A stretch of 64,000 nucleotides of DNA. Origin: an uncultured Thermoplasmata archaeon (lineage in GTDB: Archaea > Thermoplasmatota > Thermoplasmata > Halarchaeoplasmatales > Halarchaeoplasmataceae). The translations under genes were made by a program, and so were the position numbers. Numbering within the stretch: the stretch's first letter is position 1; every line of letters begins with the position of its first letter. Location of the stretch: positions 69,776 to 133,775 of the forward strand of contig CAYWJQ010000006.1 in the NCBI GenBank assembly GCA_964458595.1. The letters run 5' to 3'. The notes under the pieces were generated by a model. The model had not been told where the DNA came from. It saw only the letters and a list, made by a program, of their open reading frames with translations, and did no database searches. This document shows positions 1 through 64,000 of the stretch, one piece after another.

Positions 1-93
1 TGGTACCCCTACATTTTTTCTAACTCTTTTGATGTAGTTTCCTAGGAAGGGATTTTTTTTTATGTGGGCCTTTAATTTTCTCTCCATCTTTGA

Positions 94-1752
94 TCACATC
101 CCGATAAGTCCCCCCATCACCGATCGAGCGATTATCGAAGCGATTACTCCTATCCAAGTCATCCCTACCGTGTGATACAGTACCGACATTTTGTGGCTCC
201 CAGCAGATAGGACCAAAGAAAGAGAGGCGAAGATAGCGTGAATAAGTATAGCAACGAGGACAAATAATTGTATCATATAAGGACTGTACTGGACCTGGTG
301 CAGTACACCGGAAAATTCCGAGGTTTGAGAGATCATCCCTATAGAATCGTTCATCATGACGGCTATATTTAAGGTCAAAGTAAGAGTCAGAGCAGCGCCT
401 AATCCTAATCCATAAAAAATACCTATCATGCTGGAGGCCTGCTGGTACCTATCTTTTCTCAATGAAAGTATCCTTACAAAAGTTTCTGAGATAATGTCAC
501 TCACTTCACGAACATCTGCACCTAGATCAGTGGATCCAGTATAGATATTAGTAAAAGTTGCTATAAGATTACTTCCGGTTCCTGAGGCGAAAAACCTCCA
601 AGCTCTTTCTTCATCGATCCTCGTAAGTAGTCTTTTATACAATTTTTCTATTTCCTCCGTTAATGGTCCAAAATCGTACTGTCTCAGTTTTTCTAGTGCG
701 TTCTCGACACTCCCGCCTTTCATAGCTATACTGCTCGCTATAGCTCTCATGAACGCGTCGTAGTTATTGTCGGATCTCTTCAATTTTTTCTCCGAGAAAT
801 ATATCATCAAACCGGGCGCGATCAACGGAGATAGGGAAACTGCTACTGTCCAAAATATATCTATACTTATATAATTGAAAAATACGTAAAAGAGGATAAC
901 ACCCCCTACCACACACGCTGGGATCACTTTTTTCAGTTTATCCGTTAGAGGCGGTCTTTTATCCAGCTGATGCCATATCGGATCGTTCGGCATGACCGTT
1001 TTTACGGCTACGGCCATTATTATTTCCATTATTATGAAAACTACAAGACCACCAGTAAGAAGTAGCATCGCTGAATTACCACTGAATATGGGAAGTATAC
1101 TCAAGAATACGAGTAGAAATAGTGTAGAAGTCATAAGAGCGATGAAGACTTCTTTCATCAAATCGAGAGTTTCTAGGGAAGATTTATACTCAGTTTCATA
1201 ATCTTTCAAAACTACGGAATGCTCTTTTTTAAGGAAAGTAGTCATGTTTTCCCCTGCTTCCTGAGAGTGAGCGAGACGAGTTAAAAAATCTGATAATCGT
1301 TCACTAGGCGTTTCTTCAGCCACATCTCTAGCCGCTTCAGGAAGGGGCATGTCCCAGTATTCCATCCTACTGTAAACCTTTTTGAGCTCATCAGCTAGAG
1401 ATCCATATTCGTCTACTTCAGAAAGCTTTTTTATCATCCTAGATTCCGATACTGCGGAAGTTGACAATGCCCAAAAGTAGGTGATCAACAGATGAAGGTA
1501 GGAATCTATTTCTTCCTCTTTTAATTTTCTTATTATTATCGGAAAGATTATAGCCAAAATGAGGATCACTGTTGGAAGGACATATTGAGTGAAATAAACT
1601 AGAAAACCTTCGAGAAGGATGCTAGGAAATATGAGTTGGGGAAAGAAAATTATAAGTATAAATATAGCTACGGCTGGGATCACACCGCCTAAGATGTAAT
1701 CCCTAAAGGACATCTCCATCTTCTTGTAATGTTCCAATATCTCTATGTCCAT
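94..1752 (-). CDS. flaJ: Archaellum assembly membrane protein ArlJ/FlaJ (TadC/GspF-like)
   Basis: 552-aa ORF with clusters of hydrophobic TM segments separated by soluble regions; terminal gene of a co-directional flaF-G-H-I-J block, 14 bp after flaI. Confidence 0.85.
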   Translation of the reverse strand: MDIEILEHYKKMEMSFRDYILGGVIPAVAIFILIIFFPQLIFPSILLEGFLVYFTQYVLPTVILILAIIFPIIIRKLKEEEIDSYLHLLITYFWALSTSAVSESRMIKKLSEVDEYGSLADELKKVYSRMEYWDMPLPEAARDVAEETPSERLSDFLTRLAHSQEAGENMTTFLKKEHSVVLKDYETEYKSSLETLDLMKEVFIALMTSTLFLLVFLSILPIFSGNSAMLLLTGGLVVFIIMEIIMAVAVKTVMPNDPIWHQLDKRPPLTDKLKKVIPACVVGGVILFYVFFNYISIDIFWTVAVSLSPLIAPGLMIYFSEKKLKRSDNNYDAFMRAIASSIAMKGGSVENALEKLRQYDFGPLTEEIEKLYKRLLTRIDEERAWRFFASGTGSNLIATFTNIYTGSTDLGADVREVSDIISETFVRILSLRKDRYQQASSMIGIFYGLGLGAALTLTLTLNIAVMMNDSIGMISQTSEFSGVLHQVQYSPYMIQLFVLVAILIHAIFASLSLVLSAGSHKMSVLYHTVGMTWIGVIASIIARSVMGGLIGM

Positions 1753-1766
1753 ATTATCTTAGCCTT

Positions 1767-3416
1767 TTATTTGATGCTAACTTGGGAGTCTTTTACTCTC
1801 AGGCGCGGTGGAAGAGATTCCATACCGCCTCTATGCCACTTTCTTAACACTTCTATGACTTCATCATAACCTAATATATCCTCTCTGATCATGTTTTTGA
1901 TGATCTGGGCTCTTTTTTCCAGCTCTAGATATATATCTCTTTTTTCGTCAAACCCCATCCTGGGGGCTATCTTTTCCTCCAAAACTTGGCTGTTGAATTT
2001 TCCTCTAAAGTCAAAACTGTCACTGACTGGGTCCCATCCAAATATCTCTCGGACTTCTACACTATCTTCTTCCCTCAAATAACCGGTAATTTCCGTTAAA
2101 GCCAACATCCTTCTTAGGAATTCTCCTCCGACATATACCGCCTGTTGGATGACCACGAAATCAAGGTTGGGGAAAAAGTGTAATGGAACATTGATGGGAT
2201 CTCCACTCATCCTCTGAATAAGTTTATGGACTGAAGCCGCGTGGAATGTGGACATAACCGGAACACCGGTCTGCATCGCTTGGAAAGCGATATTACCTTC
2301 TTCACCTCTGATCTCACCGACCAGTAATGCTTCTGGCCTACTCCTCATAGCGGCCTTTATCAGGTCAAAATATTCGACAGATATCTGCTCGTCTTCTGAT
2401 TCTTTGATTATCATCTGCTGCCATGTTTCTTGAGGAGGCTGAACTTCCGCCGTATCTTCTACGGAGTAAACCTTGTTGTCATGGGGTATGAAGGGCAGCA
2501 TCGAATTCAAAGTAGTGGTTTTACCCGAAGCTGTCTCCCCAGAAACTATGCATGACATGCCTTGTTCCATTGCCAGCCACATGTATGCACCCATCCTCGG
2601 GCTGAATGTATTCCACTTGATTATTTGTGGCATTGTCAGAGGCGTCTCTTCGAACTTTCTGATCGTGAAACTGGGACCTTTTATAGAGATATCTTCTGGA
2701 TATATTATATTTAATCTAGAACCATCTGGCATCGCGGTGTCGAATACGGCGTCCGAAGCGTTCACGTCCACATTTACTCTATCTCCAAGATTCACGAGAT
2801 ATTCGTCCAGTTTCTCCATATTTTCGAACTGGAGGTTAGTAGTCATCTCATCGAATATCTTATGGATGAGTTTGATAGGCTCTAGACCAACCACGTATAT
2901 GTCTTCTATATAAGGATCTCTCATAAGCGGTTCAAGAGGTCCAAGATCGGCTAAATCTCTCATGAGCCTGTATCTAACTCTTCTTACTCTCTCTTTTGGT
3001 ATATCTCGGCTGAACAAAAGCCCGTTAGTTTCTTTTTCCACGAACTCATCTACGGATTCTTCGATAAGATCTTTTAATTTCTCTGGATCGTCTTTTACGT
3101 CTTCGTAAGCTGCTTTTTCAAAGATATAATCCTGTATTTCTTCAAGAAGTTCTCTACTTTCAGTATCTAGTTCAGGTTCTACACCGTTGTATTTGTATCC
3201 ACTACCTTCGGTCCCATAAACGTGGACGAAGATAGGATCACCTATAGGATATATTATATTTATTTCATCTTGATCTTTTAGATCTCTATCAACTCTGTTT
3301 TTCAATACCGGTTCGTCGATGCCTCTACTCTGTAGACCTTTGATATACTCGTTGAGGTGCGAGTTCCTCTTTCTAGCTTGGGCTAATGAACTTTCATGCT
3401 GCTGTACAGGAGACAT
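1767..3416 (-). CDS. flaI: Archaellum ATPase ArlI/FlaI (secretion-type ATPase)
   Basis: Walker A GETASGKTTTLNS, 549 aa, 1-bp gap to flaH; typical FlaI size and context. Confidence 0.9.
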   Translation of the reverse strand: MSPVQQHESSLAQARKRNSHLNEYIKGLQSRGIDEPVLKNRVDRDLKDQDEINIIYPIGDPIFVHVYGTEGSGYKYNGVEPELDTESRELLEEIQDYIFEKAAYEDVKDDPEKLKDLIEESVDEFVEKETNGLLFSRDIPKERVRRVRYRLMRDLADLGPLEPLMRDPYIEDIYVVGLEPIKLIHKIFDEMTTNLQFENMEKLDEYLVNLGDRVNVDVNASDAVFDTAMPDGSRLNIIYPEDISIKGPSFTIRKFEETPLTMPQIIKWNTFSPRMGAYMWLAMEQGMSCIVSGETASGKTTTLNSMLPFIPHDNKVYSVEDTAEVQPPQETWQQMIIKESEDEQISVEYFDLIKAAMRSRPEALLVGEIRGEEGNIAFQAMQTGVPVMSTFHAASVHKLIQRMSGDPINVPLHFFPNLDFVVIQQAVYVGGEFLRRMLALTEITGYLREEDSVEVREIFGWDPVSDSFDFRGKFNSQVLEEKIAPRMGFDEKRDIYLELEKRAQIIKNMIREDILGYDEVIEVLRKWHRGGMESLPPRLRVKDSQVSIK

Positions 3417-3417
3417 C

Positions 3418-4113
3418 TTATCCCACCGAAGTGATTTCTAATACGAAACCGATTCCAGGCTCCACCCTGAATGCGATACTTTGAGAAACACCGCCTCCAG
3501 CTTTAGCAAATCTTTTTACATTTATCTCCTGAGAGACCGTACCTCCGACTTGGTTAAGTTCCATCTCGAAGAGCATATGAGCCGCTGAATAGAACGGAGG
3601 GAACAATTTTTCAGAAGTAGGCCCTGATTCTATATTCAATAACATCGTCTTACCCTGTGCGAGAAGTCTTTGTGTGAAGGTCTCTAGTTTCTGTAAGGAT
3701 TCTTCAGGATTAGAGTCTTTATTCACGAGAGCCGAGAACGTATCTACTATTATGATATCCGATTCGAATATCTTTTCTCCGCTCATGAGTTTTTCCACGT
3801 AATTCGTTGAAGACTCCTGTTGAAGCATTCCGTATATCGGTATGAATAGAAGATCATGGTTCAAGAGATAAGATGTGATTTTATACCCCAAAGAATCCAT
3901 CTGCTCGATAAAACCTTTGACTGTCAACTCAGTAGATATCACTGAAACCTGATAACCATTTTCTAAAAACCCATACGTTAAGCGCTGAGTGAAAACTGAT
4001 TTTCCTGTTCCATACCTACCTTCGACTATCCCAAGGGACGATGAGGGAAAACCTCCTCCGAGCATATCTGAGAGGTCATCTCGGGGTATATCTATCTCTC
4101 TTATCTCTACCAT
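3418..4113 (-). CDS. flaH: Archaellum protein ArlH/FlaH (KaiC/RecA-like)
   Basis: P-loop-like GRYGTGKS, 231 aa, sits between the flaG-like gene and flaI. Confidence 0.85.
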   Translation of the reverse strand: MVEIREIDIPRDDLSDMLGGGFPSSSLGIVEGRYGTGKSVFTQRLTYGFLENGYQVSVISTELTVKGFIEQMDSLGYKITSYLLNHDLLFIPIYGMLQQESSTNYVEKLMSGEKIFESDIIIVDTFSALVNKDSNPEESLQKLETFTQRLLAQGKTMLLNIESGPTSEKLFPPFYSAAHMLFEMELNQVGGTVSQEINVKRFAKAGGGVSQSIAFRVEPGIGFVLEITSVG

Positions 4114-4126
4114 CTATATCACTTTT

Positions 4127-4564
4127 CTATATAGTAAATTCTAAGGTGTCTTCCGATTGATGAGAAGCTACGACTTTTAACCAGTGATCGCCACTTTCTA
4201 ATTTAATATCGATTTTCACCTTTATAACCTCTGTGGGTGACCAGATGTTGTCATCCCCATCCACCAATTGGATAGACGAAGGCTGCTGTAAAGTGCCGTT
4301 GACAAGTATTTCTACATCGGTCTTATTCATGCTGGTCGAACCCGTATTTTTTACATAGACTATCAGAGGGTCATTCGGCATATTGTTTGGATCATTTATT
4401 ATTGATATGTCGCTCTTCAATCTTTCGCTTAACGCGTCTTCTCTTGATCTTATCCCGCTGGAGATCGAATCGGTAGAGGTGATGAAAACACCCGCTAGAG
4501 TCGATGCTACGACCATAGAGGCCAGAAAGAAGACCAGGTGCGAGCTCGATATAGAGAATCCCAT
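4127..4564 (-). CDS. flaG: Archaellum FlaG(ArlG)-like protein
   Basis: 145 aa; N-terminal hydrophobic segment MGFSISSSHLVFFLASMVVASTLAGV then beta-rich domain with KNTGST motif shared with the upstream FlaF-like ORF; F versus G assignment is by operon position only. Confidence 0.6.
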   Translation of the reverse strand: MGFSISSSHLVFFLASMVVASTLAGVFITSTDSISSGIRSREDALSERLKSDISIINDPNNMPNDPLIVYVKNTGSTSMNKTDVEILVNGTLQQPSSIQLVDGDDNIWSPTEVIKVKIDIKLESGDHWLKVVASHQSEDTLEFTI

Positions 4565-4576
4565 ATTTTTTACCTC

Positions 4577-5788
4577 CTAAATTCTTTCATAATCTGTTAT
4601 TCCATTTTCTAGAACTAGCTTTAATTTCGGACCCAAATTGAGTCTGAACCATCCATTCAATCCGTTACCGATGACTAAACTCCCGGCGACATCGATACCT
4701 CCTAATCGACTCCCCAACTCGTCTTCGATCGTCTGCACGAAGTTACCATCGGTATCGAAAACATCTATATGAGATCTAGAGTCGACAACATAAATTCGAG
4801 GTTCTGTAAAGTTTTGATCGCTGACGGTTATATTCGTCGGACTAGAGAGTTTCCCTCCGGAGATCAAATCTGTATGTGTGCTTCCGTTCAGAGCGTATCT
4901 TTCCACGCTATTAGAAGTTTTATTCACTATATAGATATGATCGCTAACATATATGTCGATCGCGCCATCCAGATTTGTTACCGCGGTATCATGATAGCTA
5001 CCATCTAGATTATACCTATCCACATGATCGTTACCGTCTAATACGTAAATATAATCTTGACTATTCTCATCAGTGACTGATATAGCCCTAGGGGAGGTCA
5101 ACTCACCGCCGTTAGCTATAAACTTGACTCCGTTTTTACCTTTAAGGTTAAATTTATCTATATGATTTTGATTATCGATAGCGAAAAGATTGCTGTAATT
5201 AGAAGAAACATCGGTAGCGTTATCCAAAACTCCTCCGTCTATAGTGTTTATCAAGTTATTTTTGTGATCATAAACCGAGATATTACCTCTATCTTCAACA
5301 TTTCCGTCTTCGATCACGTAAGTATAATTAGAATTAGTGCTGATCGGACCCGGGCGTACGATCCCCTTGCTGATTTTAATTTTTATTCTTTCGCTTATAT
5401 TTGATTTGAATTCCAGATCGATATTTTTCAATCTTATCTTTAGATCCTCTTCAGGCGGCCAGTGATATCCTTTACTTTCTAGGAGATCATAGCTAACATT
5501 TTCAGGATCTATTATTTTTCCGTCCAACATCACGTCGCTTTTCGTGGCGTTCAGAACGGTCGATCCAGTGTTTTTGACCTCTATCACAGTTTCATTATTT
5601 GTTCTATTGTAGAGAACGGACTGTATCTTTATATCCGTCTGCTGTCGAGATATCCTTCGTTCTGAACTGTTTTGTATCTGGGTCTCAAAACTTTCCATAC
5701 TGGAATAGAATGCGCCGGACAGGACCGAGAAAGTGACGATCAACGCCACAAATATTATCCCGCTAGAGCCCGCTACTGAGAAGCCCAT
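4577..5788 (-). CDS. flaF: FlaF(ArlF)-like protein with C-terminal NHL-repeat-like beta-propeller
   Basis: N-terminal TM plus KNTGST flagellin-like domain; C-terminal repeats of type SP-x-I-x-V-x-D-x(n)-IYVxD-x-N-x-hxxFxxxG (e.g. LTSPRAISVTDENSQDYIYVLDGNDHVDRYNLDGSY, LSSPTNITVSDQNFTEPRIYVVDSRSHIDVFDTDGNF); 403 aa, much longer than typical FlaF/FlaG. Confidence 0.55.
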   Translation of the reverse strand: MGFSVAGSSGIIFVALIVTFSVLSGAFYSSMESFETQIQNSSERRISRQQTDIKIQSVLYNRTNNETVIEVKNTGSTVLNATKSDVMLDGKIIDPENVSYDLLESKGYHWPPEEDLKIRLKNIDLEFKSNISERIKIKISKGIVRPGPISTNSNYTYVIEDGNVEDRGNISVYDHKNNLINTIDGGVLDNATDVSSNYSNLFAIDNQNHIDKFNLKGKNGVKFIANGGELTSPRAISVTDENSQDYIYVLDGNDHVDRYNLDGSYHDTAVTNLDGAIDIYVSDHIYIVNKTSNSVERYALNGSTHTDLISGGKLSSPTNITVSDQNFTEPRIYVVDSRSHIDVFDTDGNFVQTIEDELGSRLGGIDVAGSLVIGNGLNGWFRLNLGPKLKLVLENGITDYERI

Positions 5789-8700
5789 CTTTCTTTCACC
5801 ACCTCTTCGTCCTTATCTATCGGATGGACATTATCTCCGATGCTTATTTCGCTGCCATCGAACAGGAGTTCTCCACCATATCCGATCTCATCCTCTATAT
5901 GAACATTTTCTGACAATTTCACGTCTCCTCGGCAAGAAACTCTATTCACTTTGGTGTTTTTTTCCAAGATGACTTTTTCCTCCGCTTCTATATCGTTTAC
6001 TTCACTGCCTCTAGAGATCAGCACGGTTTTACCTTCTATTTTTCCACCGACTTTACAATCTTCACCGATATTCACGTCTCCCGATTCCGACGTCACGTCA
6101 TCCTGTATCTCGGTGCCTTCATTGATCTTTATATCACCTTCAGCGCTCAGAGAGCCCTCAACGTTGACATCATTCTCTATCTCGACATCGCTCTCTGATG
6201 CGATATTCCCCGATATCTCGGATTCGGGTTCAAGTTTTATCTCCTCTTCAGAATGGATTGTGCTGGTTTCGTCTTCTTCCGTTTTTTCTTCAGGTTCAGA
6301 AGTTAGATACTCCTCTTGGGTGATCTCTTCTGCCTCTTTTTGGTCTGATTCTTCCGTTTCTTCAGAGAGATCCTCAGAACCTACTTTGGCTTTTATATTC
6401 TCGGGTTCTTCGATCAATTCTTCCTCTTTCTCTACCACTTCCATCACTTCGTCCATCTCTTCTTCTAGATTTTCTTCAGGCTCGGGTCCTTCTTCAGACT
6501 TTTCTATCGAAGGTACCTCTTCTTCTTCGATATCTTCGTCTATTTCTCCAGTTCTTTCACTTGTCTCCTCGCCTGTCTTTTCTTTTATTTCCTCCAGATC
6601 ACCGATATCCTCTTCTCTTATTTCTTCCTCATCAGCTACTTCTCGACTTTCTCTTCCTTCTTTTTTCAAATCCTCTATCTCGTCCTTTAAGGAATCGATC
6701 TCACTCTCTAGATTTTTTATCATGTCCATCAATGTGGATTCTTCTGTTTCCTGTTTTTCTTTCTCTTCTTCGGTAACTTCGGTGATTTCTTCTTCGGGAG
6801 ATACTGCCTCTTCTATCTCTTCACTCTTTTCTTCAGTTTCTGGGAACCGAGGGGTTTTGATTTCCGCTTCTCCAGTTGGTTCCTCCGTTTCCTTTTCTTC
6901 ACTTGGGACTTCTTCAGTTATCTCTTCGGTTTCCTCCTCTACCGTAGTTTCTGGCTCACTTGCTTCCAGTTTTTCTTCTCTCTCGGTCGTTTCGATCTCT
7001 TCGAGAGGCTCGGTTTCCGCCCCTTCTTCTACAGAGACGGTTCCTTCGATTGCCTCTTCTTTTTCTGGCGATTCTCCCTTGATCTCTTTCATATCCTCTC
7101 TTAATCGATCTATCTCTTTCTCTAGATTTCGTATAGCCTCGATGATGGCAGAAGGTTCTTCTTGTGTCTCGTCTCTCTCCTCTTCTATATCTTCTTCTAG
7201 TTCCTTTATATCTTCCAATGTTTCTTTCTCTTCTTCGAAGGTCTCCATCTTTTCCTTTATATCTTTAGCTCTCTCTGGCTCTACGTCCGTTTCTTCTTCC
7301 TCTGTCTCCTTCAATTTTTCTAGCTCTTTTTTCAACATCCTATTCTCTTCTTTTAGTCCCTCAATAGCTTCCATTATCACGGAGGAATCCATAGTATCCG
7401 ATACTTCGGGTATGGTCTTTTCGTTGATCCTTTCGACCTTTTTTTCAAGACTCCTTTCTTGGTCCTCTAAGAATTGCATCATCCTTCTTACCTTGGAAAC
7501 GAGATGTTCTTCTTGTCCTCTCTGAATTCCTTCTCTAGTTTCTTCGGAAAGTTCTTCTTTCTTCTTCACCTCTAGATCCAGCTCACTTTTGATCAAGTCT
7601 ATATTTTCGTCCTCCATATCATCTGGATCGACAACGATCATGAATATGGTGGTCTTCACGGTTATCTGGTCCTGGAGAGATTGGATGAAATGGATGACCG
7701 TCGATTCGGGATTGTTTGAAAGTAGATAACCGATACCGTCTAGAAGGATTATCCCATCGTCTTCTGAGATGAATCTCTCTATCGTCAGTCCAAGTAGATC
7801 CAATTCATCAGGGCCTATAGCGATATCTTCACTAGAAGATGAAAGCCATCCGTATTCTACTCCGGTCATGTCGTACTTTTCTTTCACGTCGTCAGGATGT
7901 TTTCTAAGTAAACACAGCCCTGATCTTTCTTTAACTAGATCTTGGAAAACTTCATATGGGAACTCTTCATCAGATGTTTCTAAAAGGTACATCTTTCCAT
8001 CTTCGAGTTCCTCTAACAGTTTTTCACTAGACAGACCTCCTTCTTTTTCTTCTCCCACTGGACTCTGAGTCATCTCCATTTCTTGAGGTTCCTGCTTAGA
8101 GACTGCGGGTCCCGGCTCTTGGATACTTTTCTGGCTTTTTTCTTCCTGAGCTGGTTGTTGAGTCGGCTGCTGGGGTTCCGCTTCAGTCTTTTTAGGTTCT
8201 TCTACCTGTGTCTGAGACTGTTGGGCGGTCTGTGGTTCTTGGGATGGTTGTTGGAGGGGTGCAGTTTCTTTCTTTTTAGGTTCTTCTACCTGTGTTTGAG
8301 GCTGTTGTGGGGGCTGAGCTTCTTGAGTGGGCTGTTCAGGCTGAGTCTCAGGCTCCTGTGGCTCTGGAGTTTCCGGTTGCTCTGGTTCTGGGGAAGGTGG
8401 TTGTTCTTCCTGTTGTTCTGACGCCCCTTCCATCGGAGGTTCCGGACCTTCTCCACCCTCCGGACCTCCGATATCGGGCATCTCGGGAGATTCTTCAGGT
8501 TCCTCTTCCTCTGGAGGTTCTACGAGTTCATCGAGAGGGGATTCTTCGGAAGTTTCTTCACTCTCTTCTTCGGAAGAACCACCGAAATCCATGCTGTCCC
8601 AATCCTCTTCTTCGCCGCCTCCGGAGCCGCCCTCTCCGCTGCTTAGACCTCCACCCTCTTCGAGGAAGGGGTTGAATTCGGCCGTTACCATCTCATAAAC

Positions 8701-9045
8701 GTCCAATAACTGACTGATATCTTCTTCAAGATCGTTTACTCTTTCTTCGATATCGTCGACCGTGTCGTTCATCGTCTCTACTTTGTTTTCTACTTCACGT
8801 ATATCGTCTCGATTTCTATCTATATCGTCTCTAACATCGGGTGCTACACCCATACCTCCACCTTCTCCTCCCTGTGGTCCGATACCTTCATCTTCATCCA
8901 TATCGGCACCCATCGGACCCATTCCGCCCTCTTCTTCGTCTGCATCTATAATATCATCTATATCGCCTTCCGATCCTTCTTCGGCTTCGTTTTCTTCTTC
9001 TTCTTCCTCGTCATCTTTTCCTAACAACTTTCCGAAGTCTACCAT
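5773..9045 (-). CDS. Giant acidic mosaic protein in the FlaC/D/E position (coiled coil, P/Q/E-rich linker, DUF835-like domain, E/K-rich coiled coil, C-terminal beta-helix-like repeats)
   Basis: 1090-aa ORF overlapping flaF-like start by 16 bp; N-terminal motif YEMVTAEFNPF; central domain KMYLLETSDEEF...ILLDGIGYLLSNNPESTVIHFIQSLQDQ homologous to the C-terminus of the 26209-30207 ORF; C-terminal alternating V/I-x-G/D repeats. FlaC/D/E relationship is inferred from position. Confidence 0.6.
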   Translation of the reverse strand: MVDFGKLLGKDDEEEEEENEAEEGSEGDIDDIIDADEEEGGMGPMGADMDEDEGIGPQGGEGGGMGVAPDVRDDIDRNRDDIREVENKVETMNDTVDDIEERVNDLEEDISQLLDVYEMVTAEFNPFLEEGGGLSSGEGGSGGGEEEDWDSMDFGGSSEEESEETSEESPLDELVEPPEEEEPEESPEMPDIGGPEGGEGPEPPMEGASEQQEEQPPSPEPEQPETPEPQEPETQPEQPTQEAQPPQQPQTQVEEPKKKETAPLQQPSQEPQTAQQSQTQVEEPKKTEAEPQQPTQQPAQEEKSQKSIQEPGPAVSKQEPQEMEMTQSPVGEEKEGGLSSEKLLEELEDGKMYLLETSDEEFPYEVFQDLVKERSGLCLLRKHPDDVKEKYDMTGVEYGWLSSSSEDIAIGPDELDLLGLTIERFISEDDGIILLDGIGYLLSNNPESTVIHFIQSLQDQITVKTTIFMIVVDPDDMEDENIDLIKSELDLEVKKKEELSEETREGIQRGQEEHLVSKVRRMMQFLEDQERSLEKKVERINEKTIPEVSDTMDSSVIMEAIEGLKEENRMLKKELEKLKETEEEETDVEPERAKDIKEKMETFEEEKETLEDIKELEEDIEEERDETQEEPSAIIEAIRNLEKEIDRLREDMKEIKGESPEKEEAIEGTVSVEEGAETEPLEEIETTEREEKLEASEPETTVEEETEEITEEVPSEEKETEEPTGEAEIKTPRFPETEEKSEEIEEAVSPEEEITEVTEEEKEKQETEESTLMDMIKNLESEIDSLKDEIEDLKKEGRESREVADEEEIREEDIGDLEEIKEKTGEETSERTGEIDEDIEEEEVPSIEKSEEGPEPEENLEEEMDEVMEVVEKEEELIEEPENIKAKVGSEDLSEETEESDQKEAEEITQEEYLTSEPEEKTEEDETSTIHSEEEIKLEPESEISGNIASESDVEIENDVNVEGSLSAEGDIKINEGTEIQDDVTSESGDVNIGEDCKVGGKIEGKTVLISRGSEVNDIEAEEKVILEKNTKVNRVSCRGDVKLSENVHIEDEIGYGGELLFDGSEISIGDNVHPIDKDEEVVKERWASQ
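7570..8000 (-). other. DUF835-like domain inside the giant archaellum-operon protein
   Basis: About 140-aa segment with strong similarity to the C-terminal domain of the IleRS-like ORF (shared LL..G.EYL / IQS.KDQ pattern); family name recalled from memory, needs HMM confirmation. Confidence 0.5.
8186..8310. repeat. Two-copy tandem repeat (about 83-bp period) inside the giant gene, encoding repeated QVEEPKK...PQQP peptide
   Basis: tttttaggttcttctacctgtgt(c/t)tgag(a/g)ctgttg occurs at about 8190 and again at about 8273. Confidence 0.7.
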
Positions 9046-9107
9046 ATCTTACCACCTTCCAGCACAAATATGAATTTGGCATCTCACCTTATTTAAACTC
9101 TTCCGTA

Positions 9108-9785
9108 TCATTTCAGATTCACCTTCCTCGAAGTGTAAACTGAAGGAGTAGTGAAGGAGATCTGAGTGGATTGACCCGTCTGAGGGATGAGTTTGATATC
9201 TACGGGCGTATTTGGTTCGAGATCGAGACCTATTGCATTAGCGTCGATGTAAATCTTTACCAAGGTGCCCTGTTCCATCACATTGGATTCGGCATAAACA
9301 CCTTCAGGATCTCTCAGTACCTCGGTCGTAAAATTATCTTTATCCGCTCCGGTCGGATCATCGACAGTTGAGTTGTGAAGTAGCTCGCCTGTCGCGTTTC
9401 CATCGTCTATTATTATTACAACATCGTCCATATCTAAAGGTCCACTTCCCGCCTGAAGACGGACTATTATCTCTACAACCTGTATATTTTTCTTCGTTGG
9501 ATTACTTGATTTTCCGTTTTTCTTTCTATCTCCTACGACCGATAGCGTATTCATACCGGTGCTCACCTCTGAAAGAGCTTGATCGGCTGTACTTTCCGAT
9601 TGATTCTGAAGTTTTGTCACCGTGTCAACTAAGACTCCAGCGACGATCGCCGTTATCAGTATGGTAGCTATCAACAGCATCAGTGAACTTACCCCAGTAG
9701 ACCCGGAGTCGTCTTTAGATAGACGGGTCTCTCTGTACGGGGAGGACTCTTGAAATAACTCAGTCTCTCTTAAGTCCTTAAGCAT
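9108..9785 (-). CDS. Divergent archaellin-like protein (class III signal peptide), first gene of the minus-strand accessory operon
   Basis: Hydrophobic N-terminal helix SGSTGVSSLMLLIATILITAIVAGVLVDTVTKLQ and C-terminal IKLIPQTG..TTPSVYTSRKV resembling the archaellin C-terminus [27 protein letters not shown]; long N-terminal extension, so start is uncertain. Confidence 0.7.
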   Translation of the reverse strand: MLKDLRETELFQESSPYRETRLSKDDSGSTGVSSLMLLIATILITAIVAGVLVDTVTKLQNQSESTADQALSEVSTGMNTLSVVGDRKKNGKSSNPTKKNIQVVEIIVRLQAGSGPLDMDDVVIIIDDGNATGELLHNSTVDDPTGADKDNFTTEVLRDPEGVYAESNVMEQGTLVKIYIDANAIGLDLEPNTPVDIKLIPQTGQSTQISFTTPSVYTSRKVNLK

Positions 9786-10053
9786 TATGATAAACAGGTC
9801 CGATTATCATATTATATTTAATGTCGTGATTATCTCTAGAGATAATAGCCTTCAGAAGTAAAAAAGATCGATAAGCTTATCTGAACGACTATATTAATGT
9901 CTTGATAAAATATAAGTATTTACACGATGTTATTAGAGCTGATAATAAGATCTGTTTTTCTAAAAAGATAAACCTATCTTATAAACGGAGTTGATTCTCT
10001 GTAGAAATAACCTTCTTATATAATTGATATTTGAAAACTTTTAGGATAATTGC

Positions 10054-10074
10054 TTCCGAATTTATATAATCGAT
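10054..10074 (+). promoter_or_regulatory. BRE/TATA-like promoter element of archaellin 1
   Basis: ttccgaatttatataatcgat about 50 nt upstream of ATG 10119; the same element recurs before archaellins 2, 3 and 5; aggaga SD-like motif about 7 nt before the start. Confidence 0.6.
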
Positions 10075-10118
10075 TAGGGTGGTGATTAAACTAGAGTATC
10101 CGAAAGGAGATAGTAAAG

Positions 10119-10727
10119 ATGAAAAAACTAAAACGAAAAGATGAAGAAGGGGCGATGGGCGTTGGGACGCTCATCATATTCATAGCCATGGTTCTAGTCT
10201 CGGCAGTGGCGGCCAGTGTACTCATCGACACAGCTAATAAGCTCCAACAGCAGGCAGAGAAAACTGGTGATCAGGCGATAAGAGAAGTCTCTACATCATT
10301 CATTGTAAAGGGTATTTTTGGATACGATGCCTCGAGTGGAGATGAAAGTCCAAATGAGATAGGGAACATATCTTTAAAAGTAGGTTTGGCAGCAGGTGCC
10401 CCTGCACAAAATCTTAATCAGACAGTGATCCAGATTACCAATGATACTAGTGAAGAGAATTTAGTAGCAGCAGGTGATAGTAGTACATCGGCAAATGGTG
10501 CTCATTATTCCTGGAATCCGATAATAGAACAACAGGGAAATGATAATCAGTATGTAGAACAAGGGGATCTTTATAATGTAACGATAAATATGAATAAGGC
10601 CTTAGGTGGACCAGTAGGAACACAGGCAGAAATATCCATTCAGATAATACCCAAGCACGGGACACCAACCTACGAAAAGGTGACAACGCCGCCCGTGATG
10701 ACTTCAAAAATTGTCGATCTCACCTAG
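10119..10727 (+). CDS. flaB: Archaellin (FlaB/ArlB family) 1
   Basis: Class III signal peptide [43 protein letters not shown]; conserved C-terminus [29 protein letters not shown]. Confidence 0.9.
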
Positions 10728-10737
10728 ATCTATCACT

Positions 10738-10765
10738 TAAAAACCTTTATTTTTTCATTTATCTG
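10738..10765 (+). terminator. T-rich terminator-like element after archaellin 1
   Basis: aaaaacctttattttttcatttatc directly after the stop; similar motif follows each archaellin transcription unit. Confidence 0.45.
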
Positions 10766-10914
10766 ATCTTGAAAAAATTTGTTTTCATCTTCACCCTAAA
10801 GTCTTATTGGTCTTGATAATAGAACAAAAAAATAGGCTTTGGTAAACAGAGTTTATTCTATAATTATGGAACAACTCTTAGTAATTAGAATTTAAAAATT
10901 AAAAGGATAATTTC

Positions 10915-10935
10915 TTCCGAATTTATATAATCGAT
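10915..10935 (+). promoter_or_regulatory. BRE/TATA-like promoter element of archaellin 2
   Basis: ttccgaatttatataatcgat, identical to the element at 10054. Confidence 0.6.
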
Positions 10936-10975
10936 AAGGGAGGTGATTAAGATAGTAAAAAGAAAGGAGGATACA

Positions 10976-11575
10976 ATGGCAGGAACAAAACGATTAAAAC
11001 GAAAAGATGAAGAAGGCGCGATGGGCGTAGGAACGCTCATCATATTCATAGCCATGGTTCTAGTGTCGGCTGTGGCGGCCAGTGTACTTATCGATACCGC
11101 TAATAAGCTCCAACAGCAGGCAGAGAAAACAGGCGATCAGGCGATCCGAGAAGTGGCGACCTCGTTTATAGTGAAGGATGTTATAGGATACAATGGAAAA
11201 GACGGTGAGATAGGAAATATATCTTTGAAAGTGGGCCTAGCGGCCGGAGCGCCCGCTCAGTCCTTGAACCAGACGGTTATACAGGTTCAGACCGATTCGA
11301 ATCAGGCGCATCTTACGGCTGCGGCTCAAGGATATGGTCCTGGATCTAACAATTATTCATGGCGAGAGGTCATCGAACAGGAAGATACTTTCAACCAGTA
11401 CTTAGAACAAGGAGATATAGTGAATATAACGATAAATCTGTATGAGATGTTCGGTAAAACAGTCGGGACTCAAAGCGAGATCTCCATCCAGATAATACCA
11501 AAGCATGGGACGCCAACCTATGAAGAGATAACGACGCCGCCCGTGATGGTAAGCAAGATCGTCGAGTTCACCTGA
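10976..11575 (+). CDS. flaB: Archaellin (FlaB/ArlB family) 2
   Basis: Same conserved N- and C-termini as archaellin 1; start placed at ATG 10976 (GGAGG 7 nt upstream) rather than the GTG at 10943 in the ORF track, which lies almost inside the promoter element. Confidence 0.88.
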
Positions 11576-11586
11576 GGATAGATACA

Positions 11587-11615
11587 GAAAACCTTTCCCT
11601 CTTTTCATTATTATA
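11587..11615 (+). terminator. T-rich terminator-like element after archaellin 2
   Basis: aaaacctttccctcttttcattattat. Confidence 0.45.
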
Positions 11616-11697
11616 TTGCACACGTGCGTGAAGATTGGTTATATTTTTCTATTTTTTCAAAATTGATAATCAGGGATGAATAATCAGAGAAATAATC

Positions 11698-11721
11698 GTT
11701 TCCTAATTTATATAGTGAATA
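11698..11721 (+). promoter_or_regulatory. BRE/TATA-like promoter element of the archaellin 3-4 pair
   Basis: cgtttcctaatttatatagtgaat, followed by conserved leader atcatgctgtatccgagaggagataaaacatg. Confidence 0.6.
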
Positions 11722-11762
11722 AGAGAGGTGATTATCATGCTGTATCCGAGAGGAGATAAAAC

Positions 11763-12401
11763 ATGAGAAGGATAAAACGAGAAGACGAAAAAGGAGCGAT
11801 GGGCGTAGGAACGCTCATCGTATTCATCGCAATGGTACTGGTAGCCGCGGTAGCGGCCAGTGTACTTATCGACACAGCGAACAAGCTACAGCAGCAGGCA
11901 GAGCAAACAGGTGATCAAGCGATCAGGGAAGTATCGACCGCATTCCAAGTACACGATGTATTTGGATATAATGCTGCTGGTGACAATAAGATAGAGAATC
12001 TAACGCTTAAAGTAGGTTTAGCGGCAGGAGCGCCAAGTCAAGACCTGAATCAAACTGTAGTTCAGGTTTCAGGTCCTTCTAGCGAAGCGAATCTACTAGC
12101 AGTAGATAGCGACAATTATGATCTTGGCGAAGGAGCAGATAGTGATTCGTATGCGATAGACAATATAATCGAGCAAGAAGATGGTGGATCTGTAGAGTTT
12201 TCAGATGTCCGCTATTTAGAACAAGGAGATCTAGTGAACATAACGATAGCTATAGATGAAACTTCAGTAGGTGGGCCAGGCACTGGGATAGGTCCTCAAA
12301 CAGATCTATCGATCCAGATAATGCCGAAGCACGGCACGCCGACCTACGAGGAAATAACCACACCACCAGTGATGACAACGAAGATAGTTGATTTAAACTA
12401 A
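11763..12401 (+). CDS. flaB: Archaellin (FlaB/ArlB family) 3
   Basis: [61 protein letters not shown]; variable middle; conserved C-terminus. Confidence 0.9.
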
Positions 12402-12410
12402 GGTGATAAC

Positions 12411-13022
12411 ATGAGAAGGATAAAAAGAGAAGATGAAAAAGGAGCGATGGGCGTAGGAACGCTCATCGTATTCATCGCGATGGTGCTAGTAGCTGCGGTA
12501 GCAGCTAGCGTTTTGATCGATACCGCGAACAAGTTACAGCAGCAGGCAGAACAGACAGGAGATCAAGCGATCAGGGAAGTATCCACCGCTTTTACCGTTA
12601 AAGACGTCTATGGAGTAGACGGAGGAACTTATGGTGATGAAAACGGCAAGATAGACACGTTATACATGAAGATAGGCCTAGCGGCAGGAGCTCCTGCTCA
12701 GGACATGGACCAGACGATCATACAGCTGAAAAATGATACTGCAGAAGCAAATCTACAGAACGGAAGTAGTGCAGGATCTTCTGATTATACAATAGACCAG
12801 GTCATCGAACAAAGTGATCCTGAAGATGGTTACTTAGAACAGGGTGACATCCTCGAGATAGAAATAGATGTCACTTCAGCACTAGATGATGGATCGGCTA
12901 CCGTTGGATTAGGTCCACAGGAAGATGTTTCCATACAGATAATACCGAAGCACGGTACACCTACCTACGAACAGATCACCACGCCGCCTACGATAATTAA
13001 CACCCATGTAGACCTAGGTTAG
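12411..13022 (+). CDS. flaB: Archaellin (FlaB/ArlB family) 4
   Basis: N-terminal 60 residues identical to archaellin 3; 9-bp intergenic spacer (ggtgataac), so co-transcribed with archaellin 3. Confidence 0.9.
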   Translation: MRRIKREDEKGAMGVGTLIVFIAMVLVAAVAASVLIDTANKLQQQAEQTGDQAIREVSTAFTVKDVYGVDGGTYGDENGKIDTLYMKIGLAAGAPAQDMDQTIIQLKNDTAEANLQNGSSAGSSDYTIDQVIEQSDPEDGYLEQGDILEIEIDVTSALDDGSATVGLGPQEDVSIQIIPKHGTPTYEQITTPPTIINTHVDLG

Positions 13023-13029
13023 ATGCGAT

Positions 13030-13075
13030 GAAAAACCCTTTCCCTATTATTATTTTTAATTCTTTTTTAATTTAA
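13030..13075 (+). terminator. T-rich terminator-like element after archaellin 4
   Basis: gaaaaaccctttccctattattatttttaattcttttttaattt; near-identical to the element after archaellin 6. Confidence 0.5.
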
Positions 13076-13125
13076 CTCCTCTATTTTCAAAATAACTCCT
13101 CCTCTCTGTTATCGTTGTAGATAAT

Positions 13126-13149
13126 CGTTTCCGAATTTATATAGTGAAT
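13126..13149 (+). promoter_or_regulatory. BRE/TATA-like promoter element of the archaellin 5-6 pair
   Basis: cgtttccgaatttatatagtgaat plus a leader identical to that of archaellin 3. Confidence 0.6.
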
Positions 13150-13191
13150 AGGAAAGATGATTATCATGCTGTATCCGAAAGGAGATAAAAC

Positions 13192-13800
13192 ATGAGAAGG
13201 ATAAAAAGAGAAGACGAAAAAGGAGCGATGGGCGTTGGGACGCTCATCGTGTTCATCGCGATGGTACTGGTAGCCGCAGTAGCGGCTAGTGTACTGATAG
13301 ATACAGCGAACAAGTTACAGCAGCAGGCAGAACAGACAGGAGATCAAGCGATCAGAGAAGTTTCGACCGCATTCCAGGTGCAGGACGTGTTTGGTTATGA
13401 CGCCTCTAGTGGGGGCTTAGAGAATATAACATTGAAGGTAGGCTTAGCAGCAGGTGCACCAGCACAAGATCTGAATCAAACGGTGATACAGATATCTGGA
13501 CCAAGTAATGAAGATAACTTGATCGCACCCCATAACAGCAGTGACTATGCAGATGGTGGTAACTATTATATCAGAGGCATAATCGAACAGGAAGGTGACA
13601 CAGGTACATTCTCAGATGTCCGGTATTTAGAGCAGGGAGATCTTGTTAATATAACAATATCTCTCACTGATAGTGATATAAGTAGTCCAGTAAGCACCCA
13701 GACGGATTTGTCGATCCAGATAATGCCGAAGTACGGAACGCCGACCTATGAAGAGATCACCACGCCGCCAGTGATGACATCGAAGATAGTAGATCTATGA
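13192..13800 (+). CDS. flaB: Archaellin (FlaB/ArlB family) 5
   Basis: Conserved archaellin N- and C-termini. Confidence 0.9.
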
Positions 13801-13813
13801 CAAAGGTGATAAC

Positions 13814-14398
13814 ATGAGAAGGATAAAAAGAGAAGACGAAAAAGGCGCGATGGGCGTGGGAACGCTCATCGTATTTATCGCCATGGTACTGGTAGCCGCG
13901 GTAGCGGCCAGTGTACTGATCGACACAGCGAACAAGTTACAGCAGCAGGCAGAACAGACAGGAGATCAAGCGATCAGAGAAGTTTCGACCTCGTTCACAG
14001 TTAAAGATGCCTACGGACAAGACAACGATGATGATGGCCTGATAGAGGATGTTGTTTTAAAGATAGGATTGGCTGCAGGTGCTCCTGCACAGAACTTAGG
14101 TCAAACGATGCTTCAGCTAAAAAATGATACGGCTGAAACTAACGTTAAAGTCACGAGTACCTCTTACAGTAAAGTGATCGAACAGGATTCTGATGGTCAA
14201 ATAGATTATTTGGAACAGGGAGATATAGTGAAAGTTGAAGTTACAGGTATCGGTACTGCTAGTTATTTCGATACTGGGAATGGTCTTGGTACTCAGCAGG
14301 ATCTTTCCATCCAGATAATACCGAAGCACGGCACGCCGACTTACGAGCAGATAACAACACCACCTACGATAGTAGATCAACACGTAGATCTTACCTAA
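13814..14398 (+). CDS. flaB: Archaellin (FlaB/ArlB family) 6
   Basis: Conserved archaellin N- and C-termini; 13-bp spacer to archaellin 5. Confidence 0.9.
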   Translation: MRRIKREDEKGAMGVGTLIVFIAMVLVAAVAASVLIDTANKLQQQAEQTGDQAIREVSTSFTVKDAYGQDNDDDGLIEDVVLKIGLAAGAPAQNLGQTMLQLKNDTAETNVKVTSTSYSKVIEQDSDGQIDYLEQGDIVKVEVTGIGTASYFDTGNGLGTQQDLSIQIIPKHGTPTYEQITTPPTIVDQHVDLT

Positions 14399-14404
14399 AA
14401 GCGA

Positions 14405-14447
14405 TGAAAAACACCTTTCCCTATTATTATTTTTTAATTCTTTTGAA
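14405..14447 (+). terminator. T-rich terminator-like element after archaellin 6
   Basis: gaaaaacacctttccctattattattttttaattctttt. Confidence 0.5.
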
Positions 14448-14599
14448 TAATGAATCATTTTTGAAGATAAAAGATCTTTTAAAATATTTTGATTATTAGG
14501 CTTCAAAATCATAAGCGAGATAAGATTTCACAATTATTCTAACTGATAATAATCGTCAAAGCTTTATGAATTTCTAGCTAGATAAGTAATGCGTTCTTA

Positions 14600-14662
14600 G
14601 AACAACCCGTTTCCTATTCAAAATGAATATAGGAGAGGTAAACCCCCTAGTGATAAAACATG
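14600..14662 (+). other. Degenerate copy of the archaellin promoter/leader with no archaellin coding sequence downstream
   Basis: ccgtttcctattcaaaatgaatataggagaggtaaaccccctagtgataaaacatg aligns with cgtttcctaatttatatagtgaataagagaggtgatta...gataaaacatg, but the TATA box is disrupted and the following ORF (14660-14869) has no archaellin motifs. Confidence 0.5.
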
Positions 14663-15630
14663 TCCCTAGGTTCCGGGGAATTTACCTCTCTTTTCATCCT
14701 GAACCGGCCCATTTTCTTAGAGCCCTTCAACTTTTCTTTTGATCTCCTGCTCATTTCCGGCGACAAAGAATGTAATCCCTTCCATATCTCTGTTCTTATT
14801 GCAGCACATTATATTCAAACTATCCTTCCAGAACTATATCTGGGCAACAGTGAGATCGGAATCATCTAGTATGAATTTTGATGTACCACAGCACTTCCTC
14901 TGTTCCTTTTGAAATTATCCATCTCAAATTTAAAATCTACTATCTCTTCCGACATCTCTCTCATCTCATCCGGATAATATTCCCCCTGATCCTGGCTATC
15001 AGGTATTATATCCTCAAAACTTTCATTTCCCTCTTTTTCAGCTACCAGCCTATCTTAAACGACTTCACTGCCTTCAATGTTACTCAAAGACGGCAATATT
15101 ACATGAGGAAATAAGTCGTCTTGGAATCTTTTTAATTTTCTTATATTTTTGAAAATAATAATAAGTTAAACCTTAAAGATAGAAAAAACATAAGTTATCC
15201 ATCTACCATTTTAAACATTCAAAATCAAATAAGATCTTTATAGAAAAAATCGAACTCTAAAATAAAAAAAATTTTTTAATTCCGTATGGAAGAATTTTTT
15301 CATTTTCCTTCAAAAACTACTCAATGAAAATTTAATCTAAAATAAAGATGTTTTTCCTCTAATCAACTGGTTTTAGTATATATGAGATCGTTATCGGTTG
15401 CTCGAAATGATGAGTTTTTCTTTCTTTAGTAATCAAGGATGATTATTATAGAGAATAAATCTACTGCGATGTTTTCATCCTTGGTAATCAACCATCTCAA
15501 AAAACATTGATAAATAAACCATATAATCGTATTCAATGATGATTTTCAATGATGATAATTCGAGTGTTTTATCAAGATTGATACCACTTTCGAAATTACT
15601 ATTTATATCGATAATGATATTTCATAACGA

Positions 15631-15655
15631 GAACAGGAATTGATTGCGCCTGTTC
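15631..15655 (+). promoter_or_regulatory. Inverted repeat upstream of the seventh archaellin
   Basis: gaacagg-(11 nt)-cctgttc, about 40 nt upstream of ATG 15696 and just downstream of an A/T-rich tttatat box at about 15602. Confidence 0.3.
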
Positions 15656-15695
15656 GTAATCGCCCTTTATCGGGTGTCTAAGAGGCGGATAGTTT

Positions 15696-16319
15696 ATGAG
15701 ACGACTAAAAAGAAATAGTGAAGTAGAAGACGAAAAAGGTATGATGGGTGTGGGAACCCTGATGATCTTCATAGCGATAGTACTAGTGTCTGCAGTATCT
15801 GCGGGAGTATTCATCCGAACAGTGACGATGTTAAAACAGCAGGCAGAACAGTCCGCGGAAGAAGCGATGGCCGAGGTATCCACTTATATCAAGGTGAGAT
15901 CGATGCTTGGGATAAGAAATAAGACCGGAACCGGTCTCAAGAAGATTTACGTGAACTTGGGAGTAGGTCCGGGTACACCTCCGCAGAACTTAGAAAATCT
16001 GCTGATACAAGTCGATAACGGAGACGCACAAAAAGCCCTAGAATACAGTCCTGATAAAGCAAGCGGAGAGAATTTTACAGCGGTAGCTCTAAAAGATCCT
16101 GAAGGCGAATTCGATAGAGAAGACAACCCGTTGATCTCTAGTGGTACAACTCTGCAGTTGACTTTCAATATAACACAGATCGATGGAAATACGACGGGCT
16201 CTTTCGATCTACCACCACAGACCGAGATGAACATACAGTTCACTCCAAAACACGGTGCGAGTACGATAGAGATATTGGTCACACCTTCGGTTTACCACAA
16301 GGACATAATGCATCTGTAA
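15696..16319 (+). CDS. flaB: Divergent archaellin paralog 7
   Basis: KGMMGVGTLMIFIAIVLVSAVSAGVFIRTVTMLKQQAEQ signal peptide/helix and C-terminal NIQFTPKHGASTIEILVTPSVYHKDIM; distinct promoter and central region. Confidence 0.75.
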   Translation: MRRLKRNSEVEDEKGMMGVGTLMIFIAIVLVSAVSAGVFIRTVTMLKQQAEQSAEEAMAEVSTYIKVRSMLGIRNKTGTGLKKIYVNLGVGPGTPPQNLENLLIQVDNGDAQKALEYSPDKASGENFTAVALKDPEGEFDREDNPLISSGTTLQLTFNITQIDGNTTGSFDLPPQTEMNIQFTPKHGASTIEILVTPSVYHKDIMHL

Positions 16320-16458
16320 AGATAAAAAATAATTTCCCACGACCCTTCATGGGCTGTTTTATCTTTATTTTTCTTGTGATGTTATCCGTTTTGATAATAA
16401 TCTTTGAAAATCATCTTTGATGAAGTTTACATGGAAAATATGAAGCTACAAGAGACGA

Positions 16459-18843
16459 TCAAGATATATAAGTGTAATAAACTCTGATAGCGATCAGTAT
16501 TCCGACGATCACCGCAGCCGCTATCCCTATCCAGAACCATGGGATGATATCTATCCAAGATTGTTCTTCTACTTTGTTCGCACCCTTTATCGTCACATTT
16601 GTGGACTCGGTGACCTCATTGTTTTCCATAGACTCGGCGCTCAAAGTGATCTCGAGATCTTTACCTTCGATGGCACGATATTTAGTCAAGTTAAGGACCG
16701 CATGTCCCATCTCGTCAGGATTTAACCTCATCATGCCTCCTTCGACGAAGGCATATTTACTTCCTTCTTTGACATACACTAGTACTTCTTGATCAGTATT
16801 AGCCAGGTTTGTTACCGTTATATCCACTGTATAGTTCATCTTTCCAGGATTCGAGACCGTCTTCTTCTCAACAGAGAGTGAAAGATCATATGCAGGTTTT
16901 ACTTTTAAAGTGAAATTTCCGGTAACGTTCAATCCTTCTTTATCAAGTGAACTTACTATGAGTTTTATAACATATTCTCCAGCTCTTTGATCACCTTTTG
17001 AATTTACCGAAAAATTAAATCTCTTAGTTTCTCCACTTTTCAAAGCTTCTTCGATCGGATCGTGATCCACTTTCATCGATCCTGGAGTTTTGAAGGAGAC
17101 CTCTACCTCTTGAGGGATGTTTCCATCGTTGGTGAGATTATATGAGAAAGACCCGCTGTTACCTGGATTTACAGCCGTATGATTCGTTACGGGCGTCAAA
17201 CTTAACTTGTAATATCGGATGAATATTTCTTTAGTAATCATGTTGTTTTCGTAAGTTTTTTCTATTTTATTTTTCCCTTCATTCACCACGAAGCTCAACT
17301 TTTGGATGCCCTTTTTCATAACCGTAAAATTGAACTTGAAAGTTTTCGTGGTTTCGGCGTTTATAGATATGTTTATTTCCTTCAGGAAATCTTCATCAAC
17401 GCCGATATATAATCTTCCGGTAGTATTGATATGGGATTGTCCTAGATTTTTGATTTTGACATCCACATCTACTGTAGAATTGAACTCCGGTTCTTTGGGC
17501 TCGATCTTCAGATCAGATACCGTCAAATCCGGCTTGAGTGTTTTTTTGTGATAGATGTCCATAACATCTCGTCTGGAATCCTCCCAGATCAACTGCTGTT
17601 GGTTATGCCTGTCAGTGATCACGATCGGATCGGCGGAATATGAAAATGTGCCCGTGATCCTATAACTTGATTTGACAATATTCCCATCAAGATCTATCTT
17701 TTTTATATAGATATCGTGCGGTATATCGGTGATATTCTTTTTCTTATCTCCAAGATATCGATAATCTCTACTGTCGCTCCAGGAGATATACAGATAGCCG
17801 TCTTTTCCTCTGGAGATCGTAGGTAAAAAGGAGTTCGAGTCATCGTCTCTATCGGTCATCAACGTGTCGTCTATCAGTATCTTCCCTTTAGAACTCAGTT
17901 TTTGATATATCACGTCTCTCTTGTAATTGTGATATCTATCGTCGTCGAAGACCAGGTGTAGGTTACCCTTTTCGTCTCTCGCGAGATCATATCTGTTGAG
18001 TCTGTTGACGACTGTCAGTCTTTTTCTCTCGACCCATGTATTTCCGGCATAATCTATCTTCGTGTAAAAGATCCCGTTGTTATCTTCTATCGGTTCCAAC
18101 CACAGAAGATGTAACTTGCCATCTTCGGTAAGTTTCAGTTTAGGGTCTCGAGACGGGCTGGAAGTATCGGTGATCTGGAATGGAGATATTATATTTTCAC
18201 CTTCACCGTTGATCCTCCTATAGAAGATGTTTTGGGCTCCGTTCTTTTCTTTTTCGTAAAGTAGATGGAATTGGGTATCCCGTCCTCTCACGAAAGTATA
18301 ATTCTTGGGCCCCGCTCTTCCCAGAGAAGTGATAAGTTTTCTCTCTATAAGAGTGGTCACTTCTTCGGCCGAGTAGCGGAGCTTAGAAAAATATAGATCC
18401 CAATCTCCGTTAGTTCGTTCTTCCCACACTATGTATATCTGATTTAAATAAGAGATCACCTTTGGATTCAAAGATCTTTTGCCGTTATCGCTCACTCTAA
18501 AATCGTTTATCAGTTTTTCTCCATCCTTGTTATCGATTTTAACATAGTATATATTCCAGTCTCCCCTCCTGTTATCCTCCCAACAAAGATCGATATCTCC
18601 TCTCTGATCGAGGTCGGTTGATATATTTTGAGAAGTCGAGTTCTTGAAAGTTATACCGTGTCTATCGCTCCAGATCTGAGGGGAACTGAACTCGTTTATC
18701 TCTTCGAAATCTTCTTCTATAACATCATTCAAAATCAAGTGAGAACTGGAGCTTTTCTTCTTTCCTTCTAAAGCTGATAAAACTCCCGCGGTGAAAATCG
18801 AGATTATTAATATTAGAGCCACCAATATTCTCAGTGGTTTCAT
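16459..18843 (-). CDS. Cell-surface protein: signal peptide, beta-propeller-like repeats, CARDB-like Ig-type domains, C-terminal TM anchor
   Basis: N-terminal MKPLRILVALILIISIFTAGVLSA; repeats W-x-D/E-x-R-x-GDW(N/D)IYY; C-terminal WIDIIPWFWIGIAAAVIVGILIAIRVYY; 794 aa. Confidence 0.55.
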   Translation of the reverse strand: MKPLRILVALILIISIFTAGVLSALEGKKKSSSSHLILNDVIEEDFEEINEFSSPQIWSDRHGITFKNSTSQNISTDLDQRGDIDLCWEDNRRGDWNIYYVKIDNKDGEKLINDFRVSDNGKRSLNPKVISYLNQIYIVWEERTNGDWDLYFSKLRYSAEEVTTLIERKLITSLGRAGPKNYTFVRGRDTQFHLLYEKEKNGAQNIFYRRINGEGENIISPFQITDTSSPSRDPKLKLTEDGKLHLLWLEPIEDNNGIFYTKIDYAGNTWVERKRLTVVNRLNRYDLARDEKGNLHLVFDDDRYHNYKRDVIYQKLSSKGKILIDDTLMTDRDDDSNSFLPTISRGKDGYLYISWSDSRDYRYLGDKKKNITDIPHDIYIKKIDLDGNIVKSSYRITGTFSYSADPIVITDRHNQQQLIWEDSRRDVMDIYHKKTLKPDLTVSDLKIEPKEPEFNSTVDVDVKIKNLGQSHINTTGRLYIGVDEDFLKEINISINAETTKTFKFNFTVMKKGIQKLSFVVNEGKNKIEKTYENNMITKEIFIRYYKLSLTPVTNHTAVNPGNSGSFSYNLTNDGNIPQEVEVSFKTPGSMKVDHDPIEEALKSGETKRFNFSVNSKGDQRAGEYVIKLIVSSLDKEGLNVTGNFTLKVKPAYDLSLSVEKKTVSNPGKMNYTVDITVTNLANTDQEVLVYVKEGSKYAFVEGGMMRLNPDEMGHAVLNLTKYRAIEGKDLEITLSAESMENNEVTESTNVTIKGANKVEEQSWIDIIPWFWIGIAAAVIVGILIAIRVYYTYIS

Positions 18844-18916
18844 GTTTTATCATTTCTCCGTTCGATTATAAATAATGGGTTTTGAAAATCATCAACGATA
18901 ATTTCCTGGAATTATA

Positions 18917-19246
18917 TCAACTGAACGGTCTATGTTCTTCGGTTTTTATGTCTTTCAATCCGATTTTTACTTTTTTCTTTCCTTCCCCGTAATCGATGAA
19001 TTTCAGATCGAGCATAGATTTATACAGGCAGATCTCCTTTCTTTCAGTTTGAATTTTGTCGACCACCTCGAGATAGCCTTTTTCTTCCAATTTAGAAGCT
19101 CGGCGGTAACATTTGGCTAGAGGTATGTTCTGCGTCTGGCTTATCTCTTTGATCGATTTGGCCTTACTTGAACAACTGCCTAAGATCTTTTTTGAAGTAG
19201 GATCTTTCAATATCTGCAATTTTTCTCGGACGTTTTTGGACCTCAT
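18917..19246 (-). CDS. Small winged-helix (ArsR/TrmB-like) transcription regulator candidate
   Basis: 109 aa; HTH-like segment SIKEISQTQNIPLAKCYRRASKLEEKGYLEV. Confidence 0.4.
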   Translation of the reverse strand: MRSKNVREKLQILKDPTSKKILGSCSSKAKSIKEISQTQNIPLAKCYRRASKLEEKGYLEVVDKIQTERKEICLYKSMLDLKFIDYGEGKKKVKIGLKDIKTEEHRPFS

Positions 19247-19386
19247 GTAGATTAAAATCTATCCGTATCACTATAAATATTCACTTCTAATTATCCTCTT
19301 CGATAATGCAGTTTTGAAATCCCGTTTTGGTTTGAAAAAGATAAAAAAGTTTATTTTCACCATGTATATGTGCAAGTGTGAGATAG

Positions 19387-21201
19387 ATGTGCCCGGCAAA
19401 ATCAACCAGCGCTGAAGGTGTAGAGTGGGATTTGAGTGACTTGTATGATGGGCCTGATGATCCAGAACTTGAAGAGGATATAGAAAAAACCATCAAAAAA
19501 GCAGAAAGTTTTCAGGAAAAATACAAAGGAAAAGTTGAAGATGCAAAACTTTCTCTAGATGAATTCAGAGAAGCTATGGAGGAATACGAAGATATCCAGG
19601 AGATGATAAGTAAGGTGACTTCTTTCGCTTCTCTTTATCATGCGATGGACACTCAAGACCCGGATAGGGGGGCTCTGCTTCAGAAAGCTAAAAATAAACA
19701 AAGCGAAGTTAAGAACAAGCTGATATTTTTTGAACTTGAGTGGCAGGAATTGGACGAAGAAGAAGCTGAAAGGTACATGGAAAGTGATGAACTCGAACAC
19801 TATTCGAGCTATTTGAACAACTGGAGAAGATACAGCCCGTATATGCTTTCCGAATACGAAGAACAGATCATAGAGTCGCTACAGAACACTGGAAAAGAGG
19901 CTTTCAAAAGACTGTTCGATCAGACGGTAGGAGATATCACCGTGGAATTCGAAGCAGAAGGAGAAGAGTACGAGATGGTTTTGGATCAAGCTTTGTCCGT
20001 TCTTTATGAAGGCAACAGAGAGAAAAGGAAAGCGGCTTCGGATGCGGTAACGGAATCTTTGAAAGAAGAGAACAAGCTGCTCAATTTCATATTCAACAAC
20101 ATAGTCCAAAATCATACGACGATATGCAACTTCAGGGACTATCCGGATCCGATGACTCCGAGGAATCTAAAAAATAGGGTCGAGATGGATACCGTAGACG
20201 CGCTGATGGAAACGGTCGAAAATAATACGGATATAGTCGAGAGATTCTATAATGTAAAACAAGAATTGGTAGATTTCGACACACTTTACGACTATGATCG
20301 ATACAGTCCTCTACCAGGAAGTGTTCCGGAGACAACTTTCGAAGAGAGTCGCGAGAAGGTTTTAGACGCTTATGAAAAATTCTCACCTAAGATGAGAGAC
20401 ATAGTGGAGAAGTTCTTTGAAAACGATTGGATAGACGCGGAGATAAAAGAAGGAAAAAGAGGCGGAGCCTTTAGTTCAGCTACCGTACCGTCCGTTCATC
20501 CATATATCATGTTGAATTTTTCGGACAAAACCAGCGATACTATCACGTTAGCTCATGAACTTGGCCACGGTGTTCATCAATATCTAGCTAGAGAACAGGG
20601 AGCACTCCAGCAGAGCACTCCACTGACGACCGCGGAGATGGCCAGCGTATTCGGTGAGATGCTGCTTTTCGACAAGTTGATGGGCGAAGTCGAGGACGAC
20701 GAAACAAAGCTAGTATTGATAGGAAACAAGCTTCAGAGAGATTTTTCCACGGTGTTCAGACAGGTGATAATGACCAGGTTCGAACAGAAACTTCATCGAG
20801 CCCAGAGAGAAAAAGGCGAATTAAAAAGTGAAGAGATAAACGAACTGTGGATTGAAGCGAACCGTGAAGAATTTGGAGATTCGGTCGAACTGAGAGATGA
20901 ATACGGCTGGTGGTGGAGTTACGTTCTGCATTTCGTCCACTATCCTTTCTATTGTTATGCATATGCTTTCGGAGAACTGCTCGTTCTAGCACTCTATGAC
21001 ATATATAAAGAAAAGGGCGAGGAATTCGTTCCCCAATATCTCGAACTTTTAGAGGCGGGCGGTTCAGAAGATCCTAAAGACTTATTGAAAGAGATAGGCG
21101 TGGATATCACCGATCCCGAGTTCTGGCAGAGAGGAATCCGAGTCCTTGAAGAACAGGTCGAAAGGATGGAAGAGTTGGCAGAAAAGGCTGGAAAGATCTG
21201 A
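19387..21201 (+). CDS. pepF: Oligoendopeptidase F (M3 family zinc metallopeptidase)
   Basis: HEXXH zinc site HELGHGVH; 604 aa. Confidence 0.85.
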   Translation: MCPAKSTSAEGVEWDLSDLYDGPDDPELEEDIEKTIKKAESFQEKYKGKVEDAKLSLDEFREAMEEYEDIQEMISKVTSFASLYHAMDTQDPDRGALLQKAKNKQSEVKNKLIFFELEWQELDEEEAERYMESDELEHYSSYLNNWRRYSPYMLSEYEEQIIESLQNTGKEAFKRLFDQTVGDITVEFEAEGEEYEMVLDQALSVLYEGNREKRKAASDAVTESLKEENKLLNFIFNNIVQNHTTICNFRDYPDPMTPRNLKNRVEMDTVDALMETVENNTDIVERFYNVKQELVDFDTLYDYDRYSPLPGSVPETTFEESREKVLDAYEKFSPKMRDIVEKFFENDWIDAEIKEGKRGGAFSSATVPSVHPYIMLNFSDKTSDTITLAHELGHGVHQYLAREQGALQQSTPLTTAEMASVFGEMLLFDKLMGEVEDDETKLVLIGNKLQRDFSTVFRQVIMTRFEQKLHRAQREKGELKSEEINELWIEANREEFGDSVELRDEYGWWWSYVLHFVHYPFYCYAYAFGELLVLALYDIYKEKGEEFVPQYLELLEAGGSEDPKDLLKEIGVDITDPEFWQRGIRVLEEQVERMEELAEKAGKI

Positions 21202-21260
21202 TTTCATCCAGCCGAACGTAATATTTTTAACATATAAACTTATAGACTGGACTGATAGTT

Positions 21261-21647
21261 ATGGATTGGGAACAGGAAGAGATAAGAAATCTACAGGAGA
21301 GCCAATATATAATAATCGATGACGAGCCCTGTGAGATCGATAGCATAGATACATCTAAGCCCGGTAAGCACGGCGAAGCAAAGGCTAGGATCGAAGCCAA
21401 GGGGATCTTCGATAATAAAAAGCACAGCATGCTGAATCCCGTGACTACAAAAGTGAGAGTTCCGATAATAGATAGAAGGAAGGGCCAGATAGTCAACAAA
21501 TCCGACGGTGAAGTGAACGTGATGGACCTAGATTCTTACGATACATTTCAGATAAACGTGGACGAAGAGACCTACGATGAAATAGAGCAGGGACAAAATA
21601 TCAGATATCTTGAAGCGATGGGCAGAAAGAAAATAATCAGGACATGA
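21261..21647 (+). CDS. Translation initiation factor 5A (aIF5A)
   Basis: Hypusine-loop motif TSKPGKHGEAKARIEAKGIF; 128 aa. Confidence 0.85.
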   Translation: MDWEQEEIRNLQESQYIIIDDEPCEIDSIDTSKPGKHGEAKARIEAKGIFDNKKHSMLNPVTTKVRVPIIDRRKGQIVNKSDGEVNVMDLDSYDTFQINVDEETYDEIEQGQNIRYLEAMGRKKIIRT

Positions 21648-22492
21648 GCCAAGATCTAGATTTTGCAAGTTTCGATTCTGATTTCGAGGAGGCAAGTTAC
21701 TCTCTCGTAGGTATCCCCTACGATAAAACCTCTTCTTTTCGCGCGGGGACGAAGAAGGCTCCGGATAGGATAAGAGAAGCCTCCTACTGTTTTGAACCTT
21801 ATCTTCATGAACATTCGGTCCAACTCCATGAATTGAAACTGCACGATGCCGGTGATATAGTAGACTGGCAAAATTTTGGATTGATAGAAGAAGAGTTAAG
21901 AGATTTTTTATCGAAAGTAACGGAACAAAGAAAATTTCCTATCATCTTCGGCGGGGAACATTCTATATCGCCCGTTTCTGTGGGAGCTTTAAAGAAAGAA
22001 TTTCCAGATCTGAACGTCTTGACACTCGATGCTCATCTCGATTTTAGAGATGTTTACGAGGGCATGAAACACAGTCACGCCACGGCGAACAGGAGAATTT
22101 CCGAAATAGTTGGAATCGATGGGCTAGCAATCGTTGGAGTGAGATCTATCTCCCGATCGTTCTCTGATTCTGAAAGCCCATATTATTTGACTTCGAAAGA
22201 GATCAAAAACGATGATCGATGGGCAGATAAAATTTTAGAAAATATCGACGCTCCAATATACCTATCTATTGATATGGACGTGTTAGATCCTTCGTACGCA
22301 CCGGGCGTTGGAAATCCAGAACCGTTCGGGATCTCATCATTTCGGGTAAAAGAGATTATCGATACTGTGTCAGATCGACTGGTAGGGATGGACCTGGTAG
22401 AAGTCAATCCAAAATATGATGAAGGAAATATGACTTCGAATCTCGCTGCTAGATTAATATATGAGATGATAGGTGCAAGAGAAAAAGAATAG
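21644..22492 (+). CDS. speB: Agmatinase (ureohydrolase/arginase family)
   Basis: Mn-binding motifs GGEHSIS, DAHLDF, SIDMDVLDP; 4-bp overlap with aIF5A. Confidence 0.85.
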   Translation: MSQDLDFASFDSDFEEASYSLVGIPYDKTSSFRAGTKKAPDRIREASYCFEPYLHEHSVQLHELKLHDAGDIVDWQNFGLIEEELRDFLSKVTEQRKFPIIFGGEHSISPVSVGALKKEFPDLNVLTLDAHLDFRDVYEGMKHSHATANRRISEIVGIDGLAIVGVRSISRSFSDSESPYYLTSKEIKNDDRWADKILENIDAPIYLSIDMDVLDPSYAPGVGNPEPFGISSFRVKEIIDTVSDRLVGMDLVEVNPKYDEGNMTSNLAARLIYEMIGAREKE

Positions 22493-22511
22493 ATAAAGGT
22501 GTTTGGTGTTT

Positions 22512-23603
22512 TCAAGCTACTTCTTCGATATCCTTACTTTGGGTAGCGCTTCCGCTTATTATCTGTTCTGATTCTACCCCGGTAGCTACGATCATGACTT
22601 TCAGCTGATCTTCCAGCGTCGGGTCGACACTACATCCCCATATTATATTTGCACCATCTCCAGCTTTTTGCTCCACGCTTTCGGCCACCATCTCGGCCTC
22701 GTGAACACTCATATCTTCTGGACCTGTCACATTGATCAGAACACCTGAAGCCCCGGATATATCGACATCAAGAAGAGGAGAGTCGATGGCTTCTTCTATA
22801 GCTTCCTCGGCTCTCTTATCTCCGCCTGCCGACGATTCACCCATGCCTATCATAGCCTGGCCTGCACCTTCCATTATCGTTTTAAGATCATTGTAATCAA
22901 GGTTCACCAATCCAGGTTTAGTTATTATCTCTGTCATGCCTTTGATGGCTCTCATCAATACTTCGTCTGCTACCTTGAAGGCCTTGTTTAAAGGCAACCT
23001 GGGCACGAGATCCAACAATTTATCGTTGGGTATGACGATCACGGTATCTGCAACATCTCTAACGCGTTTTATACCCCATTCCGCGTTTTTCATTCTAGAT
23101 TGACCCTCGGCTTCAAAAGGTTTAGTCAAAACAGCAATGGTCAATGCACCTGCGTCTTTTGCGATTCTAGCGACAGTACCGATGGATCCAGTACCGGTTC
23201 CTCCTCCTAGGCCGCAGGTCAAAAAGCAGATGTCGGAGTCTTCAAGTATGTTCTCATATTTCTCCTTAGCTTCCTTTGCCGCCTTCTCTCCGATCTCGGG
23301 CTTCGCACCAGCTCCCAGACCTTTAGTTAGATTTTTACCCATCAGAACTTTTCGGTTAGCCCTGACGGTCAGGAGGTCCTGGGCGTCGGTATTACCTGCG
23401 ATCAGCTCAGCACCATGTATCCCTTCTTCAGAGATACGATTGATGGTATTACATCCGGCGCCTCCTAACCCGGTGATGTAAATCTTCGTCCTCAGCGACT
23501 CGAGGACATCTTTGAGCTCTTCGTCAGTTTCAGCATCTTGATACTTCTCATCTTCTAATTCTTCTTCGTCGCTAGAAAGGGCATCATCCACCAATGATTC
23601 CAT
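22512..23603 (-). CDS. ftsZ: Cell division GTPase FtsZ
   Basis: Tubulin signature GGGTGTGS; 363 aa with acidic N-terminal tail. Confidence 0.9.
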   Translation of the reverse strand: MESLVDDALSSDEEELEDEKYQDAETDEELKDVLESLRTKIYITGLGGAGCNTINRISEEGIHGAELIAGNTDAQDLLTVRANRKVLMGKNLTKGLGAGAKPEIGEKAAKEAKEKYENILEDSDICFLTCGLGGGTGTGSIGTVARIAKDAGALTIAVLTKPFEAEGQSRMKNAEWGIKRVRDVADTVIVIPNDKLLDLVPRLPLNKAFKVADEVLMRAIKGMTEIITKPGLVNLDYNDLKTIMEGAGQAMIGMGESSAGGDKRAEEAIEEAIDSPLLDVDISGASGVLINVTGPEDMSVHEAEMVAESVEQKAGDGANIIWGCSVDPTLEDQLKVMIVATGVESEQIISGSATQSKDIEEVA

Positions 23604-23665
23604 AGTTTCATCGCCTCATACAAATCCTTATCACATGCGTAATTAACGAACTATTATTAATATTT

Positions 23666-25108
23666 ATGGATTATAGAGTGGCCGTGGCTTTTCGTTACCC
23701 CCCTACCGAACTCTATAAATATCCATATGAAAATAGTCTAATCGATATCATGGATGATACCTTGACTGTTATAGGAAGTGGACCAGGGGGTTATGTGGCC
23801 GCGATATTGGCTTCTAGAAACGGTATGGATGTGAAAGTTATAGAGAAAGATGAGATCGGCGGAGTTTGTACGAACCGGGGATGCATCCCGTCTAAAGCTC
23901 TACTCTCTACGGCCGGAAAGATAGAGAGTATCAAGGGAGCTAGGAAAGACGGCATCAAAGTGAATTATGAAGGCGTCGATTTCGAAAGAGTGATGGCTAA
24001 AAAGGAAAGAGCCGTCAAGATGTCGAGAAAAGCTATAAAGAATCTATTCGATAAACACGATATAGAGGTCCTGAAAGGAGAAGCTGAGGTTATCGATGAC
24101 AGTGAGATCCAAGTCGAGGGTGAAAGGATAGAAACGGACTATTTAATAATCGCCACCGGTTCGGAGCCTATCTCTTTACCCGGTATAGATATCGACGAAG
24201 AGGATGTCGTTTCAAGCAGGGGAGCACTCGACCTTGAAGAGATACCCGAATCGCTGTTGATAATAGGCGGAGGTTACATAGGATTGGAGATGGCCTACAT
24301 CTATTCAGCATTAGGTTCCGATGTCATCATCGTAGAATTATTGGATAGTTTGTTACCCAAGATGGATCAAGACCTGAGCGAAGTCGCCGAGAAGATGATG
24401 AAACGGAAGCGGGTAAAGTTCTATAATGGATCTAAAGTTACCGATATCCAGGGTGAAGGACCTTTATCGGTGAGTATAGAAGGGGAAACCGAAAAAACCG
24501 TGGAAGTCGATAAAGTCCTTTGCGCGGTTGGGAGAAAACCCACGCCTCCGGATTCCCGAATAGATATGACCGGTGAAGACGGAGAGATAGAAGTTGACGA
24601 TATGATGAGAACCGACATAGATGGAGTTTACGCGATCGGAGACGTAACGGGAAGATCGATGTTGGCTCATTCCGCGTTCAAACAGGCAGAGATCGCCGTC
24701 GATGATATCCTCGGAGAAGAAGTCAACGGATTTTCGGAGAAGAACGTGCCCGCCGGAATATATACCCATCCCGAGATGGCTAGTATAGGATTGACAGAAG
24801 AAGAGGCGAGAGAAAAAGAAGGAGACATCAAAATTGGAAAATTCCCCATTTCCGCTACCGGAAGAGGATCATCGACTGGACAAAGGATGGGGGTCGCGAA
24901 GATGATCGCCGACCAGGATAATAGAGTATTAGGGGCCCATCTCGCATGTCCGGGAGCCACCGACATAATAATGGAATGTGCAGCTGCCGTGGAAAAAGGG
25001 ATGAAAGCCGACGAGATAAGCGAGATGATCCATCCACATCCAACATATTCCGAGGCGATAAAAGAAGCCGCTGAAAATATCTCAGGAGAAAGTGTACATT
25101 CGAGCTAA
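23666..25108 (+). CDS. lpd: Dihydrolipoamide dehydrogenase-like FAD disulfide oxidoreductase
   Basis: FAD motif GSGPGGY, redox disulfide CTNRGCIPSK, C-terminal HPHPTYSE His-Glu; true start probably the internal Met of MDDTLTVIGSG. Confidence 0.8.
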   Translation: MDYRVAVAFRYPPTELYKYPYENSLIDIMDDTLTVIGSGPGGYVAAILASRNGMDVKVIEKDEIGGVCTNRGCIPSKALLSTAGKIESIKGARKDGIKVNYEGVDFERVMAKKERAVKMSRKAIKNLFDKHDIEVLKGEAEVIDDSEIQVEGERIETDYLIIATGSEPISLPGIDIDEEDVVSSRGALDLEEIPESLLIIGGGYIGLEMAYIYSALGSDVIIVELLDSLLPKMDQDLSEVAEKMMKRKRVKFYNGSKVTDIQGEGPLSVSIEGETEKTVEVDKVLCAVGRKPTPPDSRIDMTGEDGEIEVDDMMRTDIDGVYAIGDVTGRSMLAHSAFKQAEIAVDDILGEEVNGFSEKNVPAGIYTHPEMASIGLTEEEAREKEGDIKIGKFPISATGRGSSTGQRMGVAKMIADQDNRVLGAHLACPGATDIIMECAAAVEKGMKADEISEMIHPHPTYSEAIKEAAENISGESVHSS

Positions 25109-25121
25109 TGACCACGCTATC

Positions 25122-26081
25122 TCAAACTACCGAAAAAGTCTTCATACTGTCTTCTTTATCTTTTTCTTCGTCCTCATCCCCCTCTTCTTTTTCTATGTTT
25201 GGAGATATTTCGGACAGCAGTTTACTGATCTTGGAAGAGGCTCTCTTAAAATCTCCCCCTTGTCCGAGATTGCGCAAATTTTTCAATCTTCTCCTATATT
25301 CTTTGGCCTCGTTTTCGGAGATATCCCTTCGTTTCAATATGCTCTTGGCTCTTTCCAATTTGATTGAGAACGAAAATAGATCGTCCAGCTTATCGAGGCC
25401 TTTATCCAGATGCTCTATGGCTTTATCTATTTTACCTCTTTTGGCCGCTTCGACACCTGTTTTTACGGGCACTTTTATCTTCTGAAGATTGGCGTTAGAA
25501 AATCTAGATATCCGCAGTTTTTTCCTAGCTCTATTGAGCTTATTTTCAAACTTTTTTTCTTTTCTTTCCGTATCTTTTCGCTTGATTTCTTTGATCTCTT
25601 CGGCCTTGTTTAAAGCTCCGAGGTAGTCACCGGTCTTACATTTCTTTCCTACTTCTTTGATCTTTGCTCCCAATTCTTTCTTCTTTTCGTTTGCCGATTC
25701 TATATCTCTTATCTCTCCTACGGAACTGAGGATATCATCTATATCCTTTATCACTTCTACATCTAGTACGAGTTCATGTAGAAGATTTACGGCTTCTTCA
25801 TGATCACCTTTCTCTTTCAGAGAAAAAACACGTTTTATTTTCTTTTTTATATGGTTTACATCCACACTCTCGTTTTCTAGTCCGGATAAAACTTTTCTGA
25901 CACGCTTGAGATCTTCTTTGAGTTCCCCCGGATAGAATCCGTATTCTTCAAACTCGGTATCTTTATCTTCCAACTTTTTGATCTCTTTCGTTAATTTTTC
26001 GATAATTTCGTCGTCAGAGGACATGTTTTCGGCTTTTGGGATTTTTTGAAGGTTTCTACTTTCTTTTATTTCCTTTTTCAT
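25122..26081 (-). CDS. Hypothetical K/E-rich coiled-coil protein
   Basis: 319-aa ORF, low complexity, codon usage consistent with neighbours. Confidence 0.4.
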   Translation of the reverse strand: MKKEIKESRNLQKIPKAENMSSDDEIIEKLTKEIKKLEDKDTEFEEYGFYPGELKEDLKRVRKVLSGLENESVDVNHIKKKIKRVFSLKEKGDHEEAVNLLHELVLDVEVIKDIDDILSSVGEIRDIESANEKKKELGAKIKEVGKKCKTGDYLGALNKAEEIKEIKRKDTERKEKKFENKLNRARKKLRISRFSNANLQKIKVPVKTGVEAAKRGKIDKAIEHLDKGLDKLDDLFSFSIKLERAKSILKRRDISENEAKEYRRRLKNLRNLGQGGDFKRASSKISKLLSEISPNIEKEEGDEDEEKDKEDSMKTFSVV

Positions 26082-26208
26082 CTGATCTAATTTTATATCT
26101 TTGACCTCCTTTTTATATTTAAGGAAATTTATCGTCTCTATTACGAATCTCTTATATGAAGGATGGAAATTAATTTAATATAGAAGAAAGATATGTATAT
26201 AGGATATC

Positions 26209-29200
26209 ATGGGAAATAGTCGGGAGCTAAATCCTCAAGAACTGGAAAAAGAGATTCTTCAGTTTTGGAGGTCAGAAGATATCAACGATGAATTGATCGA
26301 TTCTAGGAGGGGTGGTAGAAATTATTATCTGGCTAGACCCCCTTTTCCTGTCAAAGATGAACTTAGCTGGGACGAATTATATGGCAATATAATCTACGAT
26401 GCGTGGGCCCGATTCATGAGTATGCGCGGTTTTAACGTCAGAAACGGTATAGGGACGGACCCGTTGAGTCTCAGGATAGAGAAATTGGCCTTGAAAGAAG
26501 AGGGTCTCAGATGCTTGAAAACTTCACTTGAGGGTCATGAAAGTTTTTCAGAGGACCTCTCTGACAGGGCTGAAGTCCTAAAGGAAGAGACCTTCGATCA
26601 TCTTCAGCATCTTGGGCTTTGGACGAACTCGGAATATGATTATGAAACTACCTCCGGTAAATTTATAGACTCGATATGTTGGACTATCAAAGAACTGATG
26701 GAAAAAGATTTACTCGCAAAAAAAGAGAAGCCCGTAAGATGGTGCCCAGAATGTAAAATTCCTGTGATGGGTTCCGAGAAGTCCACTAGAGAAGAACCGA
26801 GGAATGACCCCATAGTGAAGGTCCCTCTCGCGAGCGGGAAAGAGAGATATTTCCTAGTGGAGATAAAAGATTTGTGGAAACTACCCGCGAGCCTGTCTTT
26901 AGCCGTGAATCCGAAAATGAAATATTCGGTCATAAAATCTACTACAGGGGATGGAGAGGTCGAACAATACGTGGTTCTCCAGGAAAAAGCGGCCGAGATG
27001 ATGGAGAAAGCGGGAAGAAGATACACCGTTTTGAATACGGTAGATGGTAAAAAATTAAAAGGACTTTCCTTCAGATATCCTTTGGGAGAAAAGATACCCG
27101 AAAAAGTAGAAATTGATTGTGAACATAAAAGAAGGGTTTTAGGTACAGATGAGGTGAATGAGGAGGGAACCGGTATCGAATTTTTGGTTCCTCCGTATGA
27201 AGAGAGCCATCTTGAGATCGCCGAAGAAAATGATATGAATATCTACGATCCGCTTCGGGATAATGGTTACTTTGATGGGGGACCGAGGAAGAATAAATAT
27301 TCGGGTCTTTCGACTTTCCAAAGCGAAGAAGTGATCTTAGATGATCTTAGAGCTAAAGGATTATTGTTTTGGAATGAACGAGAACAAAGGAAAGTAGAAG
27401 TTTGCGACGCCTGCAAGAGTAAACTTATAAGACATAGAAAGAAGGAATGGTTCTTCGACAGTGAGAGATTCGAAGAAGACATAGGTGAGGGATTAAATCA
27501 GATCGAGACCCTGCCTTCCAATAAAAATTTGAAAGTGGACGATTGGTTAGTTACTAGGGATAATCACTGGGGCATGGCTTTCCCGATTTGGAGGTGTGAA
27601 TGCGGTAAATCTTTTATACCCTCAGAGCGGAAGGAATTAGCCGATAACTCGGACTATGATGTAGATGATCTATTCATCCCGGAAACGATGAAAAATATAG
27701 AAGTGGAATGTCCCGAATGCGGTAAAAGGATGGACCGTGATGACAGGGTGATCACCCCCTCACTTTTGAGAGCCGCATCCCCCTGGGCTCAGATAGGATA
27801 TCCCCATGATGAAAAAGGATATCAGTCGTGGTGGCCCGGAAAACTGATGATAGGTAGCGATCCAAGAGAGGACGGTTTATTTTCTGCAAATCTTAGTTTG
27901 TCTCTTTCTTTATTTGATGAGCCCAGCATCGAAAAGATTTTGCTCAAAGGAACGATCATAAGCGAGATAGATTATAAGAACGTGAAAGGACTGGTAGACA
28001 ATCAGGGCCACGATACATTGAGAATACATCTTTTATCGGACTCACATCTCTGGGAAGATCGAAAGATCGAAGGAGATAACCTTCAAGAACCTCATCCGAT
28101 GATAAGAGTCCTTTGGAACCTGCATCAGTTCTTTAAAGACAATTTGAGAACATTGGATTTAGAACTGGAAGATCTAGTATCGGAACCGGATTTGGAAAGA
28201 TTAGAGGTGGAGGATAGATGGTTGTGTTCCTGTTTGGAAACGACCAAAGAGGTTTCCCATGAATATTACGAACATGGAAGGATAGACGAGGCTCAGAAAG
28301 TATTTCAAGATTTTATCCTAGAGGATTTTGCTCAATGGTATATAAGTTTAGCTAGAGAGAGACTCGGTGATGGTAAGGAGAACGAAGAAAATATATTGAG
28401 CGCGATGTACCGTTGTTTGAAGGACATATCGAAATTGATATTCCCTATAGCTCCTTTCATCGGTGAAAAGATATATCTCGATCTTAATGAAGATGAGAAG
28501 AGCGCTTTCCTCTCAGGATGGCCTGATTTTGAAGAGAAGTACCGTTCCCTCGAGTTAGAAGATGAGATGAAAGAGATCAGAAGAATAGTAAATGAAATAA
28601 AAGAGATCAAGCGGAGAGAAGAACTGCCTGAGAAATGGCCGCTAGATGAGATAATATACAAACCGAAGGATGAAGAAAGTAAGGACCTGATCGAAAGATA
28701 CAGCCACGTTATCAAAGACAAGGCCAAAGTGAAAATAGTCAAAATTTTAGAGGTGGGAGAGGAATGGGAAGATTCCATCCTTAAAGTGAGACCCAACGAG
28801 GAGACCATAGGAAAGTCTTATCAGCAGTGGAAAAGCAAGATTGCTACCATGCTGCAACAAAGGTCTCCCGAAGAGATAAGAAAAGGCGTCGAGGAAGGCG
28901 AGTTCACCATGGGATTAGAGGGTCAGATCATAGAAATAGAACCGGAGATGGTGGAATTCGAAAAGGACATGCCCGAAGGATACAAAGAATTGTCTTTAGA
29001 CGGACATGATATCTTCGTTAATCTGGAGGTCACTAACCAGATATGGGAAGAAGAGATGGCCGATGAGATCATACTTAGATTGAAAAGTATGCGAGAAGAC
29101 ATGAATCTTGCTGAGGAAGATGAGATAGACGCTTATATTTCAGGGGAGGATTACATTATAGAAGCGGTGGAAAATCATATGGCGGGGATAAAAGAAAGGA

Positions 29201-30207
29201 GCGGGGCGAGAGAGATTAAAGTCGATGACGAGGACACTGCCGAATGCGAGTACATCCTAGAGTGGGAAATAAACGGTCAAGATGTGGAGATAGGAATCAA
29301 CCCTCTCTATAAAACGCAGGTTTTGGATTATTTCACGAGATTATCCGGAGTAGACGAACAGATCGCTGAGACCCTTTATGAAGCTAGATATACCTCTATC
29401 GAGCATCTCAAAGAAGCATCGGCTTCAGAGCTATCGGGTGTAGAGGGCATCAAAAGGAGCTTAGCTAGGAGTATAATCAACTCTCTAAAAGAGATCGAAA
29501 GTAAAGAAGAACTTCAGGAAGAGAAGAAACCCTCTGAAAAGCTAAAGGCCGAGGAAGAAGAAGAAAAAGAAACTGGTGAAAAAGAGATGGAGGAAGAACC
29601 AGAGGAAGAGATAGAAGAAGAGACTGAGGAAAAAATGGAAAAAGAAGCCGAAGAAGAGCCGGAAGAAGGACTTGAAGAAACTGAAGAAAAACTCGAGGAA
29701 GAAGAAGAGGAAACTATGGATAGAGAGAGGATCCAAGAGGAATTACCAGATAAAATTTCACTTGGCTCCACGTACTTGATCGAAGAAGAAGGAACGGAGG
29801 AATCTTTCAGCTTATTGAAAGAAGTATTAGATATGGGTCAGCAGGGTCTTTGTGTATCTAGAGATTATCCGGAAAAGATAAAGGAGGAATACGATTTAGA
29901 GGACGTTGAGATGATCTGGCTTTCGAACGTCGACAGGGAAGACGTGATCAGGCCGAAGAGTTTGGAAAAGCTCAGTTTAGCTTTAGAGAACTTTTTGGCA
30001 AGGAAAGGTGGAGTCATATTGTTAAACGGACTTGAGTATCTCATCACTAATAATGACTTCCGAACTGTGCTCCACCTCATCCAATCCATTAAAGATCAGG
30101 TTGCCATAAATGAATCTATACTCCTAATACCGATTAATCCCACGGTGGTCGAAGATAGCCAACTTGATCTATTGAGCGGAGAAATTGATGAATTGATCGA
30201 ACCCTGA
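26209..30207 (+). CDS. Isoleucyl-tRNA synthetase-like paralog with degenerate catalytic motifs, fused to helix-hairpin-helix region, acidic linker and DUF835-like domain
   Basis: Class I aaRS scaffold recognisable (PPFP...MRGFNV...GTDPLSLRIE; DWLVTRDNHWGMAFPIWRCECG; Zn-knuckle CPEC/CDAC motifs) but HIGH is replaced by WDEL and the KMSKS position reads YKNVKG; C-terminal 450 aa are HhH-like, E-rich linker and a domain homologous to the centre of the 5773-9045 protein. Confidence 0.8.
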   Translation: MGNSRELNPQELEKEILQFWRSEDINDELIDSRRGGRNYYLARPPFPVKDELSWDELYGNIIYDAWARFMSMRGFNVRNGIGTDPLSLRIEKLALKEEGLRCLKTSLEGHESFSEDLSDRAEVLKEETFDHLQHLGLWTNSEYDYETTSGKFIDSICWTIKELMEKDLLAKKEKPVRWCPECKIPVMGSEKSTREEPRNDPIVKVPLASGKERYFLVEIKDLWKLPASLSLAVNPKMKYSVIKSTTGDGEVEQYVVLQEKAAEMMEKAGRRYTVLNTVDGKKLKGLSFRYPLGEKIPEKVEIDCEHKRRVLGTDEVNEEGTGIEFLVPPYEESHLEIAEENDMNIYDPLRDNGYFDGGPRKNKYSGLSTFQSEEVILDDLRAKGLLFWNEREQRKVEVCDACKSKLIRHRKKEWFFDSERFEEDIGEGLNQIETLPSNKNLKVDDWLVTRDNHWGMAFPIWRCECGKSFIPSERKELADNSDYDVDDLFIPETMKNIEVECPECGKRMDRDDRVITPSLLRAASPWAQIGYPHDEKGYQSWWPGKLMIGSDPREDGLFSANLSLSLSLFDEPSIEKILLKGTIISEIDYKNVKGLVDNQGHDTLRIHLLSDSHLWEDRKIEGDNLQEPHPMIRVLWNLHQFFKDNLRTLDLELEDLVSEPDLERLEVEDRWLCSCLETTKEVSHEYYEHGRIDEAQKVFQDFILEDFAQWYISLARERLGDGKENEENILSAMYRCLKDISKLIFPIAPFIGEKIYLDLNEDEKSAFLSGWPDFEEKYRSLELEDEMKEIRRIVNEIKEIKRREELPEKWPLDEIIYKPKDEESKDLIERYSHVIKDKAKVKIVKILEVGEEWEDSILKVRPNEETIGKSYQQWKSKIATMLQQRSPEEIRKGVEEGEFTMGLEGQIIEIEPEMVEFEKDMPEGYKELSLDGHDIFVNLEVTNQIWEEEMADEIILRLKSMREDMNLAEEDEIDAYISGEDYIIEAVENHMAGIKERSGAREIKVDDEDTAECEYILEWEINGQDVEIGINPLYKTQVLDYFTRLSGVDEQIAETLYEARYTSIEHLKEASASELSGVEGIKRSLARSIINSLKEIESKEELQEEKKPSEKLKAEEEEEKETGEKEMEEEPEEEIEEETEEKMEKEAEEEPEEGLEETEEKLEEEEEETMDRERIQEELPDKISLGSTYLIEEEGTEESFSLLKEVLDMGQQGLCVSRDYPEKIKEEYDLEDVEMIWLSNVDREDVIRPKSLEKLSLALENFLARKGGVILLNGLEYLITNNDFRTVLHLIQSIKDQVAINESILLIPINPTVVEDSQLDLLSGEIDELIEP

Positions 30208-30237
30208 TCGTAACCGATATTTGGAATCCTTGGGTGT

Positions 30238-31146
30238 TTGAGTATGGAAATAGGTGTTATCGGTGCGGGAGCGATGGGAACTTTTCTATCTGGAATACTA
30301 GGTAGAGATCATCCCGTCGATCTGTTGGGCCGAAAAGATAGAGATATAAAAACCATCGAGATAACCGGTGAAACTAGCTTAGAATCTTCCGTCAACTATA
30401 CCGTGGATCCATCCGACTTCTCTAACGAAGACCTGATAATAGTCTGCACGAAATCTTTCGATACTGAAGAGGCGATAGGTACCCTTTCAGAGTATATATC
30501 TTCGGATTCTCTAGTCTTGACCCTTCAAAATGGGTTGGAAAATGAAGAGATCATCTCTGATTACGTCGGTAAAAGTAGGACTATCGGCGGCGTCACTAGT
30601 CACGGGATAACTTTCAAAAAGCCAGGGAAGGTTAAACACGCGGGTAAAGGGGACACCATCATCGGGCCTTATCCAAAAGGTCTAGATGAAAGACTGAAGA
30701 GGGTGAAGAACGTATCAGAGGAATTCAACACATGTGGATTGGAAACGAAAATCAGTGAAAATATCGTAGGCCATATATGGAAAAAAGCGATCATCAATTC
30801 CGCTATAAATCCATTGACAGCCCTGACCGAGGTTAAGAACGGATTATTAGTCGATGATCCCGATCTTTTCGAGCTTATGAAAAACACTGCATTAGAGAGT
30901 TACCATGTAGCCGAGAGGTATGTTGATCTTCCTGTCGATGACGTCGTAGATGAAACGATGAAGGTAGCAGAACAGACATCAGAAAACATATCGAGCATGC
31001 TTCAGGATAAAATGAAAGGTAATAAAACTGAAGTAGAGCAGATAAATGGTGCCTTGGTGGATAAAGGAAAAAGATATGATATATCTACTCCGATAAATAA
31101 GGTTCTTTACAGATTGATAAAAGGGATGGAAAATAGCTATCTTTGA
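30238..31146 (+). CDS. 2-dehydropantoate 2-reductase (ketopantoate reductase, ApbA/PanE family)
   Basis: N-terminal Rossmann motif IGVIGAGAMG; 302 aa. Confidence 0.65.
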   Translation: MSMEIGVIGAGAMGTFLSGILGRDHPVDLLGRKDRDIKTIEITGETSLESSVNYTVDPSDFSNEDLIIVCTKSFDTEEAIGTLSEYISSDSLVLTLQNGLENEEIISDYVGKSRTIGGVTSHGITFKKPGKVKHAGKGDTIIGPYPKGLDERLKRVKNVSEEFNTCGLETKISENIVGHIWKKAIINSAINPLTALTEVKNGLLVDDPDLFELMKNTALESYHVAERYVDLPVDDVVDETMKVAEQTSENISSMLQDKMKGNKTEVEQINGALVDKGKRYDISTPINKVLYRLIKGMENSYL

Positions 31147-32369
31147 CTTTTATTTCGATCTAGGACCTCGCCCAGGAGATAAACGTCTTCGGCTTTTTTG
31201 ATCTTGACTCTTTTCCACTTGCCTATGAGGTCTTTGTCTTCCTCTTTCAAAACAACGACCTTGTAATTGTTCATCCTTCCTTTCAAGGAATCTCCTTTAC
31301 CCTCTTCTAAGACCAAAACTTCGGTTTCCCTATTGACGAAGCCTTCATTTATCTCTCGACTTATATCGAATCTCAGATCGGTCATCTCTTTCGATCTTTT
31401 TTTCTTTTCTCTAGAATGGACTTTATCGTCCATCTCAGCGGCTCTCGTGCCTTCTCTAGGGCTGAATCTAGTAACATTTATTATGTCCGGTTTTACCTTT
31501 TTAACCATTTCTTTCGTCCTTTCAAAGTCCTCCTTTTCTTCGCCAGGAAAACCCACGATCACGTCTGTCGAAAGCGTCAAATCTGGGAATTCTTCCTTGA
31601 AGATTTTAGCGGTTCTTTTCCATTCTTGAGCGGTATAGTTCCTGTTCATATTCTCGAGGATCTTATCGGATCCAGACTGCAATGGTAAATGCAGAAATTT
31701 GTAGACCCTCTCGTTTTTCATGACCTCTAACAGTCCATCTTGGATAGGCCTTAATGTATCGACGTTCATCATCCCGATCCTTATCCTGTGATCACCTTCC
31801 ACCTTCAATAGTTCATTCAACAGTTCTATCAAGTCCGTGTCTCTGTCTTTCCCGTATGCCGCCGCATCTTGACAGGTCAATCTGACCTCTTTCGTAGAGG
31901 TCGAGATCAATTCATCGAATCTTTCTTTGATTTCATCTAAAGACCTGCTTTCGAGACCTCCTCTTGCAAGTTTTGTGATGCAGTAGGAACATCTACCGGA
32001 ACATCCCGTCGCTATCGGTATCGTCCCGATGACTGAATTCTCTTGAGAATTCCTTTGAAATCTGCTGAATTCGACCTCGTCCGGCGCGATGAAATCGAGG
32101 TTCTTACATCTCCCTTTCATCTCGTCCTTTCTGATGGTAGAGAGACAACCGGCCACGATAACTTCCGAACATTCGTCTTCTAACTCTTCTATGCGTCTCT
32201 TCATCCTTTCTTCGGTCTTTTTTATCACTACGCAGGTACCGATCAGCACTTTATCCGCTTCTTCTATAGAATCCACTTCTTTGTGCCCCTCTTTTTCCAG
32301 AGATTCAGCTATCATCTCGGTTTCTCCCTGGTTCATGGTACATCCGTAAGATTCCACGTAGAACTTCAT
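31137..32369 (-). CDS. Radical SAM methylthiotransferase (MiaB/RimO/MtaB family) with TRAM domain
   Basis: N-terminal YVESYGCTMNQGE, radical SAM CSGRCSYC, C-terminal TRAM-like region; 410 aa. Confidence 0.85.
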   Translation of the reverse strand: MKFYVESYGCTMNQGETEMIAESLEKEGHKEVDSIEEADKVLIGTCVVIKKTEERMKRRIEELEDECSEVIVAGCLSTIRKDEMKGRCKNLDFIAPDEVEFSRFQRNSQENSVIGTIPIATGCSGRCSYCITKLARGGLESRSLDEIKERFDELISTSTKEVRLTCQDAAAYGKDRDTDLIELLNELLKVEGDHRIRIGMMNVDTLRPIQDGLLEVMKNERVYKFLHLPLQSGSDKILENMNRNYTAQEWKRTAKIFKEEFPDLTLSTDVIVGFPGEEKEDFERTKEMVKKVKPDIINVTRFSPREGTRAAEMDDKVHSREKKKRSKEMTDLRFDISREINEGFVNRETEVLVLEEGKGDSLKGRMNNYKVVVLKEEDKDLIGKWKRVKIKKAEDVYLLGEVLDRNKSQR

Positions 32370-32439
32370 CTAAACTGTATTCAGGGATAGGGGTATTTTA
32401 TACTTGTCTCTTATCTCGTAAAAAATATAAATAGGAAGA

Positions 32440-32793
32440 TTACTCCCGCTCTTCCCTCATCATCTCTTCCATCTTTTTTTCCATGAACTCCCTTAGCTTT
32501 TCGTTCATCTCGTCCTTCATCTCTGGAGGTATGAGTTCGAATCCTAGATCAGCACTAGATTTCGCCAACATGGCATAGGCGTAGGTCTCTTTCATCTTTG
32601 CTTCCATCAATATTTTGACGTACTCCTTGAATTGAGACTTCAACTCTTCGTTCTCCTCTAATTTTGACCTGATATGCTCTTTTATCTCGTCTTTTATCAG
32701 CTCTTCGACCGCCTCTACCATCAGTCCTTCAGTGTCGATCAGATCTTCCCCTCCTTTCAGAAGAGACTCCATGGTTCTGTCTAACTCAGACAA
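32440..32793 (-). CDS. Hypothetical small charged protein
   Basis: 117-aa E/K-rich ORF. Confidence 0.35.
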   Translation of the reverse strand: MSELDRTMESLLKGGEDLIDTEGLMVEAVEELIKDEIKEHIRSKLEENEELKSQFKEYVKILMEAKMKETYAYAMLAKSSADLGFELIPPEMKDEMNEKLREFMEKKMEEMMREERE

Positions 32794-32886
32794 GTTATCA
32801 CATAGAAAGATTAAGAGTTAATGATATTAGTGTTTATCGGCTTATCAGGTAAAAACCCTTATATCATCATTTTATTATCTCAAAAT

Positions 32887-33714
32887 ATGAAGGTAACTCT
32901 CGCCCAGAAAAAACATATCCTCGGAGATAAACAGAGAAATCTCGAAACCATAGAGAGTACGGCCCAAAGTGAAAATACCGATCTGATGATATTTCCGGAG
33001 ATGTTCCTCACCGGATACACGCTCAGAGATAGATCCTGGTACGAAAGCGAAAATATACCGGGCCCTTCTTCGAACGAGATATCCCGGTTAGCCGTAGAGA
33101 ACGATATGAACATAATCTGCGGTATGCCGGAAAAGATCGAAGGAGAAGCAAGATTGAGAAACGTAGCTCTGTTAGCGACTTCCGACGGGGAACTGCACAG
33201 ATACCGAAAGGTGTACCTTCCTAACTTTGGACCGTTTGAAGATAAGAGATACTTTAAGTCTGGAGATGAAGTCCCGGTCTTCGATACCCCTATAGGGAAG
33301 ATCGGAATGCTCATCTGTTATGATCTTTTCTTTCCCGAATTGACTAAAACGATGGCTCAGAAGGGAGCCGAGATAATCGCGGTCATATCCGCTTCACCAT
33401 CCGTAACTCGTAAGTACTTCGAGAGAGTTATCCCCGCCCGGGCTATCGAAACCACGAGCTATATCTTCTATTCCAATCTAGTGGCTAGAGAGGAAAGCAT
33501 GTATTTCTGGGGTGGAGCTACCGCCGCTTCTCCGAAAGGCGAAATCATAGGGAAAGGGGACTACTTCGAAGAAGACCTCGTCCAGACCGATATCGATTTG
33601 CAAAACCTCTCCAATTCGAGAAGTGATAGACCAGTTTTGGACGACACTAGAAAGGAGGCGTTATCGGAATTAGAACTCTCTAGAGATGCGCATCCGTTTA
33701 TAGATGATCAATAA
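32887..33714 (+). CDS. Carbon-nitrogen hydrolase (nitrilase superfamily)
   Basis: Catalytic triad context: E in FPEMFLTGY, K, and Cys in MLICYDLFFPE; start moved to the Met of MKVTLAQ. Confidence 0.8.
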   Translation: MKVTLAQKKHILGDKQRNLETIESTAQSENTDLMIFPEMFLTGYTLRDRSWYESENIPGPSSNEISRLAVENDMNIICGMPEKIEGEARLRNVALLATSDGELHRYRKVYLPNFGPFEDKRYFKSGDEVPVFDTPIGKIGMLICYDLFFPELTKTMAQKGAEIIAVISASPSVTRKYFERVIPARAIETTSYIFYSNLVAREESMYFWGGATAASPKGEIIGKGDYFEEDLVQTDIDLQNLSNSRSDRPVLDDTRKEALSELELSRDAHPFIDDQ

Positions 33715-35357
33715 AGTAGAACGAGAGCGACCACTATACCCTGTCCTATGAGTATATACCTGACCGCGTCGGTAAGTTTCACCTGGGTGATGATATTCTT
33801 GAAGTCTAATTTTTGGACCTTGCTAAACAAGGGATAAAGAGCTATCCCGACAGGGATAGTAAGAAGGATCAATATCCCCGCGGGGTTGATCAAAGTGCTG
33901 TATTCTAGATAAGACCCCAGAGCTATGTTCCGGGTCCCCGTCAAAACCGCCCCGGCGGGGAGTATGACATTTTTCATCCATATAGTGGATGTGGTGCCTA
34001 TAAAAATAGTAAGCCCGGCAAGAACTACCAAGGGTTTCATTATACTCACTGGAGCCTCTGCCGATTCAGCCTCAGTACTGCCGTGATATATTATCCTGAA
34101 AATCGAAGAAACCGTGATAACCTGGATAAGGAGAAAAGAAACAAGCACGAAAGGTCTCGAAAAAGCCGATTGGATCATAAAAGATTTGCTGTAAAATCCG
34201 TTCAAAGGCGGTATCCCCAGCATCGATAGAAGTCCGATCAGGAACGTAGATGCAAGGATGGGATGTCCTTTCCTAATGTTCAGTTCCCTTATATCGCCGG
34301 TCTTATATATGTAAATGAACGCTCCGGCTGAGAGGAAAAGCAGGGTTTTGAACACGGCATGATTTATCATATGGAACAGCGCTGAAGCCACAGAGAAGGG
34401 ACTCCATATACCGATACACGCGGTGATAAAGCCGATCTGAGCCACCGTATGCCATGTAAGGATGCGCTTTATCTCCCAATACGTGAGCGTCATCAGTGAC
34501 CCGATCACAGCGGTAACCAATCCGAAACCTATCACCAGATCGAGAATTATCTTTATATCGAATCCTATCTTGAAGAGCCTCAGGAGGATATAGATCCCTA
34601 CCTTGACCGTTATCCCAGCCAATACCGCAGTCATGGGGGTCGGGGCTGAAACATGTGCATCCGGAAGCCATGTGTGAAACGGGATCAGTCCGCTCTTAAC
34701 CCCTACCGCCACCATGAAAAAGGAGAAGATGAGTATCTTGGTCTCGATAGCTAAACCCGGCAATGTCCTACCTATTGCTTTTAGGTCTAGGTAACCGGTA
34801 TTGAAGTACAGTAGAGCGATACCTGAGAGGAACAGAAACGACGCAACACTACCTATAACCAGATAATAATAGCTCGCTCTTAGCGATTCTTTAGTCCTGG
34901 TGTAGGTGAGGAGTACATAAGTCGTGAGTACAGATAATTCGAAGAAAACGTATCTATTTATCAGGTCTCCAGTGAGAAAAACGCCGTAAAGACCGGCGGT
35001 CATGAAGAGGAAAAGGAAGTAATATCTTTCTCCCCGGGGAAGCATATTTTTGGATTCGAGTGAATAGACGAATGAAGAAAGCGTGACTATCCCGACCATC
35101 GTGGCCATAGTGGCGGAAAGACTGTCCAGAACGAGAGTTATAGCGAAAGGTCTCTTCCATCCGCCCAATTCGTATACCACGGGACTTTCCAGTATAGCAG
35201 GGGTGTATGAGAACAGAAGAACTACAGGAACGGTTAAAGCAATCAAAGTGATGACATCGTTTGCTCTTTCCGGGAGTTCTATCTTGGAGAAAAGTTCTAG
35301 CAGAAGACCACCGGTCAGTGGAGATATTATTATGATTATCGGAGCATGTTCAATCAT
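33708..35357 (-). CDS. mrpD: Mrp/Mnh antiporter subunit D-like (NuoN/NuoL-like proton-pumping membrane subunit)
   Basis: 549-aa polytopic membrane protein at the end of an E-F-G-B-C-D gene order. Confidence 0.75.
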   Translation of the reverse strand: MIEHAPIIIIISPLTGGLLLELFSKIELPERANDVITLIALTVPVVLLFSYTPAILESPVVYELGGWKRPFAITLVLDSLSATMATMVGIVTLSSFVYSLESKNMLPRGERYYFLFLFMTAGLYGVFLTGDLINRYVFFELSVLTTYVLLTYTRTKESLRASYYYLVIGSVASFLFLSGIALLYFNTGYLDLKAIGRTLPGLAIETKILIFSFFMVAVGVKSGLIPFHTWLPDAHVSAPTPMTAVLAGITVKVGIYILLRLFKIGFDIKIILDLVIGFGLVTAVIGSLMTLTYWEIKRILTWHTVAQIGFITACIGIWSPFSVASALFHMINHAVFKTLLFLSAGAFIYIYKTGDIRELNIRKGHPILASTFLIGLLSMLGIPPLNGFYSKSFMIQSAFSRPFVLVSFLLIQVITVSSIFRIIYHGSTEAESAEAPVSIMKPLVVLAGLTIFIGTTSTIWMKNVILPAGAVLTGTRNIALGSYLEYSTLINPAGILILLTIPVGIALYPLFSKVQKLDFKNIITQVKLTDAVRYILIGQGIVVALVLLY

Positions 35358-35682
35358 CTATATCCTCCCACATCTTCGAGACATCTAGCGTTCCGTATTC
35401 TTTGTAAAGATAGAGTATGAGAGCCAGACCGAGCGCGGTAGTTGCAAGACTCACTACGATCGAGGTGAGCATAAAAGTGTGGGGCAGGGGATCGACCATC
35501 TTTCCCCCTCTACCTATTATCGGTACAGAACCACCGGGGGCATAGGCGACCGAGACGAATAAAAGGATAACTCCCGAGTTGACAACGGTTAAAGACATAA
35601 GGATCTTGACGGCATTCCTGTTATTCGTCAATCCGTAAAGACCTAAGAAGATCGTCAGTAATCCTATGTGGATCCCGTTCAT
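35350..35682 (-). CDS. mrpC: Mrp antiporter subunit C (NuoK-like)
   Basis: MNGIHIGLLTIFLGLYGLTNNRNAVKILMSLTVVNSG; start trimmed to the internal Met because the 5' extension in the ORF track overlaps mrpB. Confidence 0.7.
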   Translation of the reverse strand: MNGIHIGLLTIFLGLYGLTNNRNAVKILMSLTVVNSGVILLFVSVAYAPGGSVPIIGRGGKMVDPLPHTFMLTSIVVSLATTALGLALILYLYKEYGTLDVSKMWEDIDD

Positions 35683-36083
35683 TCTATCATCTCCTCGACA
35701 CCCTGCTCGAAAAAGAAGATGGCGAGAACGACGATCCCCGCGAAAACTTTCATGGCGATGATCACATCTAAGAACAGCAGGGCGATCATGCTGTGCGGGG
35801 TGAGATTGGTCATAAAGCTCCTGCCCAAGAATATACCTAAACTTCCAAATATCAAGAAAACGAATACACCGAAGGAATTGAACCACTCGATATGACGAGA
35901 TAATCTCTTGATCTTTTCTCTACCGTGAGTGATTAAAACCAATATGACCGCTGAGGCGAGCACAGCTCCGCCTTGAAAACCTCCTCCAGGTGAGTTATAT
36001 CCGAAAAGGGTCAAGTAGATCCCGTAGATTAGTATGAAAGGAGCTAAAGCTCTCCCGAACGTCCTAACTATTATCGACTTCAA
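35679..36083 (-). CDS. mrpB: Mrp antiporter subunit B
   Basis: MnhB hallmark NSPGGGFQGGAVLAS. Confidence 0.7.
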   Translation of the reverse strand: MKSIIVRTFGRALAPFILIYGIYLTLFGYNSPGGGFQGGAVLASAVILVLITHGREKIKRLSRHIEWFNSFGVFVFLIFGSLGIFLGRSFMTNLTPHSMIALLFLDVIIAMKVFAGIVVLAIFFFEQGVEEMIE

Positions 36084-36382
36084 ACCTCATCCCCCTCCTC
36101 CGACTCGTTATCCTTCAATATCTCTTTCCCCAGGATGATTATACCCTCTATGGAGATGTAAAGGACTATCACCTCGCCGAAGGTATCGTATGCCCTATAA
36201 TCTAGCAGTATCGCCTCTACGAGGTTTTTAGCACCCGTCTTTTCGTGATTTTCTATATAATAATCCAGCATCGGAGAATCGGTTTTATCGACATGGTCCA
36301 AGCTCAACCCGTGAAGTATCACAGCGGATATCGCAATGACCAGTACAGCGGTCAATATCCTTTTAGGCATGCTCTCTTTCAT
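36080..36382 (-). CDS. Mrp/Mbh-type small subunit (MnhB N-terminal-like)
   Basis: 100 aa with one TM segment and LLDYRAYDTFGE motif; operon context. Confidence 0.5.
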   Translation of the reverse strand: MKESMPKRILTAVLVIAISAVILHGLSLDHVDKTDSPMLDYYIENHEKTGAKNLVEAILLDYRAYDTFGEVIVLYISIEGIIILGKEILKDNESEEGDEV

Positions 36383-36662
36383 ATCCGAATTTCTCCAATT
36401 TTTTTATTATAGCGAGAAATAGAACCGTGCTCGCGCCAGTGCTCACTATCGAGTAGGTGAGCGCCACGTCCGGGGCTCTATATAGATAAAGGAGAAAGAT
36501 CAGAAAGATGGAAGTGAAAGCGAGGAAAATAAGCGCTCTGATAAGGTCGTTTTCTAATATCACCAAAACGCTGGAGATCAAAAAAAGCACCAAAAATAGA
36601 TCAATCATCATCTTCATCACTCCTTTTTTCATCTCTCTTTTCGAAGGACCCTTCTTTTTCAA
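36363..36662 (-). CDS. Mrp/Mbh-type small membrane subunit
   Basis: Two or three TM helices; true start probably an internal Met because the 5' end overlaps mrpG. Confidence 0.45.
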   Translation of the reverse strand: MKKKGPSKREMKKGVMKMMIDLFLVLFLISSVLVILENDLIRALIFLAFTSIFLIFLLYLYRAPDVALTYSIVSTGASTVLFLAIIKKLEKFGYEREHA

Positions 36663-36969
36663 CGTCGTGGAAAGGGATCCGGTCGCTGACTTCTGATTTG
36701 TGATGAGCGGCTCTAGCGATAGCGTGCGAAAGGATAGGCCCAGTGAAAAGTATGAAGATCATGATAAGCAGTATCTTAGCGGAGACCTGTGTTAGGCCGA
36801 TGCGGATAAGTATACCGGTCAGAAGAGCTATCGTTCCGCCGGTCTCCGCCTTTCCACTAGCGTGTATCCTCATATAGATATCTGAAAATCTTATGAGTCC
36901 CAAAGCGGCGGTGAACATCATCACGCATCCCAGCGATATCAACAGGATGGAAATTATCTCCACGATCAC
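36601..36969 (-). CDS. mrpG: Mrp antiporter subunit G
   Basis: MnhG motif RFSDIYMRIHASGKAETGG. Confidence 0.7.
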   Translation of the reverse strand: MIVEIISILLISLGCVMMFTAALGLIRFSDIYMRIHASGKAETGGTIALLTGILIRIGLTQVSAKILLIMIFILFTGPILSHAIARAAHHKSEVSDRIPFHDVEKEGSFEKRDEKRSDEDDD

Positions 36970-37256
36970 TCGAAGTCACCTCCTTCTAGATACTTGATTA
37001 TCGCGATACTTCCCACGAAGTCGAGCATTATGAAGGAAAGAGCGATATCTAGATAGATACCTAGATTGGTCTCTACGCTCGTTAGGATCAAAATTATCGT
37101 CATCATTATACCGACTACGTTAAGTGAAACCAGTCTGTCATACACTGAGGGCCCCAAGAATAGCCTGTATGACGCTAATATGCTTATGAAAAGAAGTATC
37201 ACTGCAGTCGCTAGATAGAGATTCAGGTGAACACCCCCTTTATCTTTTTGTCCCAT
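36966..37256 (-). CDS. mrpF: Mrp antiporter subunit F
   Basis: 96 aa, three TM helices, operon position between E and G. Confidence 0.6.
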   Translation of the reverse strand: MGQKDKGGVHLNLYLATAVILLFISILASYRLFLGPSVYDRLVSLNVVGIMMTIILILTSVETNLGIYLDIALSFIMLDFVGSIAIIKYLEGGDFE

Positions 37257-37795
37257 CCAGTTATGGTGTTCTTTATGCTTTCTGTAAGATTTTCAGCTTT
37301 GAGATAAGAATAATGAACGACGAGATAATAATCGTCATCTTCCTCTTCGACATCTATCACTAAAGTTCCCGGTGTCAAAGTTATAAGAAGAGATATAAGA
37401 GTCACCTCACCTTCTGAGGTCAAGCTGACCTTCGCCCTTATGATCCTGGCCTCTACATCTAAAGATAGGGTTTGATATATCAGTATAGCATTAGCTATTA
37501 TCAGCTTGAAAGTCACATCTACAAAGAGTGCTAAGATATTTTTTAGAGAATTGATATAATGTTTCAGTTCGCTTTTTTTTCTCTCCTCGCCATGTATGAC
37601 GAATTTGTGCACGGTCAAAGTGACTACACTGGCTGCTATGACTCCGGCGATCAAACTATAGACGGATAGATCACCTCCTTTCAGGATCACCACGAACTCG
37701 CCGGTCAGCAGAAGCCAGAATATCAATAAAAGTATATCTAAGAGCGCATAGTGTCTATTGAACGCATCCTCCTCGGAAAACCCATCTTCCATCAT
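37223..37795 (-). CDS. mrpE: Mrp antiporter subunit E
   Basis: MnhE hallmark TLTPGTLVIDV; 190 aa. Confidence 0.7.
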   Translation of the reverse strand: MMEDGFSEEDAFNRHYALLDILLLIFWLLLTGEFVVILKGGDLSVYSLIAGVIAASVVTLTVHKFVIHGEERKKSELKHYINSLKNILALFVDVTFKLIIANAILIYQTLSLDVEARIIRAKVSLTSEGEVTLISLLITLTPGTLVIDVEEEDDDYYLVVHYSYLKAENLTESIKNTITGWDKKIKGVFT

Positions 37796-37880
37796 CTAGC
37801 CCCTGTCAGACAGATATCTCAGAAGTTTAATCAACTATCGGTCCTATAAATCTATCGATTGCTCACCCCTTTTCTTTGGA

Positions 37881-38192
37881 ATGATAAAAAGATTTAAATT
37901 TGTTAATTCAATACACGTCATGATCAGCATGCTAGAAGAGTCATCGGAATTGATAGGACTACAGGTGTATACTAAGGACGGAATGTTCCTGGGGACTGTT
38001 GACAATGTCGTCATGGATATAGAAGAAGGAAAAGTTAACGGGATATTTGTCGGGGAGACCAATCCTCTATTGGTAGAAGATTCGAAGAGTACTTTGGTTC
38101 CCTTCAGATGGATAACTGCTATAGGGGATATCATACTTCTCAGTCACTTCCCTGAAAGAGTTTCTATATCCGGTGAGACTGAAGCCGAATAA
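37881..38192 (+). CDS. PRC-barrel-like small protein
   Basis: LIGLQVYTKDGMFLGTVDNVVMDIEEGKVNGIFV pattern; start probably the internal Met of MLEESSEL. Confidence 0.45.
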   Translation: MIKRFKFVNSIHVMISMLEESSELIGLQVYTKDGMFLGTVDNVVMDIEEGKVNGIFVGETNPLLVEDSKSTLVPFRWITAIGDIILLSHFPERVSISGETEAE

Positions 38193-38215
38193 TAGAGTAA
38201 GGAGGAGGAAAATCC

Positions 38216-38719
38216 TTGCCCCCTGAGGTTGACGATTCCTGTTATGTAGCACAAGATTCGACTATCATCGGAGATGTAGAATTGAGAGAGGGAGTTAGTG
38301 TCTGGCCTCAAGCCGTCCTTAGAGGAGATCAAAATTCTATCCTGATCGAAAAAGGAACGAATATCCAGGATCTCGTCATGGTCCATGTTGACCATGAAAA
38401 TGACGTGGTGATAGGTAAAGACGTTACTATCGGCCACGGAGCCGTCATACACGGATGCGAGATAGGAGATGAAACGATAATCGGTATGAACGCCTCAGTA
38501 TTGAGCGGGGCCGAGGTAGGGAAAGGATGCATAATAGGAGCTAACGCTCTGGTCCCTCCAGGTACTGAGATCCCGGACTACAGCATGGCTGTTGGAGTAC
38601 CTGTCGACGTAGTGAAAGAAGGTGACGAAGATCTGATAGAAAAGACGAGGCAGAACGCCCAGCATTATCACGATTTGAGAGACCAGCATAAGAAAGGAGA
38701 ATACGAAAGGTACCACTGA
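38216..38719 (+). CDS. Gamma-class carbonic anhydrase family protein (left-handed beta-helix)
   Basis: Hexapeptide repeats and conserved His in VHVDHENDVVIGKDVTIGHGAVIHG. Confidence 0.8.
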   Translation: MPPEVDDSCYVAQDSTIIGDVELREGVSVWPQAVLRGDQNSILIEKGTNIQDLVMVHVDHENDVVIGKDVTIGHGAVIHGCEIGDETIIGMNASVLSGAEVGKGCIIGANALVPPGTEIPDYSMAVGVPVDVVKEGDEDLIEKTRQNAQHYHDLRDQHKKGEYERYH

Positions 38720-39065
38720 ATCATATATCTCCTTTTTAGTTTTTTATTAGGAAAGACTTTCTATTTTTAAGCACCAGCTATATAACGAGTTGTATGAGCC
38801 ACGGTATTATTTCATTGACAGGTGTCAGGAACCAAAGGACACTCGCTAGTACTATTATGAGTATCAAAACGATCATAAGCTTGATCAATTTCCAGACAAA
38901 CCAGACTATGAGTAGAAAGACTATGATAGCTAATATCCCGGCTGCGGGCAACCAACTCATATCTATTACGCCATATTTCTAACAGGCCAATATTATAAAA
39001 CATTTGCCTGTGATCAGGTGATTCATCTAAAATAGTTAAAATTAAATTGTTGATGTTTCCTGTGA

Positions 39066-39542
39066 TTGACGATGTTTGAAGAAGCTACTAGATTCGCAGT
39101 TGATACGGGTAAAGGATACAGTACTACTTCTGCTCTAAATGCTGTAGATAAGGCGATGATCGACGCATCTGTAGGTCACTTGAATGTATTGGAAGTATCC
39201 TCTATTTTACCTGAAGGTATAGAAAAAGTCGAAGAGTACTCGGAAGAGACAGGTTCCTTCAGACCGGCTGTCGTGAGCAGAGCAACGGGCTCTGATGAAG
39301 ACGTGGCAGCTGGATTAGCGTGGGGTTTCAATCGTCACGGCTCGGGATACGTGATGGAGCGTTCTAAAGAGGGTGAAGATATAGATATGGATAAGTTCCG
39401 TACTGGGTTAGAAGAGAGATTACTGGCCATGGCCGATGCTAGAGAGAACGAATTGAAGAAAGTCGAAATGGCTACCGAAAAAATCACGGTGAGTGAAGAT
39501 GAATTCGGTTCTGTGATCGCGGTATTGGTGTATTTACCATGA
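39066..39542 (+). CDS. pdaD: Pyruvoyl-dependent arginine decarboxylase (PdaD-like)
   Basis: 158 aa with candidate self-cleavage serine pair in LEVSSILPEG; consistent with agmatinase elsewhere in the window. Confidence 0.55.
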   Translation: MTMFEEATRFAVDTGKGYSTTSALNAVDKAMIDASVGHLNVLEVSSILPEGIEKVEEYSEETGSFRPAVVSRATGSDEDVAAGLAWGFNRHGSGYVMERSKEGEDIDMDKFRTGLEERLLAMADARENELKKVEMATEKITVSEDEFGSVIAVLVYLP

Positions 39543-40009
39543 GAACAGATGAAGAAAAGTACGGCGTTGTAGTCTGCAGCGACTGTAGAACGGCCAAGAT
39601 CGTAGAAATAAAAGATGAAACGAGTGAATGCCATCAGTGTGGTAAAAGGTTGGACTTGGATAAAATGAAGACTCATTATAAGACGGATTCTAGAAAAGAA
39701 GCGAGTTGGGTCATCGGAAGATTGAACGCCAATATGAGAGGCGGAGAACTCCCGGAGCAGGAAGAAGAGGAAGAAGAGAAGGATCCTTATCTCAAAGCCT
39801 CTAAGAAGGCTGGAGTGGCGAGCGATGAGAAGGAAAGACTTCGTATCGTGAGCCGAATTTTGGATGAGGAAAAGGATGGTTTTGAGATATCCGACGTAGA
39901 GGAAGTATACGATCTCTTGGGAAAAGAAGATGTTGAGGACCTAGAGAGGAAATTGAAAAGGTTGGAAGAAATATATGAACCTGAGGAAGGGGTTTTTAAA
40001 TCGGTCTAA
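39539..40009 (+). CDS. Hypothetical zinc-ribbon protein with acidic C-terminus
   Basis: CSDC...CHQC four-Cys ribbon; 4-bp overlap with upstream gene. Confidence 0.4.
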   Translation: MRTDEEKYGVVVCSDCRTAKIVEIKDETSECHQCGKRLDLDKMKTHYKTDSRKEASWVIGRLNANMRGGELPEQEEEEEEKDPYLKASKKAGVASDEKERLRIVSRILDEEKDGFEISDVEEVYDLLGKEDVEDLERKLKRLEEIYEPEEGVFKSV

Positions 40010-40037
40010 TCACGTTTTTACTTAGAACAGGATATAT

Positions 40038-40577
40038 CTAACCTAGTTGAAGGAGAGGTGCTAGAAAACCGAACCAAGCTACCAAAGTGAACAGTAGCCC
40101 TAGGGCCATCATACTGATCCTGTATCTTTGAGAGAGATCGTCTCGATGGATCGATCCCAAGATCAAGAACAGGCTTATGAAAAATATCCCGAAGTCCTGT
40201 AGGAAATTACCGATATAATTCATCGTGTTTTGAGAGGCTCTATCGTCTGCTCTCTCTTCTCTACTCATGTCGTACTGTGCGCGTCCCCAGTTCGTGAAAA
40301 ACGGAGCGGCGTGAACTAAAAGCATCCCTACCAGTATCAATATAAAACCAACAGTTATGAACTTGGCCAATCCATCGTTGCTGGTAACTCTTTTTAGGAA
40401 ATCTTCTTTAGGCTGGCGAGGCTGGTGCGGCGGCACGGACTGCTGCTGAGAAGTCGGCGGTGGAGTCTGAGATGGTTGTTGAGACGGTTCCTGAGGGGGT
40501 TGTTGTCCTTCCTCATTACTACTTTGATAACCTTCCCTCTCTTTAGGTTCTGTATTTATCTGTCCTTCCTTTTCCAT
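40038..40577 (-). CDS. Hypothetical membrane protein with P/Q-rich N-terminus
   Basis: 179 aa, three predicted TM helices. Confidence 0.4.
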   Translation of the reverse strand: MEKEGQINTEPKEREGYQSSNEEGQQPPQEPSQQPSQTPPPTSQQQSVPPHQPRQPKEDFLKRVTSNDGLAKFITVGFILILVGMLLVHAAPFFTNWGRAQYDMSREERADDRASQNTMNYIGNFLQDFGIFFISLFLILGSIHRDDLSQRYRISMMALGLLFTLVAWFGFLAPLLQLG

Positions 40578-40672
40578 ATTTTCACCGAATAAGATATATT
40601 AATAGAGATATTTAGTTTTTTCTTTATAATAAAATCAGTCTAAACAAATTCTTTTATAGGATCCTCCTCCGT

Positions 40673-42211
40673 CTAGAGCTTTTTTATCATGTAGGGTTCT
40701 TTCAGCTTGTAACCTTTTTTTCTGTAGTAATTTCTAGCTCCAACCCCACTTATGACTCTGAGCTCACCCTCATGTTTTTTGGCTATATCTTCACATTCAC
40801 TTAAAAGCTTTGAACCGAAACCGGAATGCTGATAATTACCGCCTTTTTTATCTACAGGAGTCATCTCCCCTACCACTTTCAACTCTCTAACCATGGGCGA
40901 CTTTTCGTCTTCCGTTCTGATCCTTGCATATCCTAGGAGTATATTTTCCGGATCACTAATCTCTAAAAAATGCTCTTTTCCTTCCGAAGCTTCATAAGAT
41001 TTTTTCTTCAATCCTATGGAGTCCATATCAATATCCTTGTCGGAGTGTCCGGCTTCTCTACACCTGATGCAGTCACATTCTTTTCCTTGATCTTTCAACT
41101 CTTTCCTAGCGTACTGTCTTAGATTGCTTTTTTTCACTCCACCTTCGACGATCGGGGACGGGATATCTCTCTGAACCCTTTGTATCCTCACATAGGACGG
41201 AACTTCCGCTTTCATCTCGGCGATAAGTTCCGCGGCTTTTTCTGTCGATAATGGCTCGTATTTGCCATCCTCCCAATCACGATATATTTCAGTACCTTCG
41301 ACGACCAGAGCAGGATAGATCTTCAACATGTCGGGTCGAAATCTTGGATCACTGAAAAGCTTCTTGAAGTCCTCTAGATCGTCCTGCATGGTCATCCCGG
41401 GAAGACCCGGCATGATATGATGACAGACCTTAAATCCCTTTTTCTTGGCTTTCCTCGTAGCCTCGATAGAATCTTGCACCGAGTGGCCTCTCTGGATATC
41501 TTCAAGGATCTCGTCTCTCAGCGATTGTACTCCTATCTCAACCTTCGTCGCTCCCAACTTTAACATCCTGTTCAATTCTTTTTCTTTACAGTAATCCGGT
41601 CTCGTTTCGATAGTCATCCCTACGCATCTTTTCCTCGCATCTTCGTTGATACTTTTAGCTTCTTTGAGATCATCGGCTCTCTCGTCGTTTAGAGCCTCGA
41701 AACACCCCTTGACAAATCTTTTCTGATACTCCCAATCTCTCGCGGGGAAGGTTCCTCCCATGATTATCATATCGATCTTGTCCGTTTCATGACCTATCGC
41801 TCGGTACTGCTTCAATCTATCTTTTACCTGCTCGTATGGATCGAAATCGTTTCTTTCTCCACGAAGCGCGGCCGGTTCTTCTCCCGTATAGGATTGAGGG
41901 CTCGGTTCTTGACTATCCGGTCCTCCAGGACACATCTTACATCTCCCGTGAGGACATCCTTCGGGCGAGGTCATGACGGCGATCACAGATACTCCCGATT
42001 TTTTTCTAGCCGGTTTTCTCTGAAGTACGTGAACGACATCTTCCCTTTTTACTCCATCTATCTCTTCGACTTTTTTCAATATCTCCGCATTTTTTGGAAG
42101 CTCATCTCTTTCATATTCTTTACAAAATCTCATCTTCGCCTTTTGAAGCTCATCGGGGGAACTGATATCTCCCTTGACTATCTCATCGATTATCTCTTTA
42201 AAGTAGCCCAT
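40673..42211 (-). CDS. elp3: Elongator Elp3-like tRNA-modifying enzyme (radical SAM plus GNAT acetyltransferase)
   Basis: Cys cluster CPHGRCKMCPGG, C-terminal GNAT motif HSGFGSKLL; 512 aa. Confidence 0.8.
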   Translation of the reverse strand: MGYFKEIIDEIVKGDISSPDELQKAKMRFCKEYERDELPKNAEILKKVEEIDGVKREDVVHVLQRKPARKKSGVSVIAVMTSPEGCPHGRCKMCPGGPDSQEPSPQSYTGEEPAALRGERNDFDPYEQVKDRLKQYRAIGHETDKIDMIIMGGTFPARDWEYQKRFVKGCFEALNDERADDLKEAKSINEDARKRCVGMTIETRPDYCKEKELNRMLKLGATKVEIGVQSLRDEILEDIQRGHSVQDSIEATRKAKKKGFKVCHHIMPGLPGMTMQDDLEDFKKLFSDPRFRPDMLKIYPALVVEGTEIYRDWEDGKYEPLSTEKAAELIAEMKAEVPSYVRIQRVQRDIPSPIVEGGVKKSNLRQYARKELKDQGKECDCIRCREAGHSDKDIDMDSIGLKKKSYEASEGKEHFLEISDPENILLGYARIRTEDEKSPMVRELKVVGEMTPVDKKGGNYQHSGFGSKLLSECEDIAKKHEGELRVISGVGARNYYRKKGYKLKEPYMIKKL

Positions 42212-42410
42212 CGGAAAACAATTTTATCTCATTACTATAACAATCTTTCCATCTAGATCGCTCTTCGAGCCAAAAGAGATATATAACCTCTTGCAGTAAT
42301 CAAAAACGCCGAAAAAGGGGTCATAGTCTAGCCTCGAGGAATCAAAAAGGATTCCTCTAGCTCCCAAATCTTAAATTTGCTCATGGTCCCCACCTAGCCT
42401 ATTCACAAAC

Positions 42411-42532
42411 GGGCTCATAGTCTAGTTGGTTATGACGTCGCCTTGACACGCGTTGGATTCCAACAGAATCCACTGGCTTCGCGCTGACGCTCAAAATGGC
42501 GGAGGTCGCCGGTTCGAACCCGGCTGAGCCCA
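42411..42532 (+). tRNA. tRNA-Val(GAC) with a canonical-position intron of about 48 nt
   Basis: Acceptor stem GGGCTCA/TGAGCCC, T-arm GCCGG-TTCGAAC-CCGGC, anticodon stem TCGCC/GGCGG; anticodon loop TTGACA interrupted after position 37 by an insert at about 42449-42496; no encoded CCA. Anticodon assumes canonical intron position. Confidence 0.7.
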
Positions 42533-42603
42533 CTTATTTTTCATGAATTTGAAGCGTGAAATTAGAAAAAATCAAGAAAATGAAATTGGTTAAAAAGAAG
42601 TTT

Positions 42604-45600
42604 TTATGATATACTCCTTTGTTTTTTCCAGTGATGTATCAATACTGTTGTGATCGTAATGAAAAGGACAAGTGTACTAGTGAAGCCCGGTATTTTATTC
42701 TCTTTTTCTTTGAAAACGGCTGTTATCTCTTTATCTCCGTCCATCGTTATAGTTATCTCTTTTTCCCCACTGCTTTCGGACACATCTCCTGTCCACTCTT
42801 TGAACTTCCAGCCCTCTTCGGCAGAGACTGTTAGTGTAACCTCTTCACCTTCTTCGTACGTTTTCTTCTCAGGATCGATCTCAACTTCTCCTTGACCTTG
42901 TGTAGTCACTTTGAGTTCATAGCCTTTCAAAAGTACGGATTGATTGACGCTTTTTTCCCTTGAAGACCCGGCCAAGCTGAGAGTCATCTCCACCTTGTAA
43001 TTTCCTTCTTCTAGTCCTTCAGTGGGGACAGAAGCTTCAAACCGAGTATCTTTTCCATTGACCATTTTCGTCAAGTTAGTTATAGTAGTAATCGGTTCTC
43101 CTTCCTTATACAGTACCACTTCTTTGAGATCTAACTCTTCATCCTCGCCAATCGGGTATGTAGGAAATCCCTCACTTATATTCGCTAGGGCACTGACCTC
43201 GATATCGTTACCGATGATAACTTCGTCGGGAACTTGCAGATCGAAAATATCTATCTCTCTCTGGGGTTTCCAACGGTCCCAGTCGAAATAATCGGTATAG
43301 CCTTCGAATCTGGTGATTTTCAAATCAAATACTTCGTATACATCACTTATGTAGTACGGACCATAAGATATGAACAAGTTATCGTTTTCTTTGTAGAAGT
43401 CTATAGCCGCTTGTAGTTTCTCGGCGTATTCACTTGCGGAGAAGGTTAGATTGTCGGATAGGGGTTGAGATCTTTTTACATAAGCGGGGACAAAATCTTC
43501 TTCGATCATCTTCTGCATCGTCTGCGTGATTATCTGCCCTTGCCTTGAGCTGAGTAGATGTACCCAATTGTCCGCGACACCCTGCTCCCAAGCCCAACTT
43601 TCGTTACTCGTCGAAAGATCTGTATCGACTACTTCCTGAGTGAACGCTTCGTAAACCGGCTGAGAATTTCTCGGTTCCATCGTGTAGTATTTTCCTATCA
43701 TATCTTTAGAAGGGAAAGTATAGTTCCCATAGATCGTATAATTACCTGTGGCTGGATGGAACTCGATGGCTTTGACGTTTTCCCACCAAGATTTTACCCG
43801 AGAAGCATACTCTTCATAGTAATAGTCCGGGTTGTTATTGTAATCATTCTGGTAAACCATGTTCTTTGTCCTTCCGTAGTACTCTGCTATAGTGTGAAGT
43901 CCGTGCTCAGTACCATCGTGCCATTTTCCTTCTTTGACGGAGATCGTAGCTTTGGTAGCTACATCCGGTACCTCACCATCATAATACTCTCCAACTGTCT
44001 TCCAAGTCTCGTTGTGAGGGTCGTACTCCATGGCTGAAGTTGGAATCTCCAATTTTTTCTGGAGTCGACCGTTTTCATCATAAGAGTAATTCGTTGTAAC
44101 GTTCCAAGTGCTGCCCATCTCCATGGGTTTACCGGTCTTTGGATGAGACCCCGCCTGAAATCCAAGTACCCATTTTGCTTTATTTGGCTCGAGACGACTT
44201 TTTGAGCCGCCGTAGCGGTTGCAGCCGTACCCAAGGGGGATCATTCCAGTATCGAAGTGAGCCACCTTCAGATGATCCTCATCAGTATCGAGTGTTCTAG
44301 GACCGAATACCTGATCCCACCCGGTTATCGGATTGGTAACGACCGAGTTTATGCTGTCTTTATCGTATGTGTATAGATTGGTCTCAGTAGTGGTATAGAC
44401 CCTTACTGAGTCTTGGACGGCCAATTCAACTGCATCTTTGATATATCGCCAGTACTCCACTTTCGTTTTAACATGACCAGCTACAAGAGGTTGTGTTAGA
44501 TTGTTTAGCTTTTGACCTTCTTCTGTCATCCCATAGTGCCAATGACCATCCTTTGCATCCCCTTCCCCATAAGTGTAGTAACCGTAAGCCATACGTCTAA
44601 GGGAATTGTGAGGATAATAGTTGTTATCCTTTGGGAGCCATCCACCCGTGTAGAAATGCCAGGATACATTATCGAAAGGGGTATTGTGCCCATAAAACAC
44701 GAGAGGGATCGCGTCTGCCCTAGTTTCTATCTTCTTATCGACTTTGATGTTCACTTTGTTTTCAAGTTGCTCCGCAAAATGAAGACCCATCTCGTTTCTC
44801 CAATCTTCCTCTCTAATGACGCCCCTGACTTCCACGATTCTCCACTCATCGAAACTCGGGTGGGTATACTCCCAGAAACCGCTGTCTCCTTCGCTGGGCG
44901 GTCTAAGCTGGCCCATGAACGGGACATCTGCTTCACCGTTGGCTATCTCCATCAGTGTATCGTTGATATAGTTCATCGCCCACTCCTGATCACCTCTAGG
45001 TGTCATCCCAAAATCACCATCGGTCGGATCCGGATCGCCGCTTTCGATCATTTCTCTGAACTTGTCTTGGTAAACGGCCGATCTTCTTGCTAGCCAGCTA
45101 TACCTTGGCTCTCCAAAACCGTTTAAAAAGTCCTCGACATAGGATTGTCTGTCTATGAGATGGTTCATAGCATAACGTACTTCTTGGACCGCGAAAGGGT
45201 TGAACTCCCATTCACCTTCCTCATTGTTCACTTCGTATAGAGGGCCGTTTCGTTTCGCTTCTTCAATCCAGCCGTTCTCTACGGCGTTCTGCATAGCCGT
45301 CGTGTTCGGACCTTCCCATGCTCTGTTGAAGTAGTAGTTGATAGAACCTCCTGAGGCCTTCCAGTAGCCTAATTCATCTTTGATATCTTGGTCCATATCC
45401 TCATATATCGATGGAGATAAAGAATACATGAAGATATCCGAATCGCCTTCAGCGAGAGATCTCAGTGTTGAACTGCAATCTACACTAGTCTGAAAAGTCA
45501 CCGTCTCCGGCTGTGTCTGTCCTCTAGCCGGTTCTATCATAACCGCAGCTCCACTGACAAATAGAAACGCGATCACGATCCAACAAAGTATTTTTTCCAT
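42604..45600 (-). CDS. Large secreted surface glycoprotein with PGF-CTERM anchor (archaeosortase substrate), possibly solute-binding-like
   Basis: N-terminal signal peptide; C-terminus PGFTSTLVLFITITTVLIHHWKKQRS (PGF motif, TM helix, basic tail); many N-x-S/T sequons; 998 aa. Confidence 0.65.
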   Translation of the reverse strand: MEKILCWIVIAFLFVSGAAVMIEPARGQTQPETVTFQTSVDCSSTLRSLAEGDSDIFMYSLSPSIYEDMDQDIKDELGYWKASGGSINYYFNRAWEGPNTTAMQNAVENGWIEEAKRNGPLYEVNNEEGEWEFNPFAVQEVRYAMNHLIDRQSYVEDFLNGFGEPRYSWLARRSAVYQDKFREMIESGDPDPTDGDFGMTPRGDQEWAMNYINDTLMEIANGEADVPFMGQLRPPSEGDSGFWEYTHPSFDEWRIVEVRGVIREEDWRNEMGLHFAEQLENKVNIKVDKKIETRADAIPLVFYGHNTPFDNVSWHFYTGGWLPKDNNYYPHNSLRRMAYGYYTYGEGDAKDGHWHYGMTEEGQKLNNLTQPLVAGHVKTKVEYWRYIKDAVELAVQDSVRVYTTTETNLYTYDKDSINSVVTNPITGWDQVFGPRTLDTDEDHLKVAHFDTGMIPLGYGCNRYGGSKSRLEPNKAKWVLGFQAGSHPKTGKPMEMGSTWNVTTNYSYDENGRLQKKLEIPTSAMEYDPHNETWKTVGEYYDGEVPDVATKATISVKEGKWHDGTEHGLHTIAEYYGRTKNMVYQNDYNNNPDYYYEEYASRVKSWWENVKAIEFHPATGNYTIYGNYTFPSKDMIGKYYTMEPRNSQPVYEAFTQEVVDTDLSTSNESWAWEQGVADNWVHLLSSRQGQIITQTMQKMIEEDFVPAYVKRSQPLSDNLTFSASEYAEKLQAAIDFYKENDNLFISYGPYYISDVYEVFDLKITRFEGYTDYFDWDRWKPQREIDIFDLQVPDEVIIGNDIEVSALANISEGFPTYPIGEDEELDLKEVVLYKEGEPITTITNLTKMVNGKDTRFEASVPTEGLEEGNYKVEMTLSLAGSSREKSVNQSVLLKGYELKVTTQGQGEVEIDPEKKTYEEGEEVTLTVSAEEGWKFKEWTGDVSESSGEKEITITMDGDKEITAVFKEKENKIPGFTSTLVLFITITTVLIHHWKKQRSIS

Positions 45601-45751
45601 GTTGGACTCTCCCCTATTCTTCTATTATCGAGAGAAAACATATATACTTTTTCAATCTCTAGTTCTCCTGCACATCGCACTTATCAGCTTTTCACCACAA
45701 ATTAATATATTTGGTCTCTCTGTTTTGAATTAGAGTTCGGAGTCATCAATC

Positions 45752-46324
45752 ATGGATGAACTACTAGTTCAAACCGACGGTGCCTACCGAGGCAAAGACG
45801 GAGGAGTAGCTTCCTACGGTTACGTAGTGAGCAGAGGTTCTAAAACGCTTCGTGAGGATTACGGATTGCTTCTCGAAGATAGAGCGACGAACAATTACGC
45901 TGAATACATGGCGGTCATAAAAGCCTTAGAATGGTTAAAAAAATCAAATGTGGATTTCGACAAGATAGTGATAAGGACTGATTCTCAGCTGGTTGTGAAG
46001 CAGATAAACGGAGAATGGTCGGTCAACTCGGACAATATGAGAGATCTTTGGGAAGAGTCTAAGGAACTCATCGCCTCTTTTGAAGACCGCTCTAAAGACG
46101 TAAAGATAGAGCACGTGTCTCGAGAGAACAATATCAAAGCGGATGAACTCACTCAACAGGCTTTAGAGGATCATTTTTTAGCTCAAGAATTGAAAAGCGA
46201 CGAAAAAAAAGTGTGTCCGGAGTGTGGCGAAGATATGGTCGTTAGAGAGGGTGAGCACGGCAAATTCTGGGGATGCACCGGTTATCCTGAATGCGAGCAT
46301 ACGGAGAATTACGAGGAAGACTGA
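45752..46324 (+). CDS. RNase HI-like domain fused to a C-terminal topoisomerase-type zinc ribbon
   Basis: RNase H motifs DGAYRG, YAEYMAVIKALEW, TDSQLVVKQINGEW; C-terminal CPECGEDMVVREGEHGKFWGCTGYPECEH. Confidence 0.7.
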   Translation: MDELLVQTDGAYRGKDGGVASYGYVVSRGSKTLREDYGLLLEDRATNNYAEYMAVIKALEWLKKSNVDFDKIVIRTDSQLVVKQINGEWSVNSDNMRDLWEESKELIASFEDRSKDVKIEHVSRENNIKADELTQQALEDHFLAQELKSDEKKVCPECGEDMVVREGEHGKFWGCTGYPECEHTENYEED

Positions 46325-46334
46325 TAGTTAGATA

Positions 46335-49300
46335 TCATACTTTTTTCAGTCTCACTTCGAATCTGGCACCGCCCAGTTCCGAGTCTTTCACATCTATCTT
46401 CCCATCATATATATTTATCAGCTTATCGACAAGGAACAGTCCCAATCCGGTCCCCCTATCCGCGTCAGTGGTGAATCCTCTTTGGAATATCTTGTCCTTC
46501 TTCTCGTCGGATATACCTTTACCGTCGTCTTCTATTATACATATGCCTTCATCATCGGTCTCTTCGATTTTTATATGGATCTTCGTACCTTCAGAGTACT
46601 TGATCGAGTTCTCTATTATGTTTGAAAAGACCTCCTGTAAGAGCGGACCAGCTTTTACTCTGCAGTCTTTTTCACAGTCCATGGTGATCTCCATTTCTAT
46701 ATCCATCATCTGGTCCTGCAGAGCACCGACCGCATCGTGGAAAGTACTCTCCATACTGATCTCACCGATCTCTTCGTTGTTCGCTTCTCTAAGAGTCCTG
46801 ATCTTTTCTATCAGTTCTACGCTGCTCCTCACGCCTTTTTCAGCTTTCAACAAGTATTCCTCCGCATCCCCCGAAAAATCGATCTCCTCTTTCATCAGAT
46901 GGAGATAACCCTCTATCACCTGGATCTTGTTCCTTATGTCGTGTCTCAACAGAGAATGAAGGAATTCTTCTCTCTCCTTGGCCTCCTTCCTTTCGGTTAT
47001 ATCTTGAACGTAACCTACCGTTCCACTAACCTCTCCTTTACCGTCTCTGTAAGGCGTTGCACCCATTATAACACTCACTGACTCGCCGTTTTTCTTTTTC
47101 AACTCGGTCTCGTAGACTTCGCTGAGTCCTTCCTTACGGCTTTTGGTTTTCCCACTTATCTTTTCATAAACATCTTCCGAAGTGATCTCCGATACGTTTT
47201 TACCCATAATTTCTTCTTTATCGTAACCCAACATCTCAGCAAATCTATCGTTAGCAAATATTAACTCGTCTTCAAGATCGGTTATCGTGACTCCCACTAC
47301 TGAATTTTCTATTATGGACCTGTACCTCTCCTCGCTATCTATTAGCTGCTGCTTCCTCTCTTCTCTCTTCACTATGCTGGTCAAGATTTCGACCACCGCT
47401 TCGAGAAGCTTAACCTCTTCTTCTAAAAAGATGCCGACATCTTCTTTGGGCCTTTCTTCTAAATAATTGACTTGGATAGATCCTCTCACGCTGTCGTCGA
47501 TCGATAATTTCTTTTTCAAGTTCCTCCCGCTTTCTTCATAATCTTCACTTTTGTATTCATCGTCGTCGAACACTATTTTAGCGCTTGTAACTTCCGGGTA
47601 CTGGAAAGCCTCGGGTATCATCTGCGCAGTTTTTCCAAATATATTCTCCAGTTCGATCTCGGGTTTCTGGGATAAACGCAGGATACTGTAAAGAAGATTG
47701 AGTTCTTTCTCACGTTCTTTTCTATCTTTTATATTTCTAGCCACGCTTAGGACCGCGGGTTCTCCTTGGTAAGAGATGTAGCTAGAATTGATCTCTTCCG
47801 GTATTTTTCTTCCTTCTTTGGTAACATGGACGGTCTCGAATATCAATTCTTTTTTGTCTTCGATATCTTTAATTTTTTCTTTGATGTCTTTTGAATGTTC
47901 AGCCGTATCGATATCTCCAGGCCCCTTCTCTAATAATTCTTCTCGAGTGTAACCCAATCGATCGACCGCTTCTTGGTTTACCTTCAAAAAGTTTCCGTCC
48001 ATATCATGGATAAAGACCGCATCGTTCATACCCTCGATCAATTTCTCGTAATCTTCTTTTGCTTGAATGAGTTTTTCTTCCATCTCTTTTCTTTTAGTGA
48101 TATCCTCCGTAAAAGCGATGGTTTGATCCTCCAATTTAACGACGTTTACGATCCAGTGTCCGTGACTACCGTCTTTCTTAAGAAAAGGAATTTCTATTCT
48201 AGTTTCTCCCGTTTCTAGCAATTCCTCGAAACTTTCCTCAGCCTTCTCATGATGTTCAGGAGGAGTCAGATCAAATATATTCATGCCGATAAGTTCCTCC
48301 TCAGAATATCCGGTCATCTCACATGCGCTGTCGTTGACTTCGATGTATTCACCCTCTAAATCCGTCACGAGTACTCCGATAGGAGCATTTCTCACGTAAC
48401 TTTGAAACTTTTCCTTTGTTTTTTCTAGTTCTACCTCTCTTTCTTTTCTTTCCGTTATATCAGTTGCGGTACCCATCAACCGTTCTTTTCCTTCGCTATC
48501 TTCTATCTTTTCGGCTCTTATCTCTACCCAGATCCACTGACCGTTTTCATGCTTTATCCTCAGATCGACATTATTCAGCGTTCCGCTCTCGATAGCTTCG
48601 TTCAAATAAGTTTTAGCCTCGGATATATCTTCGGGATGTACTCGTTCTAAAAGCGAATCGAAAGTATGTTCTGAAGTCGAACCCGGTTCAAGCCCTACCA
48701 ATTTTTCCATAGACTCGTACCAAACATTCAATTCATCTTCGATGTTATATTCCCAGATACCTGTGTCTGTCGTATCTAAGGCCATCTGAAGTCTTTTCTT
48801 CGTTTTCTTGAGTTCATTTTCCGCCTTTTTCCTTTTGGTAACATCTCTGCCGATCACTATCTCTCCTTCAAAACCTTCTTCTTCGAATACGGCGACATTT
48901 ATTTCGGCATGAACTATATCTCCTTCTTTAGTGGTCAATTCCACGTCATATGGAGGAATCTTTTCTCCACTTTTTCTTTTTTTGAATCGTTCCATAGTCT
49001 TTTCCTGGTACTTTTCGGACAAGAAGGGGGCCTCTAGAAGCGATTTTCTCAGGATCTCGTCTTTTTCATAACCCAGTTTTTTTACCGCAGCATCATTCAC
49101 ATCCTGGAAAATTCCTTCTTTATCCAATAAAAACGTAGGATCGGGAGACGCGTTGTAGATTTTTTTGAATCTTCTTTCGGATTTTTCGAAACGCTTCTCG
49201 GCTATTTTTCTATCCGATAGATCTCTGATATTGCATTGTACCACCTTTTTGCCGCCAACTTGATAGGTGTTGCTCACGAACTCGACCGGCGTTTCCTCGC

Positions 49301-49970
49301 CTTCTTTAGTTTTCAGAGGCAGATCTTCATATCTAATGTAACCCTCATTGGTCAGCTCATCGAATCTTTTCTTGTTCTCGGCCACATTTTTGAAAGAACC
49401 GATCTGCCAGAGTTTTTTCCCGATCAGTTCTTCTTTGGAGTAACCGAGAAGCTCCTGGATGTACGGATTCGCATCCTCGATCTCCCCGCTTTCCGCATCG
49501 ATTATCAGCATCCCGTCATGAGCGCTCTCGAATAATCTCCTGTATCTCTCTTCACTTTCTTTTACTTCTTTCTCTGATTTTTTAGACTCCCATTCTTGGA
49601 CTATCGAATCCGCGAGCACTGCGAATTGACTTTTCGGCGACCCTCCTTTCTGTAGGTATCTTTCTGCTCCGAGATTGAGAGCTTTCATCGCGACTTCCTC
49701 TCTACCTTTACCCGTGAATAAGAGGAAAGGGATCTCATTTTTTCTCTCTTCTCTAACTATCTCTAAGAACTCTAGACCGTCGATCTCTGGCATCTGGTAA
49801 TCTGAGACTATGACGTCGAAATCCTCGTCGTCCAATAACTCTAAGGCTTTCTCCGCCGACGAAACAGGGATTATATCCAATCTTTCATCTTCTCTTTCTA
49901 AAAATACCTTAGATTGGTCTAACAGACCTCTTTCGTCGTCCACGAAAAGAACTTTGATATCCTCATGCAT
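46335..49970 (-). CDS. Hybrid sensor histidine kinase (N-terminal receiver, multiple PAS/PAC modules, HisKA and HATPase)
   Basis: Receiver VLFVDDE...DYQMPEIDG; repeated PAS-like units; H-box HSLLRHDIRNK; ATPase G-boxes DDGKGI and GTGLGL; 1211 aa. Confidence 0.85.
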   Translation of the reverse strand: MHEDIKVLFVDDERGLLDQSKVFLEREDERLDIIPVSSAEKALELLDDEDFDVIVSDYQMPEIDGLEFLEIVREERKNEIPFLLFTGKGREEVAMKALNLGAERYLQKGGSPKSQFAVLADSIVQEWESKKSEKEVKESEERYRRLFESAHDGMLIIDAESGEIEDANPYIQELLGYSKEELIGKKLWQIGSFKNVAENKKRFDELTNEGYIRYEDLPLKTKEGEETPVEFVSNTYQVGGKKVVQCNIRDLSDRKIAEKRFEKSERRFKKIYNASPDPTFLLDKEGIFQDVNDAAVKKLGYEKDEILRKSLLEAPFLSEKYQEKTMERFKKRKSGEKIPPYDVELTTKEGDIVHAEINVAVFEEEGFEGEIVIGRDVTKRKKAENELKKTKKRLQMALDTTDTGIWEYNIEDELNVWYESMEKLVGLEPGSTSEHTFDSLLERVHPEDISEAKTYLNEAIESGTLNNVDLRIKHENGQWIWVEIRAEKIEDSEGKERLMGTATDITERKEREVELEKTKEKFQSYVRNAPIGVLVTDLEGEYIEVNDSACEMTGYSEEELIGMNIFDLTPPEHHEKAEESFEELLETGETRIEIPFLKKDGSHGHWIVNVVKLEDQTIAFTEDITKRKEMEEKLIQAKEDYEKLIEGMNDAVFIHDMDGNFLKVNQEAVDRLGYTREELLEKGPGDIDTAEHSKDIKEKIKDIEDKKELIFETVHVTKEGRKIPEEINSSYISYQGEPAVLSVARNIKDRKEREKELNLLYSILRLSQKPEIELENIFGKTAQMIPEAFQYPEVTSAKIVFDDDEYKSEDYEESGRNLKKKLSIDDSVRGSIQVNYLEERPKEDVGIFLEEEVKLLEAVVEILTSIVKREERKQQLIDSEERYRSIIENSVVGVTITDLEDELIFANDRFAEMLGYDKEEIMGKNVSEITSEDVYEKISGKTKSRKEGLSEVYETELKKKNGESVSVIMGATPYRDGKGEVSGTVGYVQDITERKEAKEREEFLHSLLRHDIRNKIQVIEGYLHLMKEEIDFSGDAEEYLLKAEKGVRSSVELIEKIRTLREANNEEIGEISMESTFHDAVGALQDQMMDIEMEITMDCEKDCRVKAGPLLQEVFSNIIENSIKYSEGTKIHIKIEETDDEGICIIEDDGKGISDEKKDKIFQRGFTTDADRGTGLGLFLVDKLINIYDGKIDVKDSELGGARFEVRLKKV

Positions 49971-50209
49971 GGTTTTTTCTTCCTCCCGACCCCACCTTTA
50001 AATTTTTTCTTTAGGTGACTTTATTCTAATACGAAGTCGTGTCTTCTATCCTCCAGTATATTTTACAGCCTCGGTAATATATAAAGTTGATGAGAGAGGT
50101 TTTCGTAAAGATCATCTTCTTGAGAACGGCCGTATAATGGATCGAGAGGTTTTGATGAAAAAAGACCGACAGATTTATCATATAAGCCAGTTATAATCTA
50201 TCTGATAAT

Positions 50210-50653
50210 ATGGGTGAAAAAAGCAGAAATTTGAACACGTACGAAATTGAAGTTTCAAAAAAAGAGGGGTTCGAATCCGAAGCGGAGATAAGAAATTTTA
50301 CATTAACTTCTGACGACTCTGGTAAGCTCGGAGGAAACAACAAGGGACCAACCCCAGTAGAATATCTGTTAGCCTCTCTCGGGACTTGTCTTGAATTCAC
50401 CGGGAATCTGGTCGCAGATCAGATGGGGCACGAGTTGGAAGACTTCAACCTTAAGATCGAAGGAGATCTTGATCCGCGGGGAGTGATGGGTAAAGCAGAC
50501 GTACCCGTAGGGTACCAGGATATACGGGTAAAAATTAGTGAGATCGAAGGTATACCGGAAGAAGATATACAAGAGTTCCTGGAAACCGTGATGGAAAGAT
50601 GCCCTGTAGATAACTCTCTCGAGAATGAAGTAGAAGTGGAATTCGAAAGGTGA
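50210..50653 (+). CDS. OsmC/Ohr family protein
   Basis: GPTPVEYLLASLGTCLEFTG motif; 147 aa. Confidence 0.75.
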   Translation: MGEKSRNLNTYEIEVSKKEGFESEAEIRNFTLTSDDSGKLGGNNKGPTPVEYLLASLGTCLEFTGNLVADQMGHELEDFNLKIEGDLDPRGVMGKADVPVGYQDIRVKISEIEGIPEEDIQEFLETVMERCPVDNSLENEVEVEFER

Positions 50654-50659
50654 ATCATC

Positions 50660-51106
50660 ATGGCTTTAAAGATCGACCCGAATATCTTCGATCCGGAAGA
50701 TCTTGGAGAAAAAACAGCCGAACTGGAGATGGAGCACGAGGAAGCCATCGAATACGTTAGGGAAGTCTGCGAGAACAACGGTTTCGGCATACTGGTCGAG
50801 TTCTCACCTTCAGAAGTGCTGAACAAGAAAGTGGACGCGGATCGTGATCCGTACTACGTCCTCGGTGCCTGTAATCCCGAGGTCGCGGATAGAGCTTTGG
50901 ATCAAACGATGGAGATGGGAGCTCTGTTCCCGTGCAATATGGTCGTTCGGCAGGAAGAACCCGGGCTTCAGACCGTGTACCACGTCTCAATAATGAGGAT
51001 CGCTCGACTTTTAGGGATGGCCCCTGATAACGACGAGTGGGAGGATATAGTTAAGGAAACTGGAAAGAACGTGGAAGCGGTTTTCGATGAGCTCAATTCG
51101 CGGTGA
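50660..51106 (+). CDS. DUF302 family protein
   Basis: YVLGACNPEVA...LFPCNMVV motif pattern. Confidence 0.6.
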   Translation: MALKIDPNIFDPEDLGEKTAELEMEHEEAIEYVREVCENNGFGILVEFSPSEVLNKKVDADRDPYYVLGACNPEVADRALDQTMEMGALFPCNMVVRQEEPGLQTVYHVSIMRIARLLGMAPDNDEWEDIVKETGKNVEAVFDELNSR

Positions 51107-51201
51107 GGAGTAAAAGCAGAACGGATAATGGATAGACTTGGGAACGACATTTTAAAACATCTCTCGATACCGAAGTATCCAGCATCTATTGAGGGAAATA
51201 C

Positions 51202-52028
51202 TTGTCTTTAAGAGAGCGTAAGGAAGAATTAGCCGTTTATATCACTGTAGCGATATTGCTGATATTGACGATCTGGTTCTTTTTTGGCGCTTCTAGAGAA
51301 ACGTTAGATTTTGAAAAAGCTACTATCCTCATAAATAACTCGGAAGGTGAGAAAATCAACATAACCGTCGAGATCGCCGACGAAACGGTGGAACAGAAGC
51401 AGGGTTTGATGCACAGGGACTCGCTATGCGAGGACTGTGGGATGCTGTTCGTATATGATGAGAACGTTAACCACGGTTTCTGGATGAAGAACACTAAGAT
51501 ACCTTTATCTATAGCCTTTATACTTTTGTTAAGGCAGAAAACCCTATGGCTCTGCCGTAGGGATGAAAGCCACTTTCACTCACCCCTATGATGAACACTT
51601 AAATATCTGGGGTTGTATGTTTTAAGTGGAGTTCCAAACACGGGCCTGCAGAAAGTTTGAGAAGACCACTTTTGCAGGCAGGGGCCGATCATGAATCGAC
51701 ATGGTGTTGTGGCGCGGCCCCCTGAGCTGGAAGCGACGACCCGACCTCTGTGTTTGGGTAAAACAAAAGTCGGCGAGCGGAATGCAACTTCCGGGCTTGT
51801 GCAAGGAGTCAATGGCTCCATAGGAAGCCTCACCCTTCTAGGGTGAAGGAGGACGTCACATCAGAAAACGGTACGATAATGGAGATCCAGCACATGGAGC
51901 CCGAAACCATGGAGACTCATACGCCGGCAGAACCCTATCGGTACGCTCTAGAGGTCAACCGTGGATTCTTTGAGGAGAACAGTATCGATATTGGAGACAA
52001 GGTTAAAATACCGGATAGATATAAATGA
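51202..52028 (+). pseudogene. DUF192-family gene split into two reading frames by a GC-rich structured insert of about 335 bp
   Basis: N-terminal part (51202-51522) carries QGLMHRDSL...GMLFVYDE...FWMKNTKIPLSIAFI; C-terminal part (from about 51858) carries ENGTIMEIQHMEP...PYRYALEVNRGFF...IDIGDKVKI in a different frame. Confidence 0.55.
51523..51857. other. GC-rich, hairpin-dense insert inside the DUF192 gene (candidate MITE, intron or embedded ncRNA)
   Basis: Local GC visibly higher than the flanks; hairpins ccctatgg-ctctg-ccgtaggg (51542-51562), ctgcagaaag/cttttgcag (about 51647-51685), cacccttctagggtg (51831-51845); 5' cctatgg (51543) is complementary to 3' ccatagg (51818). Confidence 0.4.
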
Positions 52029-52095
52029 TCGAGGGATTAGAATAAGTTCGGGTTTAAAGACTTTCAATACCGCTGCCTAAGATCCGTTTATATGA

Positions 52096-52752
52096 TCATC
52101 TCACTTCGACTTTGATATCCGTTTGTTTTTCCAACCTATCTTTGAATTCCTTCGGATCAGCGTCTCTCTCGTGGAAAGGCACCGCTACATCCGGTTCGAT
52201 CACTTTAGCGGCCTCTATCGCTTCCTCTATATCCATGGTGTAGGTCCCGTCTATCGGTAAAAATGCGGTATGTATTCCATCAAGATGGACCATCTCCGGT
52301 ATATTCTCGGTATCTCCCGGATGATAGATGGTTTTTCCCTCTGCAGTTATCAAGTAGCCGACACCTTCACCTTTAGGGTGAAACGGCTCGCCGGAATCTC
52401 TTTTTCTTTTGCGGTTGTAAGCGTGTACCGCTCTAACGTCTATGTCGTCCAATTCCACGGAATCTCCGGGATCGACCGTGATGAAATCACTCTCTATCTT
52501 GTCAGAGCAGATCTCGGGTGCTACTATCTTGGTATCTTCGTCCAAGATATGTTGAAAAGTCGAAGGATCGCAGTGGTCGTGATGGTCGTGGGTTATCAGT
52601 AACACATCAGCCTTCTCTCCCTTCTCATAAGATTCCTTCACCTCGTCCGGCATCGAGTCAGAGTAGTACGGGTCGATATAGGCGGTTTTATCTTCAGTTC
52701 CTATCTTTATGGACGAGTGACCGATCCTATCTATTTCAACCATGTCTTTCAC
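52096..52752 (-). CDS. Metallo-beta-lactamase-fold metal-dependent hydrolase
   Basis: HxHxDH motif LLITHDHHDHCD; 218 aa. Confidence 0.8.
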   Translation of the reverse strand: MKDMVEIDRIGHSSIKIGTEDKTAYIDPYYSDSMPDEVKESYEKGEKADVLLITHDHHDHCDPSTFQHILDEDTKIVAPEICSDKIESDFITVDPGDSVELDDIDVRAVHAYNRKRKRDSGEPFHPKGEGVGYLITAEGKTIYHPGDTENIPEMVHLDGIHTAFLPIDGTYTMDIEEAIEAAKVIEPDVAVPFHERDADPKEFKDRLEKQTDIKVEVR

Positions 52753-52803
52753 CGTAAAAGTAGAATTTTTTCTCGCTAATAAATCTAATGTAAGATATTG
52801 AAC

Positions 52804-53307
52804 TTACCTGATCCGATCGAGTTTTCTAGAGTACTTCTCCAGCTCTTCTATATGTTCTTCTTCCTCTTGCATTAGTTCTGAAAGTATTTCAAAAAATTCG
52901 TCGGGATCGTCTCCTTCCCAGACTCTTTCTACAAACTCTTGAGATGTGTTCGAGTATATCTTTTCGTAAAGGTCATGAGCCAATTTATCGTTCTCATAAA
53001 CTTCGTACAAGATCTCCACGTCTTGAGAGTGTTTTTCAAAGCTTACGGATTCACGGGCTCGAGAATTTTGCTTGATAGTTTCTAGATCGAGTCCCTTTAG
53101 ATTTGAAATCAATCCCTTCAAATTACCTTTGTGTCCTTCCGACTCGTGAGATAACTCAAAGAGGGTATCCTTGTATTTATCATCTACAGAAGTATAAGCT
53201 TCCCATTGTGTCACGCCTTCAAACTCGGATTCGATCCAGTACGCTCTCGCCAACAGCGATTCGAGTTCGTCCAAGGTTTCAATAACTACTTCTTTTGAGG
53301 GAGACAT
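52804..53307 (-). CDS. Ferritin-like/rubrerythrin-like diiron protein
   Basis: Paired E...ExxH motifs (YWIESE, SHESEGH, QEEEEHIEE). Confidence 0.5.
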   Translation of the reverse strand: MSPSKEVVIETLDELESLLARAYWIESEFEGVTQWEAYTSVDDKYKDTLFELSHESEGHKGNLKGLISNLKGLDLETIKQNSRARESVSFEKHSQDVEILYEVYENDKLAHDLYEKIYSNTSQEFVERVWEGDDPDEFFEILSELMQEEEEHIEELEKYSRKLDRIR

Positions 53308-53614
53308 GTTTATCTGAAGTTATTTCTGACATTATATAAGTTTTGGAGTGACTAGGAGAATATATTAGAGTGTTTGTGCTAGATCGTCTTCGACTGTATC
53401 ACTTTTTCGGGTTCTAGAACTTTAACTGCTTATATCGCCTTCTCTATATCTATGGTGTAAGTCCAGTCTATTGATAAGGATTTTGTGTGTATCTCTTTTA
53501 GAGCCTCCATCATTCGATTACTATGAAGGTCGGTGATAGATTTTGAAAAGCCTGCGTCATTGAAAAATTTGAATTTGGTAAAAATCTAAATATCGACGAT
53601 GGATAAAAAAAGCC

Positions 53615-54904
53615 ATGAGTGAAGATTGGATCCGCGATTTTTCGAGATACGTCAGGAAACGATTTCCTTCACTTGATAACGAAGTAAATGGACAGCCAAT
53701 CGCCTATCTGGATGGACCCGGTGGGTATCAGGTACCACGACGTGTTATGGATGCCGTAGAAGATTACCTTACAAATTTTAACGCGAATAGGCACGGGCAG
53801 TTTAAAACTAGCCAGAAAACTGATGAAATCATCTTGAACGCTAGAAAGATATTTGCCGATTTCTTCAATTGTTCGGAGAAAGAAGTGATCTTCGGAGGGA
53901 ACATGACCACACTGAATTTCATGTTAGCGCAGGCTCTTAAAAAAGAAATAGAGGAAGGAGAAAAGATCCTCATAACCCAATTGGATCACGCGGGAAACAG
54001 GACTCCCTGGGAGACGCTAGAAGATCAGGGTGTGATAGTGGAAGAGGTCGAGATAGATACGGATGATCTGACCCTCGATATGGATGATTTTCGGTCTAAA
54101 CTGACCGAAGATACCGGATTGGTCGCGGTCACTTACGGCTCCAACGCGGTAGGAACAGTTCCCGACGTCAAGGAGATGATTCAAGAATCTCATGATGTAG
54201 GCGCTTATACCGTGGTAGACGCGGTCCATTACGCCGCTCACTTCCCGATAGACGTGAAAGATATAGACACGGATTTCTTACTATGTTCAGCCTACAAGTT
54301 CTTCGGTCCCCATATAGGTATCATGTACGCTAAGAAGGATATCCTTTCCCGGTTGGACACTCTTAAAGTCAGACCTCAAAAAGATACGCCGCCGGATAAA
54401 TTCGAGACCGGTACGCTCAACCACGAAGGCATCGCCGGTGCGAAGGAAGCGTTTCAGTTTATCGCAGACGCGGGAGACAAGTTTTCGTCACAGCTGGACA
54501 AAGAAGTATCTGACTCTACTTCGGAGAGAAGAAAAAACATAGTCGCTGGATTGAAGATATTTGAAAAATATGAGCGAGTTTTGACCGATAGATTGGTGGA
54601 CGGTCTGTTAGAGATACCGGAAATACAGTTGTATAGACCTCCAAAAGATGTGCAGAGTACATCTACGGTTTCGTTCACACACGAAAGATACAGTCCTGAG
54701 CAGATAGCCTCGTATCTCGCTGATAGAGGTATATTCGTGTGGGACGGCGATTTTTACGCTACCAGGTTGGTCGAAGTTTTGGGTCTGCAGGATGAAGGAG
54801 GCCTGGTCAGGATAGGTATTTCACCCTATAATACTGAGGAGGAAATCGATAGGACCGTAGAGGCTCTTAGAGATACTGAATCGTTGAGAGAAGAACTCGA
54901 TTAA
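53615..54904 (+). CDS. Class V aminotransferase / cysteine desulfurase-like PLP enzyme
   Basis: PLP-lysine context LLCSAYKFFGPH; 429 aa. Confidence 0.75.
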   Translation: MSEDWIRDFSRYVRKRFPSLDNEVNGQPIAYLDGPGGYQVPRRVMDAVEDYLTNFNANRHGQFKTSQKTDEIILNARKIFADFFNCSEKEVIFGGNMTTLNFMLAQALKKEIEEGEKILITQLDHAGNRTPWETLEDQGVIVEEVEIDTDDLTLDMDDFRSKLTEDTGLVAVTYGSNAVGTVPDVKEMIQESHDVGAYTVVDAVHYAAHFPIDVKDIDTDFLLCSAYKFFGPHIGIMYAKKDILSRLDTLKVRPQKDTPPDKFETGTLNHEGIAGAKEAFQFIADAGDKFSSQLDKEVSDSTSERRKNIVAGLKIFEKYERVLTDRLVDGLLEIPEIQLYRPPKDVQSTSTVSFTHERYSPEQIASYLADRGIFVWDGDFYATRLVEVLGLQDEGGLVRIGISPYNTEEEIDRTVEALRDTESLREELD

Positions 54905-55953
54905 AGATATTTGAAGCTGGATCCCGTTAGAGGGATCAAAACTTTTTCACCTTTATCGAATTGCTGTTTGGTTTGAAGATCTTTGAAAGCGGCGTAAGCT
55001 GTGGCGGAAGTAGATTCGACCAGAAAGCCCATCTTTGCCAGCTCACGTTGAGCCCGCTCGATCTTTTCGTCACTTACGGATACCGAAAAACCATTGGTTT
55101 CCTTCAGTACTTCTTTCATCTGATCCTTTCTGGGCGGGTCCGTGATCTCTATACCCTTCGCCAATTCGCTTTTTTCCTCACTTTTCTTTTTAAGGCTTTC
55201 AAATCCTTTCCCCTCGACAGCTATCAGTTTGGGTATCTCTTCCATCACTCTGAATTGTTCAAGCTCTTTAAAGCCCTTATATAATCCTAAAAGTAGTGTT
55301 CCGCTGCCCGTCGGGACTAAAACCTGATCTATGTCCATTCTCTCTCCGATCTCGTATGCTGTTATTTTCGTACCCTCGATAAAAAAGGGATTTAACCAAT
55401 GTGAAACGTATTGTCCGCGATCGAAATTCAGAGCTTTTTCATGAACGTCCATCCTCGACCCGGGGATTTTATGTATCTCCGGATCCAAAATATTCAAGAT
55501 CTTTTCTTTCGTTTTAGAGATCCCTTCGGGTACAAAGATATGGGTTTTCATCCCCTCCGCTCCGGCATACAAAGCGAGACTTATCGCCGCATTTCCGGAC
55601 GAATCCAAACTGACTTCTTCGATCCCGTTCTCCTTCAACTTCGCTATCGTCGCGTAAGTCCCCCTATCTTTGAAAGAGCCGCTGGGCATCAGATATTCCA
55701 ATTTGAAGACGACGATCACATCGTCGATCGTTTTTTCGATGTTAGGTGTGATAGATGGAGTAAGATCCGGGATATATTCTTTTTTTATCGGTAAGAAATC
55801 GAGATATCGTTCAGTGTCCGATTCTTCAGGATTCAGTAGCTCTTCGAACGAACGCGTGAATTCATTTTCTACTTCTAGGGTCCCACCGCAGTCACATCTC
55901 AATCGGAAATCATCGGGATAGTTTTGGTCGCAGTTTAGGCATTTCATCACCAT
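54901..55953 (-). CDS. Threonine synthase-like fold-type II PLP enzyme with N-terminal zinc ribbon
   Basis: N-terminal CLNCDQ...CDCGG ribbon; PLP-lysine motif PSGSFKDRG. Confidence 0.65.
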   Translation of the reverse strand: MVMKCLNCDQNYPDDFRLRCDCGGTLEVENEFTRSFEELLNPEESDTERYLDFLPIKKEYIPDLTPSITPNIEKTIDDVIVVFKLEYLMPSGSFKDRGTYATIAKLKENGIEEVSLDSSGNAAISLALYAGAEGMKTHIFVPEGISKTKEKILNILDPEIHKIPGSRMDVHEKALNFDRGQYVSHWLNPFFIEGTKITAYEIGERMDIDQVLVPTGSGTLLLGLYKGFKELEQFRVMEEIPKLIAVEGKGFESLKKKSEEKSELAKGIEITDPPRKDQMKEVLKETNGFSVSVSDEKIERAQRELAKMGFLVESTSATAYAAFKDLQTKQQFDKGEKVLIPLTGSSFKYL

Positions 55954-56249
55954 ACCGATCCCTGTATAGTATATTCTAGTTATAGGTTTTACTTCTTATA
56001 ATTTTTAGTCACTAATTGAATATCTCGACAAAAACTGGTACTATCTACGAAAAAATTTTCTTAAGGGGCTAAGGATGGACCAAAAAGGAAAACTATAAAA
56101 ATAATATTTTTTAAATTTAAATAAGTCATTTGTCTAAAAATTAAACTAAAAAATATTTTTCTAAACCCACTTCATAAGAATATAACAGTATTTATATCAG
56201 TAAAATATAAATAATTGTTTTTTTTAACACCTACCGTCGGGTCGAAAAA

Positions 56250-59200
56250 ATGAAAAGTAAACTGCTACAACTTACGGTTTGCGTGGTGATCGGGATCCTA
56301 GCTTTAACTGCCTTCTCTCCAGTAGCTAGAGGAGGAGTGTCTAAAGAATTAGAAGATTCGGTAGAAGATAGGGACGGCAATTTGCATAGTGCTTATATTG
56401 AGAATAAAAATATATATTATAAATTCGAAAGCGCAGATGGCAGAGATGAATTTAAGATTTTAATAAAGCAATGCAAATCTAAAGTTTGTAAGGCAAGACT
56501 GTCTATCGACGATAGTTTGATATACATCTCATGGTTGAGTTGTCATAGAGGGGAGTTAGAAATAAATTACTGCGGGGCTGAACTCGACTCTATCCGCGAT
56601 TGGACCTCAACTAGAACGGTAGATGCTGAGTTCAACAACATCTTGGATTATGATCTTCGGGTGAAAAAAGGTAGAATGAAAGTGATCCATGATGGAGAAA
56701 AATTGATGGAATGGCTGGGAGATATCGATGGTGACTTCATACCTGATATAGTAGACAAAGCCCCTGCAGGATATGATTTTGATGAGAGCTCGGTAACGGC
56801 GGACTTTGTCAAAAGTTATGAGGATATGGGGGTATCTCTGGGTGTTTATATACCTGAATCGGCTTGGAGAAGACCTGTTTTTTATAAGCGGACGATCAAA
56901 GTCGTGAGAAATGGGGATCGATTTTCTATAAGAGGGAACTTGCCTCGTGGAACTGAGCTATCCTTAAAATACAGAGGTGAAGATTTTTCCGATGAAGCCA
57001 GATTCTATAGAAAAGATTTTAGATCATATAAACCTGTCGAGAGCGGGATTGACGGACCAAACGATTATATATGGCTCGAGACCGACCGGACGGGGAGATA
57101 TACCATAAAAGATGCATCTAAAAGAGATTTTGACTCTGACGGGTTATCTGACCTCGTAGAGCTTTCTTCACCATCTGATAGAACTTTGACTGAAAAAGAT
57201 TTTTCATCAACCAAATTCGAAACTAATTCTATTTCCAAGCTCGTATTCGACAGAAATACACATGGAAACCTCTTCTGCAGCAGAGCATATATAGAATTGA
57301 AAAATATGGATGGTGAGAGTATTGACGGACTCGAGGTAGACGTCGGGAATGATGGTAAAACGGACTGGGAAGCCGTTGGGACCGTGAAAAACGAAGTGTC
57401 ATTCGGGAGGTTGAAGCTCGGCATCAACCTTTATTGGTTCAACCATTACGTCAATGAAAAGCCGAACGAAGTTACGATCCCGATAAGATTCGAGTCGATG
57501 GAAAACAGAGATGTAAAGATCACCGATGCCGAGATAGAATTTGAAGGTGTAGATACCAGCCCAGTTAAAGCTGATACAAATGGAGACGGTCTTTTGGATG
57601 GCTGGAAAGACGTCGACGGCGATATGGAATTTGAAAGAAAAGGTGAAGATGGTGTTTTAGCTACCTCTGACGACGAGACCCCTGGGGCCTTAGTCCGAGG
57701 TTTGGATCCAACCGAACTCGAGTATATGGGCAGGAAAGGAAGAGTGAGCTGGAACAGATACAAAAAAGGTGTCAATCAGGCGAATGGTAATCTATTCCTG
57801 AGCCATAACGACCTAAGTATAGATGCTCTTGGAATTAACATGGGCATAGGGAGACATTACAACAGTTTCGATCACGATAGAAAAGGCCCGCTCGGATATG
57901 GTTGGACGATGAATTATTTCGCAAACATCGTACCTTCAGAAGGAGATTTCGTCACATACTTTAACGGTGAGGGAACTGAATACAGGTTTGAATCTTTGGG
58001 AGGAGGTGATTATGAATCTCCCCACGGCTGCGGTTTCGATCTGGTCCGTGAAGAAGATGCATACAAACTGCGCTCCCCCTCTGGAAAGGTAAAAATATTC
58101 GATGAAAAGGGCAGATTGGCGCGTATCGAAGACAGGAACGAAAACTCACTCCACTTCACTTACGGTGAGAATGGAAATCTAAAAGAGGTGGAAGATGACT
58201 CCGGTTTGAGAATTGAACTTTATTATGAAGACGGAAAGTTGGTAAAAGTGAAGGGCCCGATAGGAAGGACCTGTCAATACGAATACAGCAAAGGCAGATT
58301 GACCAAATTCATCAATGCCGGCGGCAACGAGTACAGGTATATATACGGTCGAGATGATCTGCTGAAGACCATAATAAATCCCGTCGGATTATTCAAGTAC
58401 TATGATTATTCTTATTCTGGTCTACCCAAAGTCGAGAGGATAGTGAAAGGGAAGTATGAGAACGGGATGTACATGAATTATCATGTCGACTTTGAAGCCG
58501 ATTATGCCTATCCCTCTCATACCGCTTGGAAAGACGGAGAAGGTAATGAGATAACGAACAGTTTCGGTAAAGGCGGGGCCATGATAAAACACGAGAACCC
58601 CGACGGAACCGTTTCCTATCTAGAATATGACCTAGATCACGATCGTGTGAGGGTCGTTGATAAGAAAGGTTATGTTTGGCACAACGAATTCGGTCCGATG
58701 GGTAAAATCGTGAAGTCGAAGGATTCCACCGGAAACGTGACGAAAAAAGATTGGAAGAGAGTCGCCAACTCCGACGAATATATATGCGTAAAAGAATCTT
58801 CGACGGACAAGAGAGGCTACACGAGAGAAAGAAACTACGGCGAAGATTTCGATCTCAAGAGCACTGTGAAGAAAGACGGTGCGAGATACAGATATGTAAG
58901 GAATGACAAAGGTCAGCTGACTAAGTTGATAAAGCCTAACGGCGCCGTGACAAGATACGAGTACGACGAACACGGCAACAGGATAAAGAAGATCAACGCT
59001 TTAGGTCATGAGACTAGATATGTTTACAACGAGATAGGTTGGAAGAAGAAAGTGATCAAACCTAACGGTGCTGTTACGAAGTTCGAATATAACGAGCTTG
59101 GTGAAAGGACCAAGATAATAGACGATAAAGGCAACGTTATAAAGAAAGAATACGACGCGGTAGGGAATCTAGTGAAAAAGGTGAATAAAAGAGGGGGCGT

Positions 59201-61658
59201 GACTCTATATAAGTACGATGTTTTCGGAAATATGATATCAAAGACGGATCCTCTCGGAAATACGGTGAGGTACAGATACGATAACAACGGCAACAAAGTG
59301 CTGAAGATAGGTCCTCGGGGTTATCCGACCTATTATGAATATGACTGTATGGACAGGCTGGTCAAGAAGACCGACGCTTATGGGAATTCGGTAGAATACA
59401 GATACGACGAATTCCATAACAGGATCGAGACGATTGATAAGAACGGCAATTCATGGAAGAAGAAATACGATAAGATGGGCAGAGTGACAGCAAAACTGTG
59501 TCCTTACGGTAAAGCTATCCGATATGAATATAATTCCGAAGGTCAGGTCGTGAAGAAGATAGACAGGATGGGCTACGTTACTGAATACGAGTACGACAAG
59601 GTCGGTAGAGTAGTGAGGATGAAGAGGAAGCTTGGTCCGGAAGGTACGAACGTGACTTTGAGATACGACGAAGTCGGTAATCTGGTGAGCGTCACTCAGG
59701 CCGACGGAAACGACACTTCCACATGGCGGTACAAGTATGATCTTCTGGGAAGAAAAGTGAAGGAGATAAGTCCATTAGGTCACGTCGAGACCTACGATTA
59801 CGACAAGATGGGGGATATAGTCGAGTATACCAATGCGGAAGGCGAATCGACTCAGTATGATCATGACAGTTTGGGACGCCTTACTTCGGTGGAATTCCCC
59901 GATGGAAAAAGTGTCGAAATAACTCATGACTTGGATAAGAATATGAAGATACAGGAGTACACTTATCCCGATGGTTCTGCGGAAAGTAAAGCACCTCACG
60001 TGAAGAAAGTGATAGAGAAATACGATCTGTTAGGGAAGACTACTAAGAGAACTACAGTGTGGGGTTCAGGTGAAGAGAGATCTATCAGCTACGAGTATGA
60101 CAGCGCGGGCAACATGATAAAGATGAACGACCAGTTCGGGAGGACAACGGAATATTATTACGATGCTTTGAACCGACTCGATGCGGTCGTTGACTACGAC
60201 GGCGACGTCACAACTTACGAGTACGACGCTAAAGGACATTTAGTGAAGACCACGCTGCCTACAGGCACTCGAGTCTACAGGGACTACAACAAAGCCGATA
60301 AGCTGACCGAGCTAAAGAACGTGAAGTCCAACGGCGAGGTCATCTCCAGCTTCGAATACGGCTACAACTGGAACGGCAATATAGTGAGCGTGACCAACAA
60401 GCACGGCAACACTACACACTACAATTATGACAAGGAGAGCAGACTGACCTTGGTAGAATATCCGAGCGGATCGAAGATGAAATATAAATATGATAAAAAA
60501 GATAATTTGCTGGAAAAGAAACGTATCGTGGATGGTAAGATCGTGAATACCGTGAATAACGAGTACGATAAAGAGAACAGGCTGATAAGCTCGAACGACA
60601 AGACCTACAGCTATGACAAGGACGGCAACCAGATCCGAGCGGGCGATATTAACTTCGACTACATGACATCCTTCGTCAACGGCAAGAATGTGAAGAGGTT
60701 GAAGAGCGTGTCCGAAAATGAGGAACACGTGGCTTCCTACTCATACACGCTGGAAGGTCACCGAACCGGCAAGTCCTTGGATTCAGGAGAATCAGAGATC
60801 AGCTACCACTACAACGGCAGAAACGTCCAGTACGAACAGTGGAGCAGCGGCAGAACGGTCAGATACACGCATCCGATCGAAGGCGGAAGCAGCTGTTCCA
60901 GCTGCGGATGCGGTGGAAGCAGCGGCTTCTTCACCGACCATCCGATAAGCATGGAATTGAATGGTACGAAGTACTACTATCTCTACAACGGTCAGGGCAG
61001 CGTCACCGAGCTGATAAATGCGGATGAAGAAGTGGTGAACAAATATAGATACACGCCGTTCGGCAGTCCTAGATTGAAGGTAGAGAGCGTGTACAACCCG
61101 TACGAGTACACGGGTAGACGGTTGGATGAAGAGACCGGACAGTATTACTATCGAGCGAGGATGTACTCGACTGAGCAGTGCAGGTTCACGACGCAGGACC
61201 CCGCTGGGATGCAGGAAGGTCCGAACATGTATGCTTACGTGAGCAACAATCCGGTGAATCATCGTGATCCGAGCGGGTTAATAGCCCCTGATGCAGTTAT
61301 CGACGGCGGTGGTGGACTAGCGAATTGTCCAGAAGCGAATTATGATACGATTGAAGAGTGTGTAGATTATCATTGGTATGGTATGGGGGAAGCAGACGCC
61401 CGGGAATTCTGCCACAGTATCTGTTTGAATGAAAAAGGTACTGGTGGATGTACGTTCACCTCATATTATTGGGATTGTGTAGAGAGCAATTCATGGGACA
61501 TAGTACATGGAACGAGTATTGTAATGAGTTGTGCATCGGGATGCCTCATGACAGGTCCAGCTTGGCCCGAATGTGTGGGAGCATGTTTAATTGGTGCAGG
61601 CGTCGCTGCATCATCCCCATACGTAGGATGTTTGGTTGCAGCGGCTTATGTATGTTAA
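56250..61658 (+). CDS. Rhs/YD-repeat polymorphic toxin (signal peptide, YD repeats, Rhs core with DPxGL boundary, Cys-rich C-terminal tip)
   Basis: Signal peptide MKSKLLQLTVCVVIGILALTAFSPVARG; dozens of YD repeats (YEYDAVGNLVKK, YRYDNNGNKV ...); Rhs core KYYYLYNGQGSVTELINADEEVVNKYRYTPFGSP...PVNHRDPSGL followed by a unique 125-aa Cys/Gly-rich tip; 1802 aa. Confidence 0.85.
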   Translation: MKSKLLQLTVCVVIGILALTAFSPVARGGVSKELEDSVEDRDGNLHSAYIENKNIYYKFESADGRDEFKILIKQCKSKVCKARLSIDDSLIYISWLSCHRGELEINYCGAELDSIRDWTSTRTVDAEFNNILDYDLRVKKGRMKVIHDGEKLMEWLGDIDGDFIPDIVDKAPAGYDFDESSVTADFVKSYEDMGVSLGVYIPESAWRRPVFYKRTIKVVRNGDRFSIRGNLPRGTELSLKYRGEDFSDEARFYRKDFRSYKPVESGIDGPNDYIWLETDRTGRYTIKDASKRDFDSDGLSDLVELSSPSDRTLTEKDFSSTKFETNSISKLVFDRNTHGNLFCSRAYIELKNMDGESIDGLEVDVGNDGKTDWEAVGTVKNEVSFGRLKLGINLYWFNHYVNEKPNEVTIPIRFESMENRDVKITDAEIEFEGVDTSPVKADTNGDGLLDGWKDVDGDMEFERKGEDGVLATSDDETPGALVRGLDPTELEYMGRKGRVSWNRYKKGVNQANGNLFLSHNDLSIDALGINMGIGRHYNSFDHDRKGPLGYGWTMNYFANIVPSEGDFVTYFNGEGTEYRFESLGGGDYESPHGCGFDLVREEDAYKLRSPSGKVKIFDEKGRLARIEDRNENSLHFTYGENGNLKEVEDDSGLRIELYYEDGKLVKVKGPIGRTCQYEYSKGRLTKFINAGGNEYRYIYGRDDLLKTIINPVGLFKYYDYSYSGLPKVERIVKGKYENGMYMNYHVDFEADYAYPSHTAWKDGEGNEITNSFGKGGAMIKHENPDGTVSYLEYDLDHDRVRVVDKKGYVWHNEFGPMGKIVKSKDSTGNVTKKDWKRVANSDEYICVKESSTDKRGYTRERNYGEDFDLKSTVKKDGARYRYVRNDKGQLTKLIKPNGAVTRYEYDEHGNRIKKINALGHETRYVYNEIGWKKKVIKPNGAVTKFEYNELGERTKIIDDKGNVIKKEYDAVGNLVKKVNKRGGVTLYKYDVFGNMISKTDPLGNTVRYRYDNNGNKVLKIGPRGYPTYYEYDCMDRLVKKTDAYGNSVEYRYDEFHNRIETIDKNGNSWKKKYDKMGRVTAKLCPYGKAIRYEYNSEGQVVKKIDRMGYVTEYEYDKVGRVVRMKRKLGPEGTNVTLRYDEVGNLVSVTQADGNDTSTWRYKYDLLGRKVKEISPLGHVETYDYDKMGDIVEYTNAEGESTQYDHDSLGRLTSVEFPDGKSVEITHDLDKNMKIQEYTYPDGSAESKAPHVKKVIEKYDLLGKTTKRTTVWGSGEERSISYEYDSAGNMIKMNDQFGRTTEYYYDALNRLDAVVDYDGDVTTYEYDAKGHLVKTTLPTGTRVYRDYNKADKLTELKNVKSNGEVISSFEYGYNWNGNIVSVTNKHGNTTHYNYDKESRLTLVEYPSGSKMKYKYDKKDNLLEKKRIVDGKIVNTVNNEYDKENRLISSNDKTYSYDKDGNQIRAGDINFDYMTSFVNGKNVKRLKSVSENEEHVASYSYTLEGHRTGKSLDSGESEISYHYNGRNVQYEQWSSGRTVRYTHPIEGGSSCSSCGCGGSSGFFTDHPISMELNGTKYYYLYNGQGSVTELINADEEVVNKYRYTPFGSPRLKVESVYNPYEYTGRRLDEETGQYYYRARMYSTEQCRFTTQDPAGMQEGPNMYAYVSNNPVNHRDPSGLIAPDAVIDGGGGLANCPEANYDTIEECVDYHWYGMGEADAREFCHSICLNEKGTGGCTFTSYYWDCVESNSWDIVHGTSIVMSCASGCLMTGPAWPECVGACLIGAGVAASSPYVGCLVAAAYVC
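60278..61277 (+). repeat. Rhs 3' core segment, copy A (inside the main rhs gene)
   Basis: About 1 kb repeated with high identity at about 61895-62917 and, 5'-truncated, from about 63440 to the window end. Confidence 0.85.
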
Positions 61659-61684
61659 ATGGTAAAAATCATAAGGTGAAATGA

Positions 61685-61870
61685 ATGGGATGGAAAACAA
61701 CATCTAAACTAGTAATGGCGCTAATAGTAATAGCTTTCGTGATAGGCTACTATGTATTAGCAGGTATTGGTTATATTGAGTTGCCTAAATATTGGCAATT
61801 TGGCACTCTTCCTGTACATATTTTCTTAATCGGTATGGCCACGATTTTGTTATACCAAGTATTTGAATGA
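61685..61870 (+). CDS. Small two-TM protein immediately after the rhs toxin tip (candidate immunity protein)
   Basis: 61 aa, two hydrophobic helices, 27 bp after the rhs stop. Confidence 0.4.
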   Translation: MGWKTTSKLVMALIVIAFVIGYYVLAGIGYIELPKYWQFGTLPVHIFLIGMATILLYQVFE

Positions 61871-61894
61871 TAAATAATAAACACCATCACGTTT

Positions 61895-62917
61895 AAGCTA
61901 TACTAACTACCTACGGGCACGAAGATATTCAGGGACTACAACAAAGCCGATAAGCTCACCGAGCTAAAGAACGTGAAGTCCAACGGCGATGTCATCTCCA
62001 GCTTCGAATACGGCTACAACTGGAACGGCAACATAGTGAGCGTTACGGACAAGAACGGCAACACTACGAACTACGACTACGATAAGGAGAACAGGCTGAC
62101 CTCAGTGGAATATCCGACTGGATTGACGATGAAATATAAATATGATAAGAAAGATAATTTGGCGGAAAAGAAACGTATGGTAGATGGTAAGGTAGTGAAT
62201 ACCGTAAATAACGAGTATGATGAAGAGAACCGTCTGATTAGATCGAACGACAAGACTTACAGCTATGACAAGGACGGCAACCAAATCAGAGCGGGCGATA
62301 TGAGTTTCGACTATATGACCTCACGCATCAACGGTAAAAATGTGAAGAGGCTGAAGAGCGTATCCGAGAGCGGCGAACACGTAGCATCTTATTCTTACAC
62401 ACTGGAAGGACAGCGAACAGGCAAATATCTCGATTCAGGAGAGTCCGAGATCAGCTATCACTACGACGGAAGGAACGTCCAGTACGAGCAGTGGAGCAGT
62501 GGAAGAACAGTAAGATACACGCATCCGATCGAAGGCGGAAGCAGCTGTTCCAGCTGCGGATGCGGTGGAAGCAGCGGAGTGTTCACCGACCATCCGATCA
62601 GCATCAAAGTGAATGGGACGAAGTACTACTACCTTTACAACGGACAGGGAAGCGTGACCGAGCTCATAAATGCTGATGAAGAAGTAGTGAACAAATATAG
62701 ATACACACCGTTCGGCAGTCCTAGATTGAAGGTAGAGAGCGTGTACAACCCGTACGAGTACACGGGTAGACGGCTGGATGAAGAGACAGGACAGTATTAC
62801 TACAGAGCGAGGATGTACTCGACAGAGCAGTGCAGGTTCACGACGCAGGACCCCGCGGGGATGCAGGAAGGTCCGAACATGTATGCTTATGTTGGGAATA
62901 ATCCGGTGAATCACCGT
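61895..62917 (+). repeat. Rhs 3' core segment, copy B (orphan cassette)
   Basis: Nucleotide identity to 60245-61277 visible by eye (e.g. agggactacaacaaagccgataagct); diverges right after the NHRDPSG codons. Confidence 0.85.
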
Positions 62918-63184
62918 GATCCGAGCGGAATGGTGAGTATGAGCGAGTGTTTGACTTTATGTAGCTTGGGGGGTTGTGCAGCTCTATGCGGAATGGCAGC
63001 TTATGCTGGTCTTGTCGGTGCTGTAGTTGGTGTCGGCTGTGGGGTAGCATGCTGGTCTTTGGGTTGTGGGACTCTATGCGGGATAATACTTGGCGATGGT
63101 GGAGGCACCTGGCCTGATCCTATTGAACCCCCACAATGTGATCCTCAAACCCATCAATGTTTGATGCACAATGCAATATCGTAG
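61973..63184 (+). CDS. Orphan Rhs C-terminal cassette with an alternative toxin tip
   Basis: GTG-initiated ORF whose first 315 aa match the main Rhs C-terminal core and end at PVNHRDPSGM, followed by a different 85-aa Cys/Gly-rich tip (CSLGGCAALCGMAAYAGLVGAVVGVGCGVACWSLGCGTLCG). Confidence 0.75.
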   Translation: MKSNGDVISSFEYGYNWNGNIVSVTDKNGNTTNYDYDKENRLTSVEYPTGLTMKYKYDKKDNLAEKKRMVDGKVVNTVNNEYDEENRLIRSNDKTYSYDKDGNQIRAGDMSFDYMTSRINGKNVKRLKSVSESGEHVASYSYTLEGQRTGKYLDSGESEISYHYDGRNVQYEQWSSGRTVRYTHPIEGGSSCSSCGCGGSSGVFTDHPISIKVNGTKYYYLYNGQGSVTELINADEEVVNKYRYTPFGSPRLKVESVYNPYEYTGRRLDEETGQYYYRARMYSTEQCRFTTQDPAGMQEGPNMYAYVGNNPVNHRDPSGMVSMSECLTLCSLGGCAALCGMAAYAGLVGAVVGVGCGVACWSLGCGTLCGIILGDGGGTWPDPIEPPQCDPQTHQCLMHNAIS

Positions 63185-63189
63185 GTGGA

Positions 63190-63435
63190 ATGATGAGAAA
63201 TGGAAATCGATATGGGGAAAATTGGTTATTAAAAAATCTTAAAGAACGTTTTTTTACTACTATTGGGGTTGCAGTAGGGGTAACAATCCCATTTTATATC
63301 ACTAATATATACAGTAATCCACTCCAATTATTGCTCCTATTTGTTTCATCATATCTTATAGCTAATATCAGCGGATTAATCTGGTTATATGCTACAGAAA
63401 AAAGAAAGGATAAAAATAATGAAACCGACTTATAA
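63190..63435 (+). CDS. Small two-TM protein after orphan cassette 1 (candidate immunity protein)
   Basis: Hydrophobic helices FFTTIGVAVGVTIPFYITNIY and LLLLFVSSYLIANISGLIWLY; start chosen at internal Met after GGTGG. Confidence 0.35.
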   Translation: MMRNGNRYGENWLLKNLKERFFTTIGVAVGVTIPFYITNIYSNPLQLLLLFVSSYLIANISGLIWLYATEKRKDKNNETDL

Positions 63436-64000
63436 TTTATTAGATGGTAAAGTCATGGATCCATTACGAAACGATTACACCGAAGAAAGCAGGCTAATGG
63501 GATCAAATACGACAAAGATGGCAACCAGACAAGCCGGAAAGATGAGCTTCGACTACATGACTTCCTTCGTCAACGGCAAGAATGTGAAGAGGTTGAAAAG
63601 CGTGTATGATAGCAACGAACACGTGGCTTCCTACTCATACACGCTGGAAGGTCACCGAACCGGCAAGTATCTGCATGATGGTGAAGAAGAGATAAGCTAC
63701 CACTACAACGGCAGAAACGTCCAGTACGAACAGTGGAGCAGCGGCAGAACGGTCAGATACACGCATCCGATCGAAGGCGGAAGCAGCTGTTCCAGCTGCG
63801 GATGCGGTGGAAGCAGCGGAGTGTTCACCGACCATCCGATCAGCATCAAAGTGAATGGGACGAAGTACTACTACCTTTACAACGGACAGGGAAGCGTGAC
63901 CGAGCTCATAAATGCTGATGAAGAAGTGGTGAACAAATATAGATACACTCCTTTCGGCAGTCCTAGGTTGAAGATAGAGACGGTCTACAACCCGTACCAG
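63419..64000 (+). CDS. Second orphan Rhs C-terminal cassette, 5'-truncated relative to the main gene; runs off the window end
   Basis: In-frame translation from ATG 63419 gives ...FDYMTSFVNGKNVKRLKSV...GGSSCSSCGCGGSSG...KYYYLYNGQGSVTELINADEEVVNKYRYTPFGSPRLK, matching the main Rhs core; no stop before position 64000. Confidence 0.6.
   Translation, partial: MKPTYNLLDGKVMDPLRNDYTEESRLMGSNTTKMATRQAGKMSFDYMTSFVNGKNVKRLKSVYDSNEHVASYSYTLEGHRTGKYLHDGEEEISYHYNGRNVQYEQWSSGRTVRYTHPIEGGSSCSSCGCGGSSGVFTDHPISIKVNGTKYYYLYNGQGSVTELINADEEVVNKYRYTPFGSPRLKIETVYNPYQ

Follow-up and report, generated by a model that had tools for sequence, protein, structure and literature searches.

A Catalytically Degenerate Isoleucyl-tRNA Synthetase with an Inactivated KaiC-like Tail in Thermoplasmata

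A complete ORF in the window, the 64-kb stretch of archaeal DNA analyzed here, encodes an isoleucyl-tRNA synthetase (IleRS) body in which the signatures of amino acid activation and editing have been replaced, followed by a helix-hairpin-helix (HhH) domain, a Glu-rich linker and a DUF835 tail (Table 1). We favor, with a little more belief than doubt, the explanation that this protein is a pseudo-enzyme derived from a Thermoplasmata-type fused IleRS, and that it keeps an ancestral non-catalytic function involving tRNA or other nucleic acid binding and KaiC-type partners. A non-catalytic binding or scaffold role, derived from an aminoacyl-tRNA synthetase (aaRS), is the best reading because the catalytic signatures are replaced, yet purifying selection on the protein is strong.

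Table 1. Features of the degenerate IleRS locus and a second DUF835 protein in the window
Feature	Position	Strand	Residues	Evidence
Complete ORF: degenerate IleRS body, HhH, Glu-rich linker, DUF835 (iKaiC) tail	26209..30207	+	1332 aa	
Class I Rossmann/CP1 region	26254..27978	+	16-590	Pfam tRNA-synt_1, E 7.6e-25
Anticodon-binding helical domain	28213..28653	+	669-815	Pfam Anticodon_1, E 3.2e-25
C-terminal domain, archaeal/eukaryote-type IleRS	28708..29301	+	834-1031	Pfam DUF5915
Helix-hairpin-helix domain	29332..29493	+	1042-1095	HHH_5, E 5.5e-8
Glu-rich low-complexity linker	29491..29715	+	1095-1169	
DUF835, inactivated KaiC/RecA-like domain	29794..30183	+	1196-1325	Pfam, E 5.8e-31
PanE/ApbA-family 2-dehydropantoate 2-reductase gene, 30 nt downstream of degenerate IleRS	30238..31146	+		TIGR00745, 254 bits (cutoff 141)
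MtaB-type tRNA ms2t6A37 methylthiotransferase gene, convergent	31137..32369	-		TIGR01578, 411 bits
Lys/Glu-rich coiled-coil protein, divergently transcribed	25122..26081	-	319 aa	
Second DUF835 protein: FlaC_arch, DUF835, bactofilin	5773..9045	-		

Domain organization

The body aligns end to end with the IleRS structure 8c8w_A (query residues 5-991 against chain residues 7-993, E 1.3e-70), and both the overall IleRS domain order and the Zn-knuckle cysteines are present, as judged from Pfam and the 8c8w alignment. Against TIGR00392, the NCBIfam ileS equivalog, the protein scores 314.5 bits, below the curated whole-protein cutoff of 621.4 bits; its DUF835 match reaches 107.5 bits against a Pfam cutoff of 33.1. 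A preliminary description of this ORF had given it an IleRS-type architecture followed by an HhH region, a Glu-rich linker and a further C-terminal domain. Its coordinates were right, and the matches to the three IleRS Pfam domains, the structural alignment and the HHH_5, linker and DUF835 segments beyond the body bear out that layout.

Loss of catalytic and editing motifs

In class I aaRS, the HIGH and KMSKS motifs stabilize the transition state of adenylate formation. The window protein reads W54-D55-E56-L57 at the HIGH position (nt 26368-26379; SWDEL, nt 26365-26379) and Y589-KNVKG at the KMSKS position (nt 27973-27990; EIDYKNVKG in full, nt 27964-27990), where its loop is 9 residues shorter than the canonical one. 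The preliminary description had located WDEL and YKNVKG exactly, and alignment upholds the loss of both motifs while adding further losses. GWDxHGLP has become GTDPLSLR, with the Gly and Asp alone kept; the Ile pocket motif DQTRGWF (DQxRGWF) has become DPREDGLF; and the CP1 editing motifs WTTTPWT and GTGxVHxAP..D have given way to EIKDLWK and GTGIEFLVPPYEESH, respectively.

Orthologs with the same fusion, which had been proposed as a check, were sought and found: clustering at 90% identity gives 24 clusters with the degenerate architecture, and about 29 independent genome records of many projects carry it. Where the record names of this degenerate clade are informative, they point to hypersaline Thermoplasmata, Ca. 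Halarchaeoplasmatales. The His and Gly of the HIGH site are absent in all 24 clusters and at every degenerate genome locus. The replacements are themselves conserved across the family, as [NS]W[DN][ED][LI][YF] at the HIGH site and as EI[DE]Y[KQ]NV, again with a loop 9 aa shorter, at the KMSKS site; they read NWDELY and EIDYKNV in the core clade, and in deep branches the replacement residues differ too. Most members keep the GxD Asp, to which the alpha-amino group of the amino acid binds in IleRS. Because all activation and CP1 editing signatures are replaced, and replaced family-wide, the window protein, to judge from its sequence, almost certainly does not aminoacylate tRNA.

Origin from a fused IleRS

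The preliminary description knew of no described family with this combination. The fusion proved not to be peculiar to this gene and to be the standard architecture of intact IleRS in Thermoplasmata: IleRS, HhH and DUF835 occur together in more than 100 Thermoplasmata clusters of catalytically intact proteins annotated 'isoleucine--tRNA ligase', and about 29 full-length canonical loci in the genome scan carry IleRS–HhH–DUF835. The fused enzymes, for example MCK4456402.1 (P0243), P0025 and TET91789.1, have the same order of IleRS body, DUF5915, HHH_5, linker and DUF835 as the window protein, identical Zn-knuckle cysteines, and a tail about 51% identical to the window tail; degenerate and canonical tails have 26 invariant columns in common across 20 sequences. 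The tail signature WLSN..RPK.LE..SL..EYL..NN.F, with HhH and DUF835 after DUF5915, is present in the window protein. Unlike it, the fused enzymes keep H[LMIV]G[TQ], GxDMHGLP, WTTTPWT, GxVHxAPGHGxED and DQTRGWF together with a full-length xM[SH]KS loop, and in many of them the HhH is joined by Zn ribbons, often double, that lie between it and DUF835.

Outside its own clade, the window protein is most closely related to the bodies of the fused enzymes: the degenerate body reaches 416-515 bits with fused IleRS of Thermoplasmata, whereas no other IleRS gives it more than 357 bits. A neighbor-joining tree, read without branch supports, places the degenerate clade within the radiation of fused proteins; its position there beside other fast-evolving sequences may be due to long-branch attraction. 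These comparisons indicate that the degenerate protein evolved from a fused IleRS and that new domains were not recruited. The earlier suggestion of a non-catalytic, aaRS-derived scaffold fits the motif loss and the purifying selection (see below). In other tail-bearing IleRS-like proteins HIGH and KMSKS have been eroded independently and in different ways, which suggests that tail function can outlive catalysis.

The DUF835 tail

DUF835 was modeled with confidence as a RecA/KaiC/ArlH-like alpha/beta fold. The Walker A P-loop, GxxxxGK[ST], is absent after strand 1 of the predicted structure, where the strand (16-20) leads through a 4-residue loop, EEGT, into a helix (25-35), and no invariant G, K or T stands at the P-loop site in 20 tails. 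On this model ATP binding by the tail would not be expected. ArlH/FlaH and other archaeal KaiC-like ATPases of the RecA superfamily (PDB 4yds, 4wia, 2dr3) are about 230 aa long, whereas the window tail has about 135 aa and lacks the Walker A loop, for which reason we call it an 'inactivated KaiC', as in PMC5847659. That paper (Galperin et al. 2018) lists DUF835 under the name 'iKaiC' among the output domains of response regulators in archaea. In the REC–DUF835 regulators of Methanomicrobia and Thermoplasmata the same domain, PF05763, is the C-terminal output or effector module; its input is a phospho-receiver, with or without PAS, whereas in the window protein an aaRS body stands in that place.

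The window holds a second DUF835 protein, and its domain is 37% identical to the IleRS tail over 155 aa (E 8e-32), in agreement with the earlier remark that the C-terminal domain is also found in an archaellum-operon protein. The gene belongs to the archaellum operon and lies two genes from the KaiC-family ArlH gene of the same genome. A Zn-ribbon–DUF835 protein at locus L068 provides another context for the domain.

Genomic neighborhood

Homologs of the coiled-coil protein (30-49% identity) occupy the same position in several degenerate-clade loci; the one at locus L004 is 588 aa long and combines an N-terminal Zn ribbon with HHH_5 and DZR. The MtaB-type gene is syntenic in most degenerate-clade loci, and the clade shares synteny over the whole region, which comprises Lpd, degenerate IleRS, PanE and MtaB. 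Of the 30 degenerate-clade loci in the genome scan, 29 have a PanE gene lying downstream in the same orientation, at a distance of -3 to about +60 nt. This adjacency is kept in deep branches at 32-35% identity, and the two genes are probably co-transcribed. No PanE neighbor was seen at the canonical fused IleRS loci of the scan. The conserved neighbor is a PanE-family reductase and no KaiC-like or translation gene, which the pseudo-enzyme explanation does not predict.

This arrangement raises the alternative that the protein has been neo-functionalized, as an enzyme or a regulator, for pantoate/CoA or branched-chain metabolism; its IleRS-like pocket would accommodate a branched-chain amino acid or a keto-acid-related ligand, and the reductase would come under its control. 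Ketopantoate is derived from 2-ketoisovalerate, the valine precursor, and this connection, the PanE assignment, its restriction to degenerate loci and the retained Asp of GxD all speak for such a role. We nevertheless think it unlikely. Neither the ATP site nor the remainder of the Ile pocket (DQTRGWF) survives, so that adenylation chemistry is very unlikely; at locus L027 PanE lies 5.5 kb from the degenerate gene; and the clade-wide synteny from Lpd to MtaB means that the adjacency may represent inherited gene order, not functional coupling.

Conservation and selection

Conservation was expressed as mean pairwise identity and compared between the degenerate clade and the canonical enzymes. 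It falls from 0.68 in canonical to 0.42 in degenerate proteins for the Rossmann-N segment, stays level for DUF5915 (0.50 in the degenerate clade, 0.51 in the canonical enzymes), and rises from 0.65 to 0.73, the peak of the whole protein, for DUF835; the Glu-rich linker, at 0.32, is the lowest segment. The Zn-knuckle cysteines at residues 179, 182, 399, 402, 463, 465, 501 and 504 are invariant in 28/28 degenerate sequences. For the closest pair, dN/dS is about 0.05-0.09 per body domain and about 0.03 in DUF835, values that are upper estimates because dS is saturated in every pair available. The whole degenerate protein is under strong purifying selection; aaRS homology, loss of catalytic signatures and continued purifying selection come together in the window protein.

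That DUF835 is far more conserved than the body (0.73 versus 0.42-0.50) could also mean that the tail, with or without the HhH, is alone functional and that the IleRS body is a decaying, neutral spacer; DUF835 does work in REC–DUF835 (PMC5847659), FlaC–DUF835–bactofilin and Zn-ribbon–DUF835 (L068) proteins. We find this improbable: about 29 genomes, with identities down to 32%, keep the ORF whole at about 1300 aa, all eight Zn-binding cysteines are invariant, the body has a low dN/dS and an identity clearly above that of the linker, and NWDELY and EIDYKNV are conserved in the core clade.

Search for a working IleRS

No canonical IleRS was found alongside the degenerate gene among the five ORFs of at least 900 aa in the 64-kb window or in the 10 kb past its left end, and the 150 best representatives included no convincing canonical IleRS from halophilic Thermoplasmata. 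Four candidates for the canonical enzyme of the lineage (P0312, P0333, P0298 and P0289) were rejected; they belong elsewhere. The 80 best loci of the scan include no second tail-bearing IleRS for any of the approximately 29 degenerate-clade genomes. Because charging of Ile-tRNA is essential, we infer that a canonical IleRS coexists in the same genome, and it is in this sense that 'paralog' would apply. Housekeeping synthesis of Ile-tRNA would then fall to this other IleRS, which is probably unfused.

These negative searches, and the occurrence in about 29 genomes of a single-copy, syntenic gene on which purifying selection is strong, would also agree with the degenerate protein being the organism's only IleRS, working with highly divergent catalytic motifs. 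This we consider very improbable, given that HIGH and KMSKS, with their roles in the adenylate transition state, have been lost together with the His of GWDxHGLP, DQTRGWF and both editing motifs. It is in the catalytic domain that conservation has dropped furthest (0.68 to 0.42), the replacement residues vary in deep branches, which is unexpected of an active site, and an unfused or bacterial-type IleRS could easily escape the 150 best representatives. Were these genomes to have no other IleRS, current knowledge of class I aaRS catalysis would be overturned, which is very unlikely.

An assembly or sequencing artefact, in which an IleRS pseudogene is joined to an unrelated DUF835 gene as a chimeric ORF, has nothing in its favor beyond the unusual architecture and low-complexity linker and is refuted by the recurrence of the degenerate architecture in 24 clusters and about 29 records, by an identical protein on four independently assembled contigs (NCBI, Logan) and by the same fusion in more than 100 canonical clusters. 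Chance is excluded by the same recurrence in clusters and records.

Proposed function

According to the pseudo-enzyme explanation, the tail-bearing gene of Ca. Halarchaeoplasmatales would have lost amino acid activation and editing and kept its IleRS fold intact, along with the HhH, the tail and the modules that bind the anticodon and, at the C-terminus, tRNA. Selection is strongest on the tail, and the preserved function would therefore be a non-catalytic second function already present in the fused working enzymes. In the likeliest mechanism, tRNA(Ile) or some other nucleic acid would be bound, but not charged, by the body and HhH, while the RecA-like tail, devoid of Walker A, would dock onto itself or onto KaiC/ArlH-type ATPase rings. 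In this way the protein would connect the status of tRNA or of translation with a KaiC-type signaling or assembly hub, serving as an adaptor or sensor.

A broader proposal, which we offer tentatively and with more doubt than conviction, is that the Thermoplasmata IleRS–HhH–iKaiC fusion has a second selectable function apart from aminoacylation, isolated in the halophilic clade. It might, for example, inform KaiC/ArlH-type ATPase hubs about the status of tRNA(Ile) or of translation, or organize a RecA-like ring that holds tRNA, as in Elp456. If so, the halophilic clade would be a natural separation-of-function allele, with catalysis ceded to another IleRS, and the eroded tail-bearing proteins of other Thermoplasmata would represent the same split occurring repeatedly. 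The degenerate clade offers a clean handle, because there the non-catalytic function is separated from aminoacylation. Two matters become testable now: the job of the KaiC-like tail on IleRS enzymes that still work in a large group of archaea, and whether KaiC-like proteins, proposed to be signaling hubs in archaea, play that part in translation as well.

Relation to other aaRS-derived proteins

The HisRS-like domain of GCN2 and HisZ both come from the class II HisRS, and their partners are a protein kinase and ATP-phosphoribosyltransferase, respectively. By analogy, the window protein may likewise be an aaRS fold without catalytic signatures, retained for binding or sensing and coupled to a second activity. 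It differs in having a full-length class Ia IleRS, editing domain included, as its scaffold and an inactivated KaiC/RecA-like domain as the module coupled to it. IleRS is regarded as among the aaRS families least prone to paralogy (PMC5388404), and no description of an IleRS–KaiC-like fusion or of a catalytically dead IleRS was found in the literature searched.

Second, divergent IleRS genes of eukaryote/archaeal type are represented by the mupirocin-resistant enzymes MupA and MupB (NCBIfam NF000257 and NF000258). The window protein gives full-length matches to these profiles at 253 and 238 bits, respectively, against cutoffs of 1900 bits. MupA and MupB are active and replace the inhibited IleRS, whereas the window protein is without any catalytic motif.

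A conserved family of IleRS-like proteins without catalytic motifs

The isoleucyl-tRNA synthetase (IleRS)-like ORF of the window has the extent given in a preliminary description, and its WDEL and YKNVKG replacements of HIGH and KMSKS lie exactly where they had been placed. Residues 5-991 align with 8c8w_A, a structure of the type-2 IleRS from Priestia megaterium (E 1.3e-70), and the protein scores 314.5 bits against the ileS equivalog model, below the cutoff of 621.4. Beyond the losses described earlier, GWDxHGLP, the DQxRGWF pocket motif and both CP1 editing motifs are also missing. Judged from these motifs, the window protein would almost certainly not aminoacylate.

Features of the window protein, its surroundings and two related loci (nt positions are those of the window unless a locus is named)
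Feature	Position (strand)	Length or residues	Remarks
IleRS-like ORF	26209..30207 (+)	1332 aa
tRNA-synt_1		16-590	Pfam
Anticodon_1		669-815	Pfam
DUF5915		834-1031	Pfam
HHH_5		1042-1095	Pfam
DUF835 (tail)		1196-1325	Pfam, 107.5 bits; gathering score 33.1
WDEL at HIGH site	26368-26379
YKNVKG at KMSKS site	27973-27990
Coiled-coil gene	25122..26081 (-)		Divergent, upstream; Lys/Glu-rich
PanE/ApbA-family gene	30238..31146 (+)		TIGR00745, 254 bits
MtaB-type gene	31137..32369 (-)		Overlaps the PanE-family gene by 10 nt, tail to tail
Archaellum operon	94..16319		ArlJ (T2SSF), ArlI (T2SSE), ArlH, several archaellins
KaiC-family ArlH	3418..4113
Second DUF835 ORF	5773..9045 (-)	1090 aa	FlaC_arch + DUF835 + bactofilin; at the place usual for ArlC/D/E
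Hybrid sensor kinase	46335..49970 (-)	1211 aa	REC, at least 5 PAS, HisKA, HATPase; apparently unrelated
RHS/YD-repeat protein	56250..61658 (+)	1802 aa	DUF6531; apparently unrelated
Zn-ribbon-DUF835 protein	L068:5189-7525 (JAGXLI010000007.1)	779 aa	N-terminal zinc ribbons, C-terminal DUF835, no IleRS body
Coiled-coil homologue, Natronoplasma	L004:8099-9865 (-)	588 aa	Zn ribbon + HHH_5 + double Zn ribbon

An assembly or sequencing chimera, which the preliminary description had allowed for, is contradicted by the existence of a conserved family: two independent homolog searches, the second with the Glu-rich linker removed, gave an identical list of 24 clusters (90% identity) with the same architecture, at 35-63% identity. 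Contigs from GCA_905333805.1 and from a Logan assembly also carry the window protein itself. All 24 clusters have the motif losses in common, and the replacement residues are themselves conserved (NWDELY; EI[DE]Y[KQ]NV). The clusters are named 'class I tRNA ligase family protein' or 'DUF835 domain-containing protein' and come from Ca. Natronoplasma, placed by the NCBI taxonomy within Ca. Halarchaeoplasmatales, and from unclassified Thermoplasmatota.

GTDB species genomes were scanned with a profile of the tail, and the best 80 of 175 relatives were taken. About 29 of these 80 loci form the degenerate clade. Among the names on their records are Natronoplasma, Saliniplasma, Great Salt Lake bins and 'Sed10'-type sediment bins, and the proteins they encode are strongly acidic (D+E 0.18-0.24); names and composition together point to a hypersaline habitat. 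Deep branches, 32-35% identical to the window protein, show still more erosion.

Origin from fused Thermoplasmata IleRS

The fusion of an IleRS body to helix-hairpin-helix (HhH) and DUF835 domains, for which the preliminary description knew of no described family, is an ancestral and ordinary architecture. One match, P0025, has the same tail with intact catalytic motifs. When used as a query it retrieved more than 100 clusters of 1320-1500 aa with IleRS, HHH_5 (often with double Zn ribbons) and DUF835, labelled 'isoleucine--tRNA ligase' and derived from Thermoplasmata and Methanomassiliicoccales MAGs. These canonical fused IleRS retain H[LMIV]G[TQ], GxDMHGLP, WTTTPWT, the editing His and Asp and a full-length xM[SH]KS loop, whereas the window protein lacks the catalytic and editing motifs. 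The signatures of these presumably working enzymes, P0221, P0224 and P0231 among them, are unusual: the HIGH variant H[LMIV]G[TQ] has no fourth His, and KMSKS reads QMHKS or, in some, even QMHRH, with the second Lys replaced.

In local and exhaustive comparisons the window body scores 416-515 bits against fused Thermoplasmata IleRS and at most 357 against any other IleRS. The tails share 26 invariant columns among 20 degenerate and canonical sequences. A neighbor-joining tree without branch supports nests the degenerate clade within the fused radiation; the tree counts as weak support, and long-branch attraction is possible. The degenerate protein thus very probably arose from an IleRS that was functional and already carried the fusion.

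Cells cannot do without charging of tRNA(Ile), and class I enzymes need HIGH and KMSKS for catalysis; we therefore infer that the window protein is a paralog. No second IleRS was found among the five window ORFs of at least 900 aa, and the 10 kb to the left of the window hold chemotaxis genes only. Among the best 80 of 175 loci, no degenerate-clade genome has a second tail-bearing IleRS; a canonical enzyme, if present, would thus seem to lack the fusion. JAGXLI01, the only MAG matched twice (L020, L068), is no exception, since L068 lacks an IleRS body. Several candidates were set aside. Among acidic unfused proteins in the best 150 representatives, P0365 is from Nanohaloarchaeota, P0312 falls beside it in the tree, and the neighbor of P0333 there is a Bathyarchaeota sequence. 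The contig of the acidic canonical fused P0298 has 56% GC, and the POR subunit encoded on it shares just 41% identity with its Natronoplasma counterpart; no degenerate copy is known from the assembly that contains P0289, and P0027 lies on a short archaeal contig of unassignable lineage.

Constraint on body and tail

Mean pairwise identity by region in degenerate core (n=20) and canonical fused (n=15) proteins
Region	Degenerate	Canonical fused
Rossmann-N	0.42	0.68
CP1	0.46	0.57
Rossmann-C/Zn	0.44	0.65
Anticodon-binding	0.43	0.60
DUF5915	0.50	0.51
HhH	0.44	0.52
Linker	0.32	0.30
DUF835	0.73	0.65

These values indicate that constraint is relaxed on the catalytic core, level on the predicted C-terminal tRNA-binding region and tighter on the tail. 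There is no sign of decay in the IleRS body: 28/28 degenerate sequences keep all eight Zn-knuckle cysteines, and between the two most closely related genes dN/dS is around 0.05-0.09 for each body domain and around 0.03 for DUF835, figures that are upper estimates because dS is saturated. The best-supported reading is that of a pseudo-IleRS in which a second role of the Thermoplasmata IleRS–HhH–iKaiC fusion, separate from catalysis, has been retained. It would belong with the non-catalytic aminoacyl-tRNA synthetase derivatives; a literature search for an IleRS–KaiC fusion or an archaeal pseudo-synthetase returned nothing specific.

Another group of IleRS-like proteins with the tail (L035, L037, L038, L048, L050, L076 and L078, with L043, L044 and L069; representatives P0296, P0297 and P0299-P0303) measures 1430-2330 aa and was recovered from MAGs bearing the label Methanomassiliicoccales or Thermoplasmata. 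GxDMHGLP and mostly TTTPWT are retained, HIGH is eroded (e.g. FHMGL, ITLGL), KMSKS is absent and the editing His is replaced by Tyr. This looks like an independent, partial loss of catalysis, and such erosion, for example in the first seven loci and the representatives, makes a separable, tail-linked function more credible.

The DUF835 tail

In fold comparisons the tail scored highest with PH0284 (15.4), followed by two ArlH/FlaH structures (14.8 and 14.7; one 23% identical), KaiC (13.8), Rad51 paralogues (about 13) and the tRNA-binding ring subunits Elp4 and Elp6 (13.2 and 12.1). Kinship with KaiC/ArlH is suggested by this comparison, the tail profile alone matching FlaH only marginally among PDB chains (E 0.39). 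Strand 1 and helix 1 of the tail are joined by only four residues, with no conserved Gly, Lys or Thr, so a Walker A loop is missing. This agrees with the label 'iKaiC' given to DUF835 as an output domain in archaeal response regulators (Galperin et al., PMC5847659). The pseudo-IleRS may act as an adaptor or sensor through KaiC-type partners, a suggestion we offer tentatively.

The second DUF835 domain noticed earlier in the window is genuine (37% identity to the tail over 155 aa); it belongs to the archaellum operon and is two genes away from ArlH. Directly past the left end of the window, locus L093 carries CheF, CheB, CheY and a PAS kinase. The DUF835 domain of L068 shares 52% identity with the tail of the window protein, and the same MAG carries the degenerate locus L020; the IleRS-type tail thus also circulates on other scaffolds in one genome.

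Gene neighborhood

A PanE/ApbA-family gene follows on the same strand, at -3 to about +60 nt, in 29/30 degenerate-clade scan loci (in L027 it is 5.5 kb away) and adjoins none of the scan's canonical fused loci. In a rival, less probable reading, this pattern would reflect a metabolic or regulatory link between the degenerate protein and PanE; however, synteny within the clade extends to the wider order FtsZ, Lpd, degenerate IleRS gene, PanE, MtaB, so that the adjacency may be inherited gene order. A defense role finds no backing, as neither the IleRS-like gene nor its two flanking genes had a PADLOC match.

In most degenerate-clade loci, the next gene after PanE is a convergent one for an MtaB-type ms2t6A37 tRNA methylthiotransferase. 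Modifications of the t6A37 type occur on ANN-decoding tRNAs, tRNA(Ile) included, and the conserved closeness of this gene to an IleRS-derived protein is curious in that light. The 64-kb window holds no tRNA genes. The Natronoplasma homologue (L004) of the upstream coiled-coil protein carries the modules that separate the body from the tail in many canonical fused IleRS and that the degenerate tail lacks.

Follow-up and report, generated by a model that had tools for sequence, protein, structure and literature searches.

Results

A DUF192 gene is interrupted by 338 nucleotides

The locus described here belongs to the window, by which we mean the whole 64-kb stretch of DNA that was analysed, and all features of the gene and its insert are on the plus strand. 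A gene for a DUF192 protein is present in two parts. The 5′ part (51202..51521) contains codons 1-106 and the first two bases of Ile107, and the 3′ part (51860..52028) contains the third base of Ile107 and continues with Ser108 to the stop codon. The open reading frame (ORF) at 51202-51591 matches positions 1-54 of the Pfam DUF192 profile (PF02643; E = 5e-19). A second ORF at 51843-52028, which is in another frame than the 5′ ORF, matches positions 55-96 (E = 2.4e-7). When the two halves are joined as one protein, they match profile positions 1-96 with an E value of 8.8e-31. The original prediction, which was made from the sequence of the locus, had described an interrupted DUF192 gene at this place, and the two portions of the profile that flank the insert confirm it.

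A comparison with orthologs defined the exact insertion point. More than 4000 relatives of the DUF192 protein were found in a protein search, and the closest of them (57-68% identity) come from the hypersaline Thermoplasmatota Ca. Natronoplasma and Ca. Saliniplasma, where the gene is always uninterrupted. Aligned with 12 uninterrupted orthologs, the junction reads IPLSIAFI-SENGTIMEIQ. Because these orthologs have no threonine at the junction, we place the insert at 51522-51859 (338 nt). From the protein alignment alone, 51523-51860 is equally possible, since there is an A at both junctions. The borders given in the original prediction, 51523-51857 (335 nt), restore the reading frame but leave one extra codon (Thr); measured against the ortholog alignment, they are 1 nt off at the left and 2 nt off at the right. 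With the revised borders, the host sequence resumes on the right of the element exactly where it stops on the left: no base has been gained or lost, and a target-site duplication is absent.

As it stands, the 5′ ORF reads into the insert and reaches a stop codon at 51589-51591. The present gene products would be a fragment of 107 residues, to which a nonsense tail of 22 residues is added, and a second one of 56 residues that lacks a proper start codon. With the gene split into these two fragments, the insert most likely inactivates DUF192. Both halves have kept every residue that is invariant in the ortholog alignment, which makes it probable that the insertion is recent. No empty-site allele of this DUF192 gene is on record, the nearest DUF192 being 68% identical. 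The same sequence is held by the MAG GCA_905333805.1, in which it is broken inside the insert, with one contig ending at window position 51671 and another starting at 51761. In one related genome, synteny is lost before DUF192.

The insert is GC-rich and strongly folded, and encodes no recognizable protein

The insert had been described as rich in G+C and in hairpins, and both descriptions hold. Its G+C content is 51%, compared to 42.8% for the window, and reaches 56-58% in its 3′ two-thirds. It is also more stably folded than shuffled sequence (z = -2.9). We found no protein homolog for any ORF in the element. A 94-aa antisense frame and a six-frame concatenate of the element had no match in the protein database, and the exact antisense ORF is not on record. 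Likewise, no remnant of TnpB was seen in translations of the element.

High G+C content and strong folding would also suit a cellular structured RNA gene, such as RNase P RNA, SRP RNA or an unknown ncRNA, located inside DUF192, and an inserted structured ncRNA was one of the three explanations originally proposed. No SRP or RNase P RNA motif had been recognized at the time. Consistent with this, neither an RNase P, an SRP nor any other credible Rfam match is found on either strand at E ≤ 10. A few strings in the insert do resemble RNase P RNA motifs, and this resemblance was dropped for want of a model match. Rfam searches of the whole window (at the gathering score) and of the locus (E ≤ 10) otherwise gave chance-level matches at the locus: a C/D-box snoRNA inside the exon (E = 0.84), c-di-GMP-II (E = 5.5) and a lncRNA. 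Moreover, the copies described below occupy at least seven unrelated sites and have TTTAT...GTCAC as fixed borders, an arrangement that is not expected of a housekeeping RNA. A free-standing RNA gene is thus highly unlikely, and what survives of the ncRNA proposal is a candidate omega RNA in the 3′ part of the element.

The sole Rfam match at the gathering score in the window is a tRNA at 42411-42532. Its length of 122 nt implies a tRNA intron of about 50 nt. Taken with the names of the protein homologs, it assigns the window to an archaeon of the Thermoplasmatota, a haloalkaliphilic one.

The insert is a dispersed repeat with fixed borders

By blastn and by searches that tolerate mismatches, the window holds only one copy of the element. 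Metagenomes were scanned with a 20-mer from its right end, AGGGTGAAGGAGGACGTCAC. An earlier probe, a 22-mer from the core of the element, had zero matches in the metagenomes; the soda-lake copies differ from this 22-mer at one base (C to T at 51697). The right-end 20-mer matches eight contigs. Seven of them are related, and all seven come from Kulunda soda-lake sediment metagenomes. The eighth contig, L009, is bacterial and of high GC, and it was rejected as a copy because the match is due to chance.

Three of the soda-lake loci (L010, L011 and L012) carry full-length copies that are 91-92% identical to the window copy over 51516/7-51859/61 in blastn alignments, and the similarity ends at the borders of the element. 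The remaining four (L008, L013, L014 and L015) have only its right part because their contigs end inside the element. Contigs that end in this way, at these four loci and in GCA_905333805.1, are expected of a repeat.

Including the window, the copies represent at least seven insertion contexts, with L010 and L013 sharing one site and flanks that are otherwise unrelated. Wherever the left flank is known, which is the case for four copies, the pentanucleotide TTTAT stands directly 5′ of the element, and beyond it the upstream sequences are unrelated. In the host gene, it occupies 51517..51521 and forms the codons TTT AT-. At the other border, all eight copies have the right end GACGTCAC, closing in GTCAC (51855..51859), after which the flanks diverge at once. 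A duplicated flank or target-site duplication is found in none of the copies. Nor are there terminal inverted repeats, as the ends ACTTTTGTT... and ...GGACGTCAC have no complementarity.

Ordinary chromosomal genes are the neighbours of the other copies. The L011 copy sits between two convergent genes, and one protein encoded next to a metagenome copy clusters with a protein from a Ca. Natronoplasma MAG. The L012 copy adjoins a fragment of a HATPase_c_4-like gene; we do not regard it as another clear case of a disrupted gene because removing the element restores no recognisable domain. Scans of viral contigs with four patterns gave no matches, and blastn of the element against plasmid and phage collections returned only chance matches.

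Of the three explanations in the original prediction, a MITE-like insertion that creates a pseudogene comes closest, as the element is multi-copy, non-autonomous and gene-disrupting. A classical MITE, with a DDE transposase, terminal inverted repeats and a target-site duplication, would similarly account for a short, non-coding element that is present in several copies and disrupts a gene. The complementary heptamers reported close to both ends, CCTATGG (51543) and CCATAGG (51818), seem to point the same way. These heptamers exist, but they are set 21 and 35 nt inward from the ends of the element and are neither its termini nor terminal inverted repeats. CCTATGG is the 5′ arm of the left-end hairpin, and the same 581 nt contain 23 inverted pairs of similar size. 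The actual termini, ACTTTTG... and ...GACGTCAC, are not inverted repeats of each other, and the target is duplicated in no copy. Because both hallmarks are absent, the element is not a strict MITE, and we consider a classical MITE very improbable.

The ends of the element have the layout of IS200/IS605 transposons

Each end of the element contains a hairpin. The left palindrome (IPL; 51542..51562) is CCCTATGGC-TCT-GCCGTAGGG, with 20 nt between the left end and its foot. Folded as single-stranded DNA (ssDNA), it has a z-score of -3.2 in the window and of -4.85 in the L011 copy. Its stem is preserved through changes between copies: the pair 51545/51559 occurs as T-A, C-G or T.G, and 51547/51557 goes from T.G to C-G. 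Directly 5′ of the hairpin foot is the tetranucleotide AAAA (51538..51541), the left guide (G_L), which all four full copies have kept. Just 3′ of IPL, the ssDNA fold has a small second hairpin, TGAAAG-CCA-CTTTCA (51564..51578), which is one mismatch weaker in the other copies due to variation at 51568.

The right palindrome (IPR; 51828..51849), CCTCACCCT-TCT-AGGGTGA(A)GG with a bulged A, is nearly invariant in the eight copies. Minimum-energy folding of the L011 copy gives its 9-bp form, including the bulge. The right guide (G_R), GAAG (51824..51827), is located 5′ of the hairpin foot, and the motif GTCAC ends exactly 10 nt 3′ of the foot; guide and motif are both invariant in 8/8 copies. A TCT loop, a 9-bp stem and a CC/GG foot are the only features common to IPL and IPR, whose stem sequences differ.

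The same architecture is seen in IS608 from Helicobacter pylori, in which cleavage takes place 3′ of TTAC, 19 nt 5′ of the left palindrome, and TCAA lies 10 nt 3′ of the right palindrome (PMC3201880). The IS608 guides, AAAG (left) and GAAT (right), are found 5′ of the hairpin feet, and IS608 also has a second hairpin 3′ of IPL (PMC5934647). In both elements, the target is followed after about 19-20 nt by a guide and the left hairpin, and the right end consists of a guide, a hairpin and 10 nt to the cleavage motif. Unlike IS608, the element here has TTAT rather than TTAC as its target and a left spacing of 20 rather than 19 nt, and the two palindromes of IS608 are more alike.

In IS608, the guides pair with the cleavage motifs, and we used this relationship to examine the ends of the element. 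The pairs TTAC/AAAG and TCAA/GAAT, together with the base pairs T-4:A+17 and T-3:A+16 quoted for IS608 (PMC5934647), yield a rule in which motif and guide positions pair as C1-G2, C2-G1 and C4-G4, and G3 is A. TTAT/AAAA and TCAC/GAAG obey this IS608-derived rule, with Watson-Crick pairing in six of six cases and an A as the third base of either guide. Motifs and guides agree with those of IS608 at positions 1-3 (TTA-/AAA-, TCA-/GAA-). At either end, position 4 differs from IS608 in the motif and the guide alike and is still complementary; at the right end, G:C stands in place of T:A. The 9-bp form of IPR with its bulge was chosen after the rule was known; the 7-bp core alone misfits the guide match and the 10-nt spacing.

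A second point of reference is ISGst2 from Geobacillus stearothermophilus, with the TAM TTTAT and the TEM TTCAC (Meers et al. 2023, PMC10055086). The target next to the left end is identical to this TAM. TCAC is common to the two right-end motifs, which depart from their targets at the same positions 3 and 5. As in the ISGst2 elements, the guide tetranucleotides covary with the motifs, and protein-less derivatives exist among the kin of ISGst2 as well. The two differ in the first right-end base (G here, T there) and in host, which is bacterial for ISGst2, and they have no detectable sequence similarity. For ISGst2, transposition, omega-RNA expression and TnpB cleavage have been shown by experiment, whereas the element here is described from its sequence.

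Among archaeal elements, the closest counterparts are the haloarchaeal PATEs, such as the HqIRS families of Haloquadratum walsbyi (Dyall-Smith et al. 2011, PMC3119063). All sequence-level features that define PATEs in haloarchaea are found here: the element is too short for a transposase, it has palindromes near both termini, and it lacks terminal inverted repeats and a target duplication. It also shares with HqIRS elements a conserved short terminal oligonucleotide, "homogeneous" copies that are more than 90% identical, and an archaeal hypersaline host. In contrast to them, its host phylum is Thermoplasmatota rather than Halobacteria, and no parent IS605-type transposon has been identified here.

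The TTTAT/GTCAC borders, the subterminal hairpins, the guide pairing and the absence of terminal inverted repeats and target-site duplications therefore identify the insert (51522..51859) as a non-autonomous IS200/IS605-type PATE. We conclude that such an element has, with high probability, inserted into DUF192.

The evidence does not support an intron

Since removing the insert restores the DUF192 frame exactly, an intron-like element was another of the original candidates. A self-splicing intron or a miniature IStron, that is, a group I intron with IS605 ends, would make the insertion phenotypically silent. Several observations are in keeping with this idea. Besides the exact frame, the gene's strand is strongly structured within the element, both DUF192 halves are undamaged, and a U directly precedes the element. 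IStrons of the IS605 family are known, in which splicing takes place at the ends of the transposon (bioRxiv 10.1101/2023.11.20.567912). Like them, the element here has IS605-type ends inside a protein-coding gene, and removal at its borders restores the ORF exactly. However, exact restoration of the frame is expected of any IS200/IS605 insertion because no duplication is made.

Other evidence argues against splicing. Over the 581-nt stretch, there is no match to a group I, group II or ribozyme family in Rfam at E ≤ 10, whereas published IStron introns match the Rfam group I model. Group I introns have a terminal G and group II introns begin with GUGYG. The element begins with ACUUUUG and ends with GUCAC, so it has neither the GUGYG start nor the terminal G, its final base being C. 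Finally, the copies lie at unrelated sites, including intergenic ones, and splicing has no role for the L011 copy between its convergent genes. Taken together, these features make a self-splicing intron or IStron quite improbable.

Two intron-like readings were tried and rejected. In a reading by eye as a group I or group II intron, alternative U...G sites replace an invariant isoleucine or add residues, and no domain V is present. A 9-bp perfect helix (51522-30/51762-70), intron-like in look, is eroded without compensation in the other copies.

In Archaea, an intron could also be removed by the tRNA splicing endonuclease at a bulge-helix-bulge (BHB) motif, and a BHB intron is known in a protein-coding gene, cbf5 of Crenarchaeota. 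The host has an intron-containing tRNA (42411-42532) and thus presumably the endonuclease, and removal of the insert would be in frame. Against this, a geometric scan of all junction pairs within ~30-40 nt of the boundaries found no BHB at junctions that would yield an ortholog-like protein. The best in-frame candidate, 51524/51847, has 3/4 central pairs, mostly G.U, and would add five residues. A BHB intron would also leave the dispersed copies at TTTAT unexplained, and we regard it as extremely unlikely. We therefore retain the reading of the insert as a PATE.

The 3′ part of the element is the most conserved

Conservation is uneven along the element. Between the window and soda-lake copies, identity is 84-87% in the left 104 nt, 90-92% in the middle and 96-98% in the last 101 nt. 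The GC-rich, best-conserved 3′ module (51626..51859) is a candidate scaffold for a TnpB omega RNA. In the predicted fold of the last 101 nt (51759-51859), three consecutive stem-loops are followed by a 3′ tail. The third stem-loop is the right palindrome, and 51769-75 pair with the 3′ tail at 51854-59.

Changes between copies indicate which strand is folded. In the minimum-energy fold of the window copy, 33 changed cells within predicted pairs keep the pair and 25 break it on the plus strand, compared to 10 kept and 42 broken on the minus strand. Because pairs are kept on the plus strand and broken on the minus strand, the structure belongs to the top strand, as ssDNA, RNA or both; by folding z-scores alone, the two strands cannot be told apart. 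Within the 3′ module, six distinct substitutions preserve a pair, mostly by changing G-C to G.U, and three disrupt one. RNAalifold detected no double-sided covariation in the near-invariant 3′ 100 nt, and no Rfam family matches the module. A TATA-like sequence, CTTAAATA, is present at 51598-51605 in three of the four full copies; L012 has CTCAAATA instead.

These features recall published omega RNAs. PATEs "often encode omega RNAs", which are used in trans by the TnpB of other IS copies (Meers et al. 2023, PMC10055086). In the TnpB omega-RNA scaffold, the guide is preceded by three consecutive stem-loops and the 3′ end of the scaffold is paired; the RE hairpin is common to TnpA, as DNA, and TnpB, as RNA (Zedaveinyte et al., bioRxiv 10.1101/2023.11.20.567912). 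By analogy, we put just short of an even chance on the conserved 3′ 100-230 nt being an omega-RNA scaffold.

Discussion

The PATE in DUF192 represents an ordinary insertion by a transposon whose type is known, and the element itself was previously uncatalogued. IS608 carries tnpA and tnpB and is about 1.8 kb long, whereas the element here contains neither gene. No tnpA or tnpB was found in the window, in the ~10 kb beyond its left end or at the metagenome loci. By analogy with IS608 and ISGst elements, a Y1 (HUH) TnpA encoded elsewhere presumably acts on it in trans. This TnpA would bind both hairpins of the top strand in its single-stranded form and would cleave 3′ of TTAT and 3′ of TCAC. The element would then leave as a single-stranded circle, with the donor resealed precisely, and the circle would be joined 3′ of another TTTAT, in this case at the TTT-ATA (Phe-Ile) codons of DUF192. 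If the element were excised precisely, the DUF192 gene would be restored.

If the 3′ module does serve as an omega RNA, its transcription would run rightwards beyond the end of the element, and its guide would start at 51860, comprising the first ~16 nt of the 3′ part of DUF192. The TnpB of another IS could use this RNA in trans to cut empty TTTAT sites, and such cleavage would favour retention of the element. To our knowledge, RNA-guided transposon homing has not been described in haloalkaliphilic Thermoplasmatota. We tentatively suggest, as the somewhat less probable case, that the element is an orphan-guide transposon of these archaea, whose 3′ module is a working omega RNA for a TnpB encoded elsewhere. 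The scaffold may possibly represent a class that is absent from current RNA libraries. Much less likely, some unrecognised mechanism might in addition take the element out of the DUF192 transcript, which would keep the gene functional.

Nothing about the DUF192 element challenges current understanding, and its immediate consequence is for annotation. The two DUF192 fragments should be treated as one gene disrupted by a mobile element; they represent neither a split gene nor an intron-containing one, nor a new ncRNA locus. The element also accounts for the assembly breaks of these genomes at the DUF192 spot. Together with the alignment of copies, the TTTAT...GTCAC signature provides a way to find the whole family in soda-lake Thermoplasmatota, and the parent IS with its tnpA and tnpB can probably be found by the same signature. 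If the 3′ module is an omega RNA, it would hint at a compact archaeal TnpB system with TTTAT as its target motif, which would be of modest interest for genome-editing surveys.

Sequence features within and beside the element

Directly 5' of the right guide (the tetranucleotide GAAG, 51824-51827), the element carries AATGGCTCCATAGG (51811-51824), which is similar to both arms of the left palindrome (TATGGCTC...CGTAGG, 51545-51561). Judged from this similarity, the segment may be a vestigial second palindrome. A long-range pairing between the left and right sides of the element, 51547 with 51820, may also exist; in two of the Kulunda soda-lake contigs with full-length copies, L010 and L012, T-A has changed jointly to C-G at these positions, and in the third, L011, it has not.

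The copy on L012 adjoins three successive HATPase_c_4/DeoR-type gene fragments (L012 151-1774), in what looks like a decaying region rich in repeats. Taking the element out of L012 regained no recognisable domain. In the window, the DUF192 coding sequence directly before the insertion point (51450-51522, plus strand) gave a weak C/D-box snoRNA-like match to the sn3071 model (17.5 bits, E 0.84). Its D box is absent, and we regard it as most likely a chance match.

Gene content of the surrounding region

The window shares a block encoding a PALP enzyme and an aminotransferase with the related genome GCA_964585175.1 (53624-56007 against 9946-12330 of its locus L018, 94.9% nucleotide identity). 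Synteny stops directly past this block, and therefore the neighbourhood of the MBL-fold gene and DUF192 is not kept in that genome.

An archaellum cluster occupies about 94-16300 (1-21659 of locus L016, which reaches past the left end of the window), in which numerous paralogues encode archaeal flagellin (PF01917), alongside T2SSE/T2SSF genes of FlaI/FlaJ-like type. Directly outside that end are genes for chemotaxis proteins: CheB, CheF, a response regulator and a PAS histidine kinase. The gene at 26209-30207 (plus strand) encodes a fusion protein of 1332 aa, a class I aminoacyl-tRNA synthetase (tRNA-synt_1, Anticodon_1, DUF5915) with a helix-hairpin-helix and a DUF835 domain joined to its C terminus. 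Rfam places a tRNA gene at 42411-42532 (plus strand, 54.2 bits), whose length of 122 nt implies an intron of about 50 nt; ARAGORN, as run here on the whole window, reported zero tRNAs.

Downstream, a gene at 56250-61658 encodes a protein of 1802 aa that combines RHS repeats with a DUF6531 domain, and a 403-aa ORF at 61973-63184 likewise contains an RHS repeat, both on the plus strand; neither exact protein was on record in the contig collection. This locus is polymorphic-toxin-like, which is uncommon for an archaeon.

Follow-up and report, generated by a model that had tools for sequence, protein, structure and literature searches.

Does a Thermoplasmata genome in which an rhs gene is followed by partial copies of its own 3' end hold an authentic toxin-immunity locus, and what would the variable C-terminal tips of that locus do? 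We approached this question by computational analysis of a 64,000-nt stretch of DNA (hereafter, the window) from an uncultured Thermoplasmata archaeon. Based on the results below, we consider it probable (roughly two chances in three) that the window holds a chromosomal Rhs polymorphic toxin-immunity locus in which a WapA/Tse5-like Rhs cage delivers disulfide-stapled membrane toxins and membrane proteins act in immunity.

The rhs gene, its repeated core and its host

The features of the locus, in window coordinates and with strand, are these:

55954..56249, +, AT-rich intergenic sequence with several TATA-like runs, a probable promoter region
56250..61658, +, full-length rhs open reading frame, 1802 aa (PF05593, PF20148, TIGR01643, TIGR03696)
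56250..56333, +, Sec-type signal peptide, aa 1-28, MKSKLLQLTVCVVIGILALTAFSPVARG, with a hydrophobic h-region (KD 2.3) and predicted cleavage
56334..57767, +, N-terminal region particular to the clade, aa 29-506; has DxDxDG-type motifs and presumably serves in anchoring or target binding
57768..57989, +, DUF6531, aa 507-580 (PF20148, 48.4 bits, cut-off 24.1, E=1.2e-12), the putative N-terminal plug of the Rhs cage by analogy with Tse5 (PMC10684867)
57990..61049, +, YD/RHS-repeat shell, probable extent (RHS_repeat and YD_repeat_2x matches; repeat families D3 and D4)
61050..61280, +, Rhs-associated core/aspartyl autoprotease plug (TIGR03696, 82.7 bits, cut-off 32.5, E=2e-23, aa 1601-1677)
60255..61276, +, copy A of the repeated 3' core (about 1 kb), the recombination substrate (blastn)
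61281..61655, +, tip 1, 125 aa: GGGG linker, 4-Cys acidic N-module, hydrophobic Cys/Gly/Ala C-module
61685..61870, +, imm1, two-TM candidate for immunity to tip 1 (61 aa with two hydrophobic segments); ribosome-binding site (RBS) AAGGTGA at 61673-61679
61907..63184, +, orphan cassette 1 (public protein P0002): core copy B 61907-62928, DPSGM 62918-62932, tip 2 62933-63181
62933..63181, +, tip 2: two CX3CX4CX3C hydrophobic repeats (10 Cys) and a short C-terminal tail, with no N-module
63190..63435, +, imm2, 81 aa, two-TM, candidate immunity to tip 2; RBS AGGTGG at 63183-63188
63389..64000, +, orphan cassette 2 (first 204 aa of public protein P0010): core homology from about 63441, running off the window

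The product of the full-length gene has the parts of an Rhs/YD-repeat polymorphic toxin: the DUF6531 plug, a YD/RHS shell (13 stretches of RHS repeats matching PF05593, 291 bits against a cut-off of 22, E=6.3e-89; TIGR01643, 239 bits), and an Rhs-associated core with DPxGL and two conserved Asp. The boundary motif DPSGL (RDPSGL) lies at nt 61266-61280 (aa 1673-1677), the Rhs_assc_core match ends at its Leu, and the second Asp motif of the core, QDPAG, is at aa 1649; QDP and DPSGL are both intact. By analogy to the Tse5 site at Leu1168-Ile1169, an autoproteolytic cut is predicted between Leu1677 and Ile1678. The nearest solved structures are the Rhs cages 8h8a and 7q97 and Tse5 (8cp6), and the shell matches Tse5 in sequence with E=3.8e-45. 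These matches, together with the Sec signal, uphold the first-pass annotation, which had described an 1802-aa secreted YD-repeat/Rhs protein with an Rhs core and a DPSGL boundary.

At the N terminus, a Sec-type signal peptide stands in place of a PAAR/VgrG-binding region and is conserved in the homologue in L013. The region that follows (aa 29-506) has no Pfam match, and the N terminus of the protein aligns over 577 aa with that of the 2081-aa Rhs protein in L013 at 30% identity (E=2e-67); a single-sequence AF2 model of the region (pLDDT 35) was too poor for use. Three other assignments were considered and rejected. No PAAR, VgrG or T6SS match was present in the protein or in the large window ORFs scanned, which rejects a T6SS-delivered Rhs effector. 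The enterobacterial RHS element core protein (NF041261 equivalog) scored 224.6 bits against a cut-off of 2000. Tc toxin components TccC and YenC2 aligned to the C-terminal core region only, and no Pfam TcdB or SpvB match was obtained, which rejects TcB/TcC. No delivery apparatus was identifiable within the window.

It had been noted earlier that about 1 kb of the 3' core is repeated twice downstream. The repetition was confirmed by blastn, and the coordinates of the first repeat were corrected from 61895-62917 to 61907-62928. Copy A (60255-61276) and copy B (61907-62928) align without gaps over 1022 nt at 88.3% identity (E=0), copy A (60612-61106) is 88.9% identical to copy C (63508-64000), and no further copy was found in positions 1-56000 of the window. 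The homology of copy C to the rhs core begins at about 63441 at both the protein and the DNA level, as expected of the truncated 5' end already reported for it, and runs to the window end. This copy carries deletions of 16 nt and 2 nt that jointly restore the frame, and they therefore confirm the internal deletion that had been claimed for it. Identity between copies is 85-96% per 100-nt window up to 61254 and about 42% in the block 61255-61330 spanning DPSGL. The core identity ends exactly at DPSG, the variable tip follows, and the orphan modules keep the 3' core.

The orphan cassettes are promoter-less and start-less; in each, about 1 kb of 3' core leads into a tip of its own, with a small TM ORF behind it. 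Those in the window have neither a signal peptide nor a start of their own: in orphan 1, a stop codon lies immediately upstream of the homology start and the first start codon is a GTG at 61973. The public protein records P0002 and P0010 match the window exactly. Full-length P0010 (390 aa) supplies the third tip, which lies past the window end; the proposal to extend beyond 64000 thus yielded this tip as a protein, and an exact 38-mer search for DNA past 64000 found nothing in JGI metagenomes, nor did exact look-ups with the main protein, orphan 1, P0003 and P0010 give a record. At least six further cassettes (P0003, P0004, P0005, P0006, P0008 and P0126) are recorded as proteins on a 152,588-bp contig that is the apparent source of the window; this origin and the order of the cassettes are deduced from the protein records. 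The contig is of one population with the assemblies GCA_905333805.1 and GCA_905333455.1. The earlier count of two orphans is correct within the window and too low as a total, since the apparent source contig has at least 8 orphans and at least 9 tips in all. L002, considered as an orthologue of the full-length gene, was rejected as another orphan context.

The first-pass annotation had named two ways in which the locus could be spurious: the repeats could be an assembly duplication, or the region could be a bacterial contaminant, here one binned into an archaeal MAG. MAG assemblies do break at these repeats, with L001 terminating inside copy A, and L007 begins with an unrelated 5' end of 425 nt. 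However, the copies are 83-92% identical to one another in nucleotide sequence and never 100%, a divergence of 8-17%, and each has its own tip. The same two assemblies are 100% identical to the window over 51761-60437 (L001, covering the housekeeping-gene/rhs junction) and 61035-62588 (L007, covering the tip 1-imm1-orphan 1 junction). The codon usage of rhs correlates with that of other window genes (r=0.83-0.88), and its GC agrees with the rest of the window. In the homology search, which drew on GTDB representatives other than the window's own genome, all relatives were Thermoplasmata MAGs. They were found beside archaeal ribosomal operons, and the window itself has archaeal markers (DUF835, FlaC_arch, ELP3 and an intron-containing tRNA), in line with the earlier view of an archaeal genome. 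Because the copies differ, the junctions recur in independent assemblies and the codon usage matches, the locus is neither artefact nor contaminant, and both explanations are effectively refuted.

Cysteine-rich tips and the small ORFs behind them

Tip 1 contains 12 Cys and 16 Gly (background Cys frequency, 0.8%), as the earlier mention of a Cys/Gly-rich end had implied, and tip 2, on the first repeat, is unrelated to it in sequence, which agrees with the earlier report of a different tip. The description of the main tip as unique did not hold: most tips belong to one modular Cys-rich superfamily, also found on a non-Rhs carrier, in which a conserved GGGG/4-Cys module precedes a variable hydrophobic module. 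Residues G10, G12, G13, C17, C28, C45 and C49 are invariant across the tip alignment, and the C-module pattern of tip 2 sits behind an N-module in L004. The tips are 84-151 aa long; an acidic N-half is joined to a hydrophobic C-half in 8 of 9 (peak 19-mer KD 1.5-2.2), and the nine contain 17 CX3C motifs, compared with 5.8±2.3 in shuffles.

Homologues of the tips are few. An exhaustive search of 1.84 billion representative proteins gave three real relatives of tip 1, its own record included (P0124 was rejected as a low-complexity false positive), and a word-indexed search returned only its self match; no homologue of tip 2 was found by word-indexed search in 5.8 billion clusters. The HMM search that the first-pass annotation had advised produced no meaningful match to Pfam or NCBIfam at E<=10 for tips or small ORFs, and the tip alignment profile had 0 matches in the PDB. 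An AF2 model of tip 1 from a 14-sequence alignment was all-helical with low confidence (pLDDT 53). Halocin C8 was rejected as an identity: TIGR04449 (cut-off 24 bits) had no match at E<=10 in the five tips scanned (tip 1, tip 2, and L004b, L005/P0012 and L004a of the related MAG D3M20_1), a HalC8 sequence used as a control scored 61.5 bits (1e-16), and hhalign of the tip profile with HalC8 gave a probability of 0.3%. Because the tips match no known toxin family, their activity is judged here from their composition.

That composition bears on a second explanation, in which the locus is an Rhs polymorphic system whose tips do not perforate membranes. They would instead target the cell envelope, as halocin C8 is reported to do, or serve as ligands of receptors or as tags for self/non-self recognition, and the small TM ORFs would encode receptors or partners, not pore blockers. 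Pfam, NCBIfam and PDB searches link the tips to no known pore former, and cell-wall action has been suggested for halocin C8, a Cys-rich hydrophobic archaeocin (bioRxiv 10.64898/2026.07.27.741052). In addition, the tips of P0005 (same genome) and P0012 (a related MAG) are Cys-rich yet hydrophilic, and the membrane-toxin reading therefore does not fit every tip. We nevertheless regard this explanation as unlikely: a stretch of 40-60 hydrophobic residues, rich in Gly/Ala/Cys and with small-xxx-small motifs, forms the end of 8 of 9 tips, the tips are paired with membrane proteins as cognate partners, and an orphan array with tip-immunity logic is typical of toxins (PMC3150448).

A small two-TM ORF with an RBS follows each complete tip, at the positions given above, as had been reported. 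The RBS of imm2 overlaps the stop codon of orphan 1; the mechanical ORF begins at 63157, and the RBS-preceded ATG is at 63190. Imm1 is homologous (z=11.4) to a 70-aa ORF behind the tip-1 homologue P0122 in Ca. Saliniplasma, and imm2 is similar (z=6.7) to a 64-aa ORF behind a tip-2-like remnant in L006. The tip-1/imm1 and tip-2/imm2 families co-occur in other genomes, in one case on a non-Rhs carrier. This arrangement suggests that the small two-TM ORFs (59-95 aa among the candidates) may be the immunity proteins of the adjacent tips, whose toxicity is likewise putative.

It is very improbable that the locus is an inactive relic of decaying rhs fragments and chance small ORFs with no present function. 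Signs of decay exist, in that the deletions of orphan 2 leave a frame-shifted stretch and the cassette in L006 is clearly degraded. Against this, the main reading frame runs unbroken through 1802 aa with the catalytic QDP and DPSGL motifs intact, the small ORFs have RBSs and homologues that hold the same position in distant genomes, and the Cys count is even in all nine tips.

The Ca. Saliniplasma locus raises a further alternative. There, the annotation shows tip-1 homologues as ORFs of their own (115-124 aa), unfused to an Rhs core, that adjoin a 163-aa secreted acidic carrier, and the neighbours of this locus are an Rce1-like CPBP protease, PmbA/TldD proteases and a MacB/FtsX transporter. 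The cassettes could thus be primarily stand-alone ribosomal archaeocin precursors, expressed alone, with the Rhs-core fusion secondary or vestigial; gene callers do use in-frame starts in the orphans (P0002-P0010). We judge this to be distinctly unlikely, since the window orphans have no signal peptide and retain about 1 kb of Rhs core at 85-92% nucleotide identity, orphan 1 has a stop codon at its 5' homology edge, the main gene is unbroken across 5.4 kb, gene-conversion tracts (below) connect the orphans with it, and the Saliniplasma locus itself includes an Rhs-core remnant. The presence of the same tip-immunity pair on Rhs and non-Rhs carriers indicates that cassettes are mobile between archaeal delivery systems.

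More tentatively, the tips may constitute a superfamily not described before: archaeocin-like membrane toxins that are stapled by disulfides and built of two modules. Besides a GGGG linker, each toxin would have the conserved acidic module with 4 Cys and a hydrophobic module of the twin-CX3C/glycine-zipper type that can be shuffled. Every family of C-modules would be paired with its own two-TM immunity family, and within Thermoplasmata the toxins would pass between Rhs cages and Sec-secreted carriers that are short and acidic. This possibility falls short of an even chance in our estimate. No description of the tip superfamily or of this Thermoplasmata clade was found in the accessible literature.

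Recombination among cassettes and a proposed mechanism

Against a background of about 88% identity, the cassettes share identical tracts of 280, 173 and 125 nt. The 280-nt tract, at 60576-60855 in copy A, is identical to the P0007 orphan of a sister assembly. As read from the DNA, such tracts show gene conversion among the cassettes, and they extend the earlier proposal that this architecture permits homologous recombination by providing evidence of it. Within the tips, a common N-module is joined to different C-modules in the pairs P0003/P0126, P0006/P0010 and MAIN/P0008, and the reverse, a common C-module with different N-modules, is seen in MAIN/P0004. These patterns suggest that tip switching may actually have taken place in the locus.

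In the mechanism that we propose, the Rhs protein would be exported by Sec, and its clade-specific N-terminal region would keep it at the cell surface or close by; the hydrophobic tip would be enclosed by the YD shell and freed by the core aspartyl protease at the predicted site. On contact with the membrane of a neighbouring cell, the tip would be released and would insert as a disulfide-stapled helical membrane toxin, either a pore or a depolarising agent, whereas in the membrane of the producer the two-TM protein encoded directly downstream would neutralise its cognate tip. If the expressed 3' core recombined homologously with the core of any orphan, a new tip-immunity pair would be swapped in, and where a second breakpoint fell at the join of the conserved 4-Cys N-module with the variable hydrophobic C-module, a new tip chimera would result.

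Relation to known systems and significance

WapA/WapI is a Sec-exported YD/Rhs contact-dependent toxin system of Bacillus subtilis, and also of Streptococcus suis (PMC12704120). Like the locus described here, WapA/WapI has an N-terminal Sec signal, a YD shell, a polymorphic tip, an adjacent immunity gene and no T6SS, whereas WapA has cell-wall-binding repeats and nuclease tips in place of a clade-specific N-terminal region and peptide tips. Enterobacterial Rhs loci with orphan rhs-CT/rhsI modules in Dickeya, Yersinia and Salmonella (Poole et al. 2011, PMC3150448) share the full-length rhs up to DPxGL, the variable tip and the small downstream immunity ORF, and their orphans keep upstream rhs coding sequence, sometimes with an in-frame stop. 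The present locus differs from them in its archaeal host, in a Sec signal as opposed to PAAR/VgrG-T6SS export, in its at least 8 orphans, and in Cys-rich hydrophobic tips where theirs are nucleases or other enzymes.

In Pseudomonas aeruginosa, the shell of Tse5 chaperones an integral-membrane, pore-forming C-terminal fragment, cut at Leu-Ile, and the shell alone can deliver this fragment to bilayers (PMC10684867). Tse5 has the DUF6531 plug, the YD shell and the aspartyl-protease site between Leu and Ile after DPxGL that is predicted here (PMC10684867, PMC9637101; PDB 8cp6), and its caged C-terminal fragment (about 15 kDa), which is hydrophobic and inserts into membranes, has a probable counterpart in the tips, judging from their sequence. 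By contrast, Tse5 lacks a signal peptide and is delivered by a T6SS, its C-terminal fragment, which is not rich in Cys, has no sequence relationship to the tips, and no orphan array as large as the one found here accompanies Tse5.

Archaeal polymorphic toxin systems were reportedly predicted by computation by Makarova and colleagues (mBio, 2019). Systems with RHS repeats and cassette arrays have been predicted in Euryarchaeota (Zhang et al. 2012, PMC3482391). Such systems are rare in archaea, at about 15 of 225 genomes. As of 2021 they were predictions only, without experimental characterisation (PMC8416519). The reported archaeal tips are mostly nucleases, in contrast to the Cys-rich peptides described here. 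RHS/YD-halocin C8 fusions are reported from Halorussus and Nitrolancea (Makarova et al. 2019, cited in bioRxiv 10.64898/2026.07.27.741052). These fusions also place a small, Cys-rich, hydrophobic archaeocin-type domain, known from non-Rhs precursors as well, on an Rhs carrier, but the tips analysed here fail the TIGR04449 test.

The design of an Rhs cage with spare tips and small membrane proteins is well known in bacteria; in this archaeon the tips are an undescribed Cys-rich hydrophobic family. With at least 9 tips, gene-conversion tracts and shuffling within tips, the locus is a clean natural example of toxin repertoire diversification. It also poses the question of how Rhs cargo is delivered across an archaeal envelope without a T6SS. 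Since both the tips and the candidate immunity proteins are short, specificity, disulfide dependence and membrane activity are cheap to test. If the superfamily reading is true, the locus, as a system that is small and can be synthesised, would allow contact-dependent or peptide antagonism to be demonstrated in archaea for the first time.

Organization and authenticity of the rhs locus

The features of the locus, together with one tRNA from elsewhere in the window, are as follows.

56250-61658, + strand: rhs, the main gene, a single uninterrupted frame of 1802 aa
61685-61870, + strand: imm1, candidate immunity gene, 61 aa with two hydrophobic segments and an AAGGTGA motif before the ATG
63190-63435, + strand: imm2, candidate immunity gene, 81 aa with an AGGTGG motif overlapping the stop of orphan 1
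60255-61276 and 61907-62928: core copies A and B, 1022 nt, gap-free, 88.3% identity (self-blastn)
60612-61106 and 63508-64000: core copies A and C, 495 nt, 88.9% identity (self-blastn)
62264-62758 and 63508-64000: core copies B and C, 495 nt, 86.7% identity (self-blastn)
42411-42532, + strand: tRNA, 122 nt, matching the full 71-position model of Rfam RF00005 at 54 bits

The first-pass annotation had described an Rhs protein of 1802 aa with a core, a DPSGL boundary and a Cys/Gly-rich tip, and this is confirmed. The product contains 13 RHS repeats (PF05593, E=6e-89) and DUF6531 (aa 507-580) by Pfam, and a YD_repeat_2x match and the Rhs-associated core TIGR03696 (aa 1601-1677, E=2e-23) by NCBIfam. 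The Leu of DPSGL (nt 61266-61280) is the last residue of this core, and the 125 aa that follow (tip 1) contain 12 Cys, 16 Gly, and 15 Ala; the background Cys frequency in the remaining long ORFs of the window is 0.8%.

The two 3' core repeats described previously were recovered by self-blastn at coordinates differing by ∼10 nt, and no additional copy was found in window positions 1-56000. Copy C is indeed 5'-truncated with an internal deletion: its homology begins at ∼63441, before the self-blastn start, and relative to copies A and B it carries 16-nt and 2-nt deletions, with a short frame-shifted stretch before the frame is restored. Orphan 1, the cassette with copy B and tip 2, has a stop codon directly 5' of its first homologous codon, and its earliest possible start is a GTG at 61973. 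A small ORF follows each complete tip, as had been claimed, and at 0.35 (imm1) and 0.30 (imm2) their GC content is much lower than that of the rhs cores and tips on either side (0.47-0.51), as would fit cassettes that arose separately. This architecture is the expected one for Rhs systems and agrees with the earlier description, although the locus is somewhat richer than that description had it.

Just 5' of FTDHPIS, the Rhs core contains a conserved Cys cluster, GGSSCSSCGCGGSSG (60882-60926, 62534-62578, and 63776-63820). Every cassette has it, all relatives of the clade have CGSCGSCG-like versions, and it may serve in metal binding or disulfide formation. To our knowledge, a Cys cluster inside the core is no standard Rhs feature.

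Two alternative origins were considered, a duplication introduced by assembly and bacterial contamination of an archaeal bin. The core copies differ from one another by 8-17%, and two independent assemblies match the locus exactly over part of its length: in GCA_905333805.1, an 8677-bp contig is identical to window 51761-60437, joining housekeeping genes to rhs and ending inside the repeat, and in GCA_905333455.1, a contig is identical to 61035-62588, covering tip 1 and imm1 and reaching into the beginning of orphan 1. All relatives found among GTDB representative genomes are uncultured Thermoplasmata MAGs, and in GC content and codon usage, rhs lies within the range of the remaining window genes (RSCU correlation r=0.83-0.88 for rhs, 0.54-0.89 for the others). 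The window also encodes DUF835 proteins, a FlaC_arch-containing protein, an ELP3-type radical-SAM protein, and the tRNA, whose length relative to its model indicates an intron of ∼50 nt (ARAGORN made no tRNA calls within the window). From these relatives, gene content, composition, exact assemblies, and copy divergence, we conclude that both of these origins are excluded.

Several other genes of the window were recorded.

26209-30207, + strand: 1332-aa class-I aminoacyl-tRNA synthetase (tRNA-synt_1, Anticodon_1, DUF5915; IleRS-like) with a C-terminal HhH motif and a DUF835 domain, an unusual fusion; in the related metagenomic locus L013, an IleRS-like gene lies directly 5' of the rhs gene
5773-9045, - strand: 1089-aa protein with FlaC_arch, DUF835, and bactofilin domains
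5951-7525, opposite strand to the preceding gene and overlapping it: 524-aa ORF, probably spurious
46335-49970, - strand: 1210-aa hybrid sensor kinase with a receiver domain, about six PAS domains, and HisKA/HATPase

The cassette array, its relatives, and recombination

When protein records were searched with orphan 1, an identical record (P0002) was recovered along with a second, P0010, whose first 204 residues correspond exactly to window 63389-64000. Because of this overlap with the window end, P0010 supplies the third tip, which had been placed past position 64000. Six further records (P0003, P0004, P0005, P0006, P0008, and P0126) are assigned to an NCBI contig of equal length (152,588 bp), which we infer to be the source of the window; if so, the genome would have a single full-length rhs accompanied by eight or more orphan cassettes. 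Both orphan cassettes of the first-pass annotation are present, and the array is apparently much larger.

A 4328-bp contig (L008) of the sister assembly GCA_905333805.1 contains a run of orphan cassettes in the order PGF-CTERM-like beta-helix surface protein, P0004 cassette, 59-aa TM ORF, P0007 cassette, 95-aa TM ORF, and one more cassette. The first 926 nt of this contig have no counterpart in the window, which places at least part of the array in a second cluster or past an intervening gene. The surface protein (21-860), directly 5' of the cassettes, is beta-helix/FN3-like with a PGF-CTERM-like tail, GSIPGFTSPLVMIALFLLLI. In the GCA_905333455.1 contig (L007), the match to the window begins in the rhs 3' core, at position 61035; the preceding nt 1-425 have no relation to the window and include a minus-strand ORF that resembles a membrane-protein gene. 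This contig is either a chimeric MAG contig or holds an alternative genomic junction of a tip-1 cassette.

The same design is found in relatives. L013, from a JGI metagenome, encodes a 2081-aa Sec-signal Rhs protein followed by orphans and membrane-protein genes; over its N-terminal 570 aa, this protein shares 30% identity with the Rhs protein of the window (E=2e-67). Orphan cassettes are also present in MAG D3M20_1 (L004 and L005) and, adjoining archaeal ribosomal-protein genes, in JGI metagenomes (L010 and L011). Another tip family in the same Rhs clade (P0014, P0015, P0022, P0025, and P0028) has a common W..H..GC.....GC motif, e.g. HFYTGCMMARFGC.

When six cassette cores were aligned and identity to the main gene was scored per 100-nt window, values ranged from 64 to 100%, or 79 to 100% in blocks wholly inside shared homology. 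Perfectly identical tracts are shared by the main gene and the P0007 orphan (280 nt, 60576-60855), by orphan 1 and orphan 2 (173 nt), and by the main gene and orphan 2 (125 nt), orphan 2 being the cassette with copy C. Given 88% identity, an unbroken match of 280 nt would arise by chance with a probability of ∼0.88^280, or ∼1e-16 per start position, and such tracts therefore indicate gene conversion among the cassettes. The P0007 cassette and the main gene also have the first ∼35 nt past DPSGL in common. Shuffling of modules inside the tips is likewise visible when sequences are compared pairwise.

Tip pairs compared by N-module and C-module
P0003 and P0126: N-modules near-identical, C-modules unrelated
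P0006 and P0010: N-modules near-identical, C-modules divergent
Main gene and P0008: N-modules similar, C-modules different
Main gene and P0004: C-modules similar, N-modules different

Tip 2 is without an N-module; its C-module has two CX3CX4CX3C blocks flanking a hydrophobic turn, a pattern that is seen again behind an N-module in L004.

Cysteine-rich tips and their small membrane partners

In an alignment of 14-16 tips, G10, G12, G13, C17, C28, C45, and C49 are invariant and C67 is nearly so, which defines an N-module of the form GGGG-x-C(P)-x10-C-x(8-20)-C-x3-C. After this module comes a variable stretch in which Gly, Ala, Cys, and hydrophobic residues abound. In eight of the genome's nine tips, an N-half that is acidic (net charge -8 to -15; tip 2, -1) is combined with a hydrophobic half, with a peak 19-residue Kyte-Doolittle mean of 1.5-2.2 and numerous small-xxx-small motifs. 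The Cys count is even in all nine (12, 10, 8, 12, 12, 12, 8, 12, and 8), and CX3C spacings number 17, compared with 5.8±2.3 in composition-preserving shuffles (17 or more in 0 of 2000). AF2 with the tip alignment gave six helices at low confidence (pLDDT 53). From composition, Cys pattern, and this model, we read the tips as helical hairpins stapled by disulfides; composition and context suggest that they are membrane toxins.

The HMM searches of the tips that had been suggested were run against Pfam and NCBIfam, and neither these databases nor PDB returned a match. An exhaustive HMMER search of 1.84 billion representative proteins with tip 1 gave three real matches: its own record, a 190-aa metagenomic protein, and a 123-aa protein of Candidatus Saliniplasma (Halarchaeoplasmatales, Thermoplasmata) that is 42% identical. 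Halocin C8 was the obvious candidate family, being hydrophobic and rich in Cys, with known fusions to RHS proteins (Makarova et al. 2019, as cited in bioRxiv 10.64898/2026.07.27.741052). TIGR04449, which scored a HalC8 sequence at 1e-16, matched none of five scanned tips (tip 1, tip 2, and three from MAG D3M20_1), and the hhalign probability was 0.3%; halocin C8 was rejected.

In Saliniplasma, a 70-aa two-TM ORF overlaps the stop codon of the tip-1 homologue and aligns locally with imm1 (z=11.4 against shuffles). Imm2 aligns with a 64-aa ORF behind a degraded tip-2-like cassette in another MAG (L006; z=6.7), and the other small-ORF pairs have no mutual similarity by local alignment. The repeated Saliniplasma carrier is a 163-aa non-Rhs protein with a signal peptide, an acidic region, and the junction EEELMSPPMQPNGGGG. 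Since tip and partner ORF occur there on a non-Rhs carrier, the pair travels together between delivery systems. This joint travel is the strongest available evidence for cognate toxin-immunity pairing, which is assigned to the tip and small two-TM ORF through guilt by association. The Saliniplasma locus (L009, JAWOGF010000038.1, 7461-16372) contains tip-1-family cassettes, each followed by a ∼70-aa two-TM ORF, and an Rhs-core remnant (9450-9779). Its downstream genes encode an Rce1-like CPBP protease, two PmbA/TldD proteases, and a MacB/FtsX transporter, a bacteriocin-like neighborhood.

Proposed mechanism and relation to known systems

Locus anatomy, boundary behavior, recombination, tip composition, and pairing are shown by the sequences, and a mechanism can be proposed around them. 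The Rhs protein would be exported by Sec, its conserved N-terminal region would serve in surface retention or target binding, and the YD shell would encapsulate the tip. Aspartyl autoproteolysis at Leu1677|Ile1678 may then release the tip into a neighbor's membrane, where it would form pores or depolarize, and the cognate two-TM protein would protect the producer. Recombination at the 1-kb core could switch tips.

The closest models for export are Sec-dependent WapA proteins, and the closest experimental model of the mechanism is Tse5, in which the shell is a chaperone of an integral-membrane pore-forming C-terminal fragment, cleavage at Leu1168|Ile1169 depends on two Asp residues, DUF6531 is a plug, and the protein alone can bind bilayers and deliver cargo (PMC10684867). 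In bacteria, Rhs loci that carry orphan CT/immunity modules are textbook knowledge (PMC3150448). Archaeal polymorphic toxin systems, some with RHS, have been predicted in ∼15 of 225 archaeal genomes (Zhang et al. 2012, PMC3482391); their predicted tips are described as mostly nucleases (Makarova et al. 2019, as cited in PMC8416519), and as of 2021 they were without experimental characterization (PMC8416519). In the literature searched, we found no paper linking Thermoplasmata with Rhs toxins. Three aspects appear to be new: the Thermoplasmata clade, which has an N-terminal domain of its own; the array, for its size and evident activity; and a modular Cys-rich tip superfamily with small TM partners. 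The locus is thus a known kind of system with a new cargo family.

Follow-up and report, generated by a model that had tools for sequence, protein, structure and literature searches.

Cysteine-rich C-terminal tips of an archaeal Rhs locus as candidate membrane-targeting toxins

The two complete tips of an Rhs locus in an uncultured Thermoplasmata archaeon raise the question of whether such short, cysteine-rich ends are membrane-inserting peptides or nucleases and other enzymes. A preliminary description of the window, by which is meant the whole stretch of 64,000 nucleotides analysed, had taken the first view and quoted one peptide from each tip, and both peptides were found in the window where it had placed them. 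Our preferred reading, with a probability of roughly 0.55, is that the tips are non-enzymatic membrane-targeting Rhs toxins with membrane immunity, similar to Tse5/Tsi5. They represent a new tip family, here in an archaeon; the principle of a membrane toxin with a membrane antidote is already known in bacteria and would here be archaeal.

Organization of the Rhs locus

The locus consists of a full-length, Sec-exported Rhs gene together with two or more silent orphan cassettes (Table 1). The protein of the main gene carried 17 RHS repeats besides DUF6531 and Rhs_assc_core, and its core ended at aa 1677, with the DPSGL codons at 61266-61280. The orphan ORF with tip2 (61973-63184) was called from GTG at 61973, and its core was closed by DPSGM (62918-62932). 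The third cassette was 90% identical in DNA to the main gene across 63532-63831, and for the orphan cassettes in general the identity was 85-90%, extending as far as the DPSG codons. The orphan core upstream of tip2 is a substrate for recombinational tip switching. No signal peptide was present in this cassette, and tip2, being on a silent orphan, requires recombination into the main gene for its display.

Table 1. Features of the Rhs locus (positions within the window)
Feature	Position	Strand	Description
Full-length Rhs/YD-repeat polymorphic toxin gene	56250..61658	+	1802 aa
Sec-type signal peptide of main Rhs protein	56250-56336	+	
DUF6531 plug of main Rhs protein	57768-57989	+	
Rhs_assc_core of main Rhs protein	61050-61280	+	ends DPSGL
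Tip1	61281..61655	+	125 aa, 12 Cys, net acidic
Tip1 linker	61281-61316	+	IAPDAVIDGGGG
Tip1 Cys-rich N-module	61326-61424	+	CPx..C..CX3C
Tip1 twin CX3C motif	61530-61586	+	CASGC-x9-CVGAC
Tip1 C-terminal end	61572-61655	+	28 aa, weakly hydrophobic
Candidate immunity gene 1	61685..61870	+	61 aa, two strongly hydrophobic helices
Orphan Rhs C-terminal core	61907..62932	+	85-87% DNA identity to main-gene 60255-61280
Tip2	62933..63181	+	83 aa, 10 Cys, no Lys/Arg
Tip2 uncharged hydrophobic core	62948-63094	+	49 aa
Tip2 polar Pro-rich tail	63095-63181	+	29 aa, with CDPQTHQC (CX6C loop)
Candidate immunity gene 2	63157..63435	+	92 aa from ATG 63157
Third orphan Rhs C-terminal cassette	63380..64000	+	start ~63380; tip past window end

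Composition and conservation of tips and partner ORFs

Cys made up 9.6% of tip1 and 12% of tip2, vs 0.6% across another 30 long ORFs of the window, an enrichment of 16-20 fold that is beyond chance (binomial p ~2e-11 and ~1e-10).

Tip2 fits the membrane-toxin idea well. Its hydrophobicity (KD) was at least 1.6 across residues 14-54, and glycine zippers were located at A25-G29-G33-G37 and G46-G50-G54. Five zipper motifs were counted in the whole tip and four in the core, vs 1.1 expected from shuffles, a core count reached by 3% of them; the GxxxG count alone was reached by 21% of shuffles and was not above composition. Of 3206 charge-free runs in the background, one was as long as 40 residues, and the run of tip2 has 49 residues. 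The most conserved feature was the Cys ladder and not glycine: eight Cys are arranged in the palindrome CX3CX4CX3C-x16-CX3CX4CX3C (chance probability of the spacing 2.5e-4), and the Gly kinks are invariant, a pattern suggestive of a helical hairpin stapled by disulfides. The single-sequence AF2 model of tip2 was all-helical at low confidence, and the breaks in it coincided exactly with the invariant residues G14 and G44. This ladder, the dominant conserved feature, had been left uninterpreted by the preliminary description.

Tip1 fits less well, and its membrane activity is less certain. Its only hydrophobic segment was marginal (KD 1.64; simplified Hessa sum +4.4), and no glycine-zipper motif was counted in the tip. 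Its acidic Cys-rich N-module is common to other tips of the clade and was homologous to P0119 (E 7e-7) and to the tip of locus L006 (E 2e-6). In L006 and L011, tip1-like relatives had charged residues in their C-modules. The preliminary description had both tips ending in hydrophobic segments like glycine zippers. The hydrophobic end holds for tip1, weakly and without zippers, and the zipper likeness holds for tip2, in which the polar tail comes after the hydrophobic part. As a whole, the membrane-peptide interpretation is partly supported, better for tip2 and more weakly for tip1.

One true homologue of tip2, P0124, emerged when 1.84 billion representatives were searched exhaustively with HMMER; it has ~51% identity and keeps 10/10 Cys at identical spacing. 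In its archaeal contig P0124 was followed by a 77-aa 2-TM homologue of the product of candidate immunity gene 2 (imm2), and imm2 homologues lay 3' of tip2 homologues in L011-L013 (77 aa) and L008. The dN/dS was ~0.3 for tip2 and ~0.2 for imm2, rough values because dS was saturated. In another archaeal genome, tip2 and its 2-TM partner have been retained together, with purifying selection on both.

For candidate immunity gene 1, a Shine-Dalgarno-like AGGTGA was located 5 nt upstream, and identical copies adjoin tip1 in two other MAG contigs; a search for distant homologues of the gene found none. Candidate immunity gene 2 has an alternative start at 63193, as called in a sister MAG, which gives 80 aa, and encodes a clear helix with KD 1.93 and a second, weaker one with KD 1.47. 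Both ORFs had been described as two-helix membrane proteins, which applies to the first and, for the second, to one helix clearly. In related loci, a TM ORF came next after 9/9 tips with a segment of KD >= 1.6 and after 0/2 non-hydrophobic Cys-rich tips (L007 and L010).

Family searches and comparison with known systems

Neither Pfam, NCBIfam nor PDB sequences gave a match for tip1, tip2 or four relatives, and phmmer searches with the tips as queries found nothing in the full set of PDB chain sequences, where Tse5 should be present. Among PDB sequences, tip2 matched best, at E 0.3, to the translocation helix that forms the N-terminal TMD of Rhs1. Fold searches gave no significant match and say little, because the AF2 models were of low confidence (pLDDT 54 and 46). 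Only Cys, Gly and Asp were conserved among tip relatives, with no conserved His, Lys, Arg or Glu as catalytic candidates, and with their small size and hydrophobicity the tips do not look like known enzymes, in support of the earlier view that they are unlike nucleases. The proposed likeness to bacteriocins or microcins is not supported: no homology to bacteriocin, microcin or halocin families was found, TIGR04449 (halocin C8) did not match the tips, and hhalign to halocin C8 gave a probability of 0.6%. Homology of the tips to any characterised membrane toxin was likewise not found. The pore-forming W-TIP toxin domain found in polymorphic toxins (Zhang et al. 2012, PMC3482391) is defined by RxxR in its first helix and a W-TIP motif in its second; both tips lack these motifs, and tip2 is free of Arg and Lys.

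The locus resembles Tse5 (RhsP1)/Tsi5 of Pseudomonas aeruginosa in the Rhs cage, the C-terminal fragment after a DPxGL autoprotease and the absence of an enzymatic signature. Tse5-CT is an Rhs-encapsulated pore-former with hydrophobic/amphipathic helices, which inserts into the membrane and depolarises cells, and Tsi5, like the candidate immunity ORFs, is small, with TM regions predicted at two places (PMC9637101, PMC10684867). However, Tse5 is bacterial and T6SS-delivered in a PAAR/VgrG context, whereas the archaeal Rhs is Sec-exported; Tse5-CT has 149 aa vs 125 aa and 83 aa in the tips, with no sequence similarity detected. To our knowledge, a Cys ladder comparable to that of tip2 is not a feature of Tse5-CT.

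The glycine-zipper T7SSb toxins TelE, EsxX and TspA, which depolarise membranes, act on the cytoplasmic membrane from outside and, as polymorphic toxins, carry C-terminal (G/A/S)xxxGxxxG or GxxxGxxx(G/S/T) motifs; their immunity proteins are membrane-integral and also occur as orphans, and immunity to channel-forming effectors almost always comes from polytopic membrane proteins (PMC12744356). Unlike the tips, they are bacterial with an N-terminal trafficking domain LXG instead of Rhs, and their zippers are extended without interleaved conserved cysteines, while tip1 has no zipper. WapA-type Rhs/YD toxins of Gram-positive bacteria share with the archaeal locus a signal peptide, YD/RHS repeats, a variable tip and a downstream immunity gene, and are delivered from the cell surface in a contact-dependent manner without T6SS; they differ in having tRNase tips, soluble immunity proteins and walled bacterial producers. 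Twin-CX3C proteins, plant alpha-hairpinins, glycocins and sactipeptides are disulfide- or thioether-stapled helical hairpins, in which mirror-image C-X3-C ... C-X3-C motifs on antiparallel helices give nested cross-links, and several are membrane-active antimicrobials. Their resemblance to tip2 is structural only. They are free-standing or leader-dependent and not Rhs tips, and in tip2 the motif is doubled and includes a Gly kink, on a surface that is apolar throughout.

Proposed action and alternative readings

As membrane-targeting toxins, the tips would be enclosed by the Rhs shell and freed by an aspartyl-protease motif between DPSG and the following L or M. A tip released at a neighbouring cell could partition into the exposed cytoplasmic membrane, which in archaea no outer membrane or murein would obstruct. 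Tip2 would form a charge-free kinked helix-turn-helix hairpin of ~50 residues, and the mirror-image CX3C-x3-G-CX3C motifs of its arms would probably build a disulfide ladder of four rungs or, failing that, a tightly packed Cys-Cys interface. The turn-proximal glycine zippers would drive oligomerisation into an ion-conducting pore, or another bilayer disturbance. Both acidic ends would remain outside, so no charge would need to cross the membrane. Tip1 would comprise two modules, the acidic Cys-rich N-module and a twin-CX3C hairpin with the weakly hydrophobic C-terminal helix. The small TM proteins encoded directly downstream would neutralise the cognate tip inside the membrane, though a TM immunity protein is compatible equally well with any envelope-acting toxin.

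A tentative second reading, distinctly less probable, is that the tips are disulfide-rich secreted mini-proteins, archaeocin-like as halocin C8, which kill via a specific envelope target (a membrane protein, the S-layer or a lipid-linked precursor) and not via pores, with the hydrophobic surface serving for binding or partitioning only. The strict conservation of Cys and not Gly points to such a mini-protein, which could have a target other than the bilayer; so do the Cys enrichment, the retention of all tip2 Cys in palindromic spacing at ~51% identity, the even Cys counts in 6/7 independent tip families of the clade, and the non-hydrophobic Cys-rich tips that the clade also has. Halocin C8 (76 aa, 10 Cys) is like the tips a short, hydrophobic, Gly/Ala-rich archaeal toxin peptide; however, its Cys spacing differs, it has no detectable homology or profile similarity to them, and its immunity, HalI, comes from the N-terminal portion of its own precursor instead of a downstream TM ORF. 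The halocin C8 domain is reported to occur fused to RHS/YD proteins, as an RHS tip in Nitrolancea (bioRxiv 10.64898/2026.07.27.741052, citing Makarova 2019). Against this reading, 49 residues without a charged or strongly polar residue, together with zippers, exceed what a binding surface usually needs, yet it is compatible with membrane insertion, and the two readings are not mutually exclusive.

For tip1 at least, a small enzyme or other intracellular toxin of new fold is an improbable reading, in which the hydrophobic C-end would be used for translocation across the target membrane in the manner proposed for the Tde1 glycine zipper and prePAAR transmembrane domains. Residues 1-97 of tip1 are acidic and soluble-looking with a conserved module, tip2 had the Rhs1 TMD as its best PDB match (although at E 0.3), and the use of glycine zippers in translocation has a precedent (PMC10240207). 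But only D, G and three C form conserved columns in the N-module, L006 has not kept the His residues of tip1, neither a family nor a fold match was found, the 29 polar residues outside the tip2 core are too few for an enzyme, and the downstream ORFs are membrane proteins and not soluble inhibitors.

Very improbable is a surface adhesin or structural protein with C-terminal anchors or sorting signals and unrelated or spurious small ORFs: tip1 has its hydrophobic segment at the extreme C-terminus and such anchors are frequent on archaeal surface proteins, but there is no basic tail or PGF-CTERM-like motif (tip2 lacks any Lys/Arg), the hydrophobic part of tip2 is followed by the polar tail, an anchor would be cut off by the DPxGL autoprotease motif, simplified Hessa sums of +1.7 and +4.4 argue against Sec stop-transfer anchoring, imm2 is under purifying selection, and orphan cassette arrays with differing tips, each with its own small ORF, are a hallmark of polymorphic toxins.

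The host archaeon is probably a halophile; the proteome encoded by the window is acidic, and seven archaellin genes were identified in it.

Organisation of the Rhs locus

The locus had the make-up of an Rhs/YD polymorphic toxin: an RHS shell with a core ending in PxxxxDPxGL (DPxGL being the Rhs autoprotease motif), a variable tip and orphan cassettes. In the main Rhs protein, 17 stretches of RHS repeats (PF05593, E 6e-89) and a DUF6531 domain (aa 507-580) were identified with Pfam, and the Rhs-associated core TIGR03696 with NCBIfam (aa 1601-1677, E 2e-23); the latter was also present in the orphan protein (aa 244-320). The core of the main protein ended in NNPVNHRDPSGL, with DPSGL at 61266-61280. 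Its N-terminus, MKSKLLQLTVCVVIGILALTAFSPVARGG, has the appearance of a Sec signal peptide, and none of the PAAR, VgrG, LXG or TcdB-type domains was found in the 1802-aa protein.

Features of the Rhs locus and the archaellin genes of the same window
Feature	Position	Strand	Description
Archaellin genes	10119-16319		7 tandem paralogous ORFs of ~200 aa; Arch_flagellin match in the 4 scanned, E 1e-24 to 1e-33
Main Rhs ORF	56250-61658	+	1802 aa, single ORF
Cys/Gly/Ser-rich core loop	60882-60926; 62534-62578; ~63780-63825 (third orphan)	+	within the Rhs core
Tip of the main Rhs gene (tip1)	61281-61655	+	125 residues after DPSGL
Candidate immunity ORF after tip1 (imm1)	61685-61870	+	61 aa, 27 nt past tip1, AGGTGA upstream
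Orphan Rhs C-terminal ORF	61973-63184	+	core ends at DPSGM, readable in the sequence
Tip of the orphan cassette (tip2)	62933-63181	+	83 aa, after the orphan core
Candidate immunity ORF after tip2 (imm2)	63157 or 63193 to 63435	+	overlaps or abuts the stop codon of the orphan ORF
Third orphan Rhs copy	~63380-64000	+	90% identity; runs past the window end, tip and partner ORF outside the window

The DNA from about 61907 repeated positions 60255-61280 of the main gene with 85-87% identity, and the direct repeats shared by the main gene and the orphans (85-90% identity) stopped at the DPSG codons. Beyond this point tip1 and tip2 were unrelated to each other (BLASTP, E > 1), and related loci bore other, different tips.

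A Cys/Gly/Ser-rich loop, GGSSCSSCGCGGSSG, was observed within the Rhs core about 50 residues ahead of the Rhs_assc_core domain, and every clade member seen had it or a variant of it, such as GSSSCSSCGGCGNEKN. It stands out from the Rhs protein body, which contains 0.9% Cys; metal binding, disulfide exchange with Cys-rich cargo or a role as a plug are the possibilities.

Composition, cysteine ladder and relatives of the tips

The preliminary description had likened both tips to glycine-zipper, membrane-inserting peptides, and the two tip peptide strings that it quoted were present exactly. Both tips were rich in Cys, with 12 of 125 residues in tip1 (p ~2e-11) and 10 of 83 in tip2 (p ~1e-10) against a background of 0.6%. 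Residues 6-54 of tip2 were wholly free of D, E, K, R, H, N and Q, and only one of 3206 background runs of the same residue-free kind reached 40 residues. Kyte-Doolittle hydropathy exceeded 1.6 across residues 14-54 of tip2 and only at 101-121 of tip1, where the maximum was 1.64. With the glycine zipper defined as (G/A/S)xxxGxxxG or GxxxGxxx(G/S/T) (PMC12744356), five motifs were counted in tip2; its 49-aa core had four against 1.1 expected by shuffling, a count attained in 3% of the shuffles, and the GxxxG count alone was no higher than composition predicts. In tip1 there was neither a GxxxG nor a zipper motif, only small-xxx-small spacing of Ala, Gly and Cys. The glycine-zipper resemblance, with the motif lying inside a hydrophobic helix, was thus borne out for tip2 and not for tip1. 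Simplified Hessa-scale sums of +1.7 (tip2) and +4.4 kcal/mol (tip1) make the tips marginally hydrophobic, as would be expected for segments that have to go through the Sec channel and remain soluble inside the Rhs cage.

An exhaustive HMMER search with tip2 against 1.84 billion representative proteins listed 21 proteins, namely the self-match P0121, the homologue P0124 and 19 others. These 19 were very long proteins and were treated as spurious, since five that were read (P0122, P0123, P0125, P0130 and P0134) were bacterial repeat proteins, four of them with an Ig-like 'GGVTWTATLTP' repeat whose match to the DGGGTWPDP tail of tip2 arises through summed weak repeats. P0124, a 98-aa orphan Rhs end, was the only true homologue among these representatives; it was identical to tip2 at 40 of 78 residues and kept all 10 Cys with identical spacing. 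The C-module of a further Thermoplasmata tip (locus L006, 1043-2131) could be aligned to tip2 with eight Cys, and the invariant columns were C6, C10, G14, C15, C19, C36, C40, G44, C45, L48 and C49. Word-indexed homologue searches returned only itself for tip1 and nothing for tip2, two metagenome scans (with a core-end alignment and with a degenerate DNA pattern for MQEGPNMYAYV) were empty, and scans of viral contigs found no relatives.

The distances between successive Cys of tip2, 4,5,4,17,4,5,4 residues, formed a palindrome that was the same in P0124 and would arise by chance with a probability of 2.5e-4. The helix breaks in the AF2 model of tip2, a single-sequence model of low confidence, coincided with the invariant G14 and G44. 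These features are consistent with a kinked helix-turn-helix whose arms would pack together at four Cys pairs (C6-C49, C10-C45, C15-C40 and C19-C36), to which the tail of tip2 may add a CX6C loop with the expected pair C69-C76. Mirror-image C-X3-C motifs of the twin-CX3C or alpha-hairpinin-like kind, with helices in the AF2 models, were found in both tips: the ladder in tip2, and CASGC-x9-CVGAC, beside a weak terminal helix, in tip1. Even Cys counts are only suggestive of the predicted disulfides.

The N-terminal part of tip1 consisted of a linker, aPxDaIIDGGGG, followed by CP..[YW][DE]....C ... CX3C, and was common to P0119 (E 7e-7), an L006 tip (E 2e-6) and others. Conservation in this module was limited to columns of D, G and three C, which leaves no evident catalytic residue. 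One relative (L011, 2115-2816) combined the same N-module with a charge-free, Gly/Ala-rich stretch of 59 residues containing four zipper motifs, which indicates that the N-module travels with membrane-type C-modules.

The linker itself (61281-61316), straight after DPxGL, was shared by otherwise unlike tips (L006, L009, L011, P0009 and P0119) and was absent from tip2, P0124, L007 and L010. Its distribution suggests either that tip junctions fall into two classes or that another functional element lies past the cleavage site. The Thermoplasmata tips of L007 (108-869) and L010 (42-548), with 16 and 9 Cys, were non-hydrophobic, both ended in ...CPY, and form a separate tip family. A palindromic Cys spacing, 4,8,23,8,4, was also seen in P0063, an unrelated short hydrophobic tip on an orphan Rhs end of bacterial or unknown origin (JGI). 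Of 120 short orphan Rhs ends that were retrieved, many had 7-14 Cys within 50-115 residues; Rhs tips of this small, Cys-rich kind may thus be common and have escaped annotation.

At E <= 10, no Pfam or NCBIfam family matched tip1, tip2, four related Thermoplasmata tips or two bacterial tips. Searches of PDB sequences gave no match for tip1 and only matches of E ~0.3 for tip2, the best being the Gly-rich N-terminal transmembrane domain of an Rhs1 effector, a match that is compositional. The AF2 models, built from single sequences, were helical and of low confidence (pLDDT 54 and 46), and Foldseek returned nothing significant against PDB; its matches at E ~9 (for tip2 the soybean hydrophobic Cys-rich protein 1HYP) were discounted. 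The tips thus resembled no known enzymatic fold in families or PDB sequences, the structural comparison being weak with models of such low confidence.

Several named families were also considered. No Tse5 match was obtained at E <= 10 with phmmer and hmmsearch over all PDB chains, in which the deposited chain may lack the C-terminal tip (CT). C-terminal anchors or PGF-CTERM signals were rejected as a reading of the tips, which lack a basic tail and have the autoprotease site upstream of them. The W-TIP domain, defined by RxxR in its first helix and a W-TIP motif in its second, was rejected from the sequence: Arg and Lys are missing from tip2, and the two K/R of tip1 both lie outside hydrophobic helices. 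Kinship with halocin C8 was rejected at the sequence level, as whole proteins and eight tips gave no TIGR04449 match (NCBIfam, E <= 10); hhalign of the tip2 family against mature HalC8 gave a probability of 0.6%.

Small downstream ORFs and proposed mode of action

The small ORFs after the tips, described preliminarily as two-helix membrane proteins and candidates for immunity, did contain TM-like helices. Hessa-scale sums were -2 to -5 kcal/mol in five of the seven downstream ORFs and close to +0.7 in imm2 and in its homologue from L011, and these ORFs resemble ordinary integral membrane proteins. For imm1, two strong helices were predicted and an identical copy adjoined tip1 in two other MAG contigs; no divergent homologue of it was found. 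P0124 was immediately followed by an imm2 homologue in three metagenome contigs (L011-13), all from one archaeal genome, with ribosomal protein genes nearby, and a truncated homologue followed a frameshifted tip2 copy in L008, so that imm2 was co-conserved with tip2 at these loci. Both are under purifying selection, with dN 0.39 and dS 1.3 for tip2 and dN 0.55 and dS 2.7 (ratio ~0.2) for imm2 (Nei-Gojobori; dS saturated).

Each of the nine tips with a segment of Kyte-Doolittle >= 1.6 (two in the window, two in L006, three in L011, and one each in L014 and L015) preceded a TM ORF (59-229 aa); the Cys-rich, non-hydrophobic tips of L007 and L010 had no recognisable downstream TM ORF (0 of 2). This association gave p ~0.02 by Fisher's exact test on a small and not fully independent sample.

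The decayed tip2/imm2 cassette of L008 (~1070-1820), from another Thermoplasmata MAG, had its tip broken by frameshifts and stop codons and its imm2-like ORF truncated past the first helix, reflecting either cassette erosion or an assembly error. In a Smithellaceae MAG (L015, 1-3300), a bacterial orphan Rhs array carried NlpC/P60 and phospholipase A2 tips beside the Cys-rich hydrophobic tip P0080; the next ORF, of 101 aa and with three TM helices, overlapped this tip.

An Rhs polymorphic toxin with membrane-acting cargo is the best-supported reading of the locus. The kind is known, a membrane-targeting Rhs tip paired with a TM immunity protein: Tse5-CT, which follows DPxGL of an Rhs cage and shows no signature of an enzyme, inserts into bilayers and depolarises cells, and its partner Tsi5 has two predicted TM regions (PMC9637101, PMC10684867). 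Immunity to channel-forming effectors is nearly always provided by polytopic membrane proteins (PMC12744356). The tip families are new, being absent from Pfam and NCBIfam and near-absent from the 1.84 billion representative proteins, and they differ from known membrane-targeting Rhs tips in being very small, in belonging to an archaeal system of the Sec type and in having a conserved palindromic ladder of Cys that alternates with the zipper.

In the mechanism proposed, a Sec-exported cage would free a self-inserting hairpin at the target membrane. No injection apparatus would be needed, because the archaeal cytoplasmic membrane can presumably be reached from outside. The tip2 hairpin would insert with both ends outside, which fits its acidic flanks and its lack of basic residues. 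The effect may be a pore, another disturbance of the bilayer, or binding to a membrane target, and tip1 may act in the same way as tip2. We give a probability of roughly one in three to the full proposal, an undescribed class of archaeal Rhs toxins in which tiny charge-free helical hairpins with a palindromic four-rung Cys ladder insert from outside straight into an archaeal membrane that lacks protection, without injection machine or import receptor, and are blocked by cognate two-helix membrane proteins. Since the design recurs in unrelated bacterial orphan tips such as P0063, the palindromic-Cys hairpin may be a general, overlooked solution for small Rhs cargo.

If the tips are membrane-inserting hairpins, they would offer an example of cage-type toxin action without a T6SS and a pore or membrane toxin of minimal size (~50 aa) whose immunity partner is defined, and the Cys ladder would be a marker for a tip family missed by current domain libraries. 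Should they prove ordinary, the locus would simply add another Rhs array whose tips lack annotation. Little is known of how archaea antagonise one another; no archaeal Rhs toxin is known to have been tested, and literature searches found none. Classical polymorphic toxins have been regarded as rare in archaea (PMC3482391).

Host and neighbouring genes

The Rhs locus is archaeal and its host is probably a halophile. This follows from the close relatives of the orphan core, which sit in contigs of uncultured Thermoplasmata archaea (one labelled Candidatus Saliniplasma, order Halarchaeoplasmatales), from the tandem archaellin genes, and from the long ORFs of the window, which were acidic (D+E 18%, K+R 11%) and low in Cys (0.6%).

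Other multidomain proteins were also encoded in the window. A class I (Ile/Leu/Val/Met-type) tRNA synthetase-like protein of 1332 aa (26209-30207, +) was fused to HHH motifs and a C-terminal DUF835, and a 1090-aa protein (5773-9045, -) combined FlaC, DUF835 and bactofilin domains, so both occurrences of DUF835 in the window were in unusual fusions. A hybrid sensor kinase of 1211 aa (46335-49970, -) contained a receiver domain, at least five PAS domains and HisKA/HATPase.
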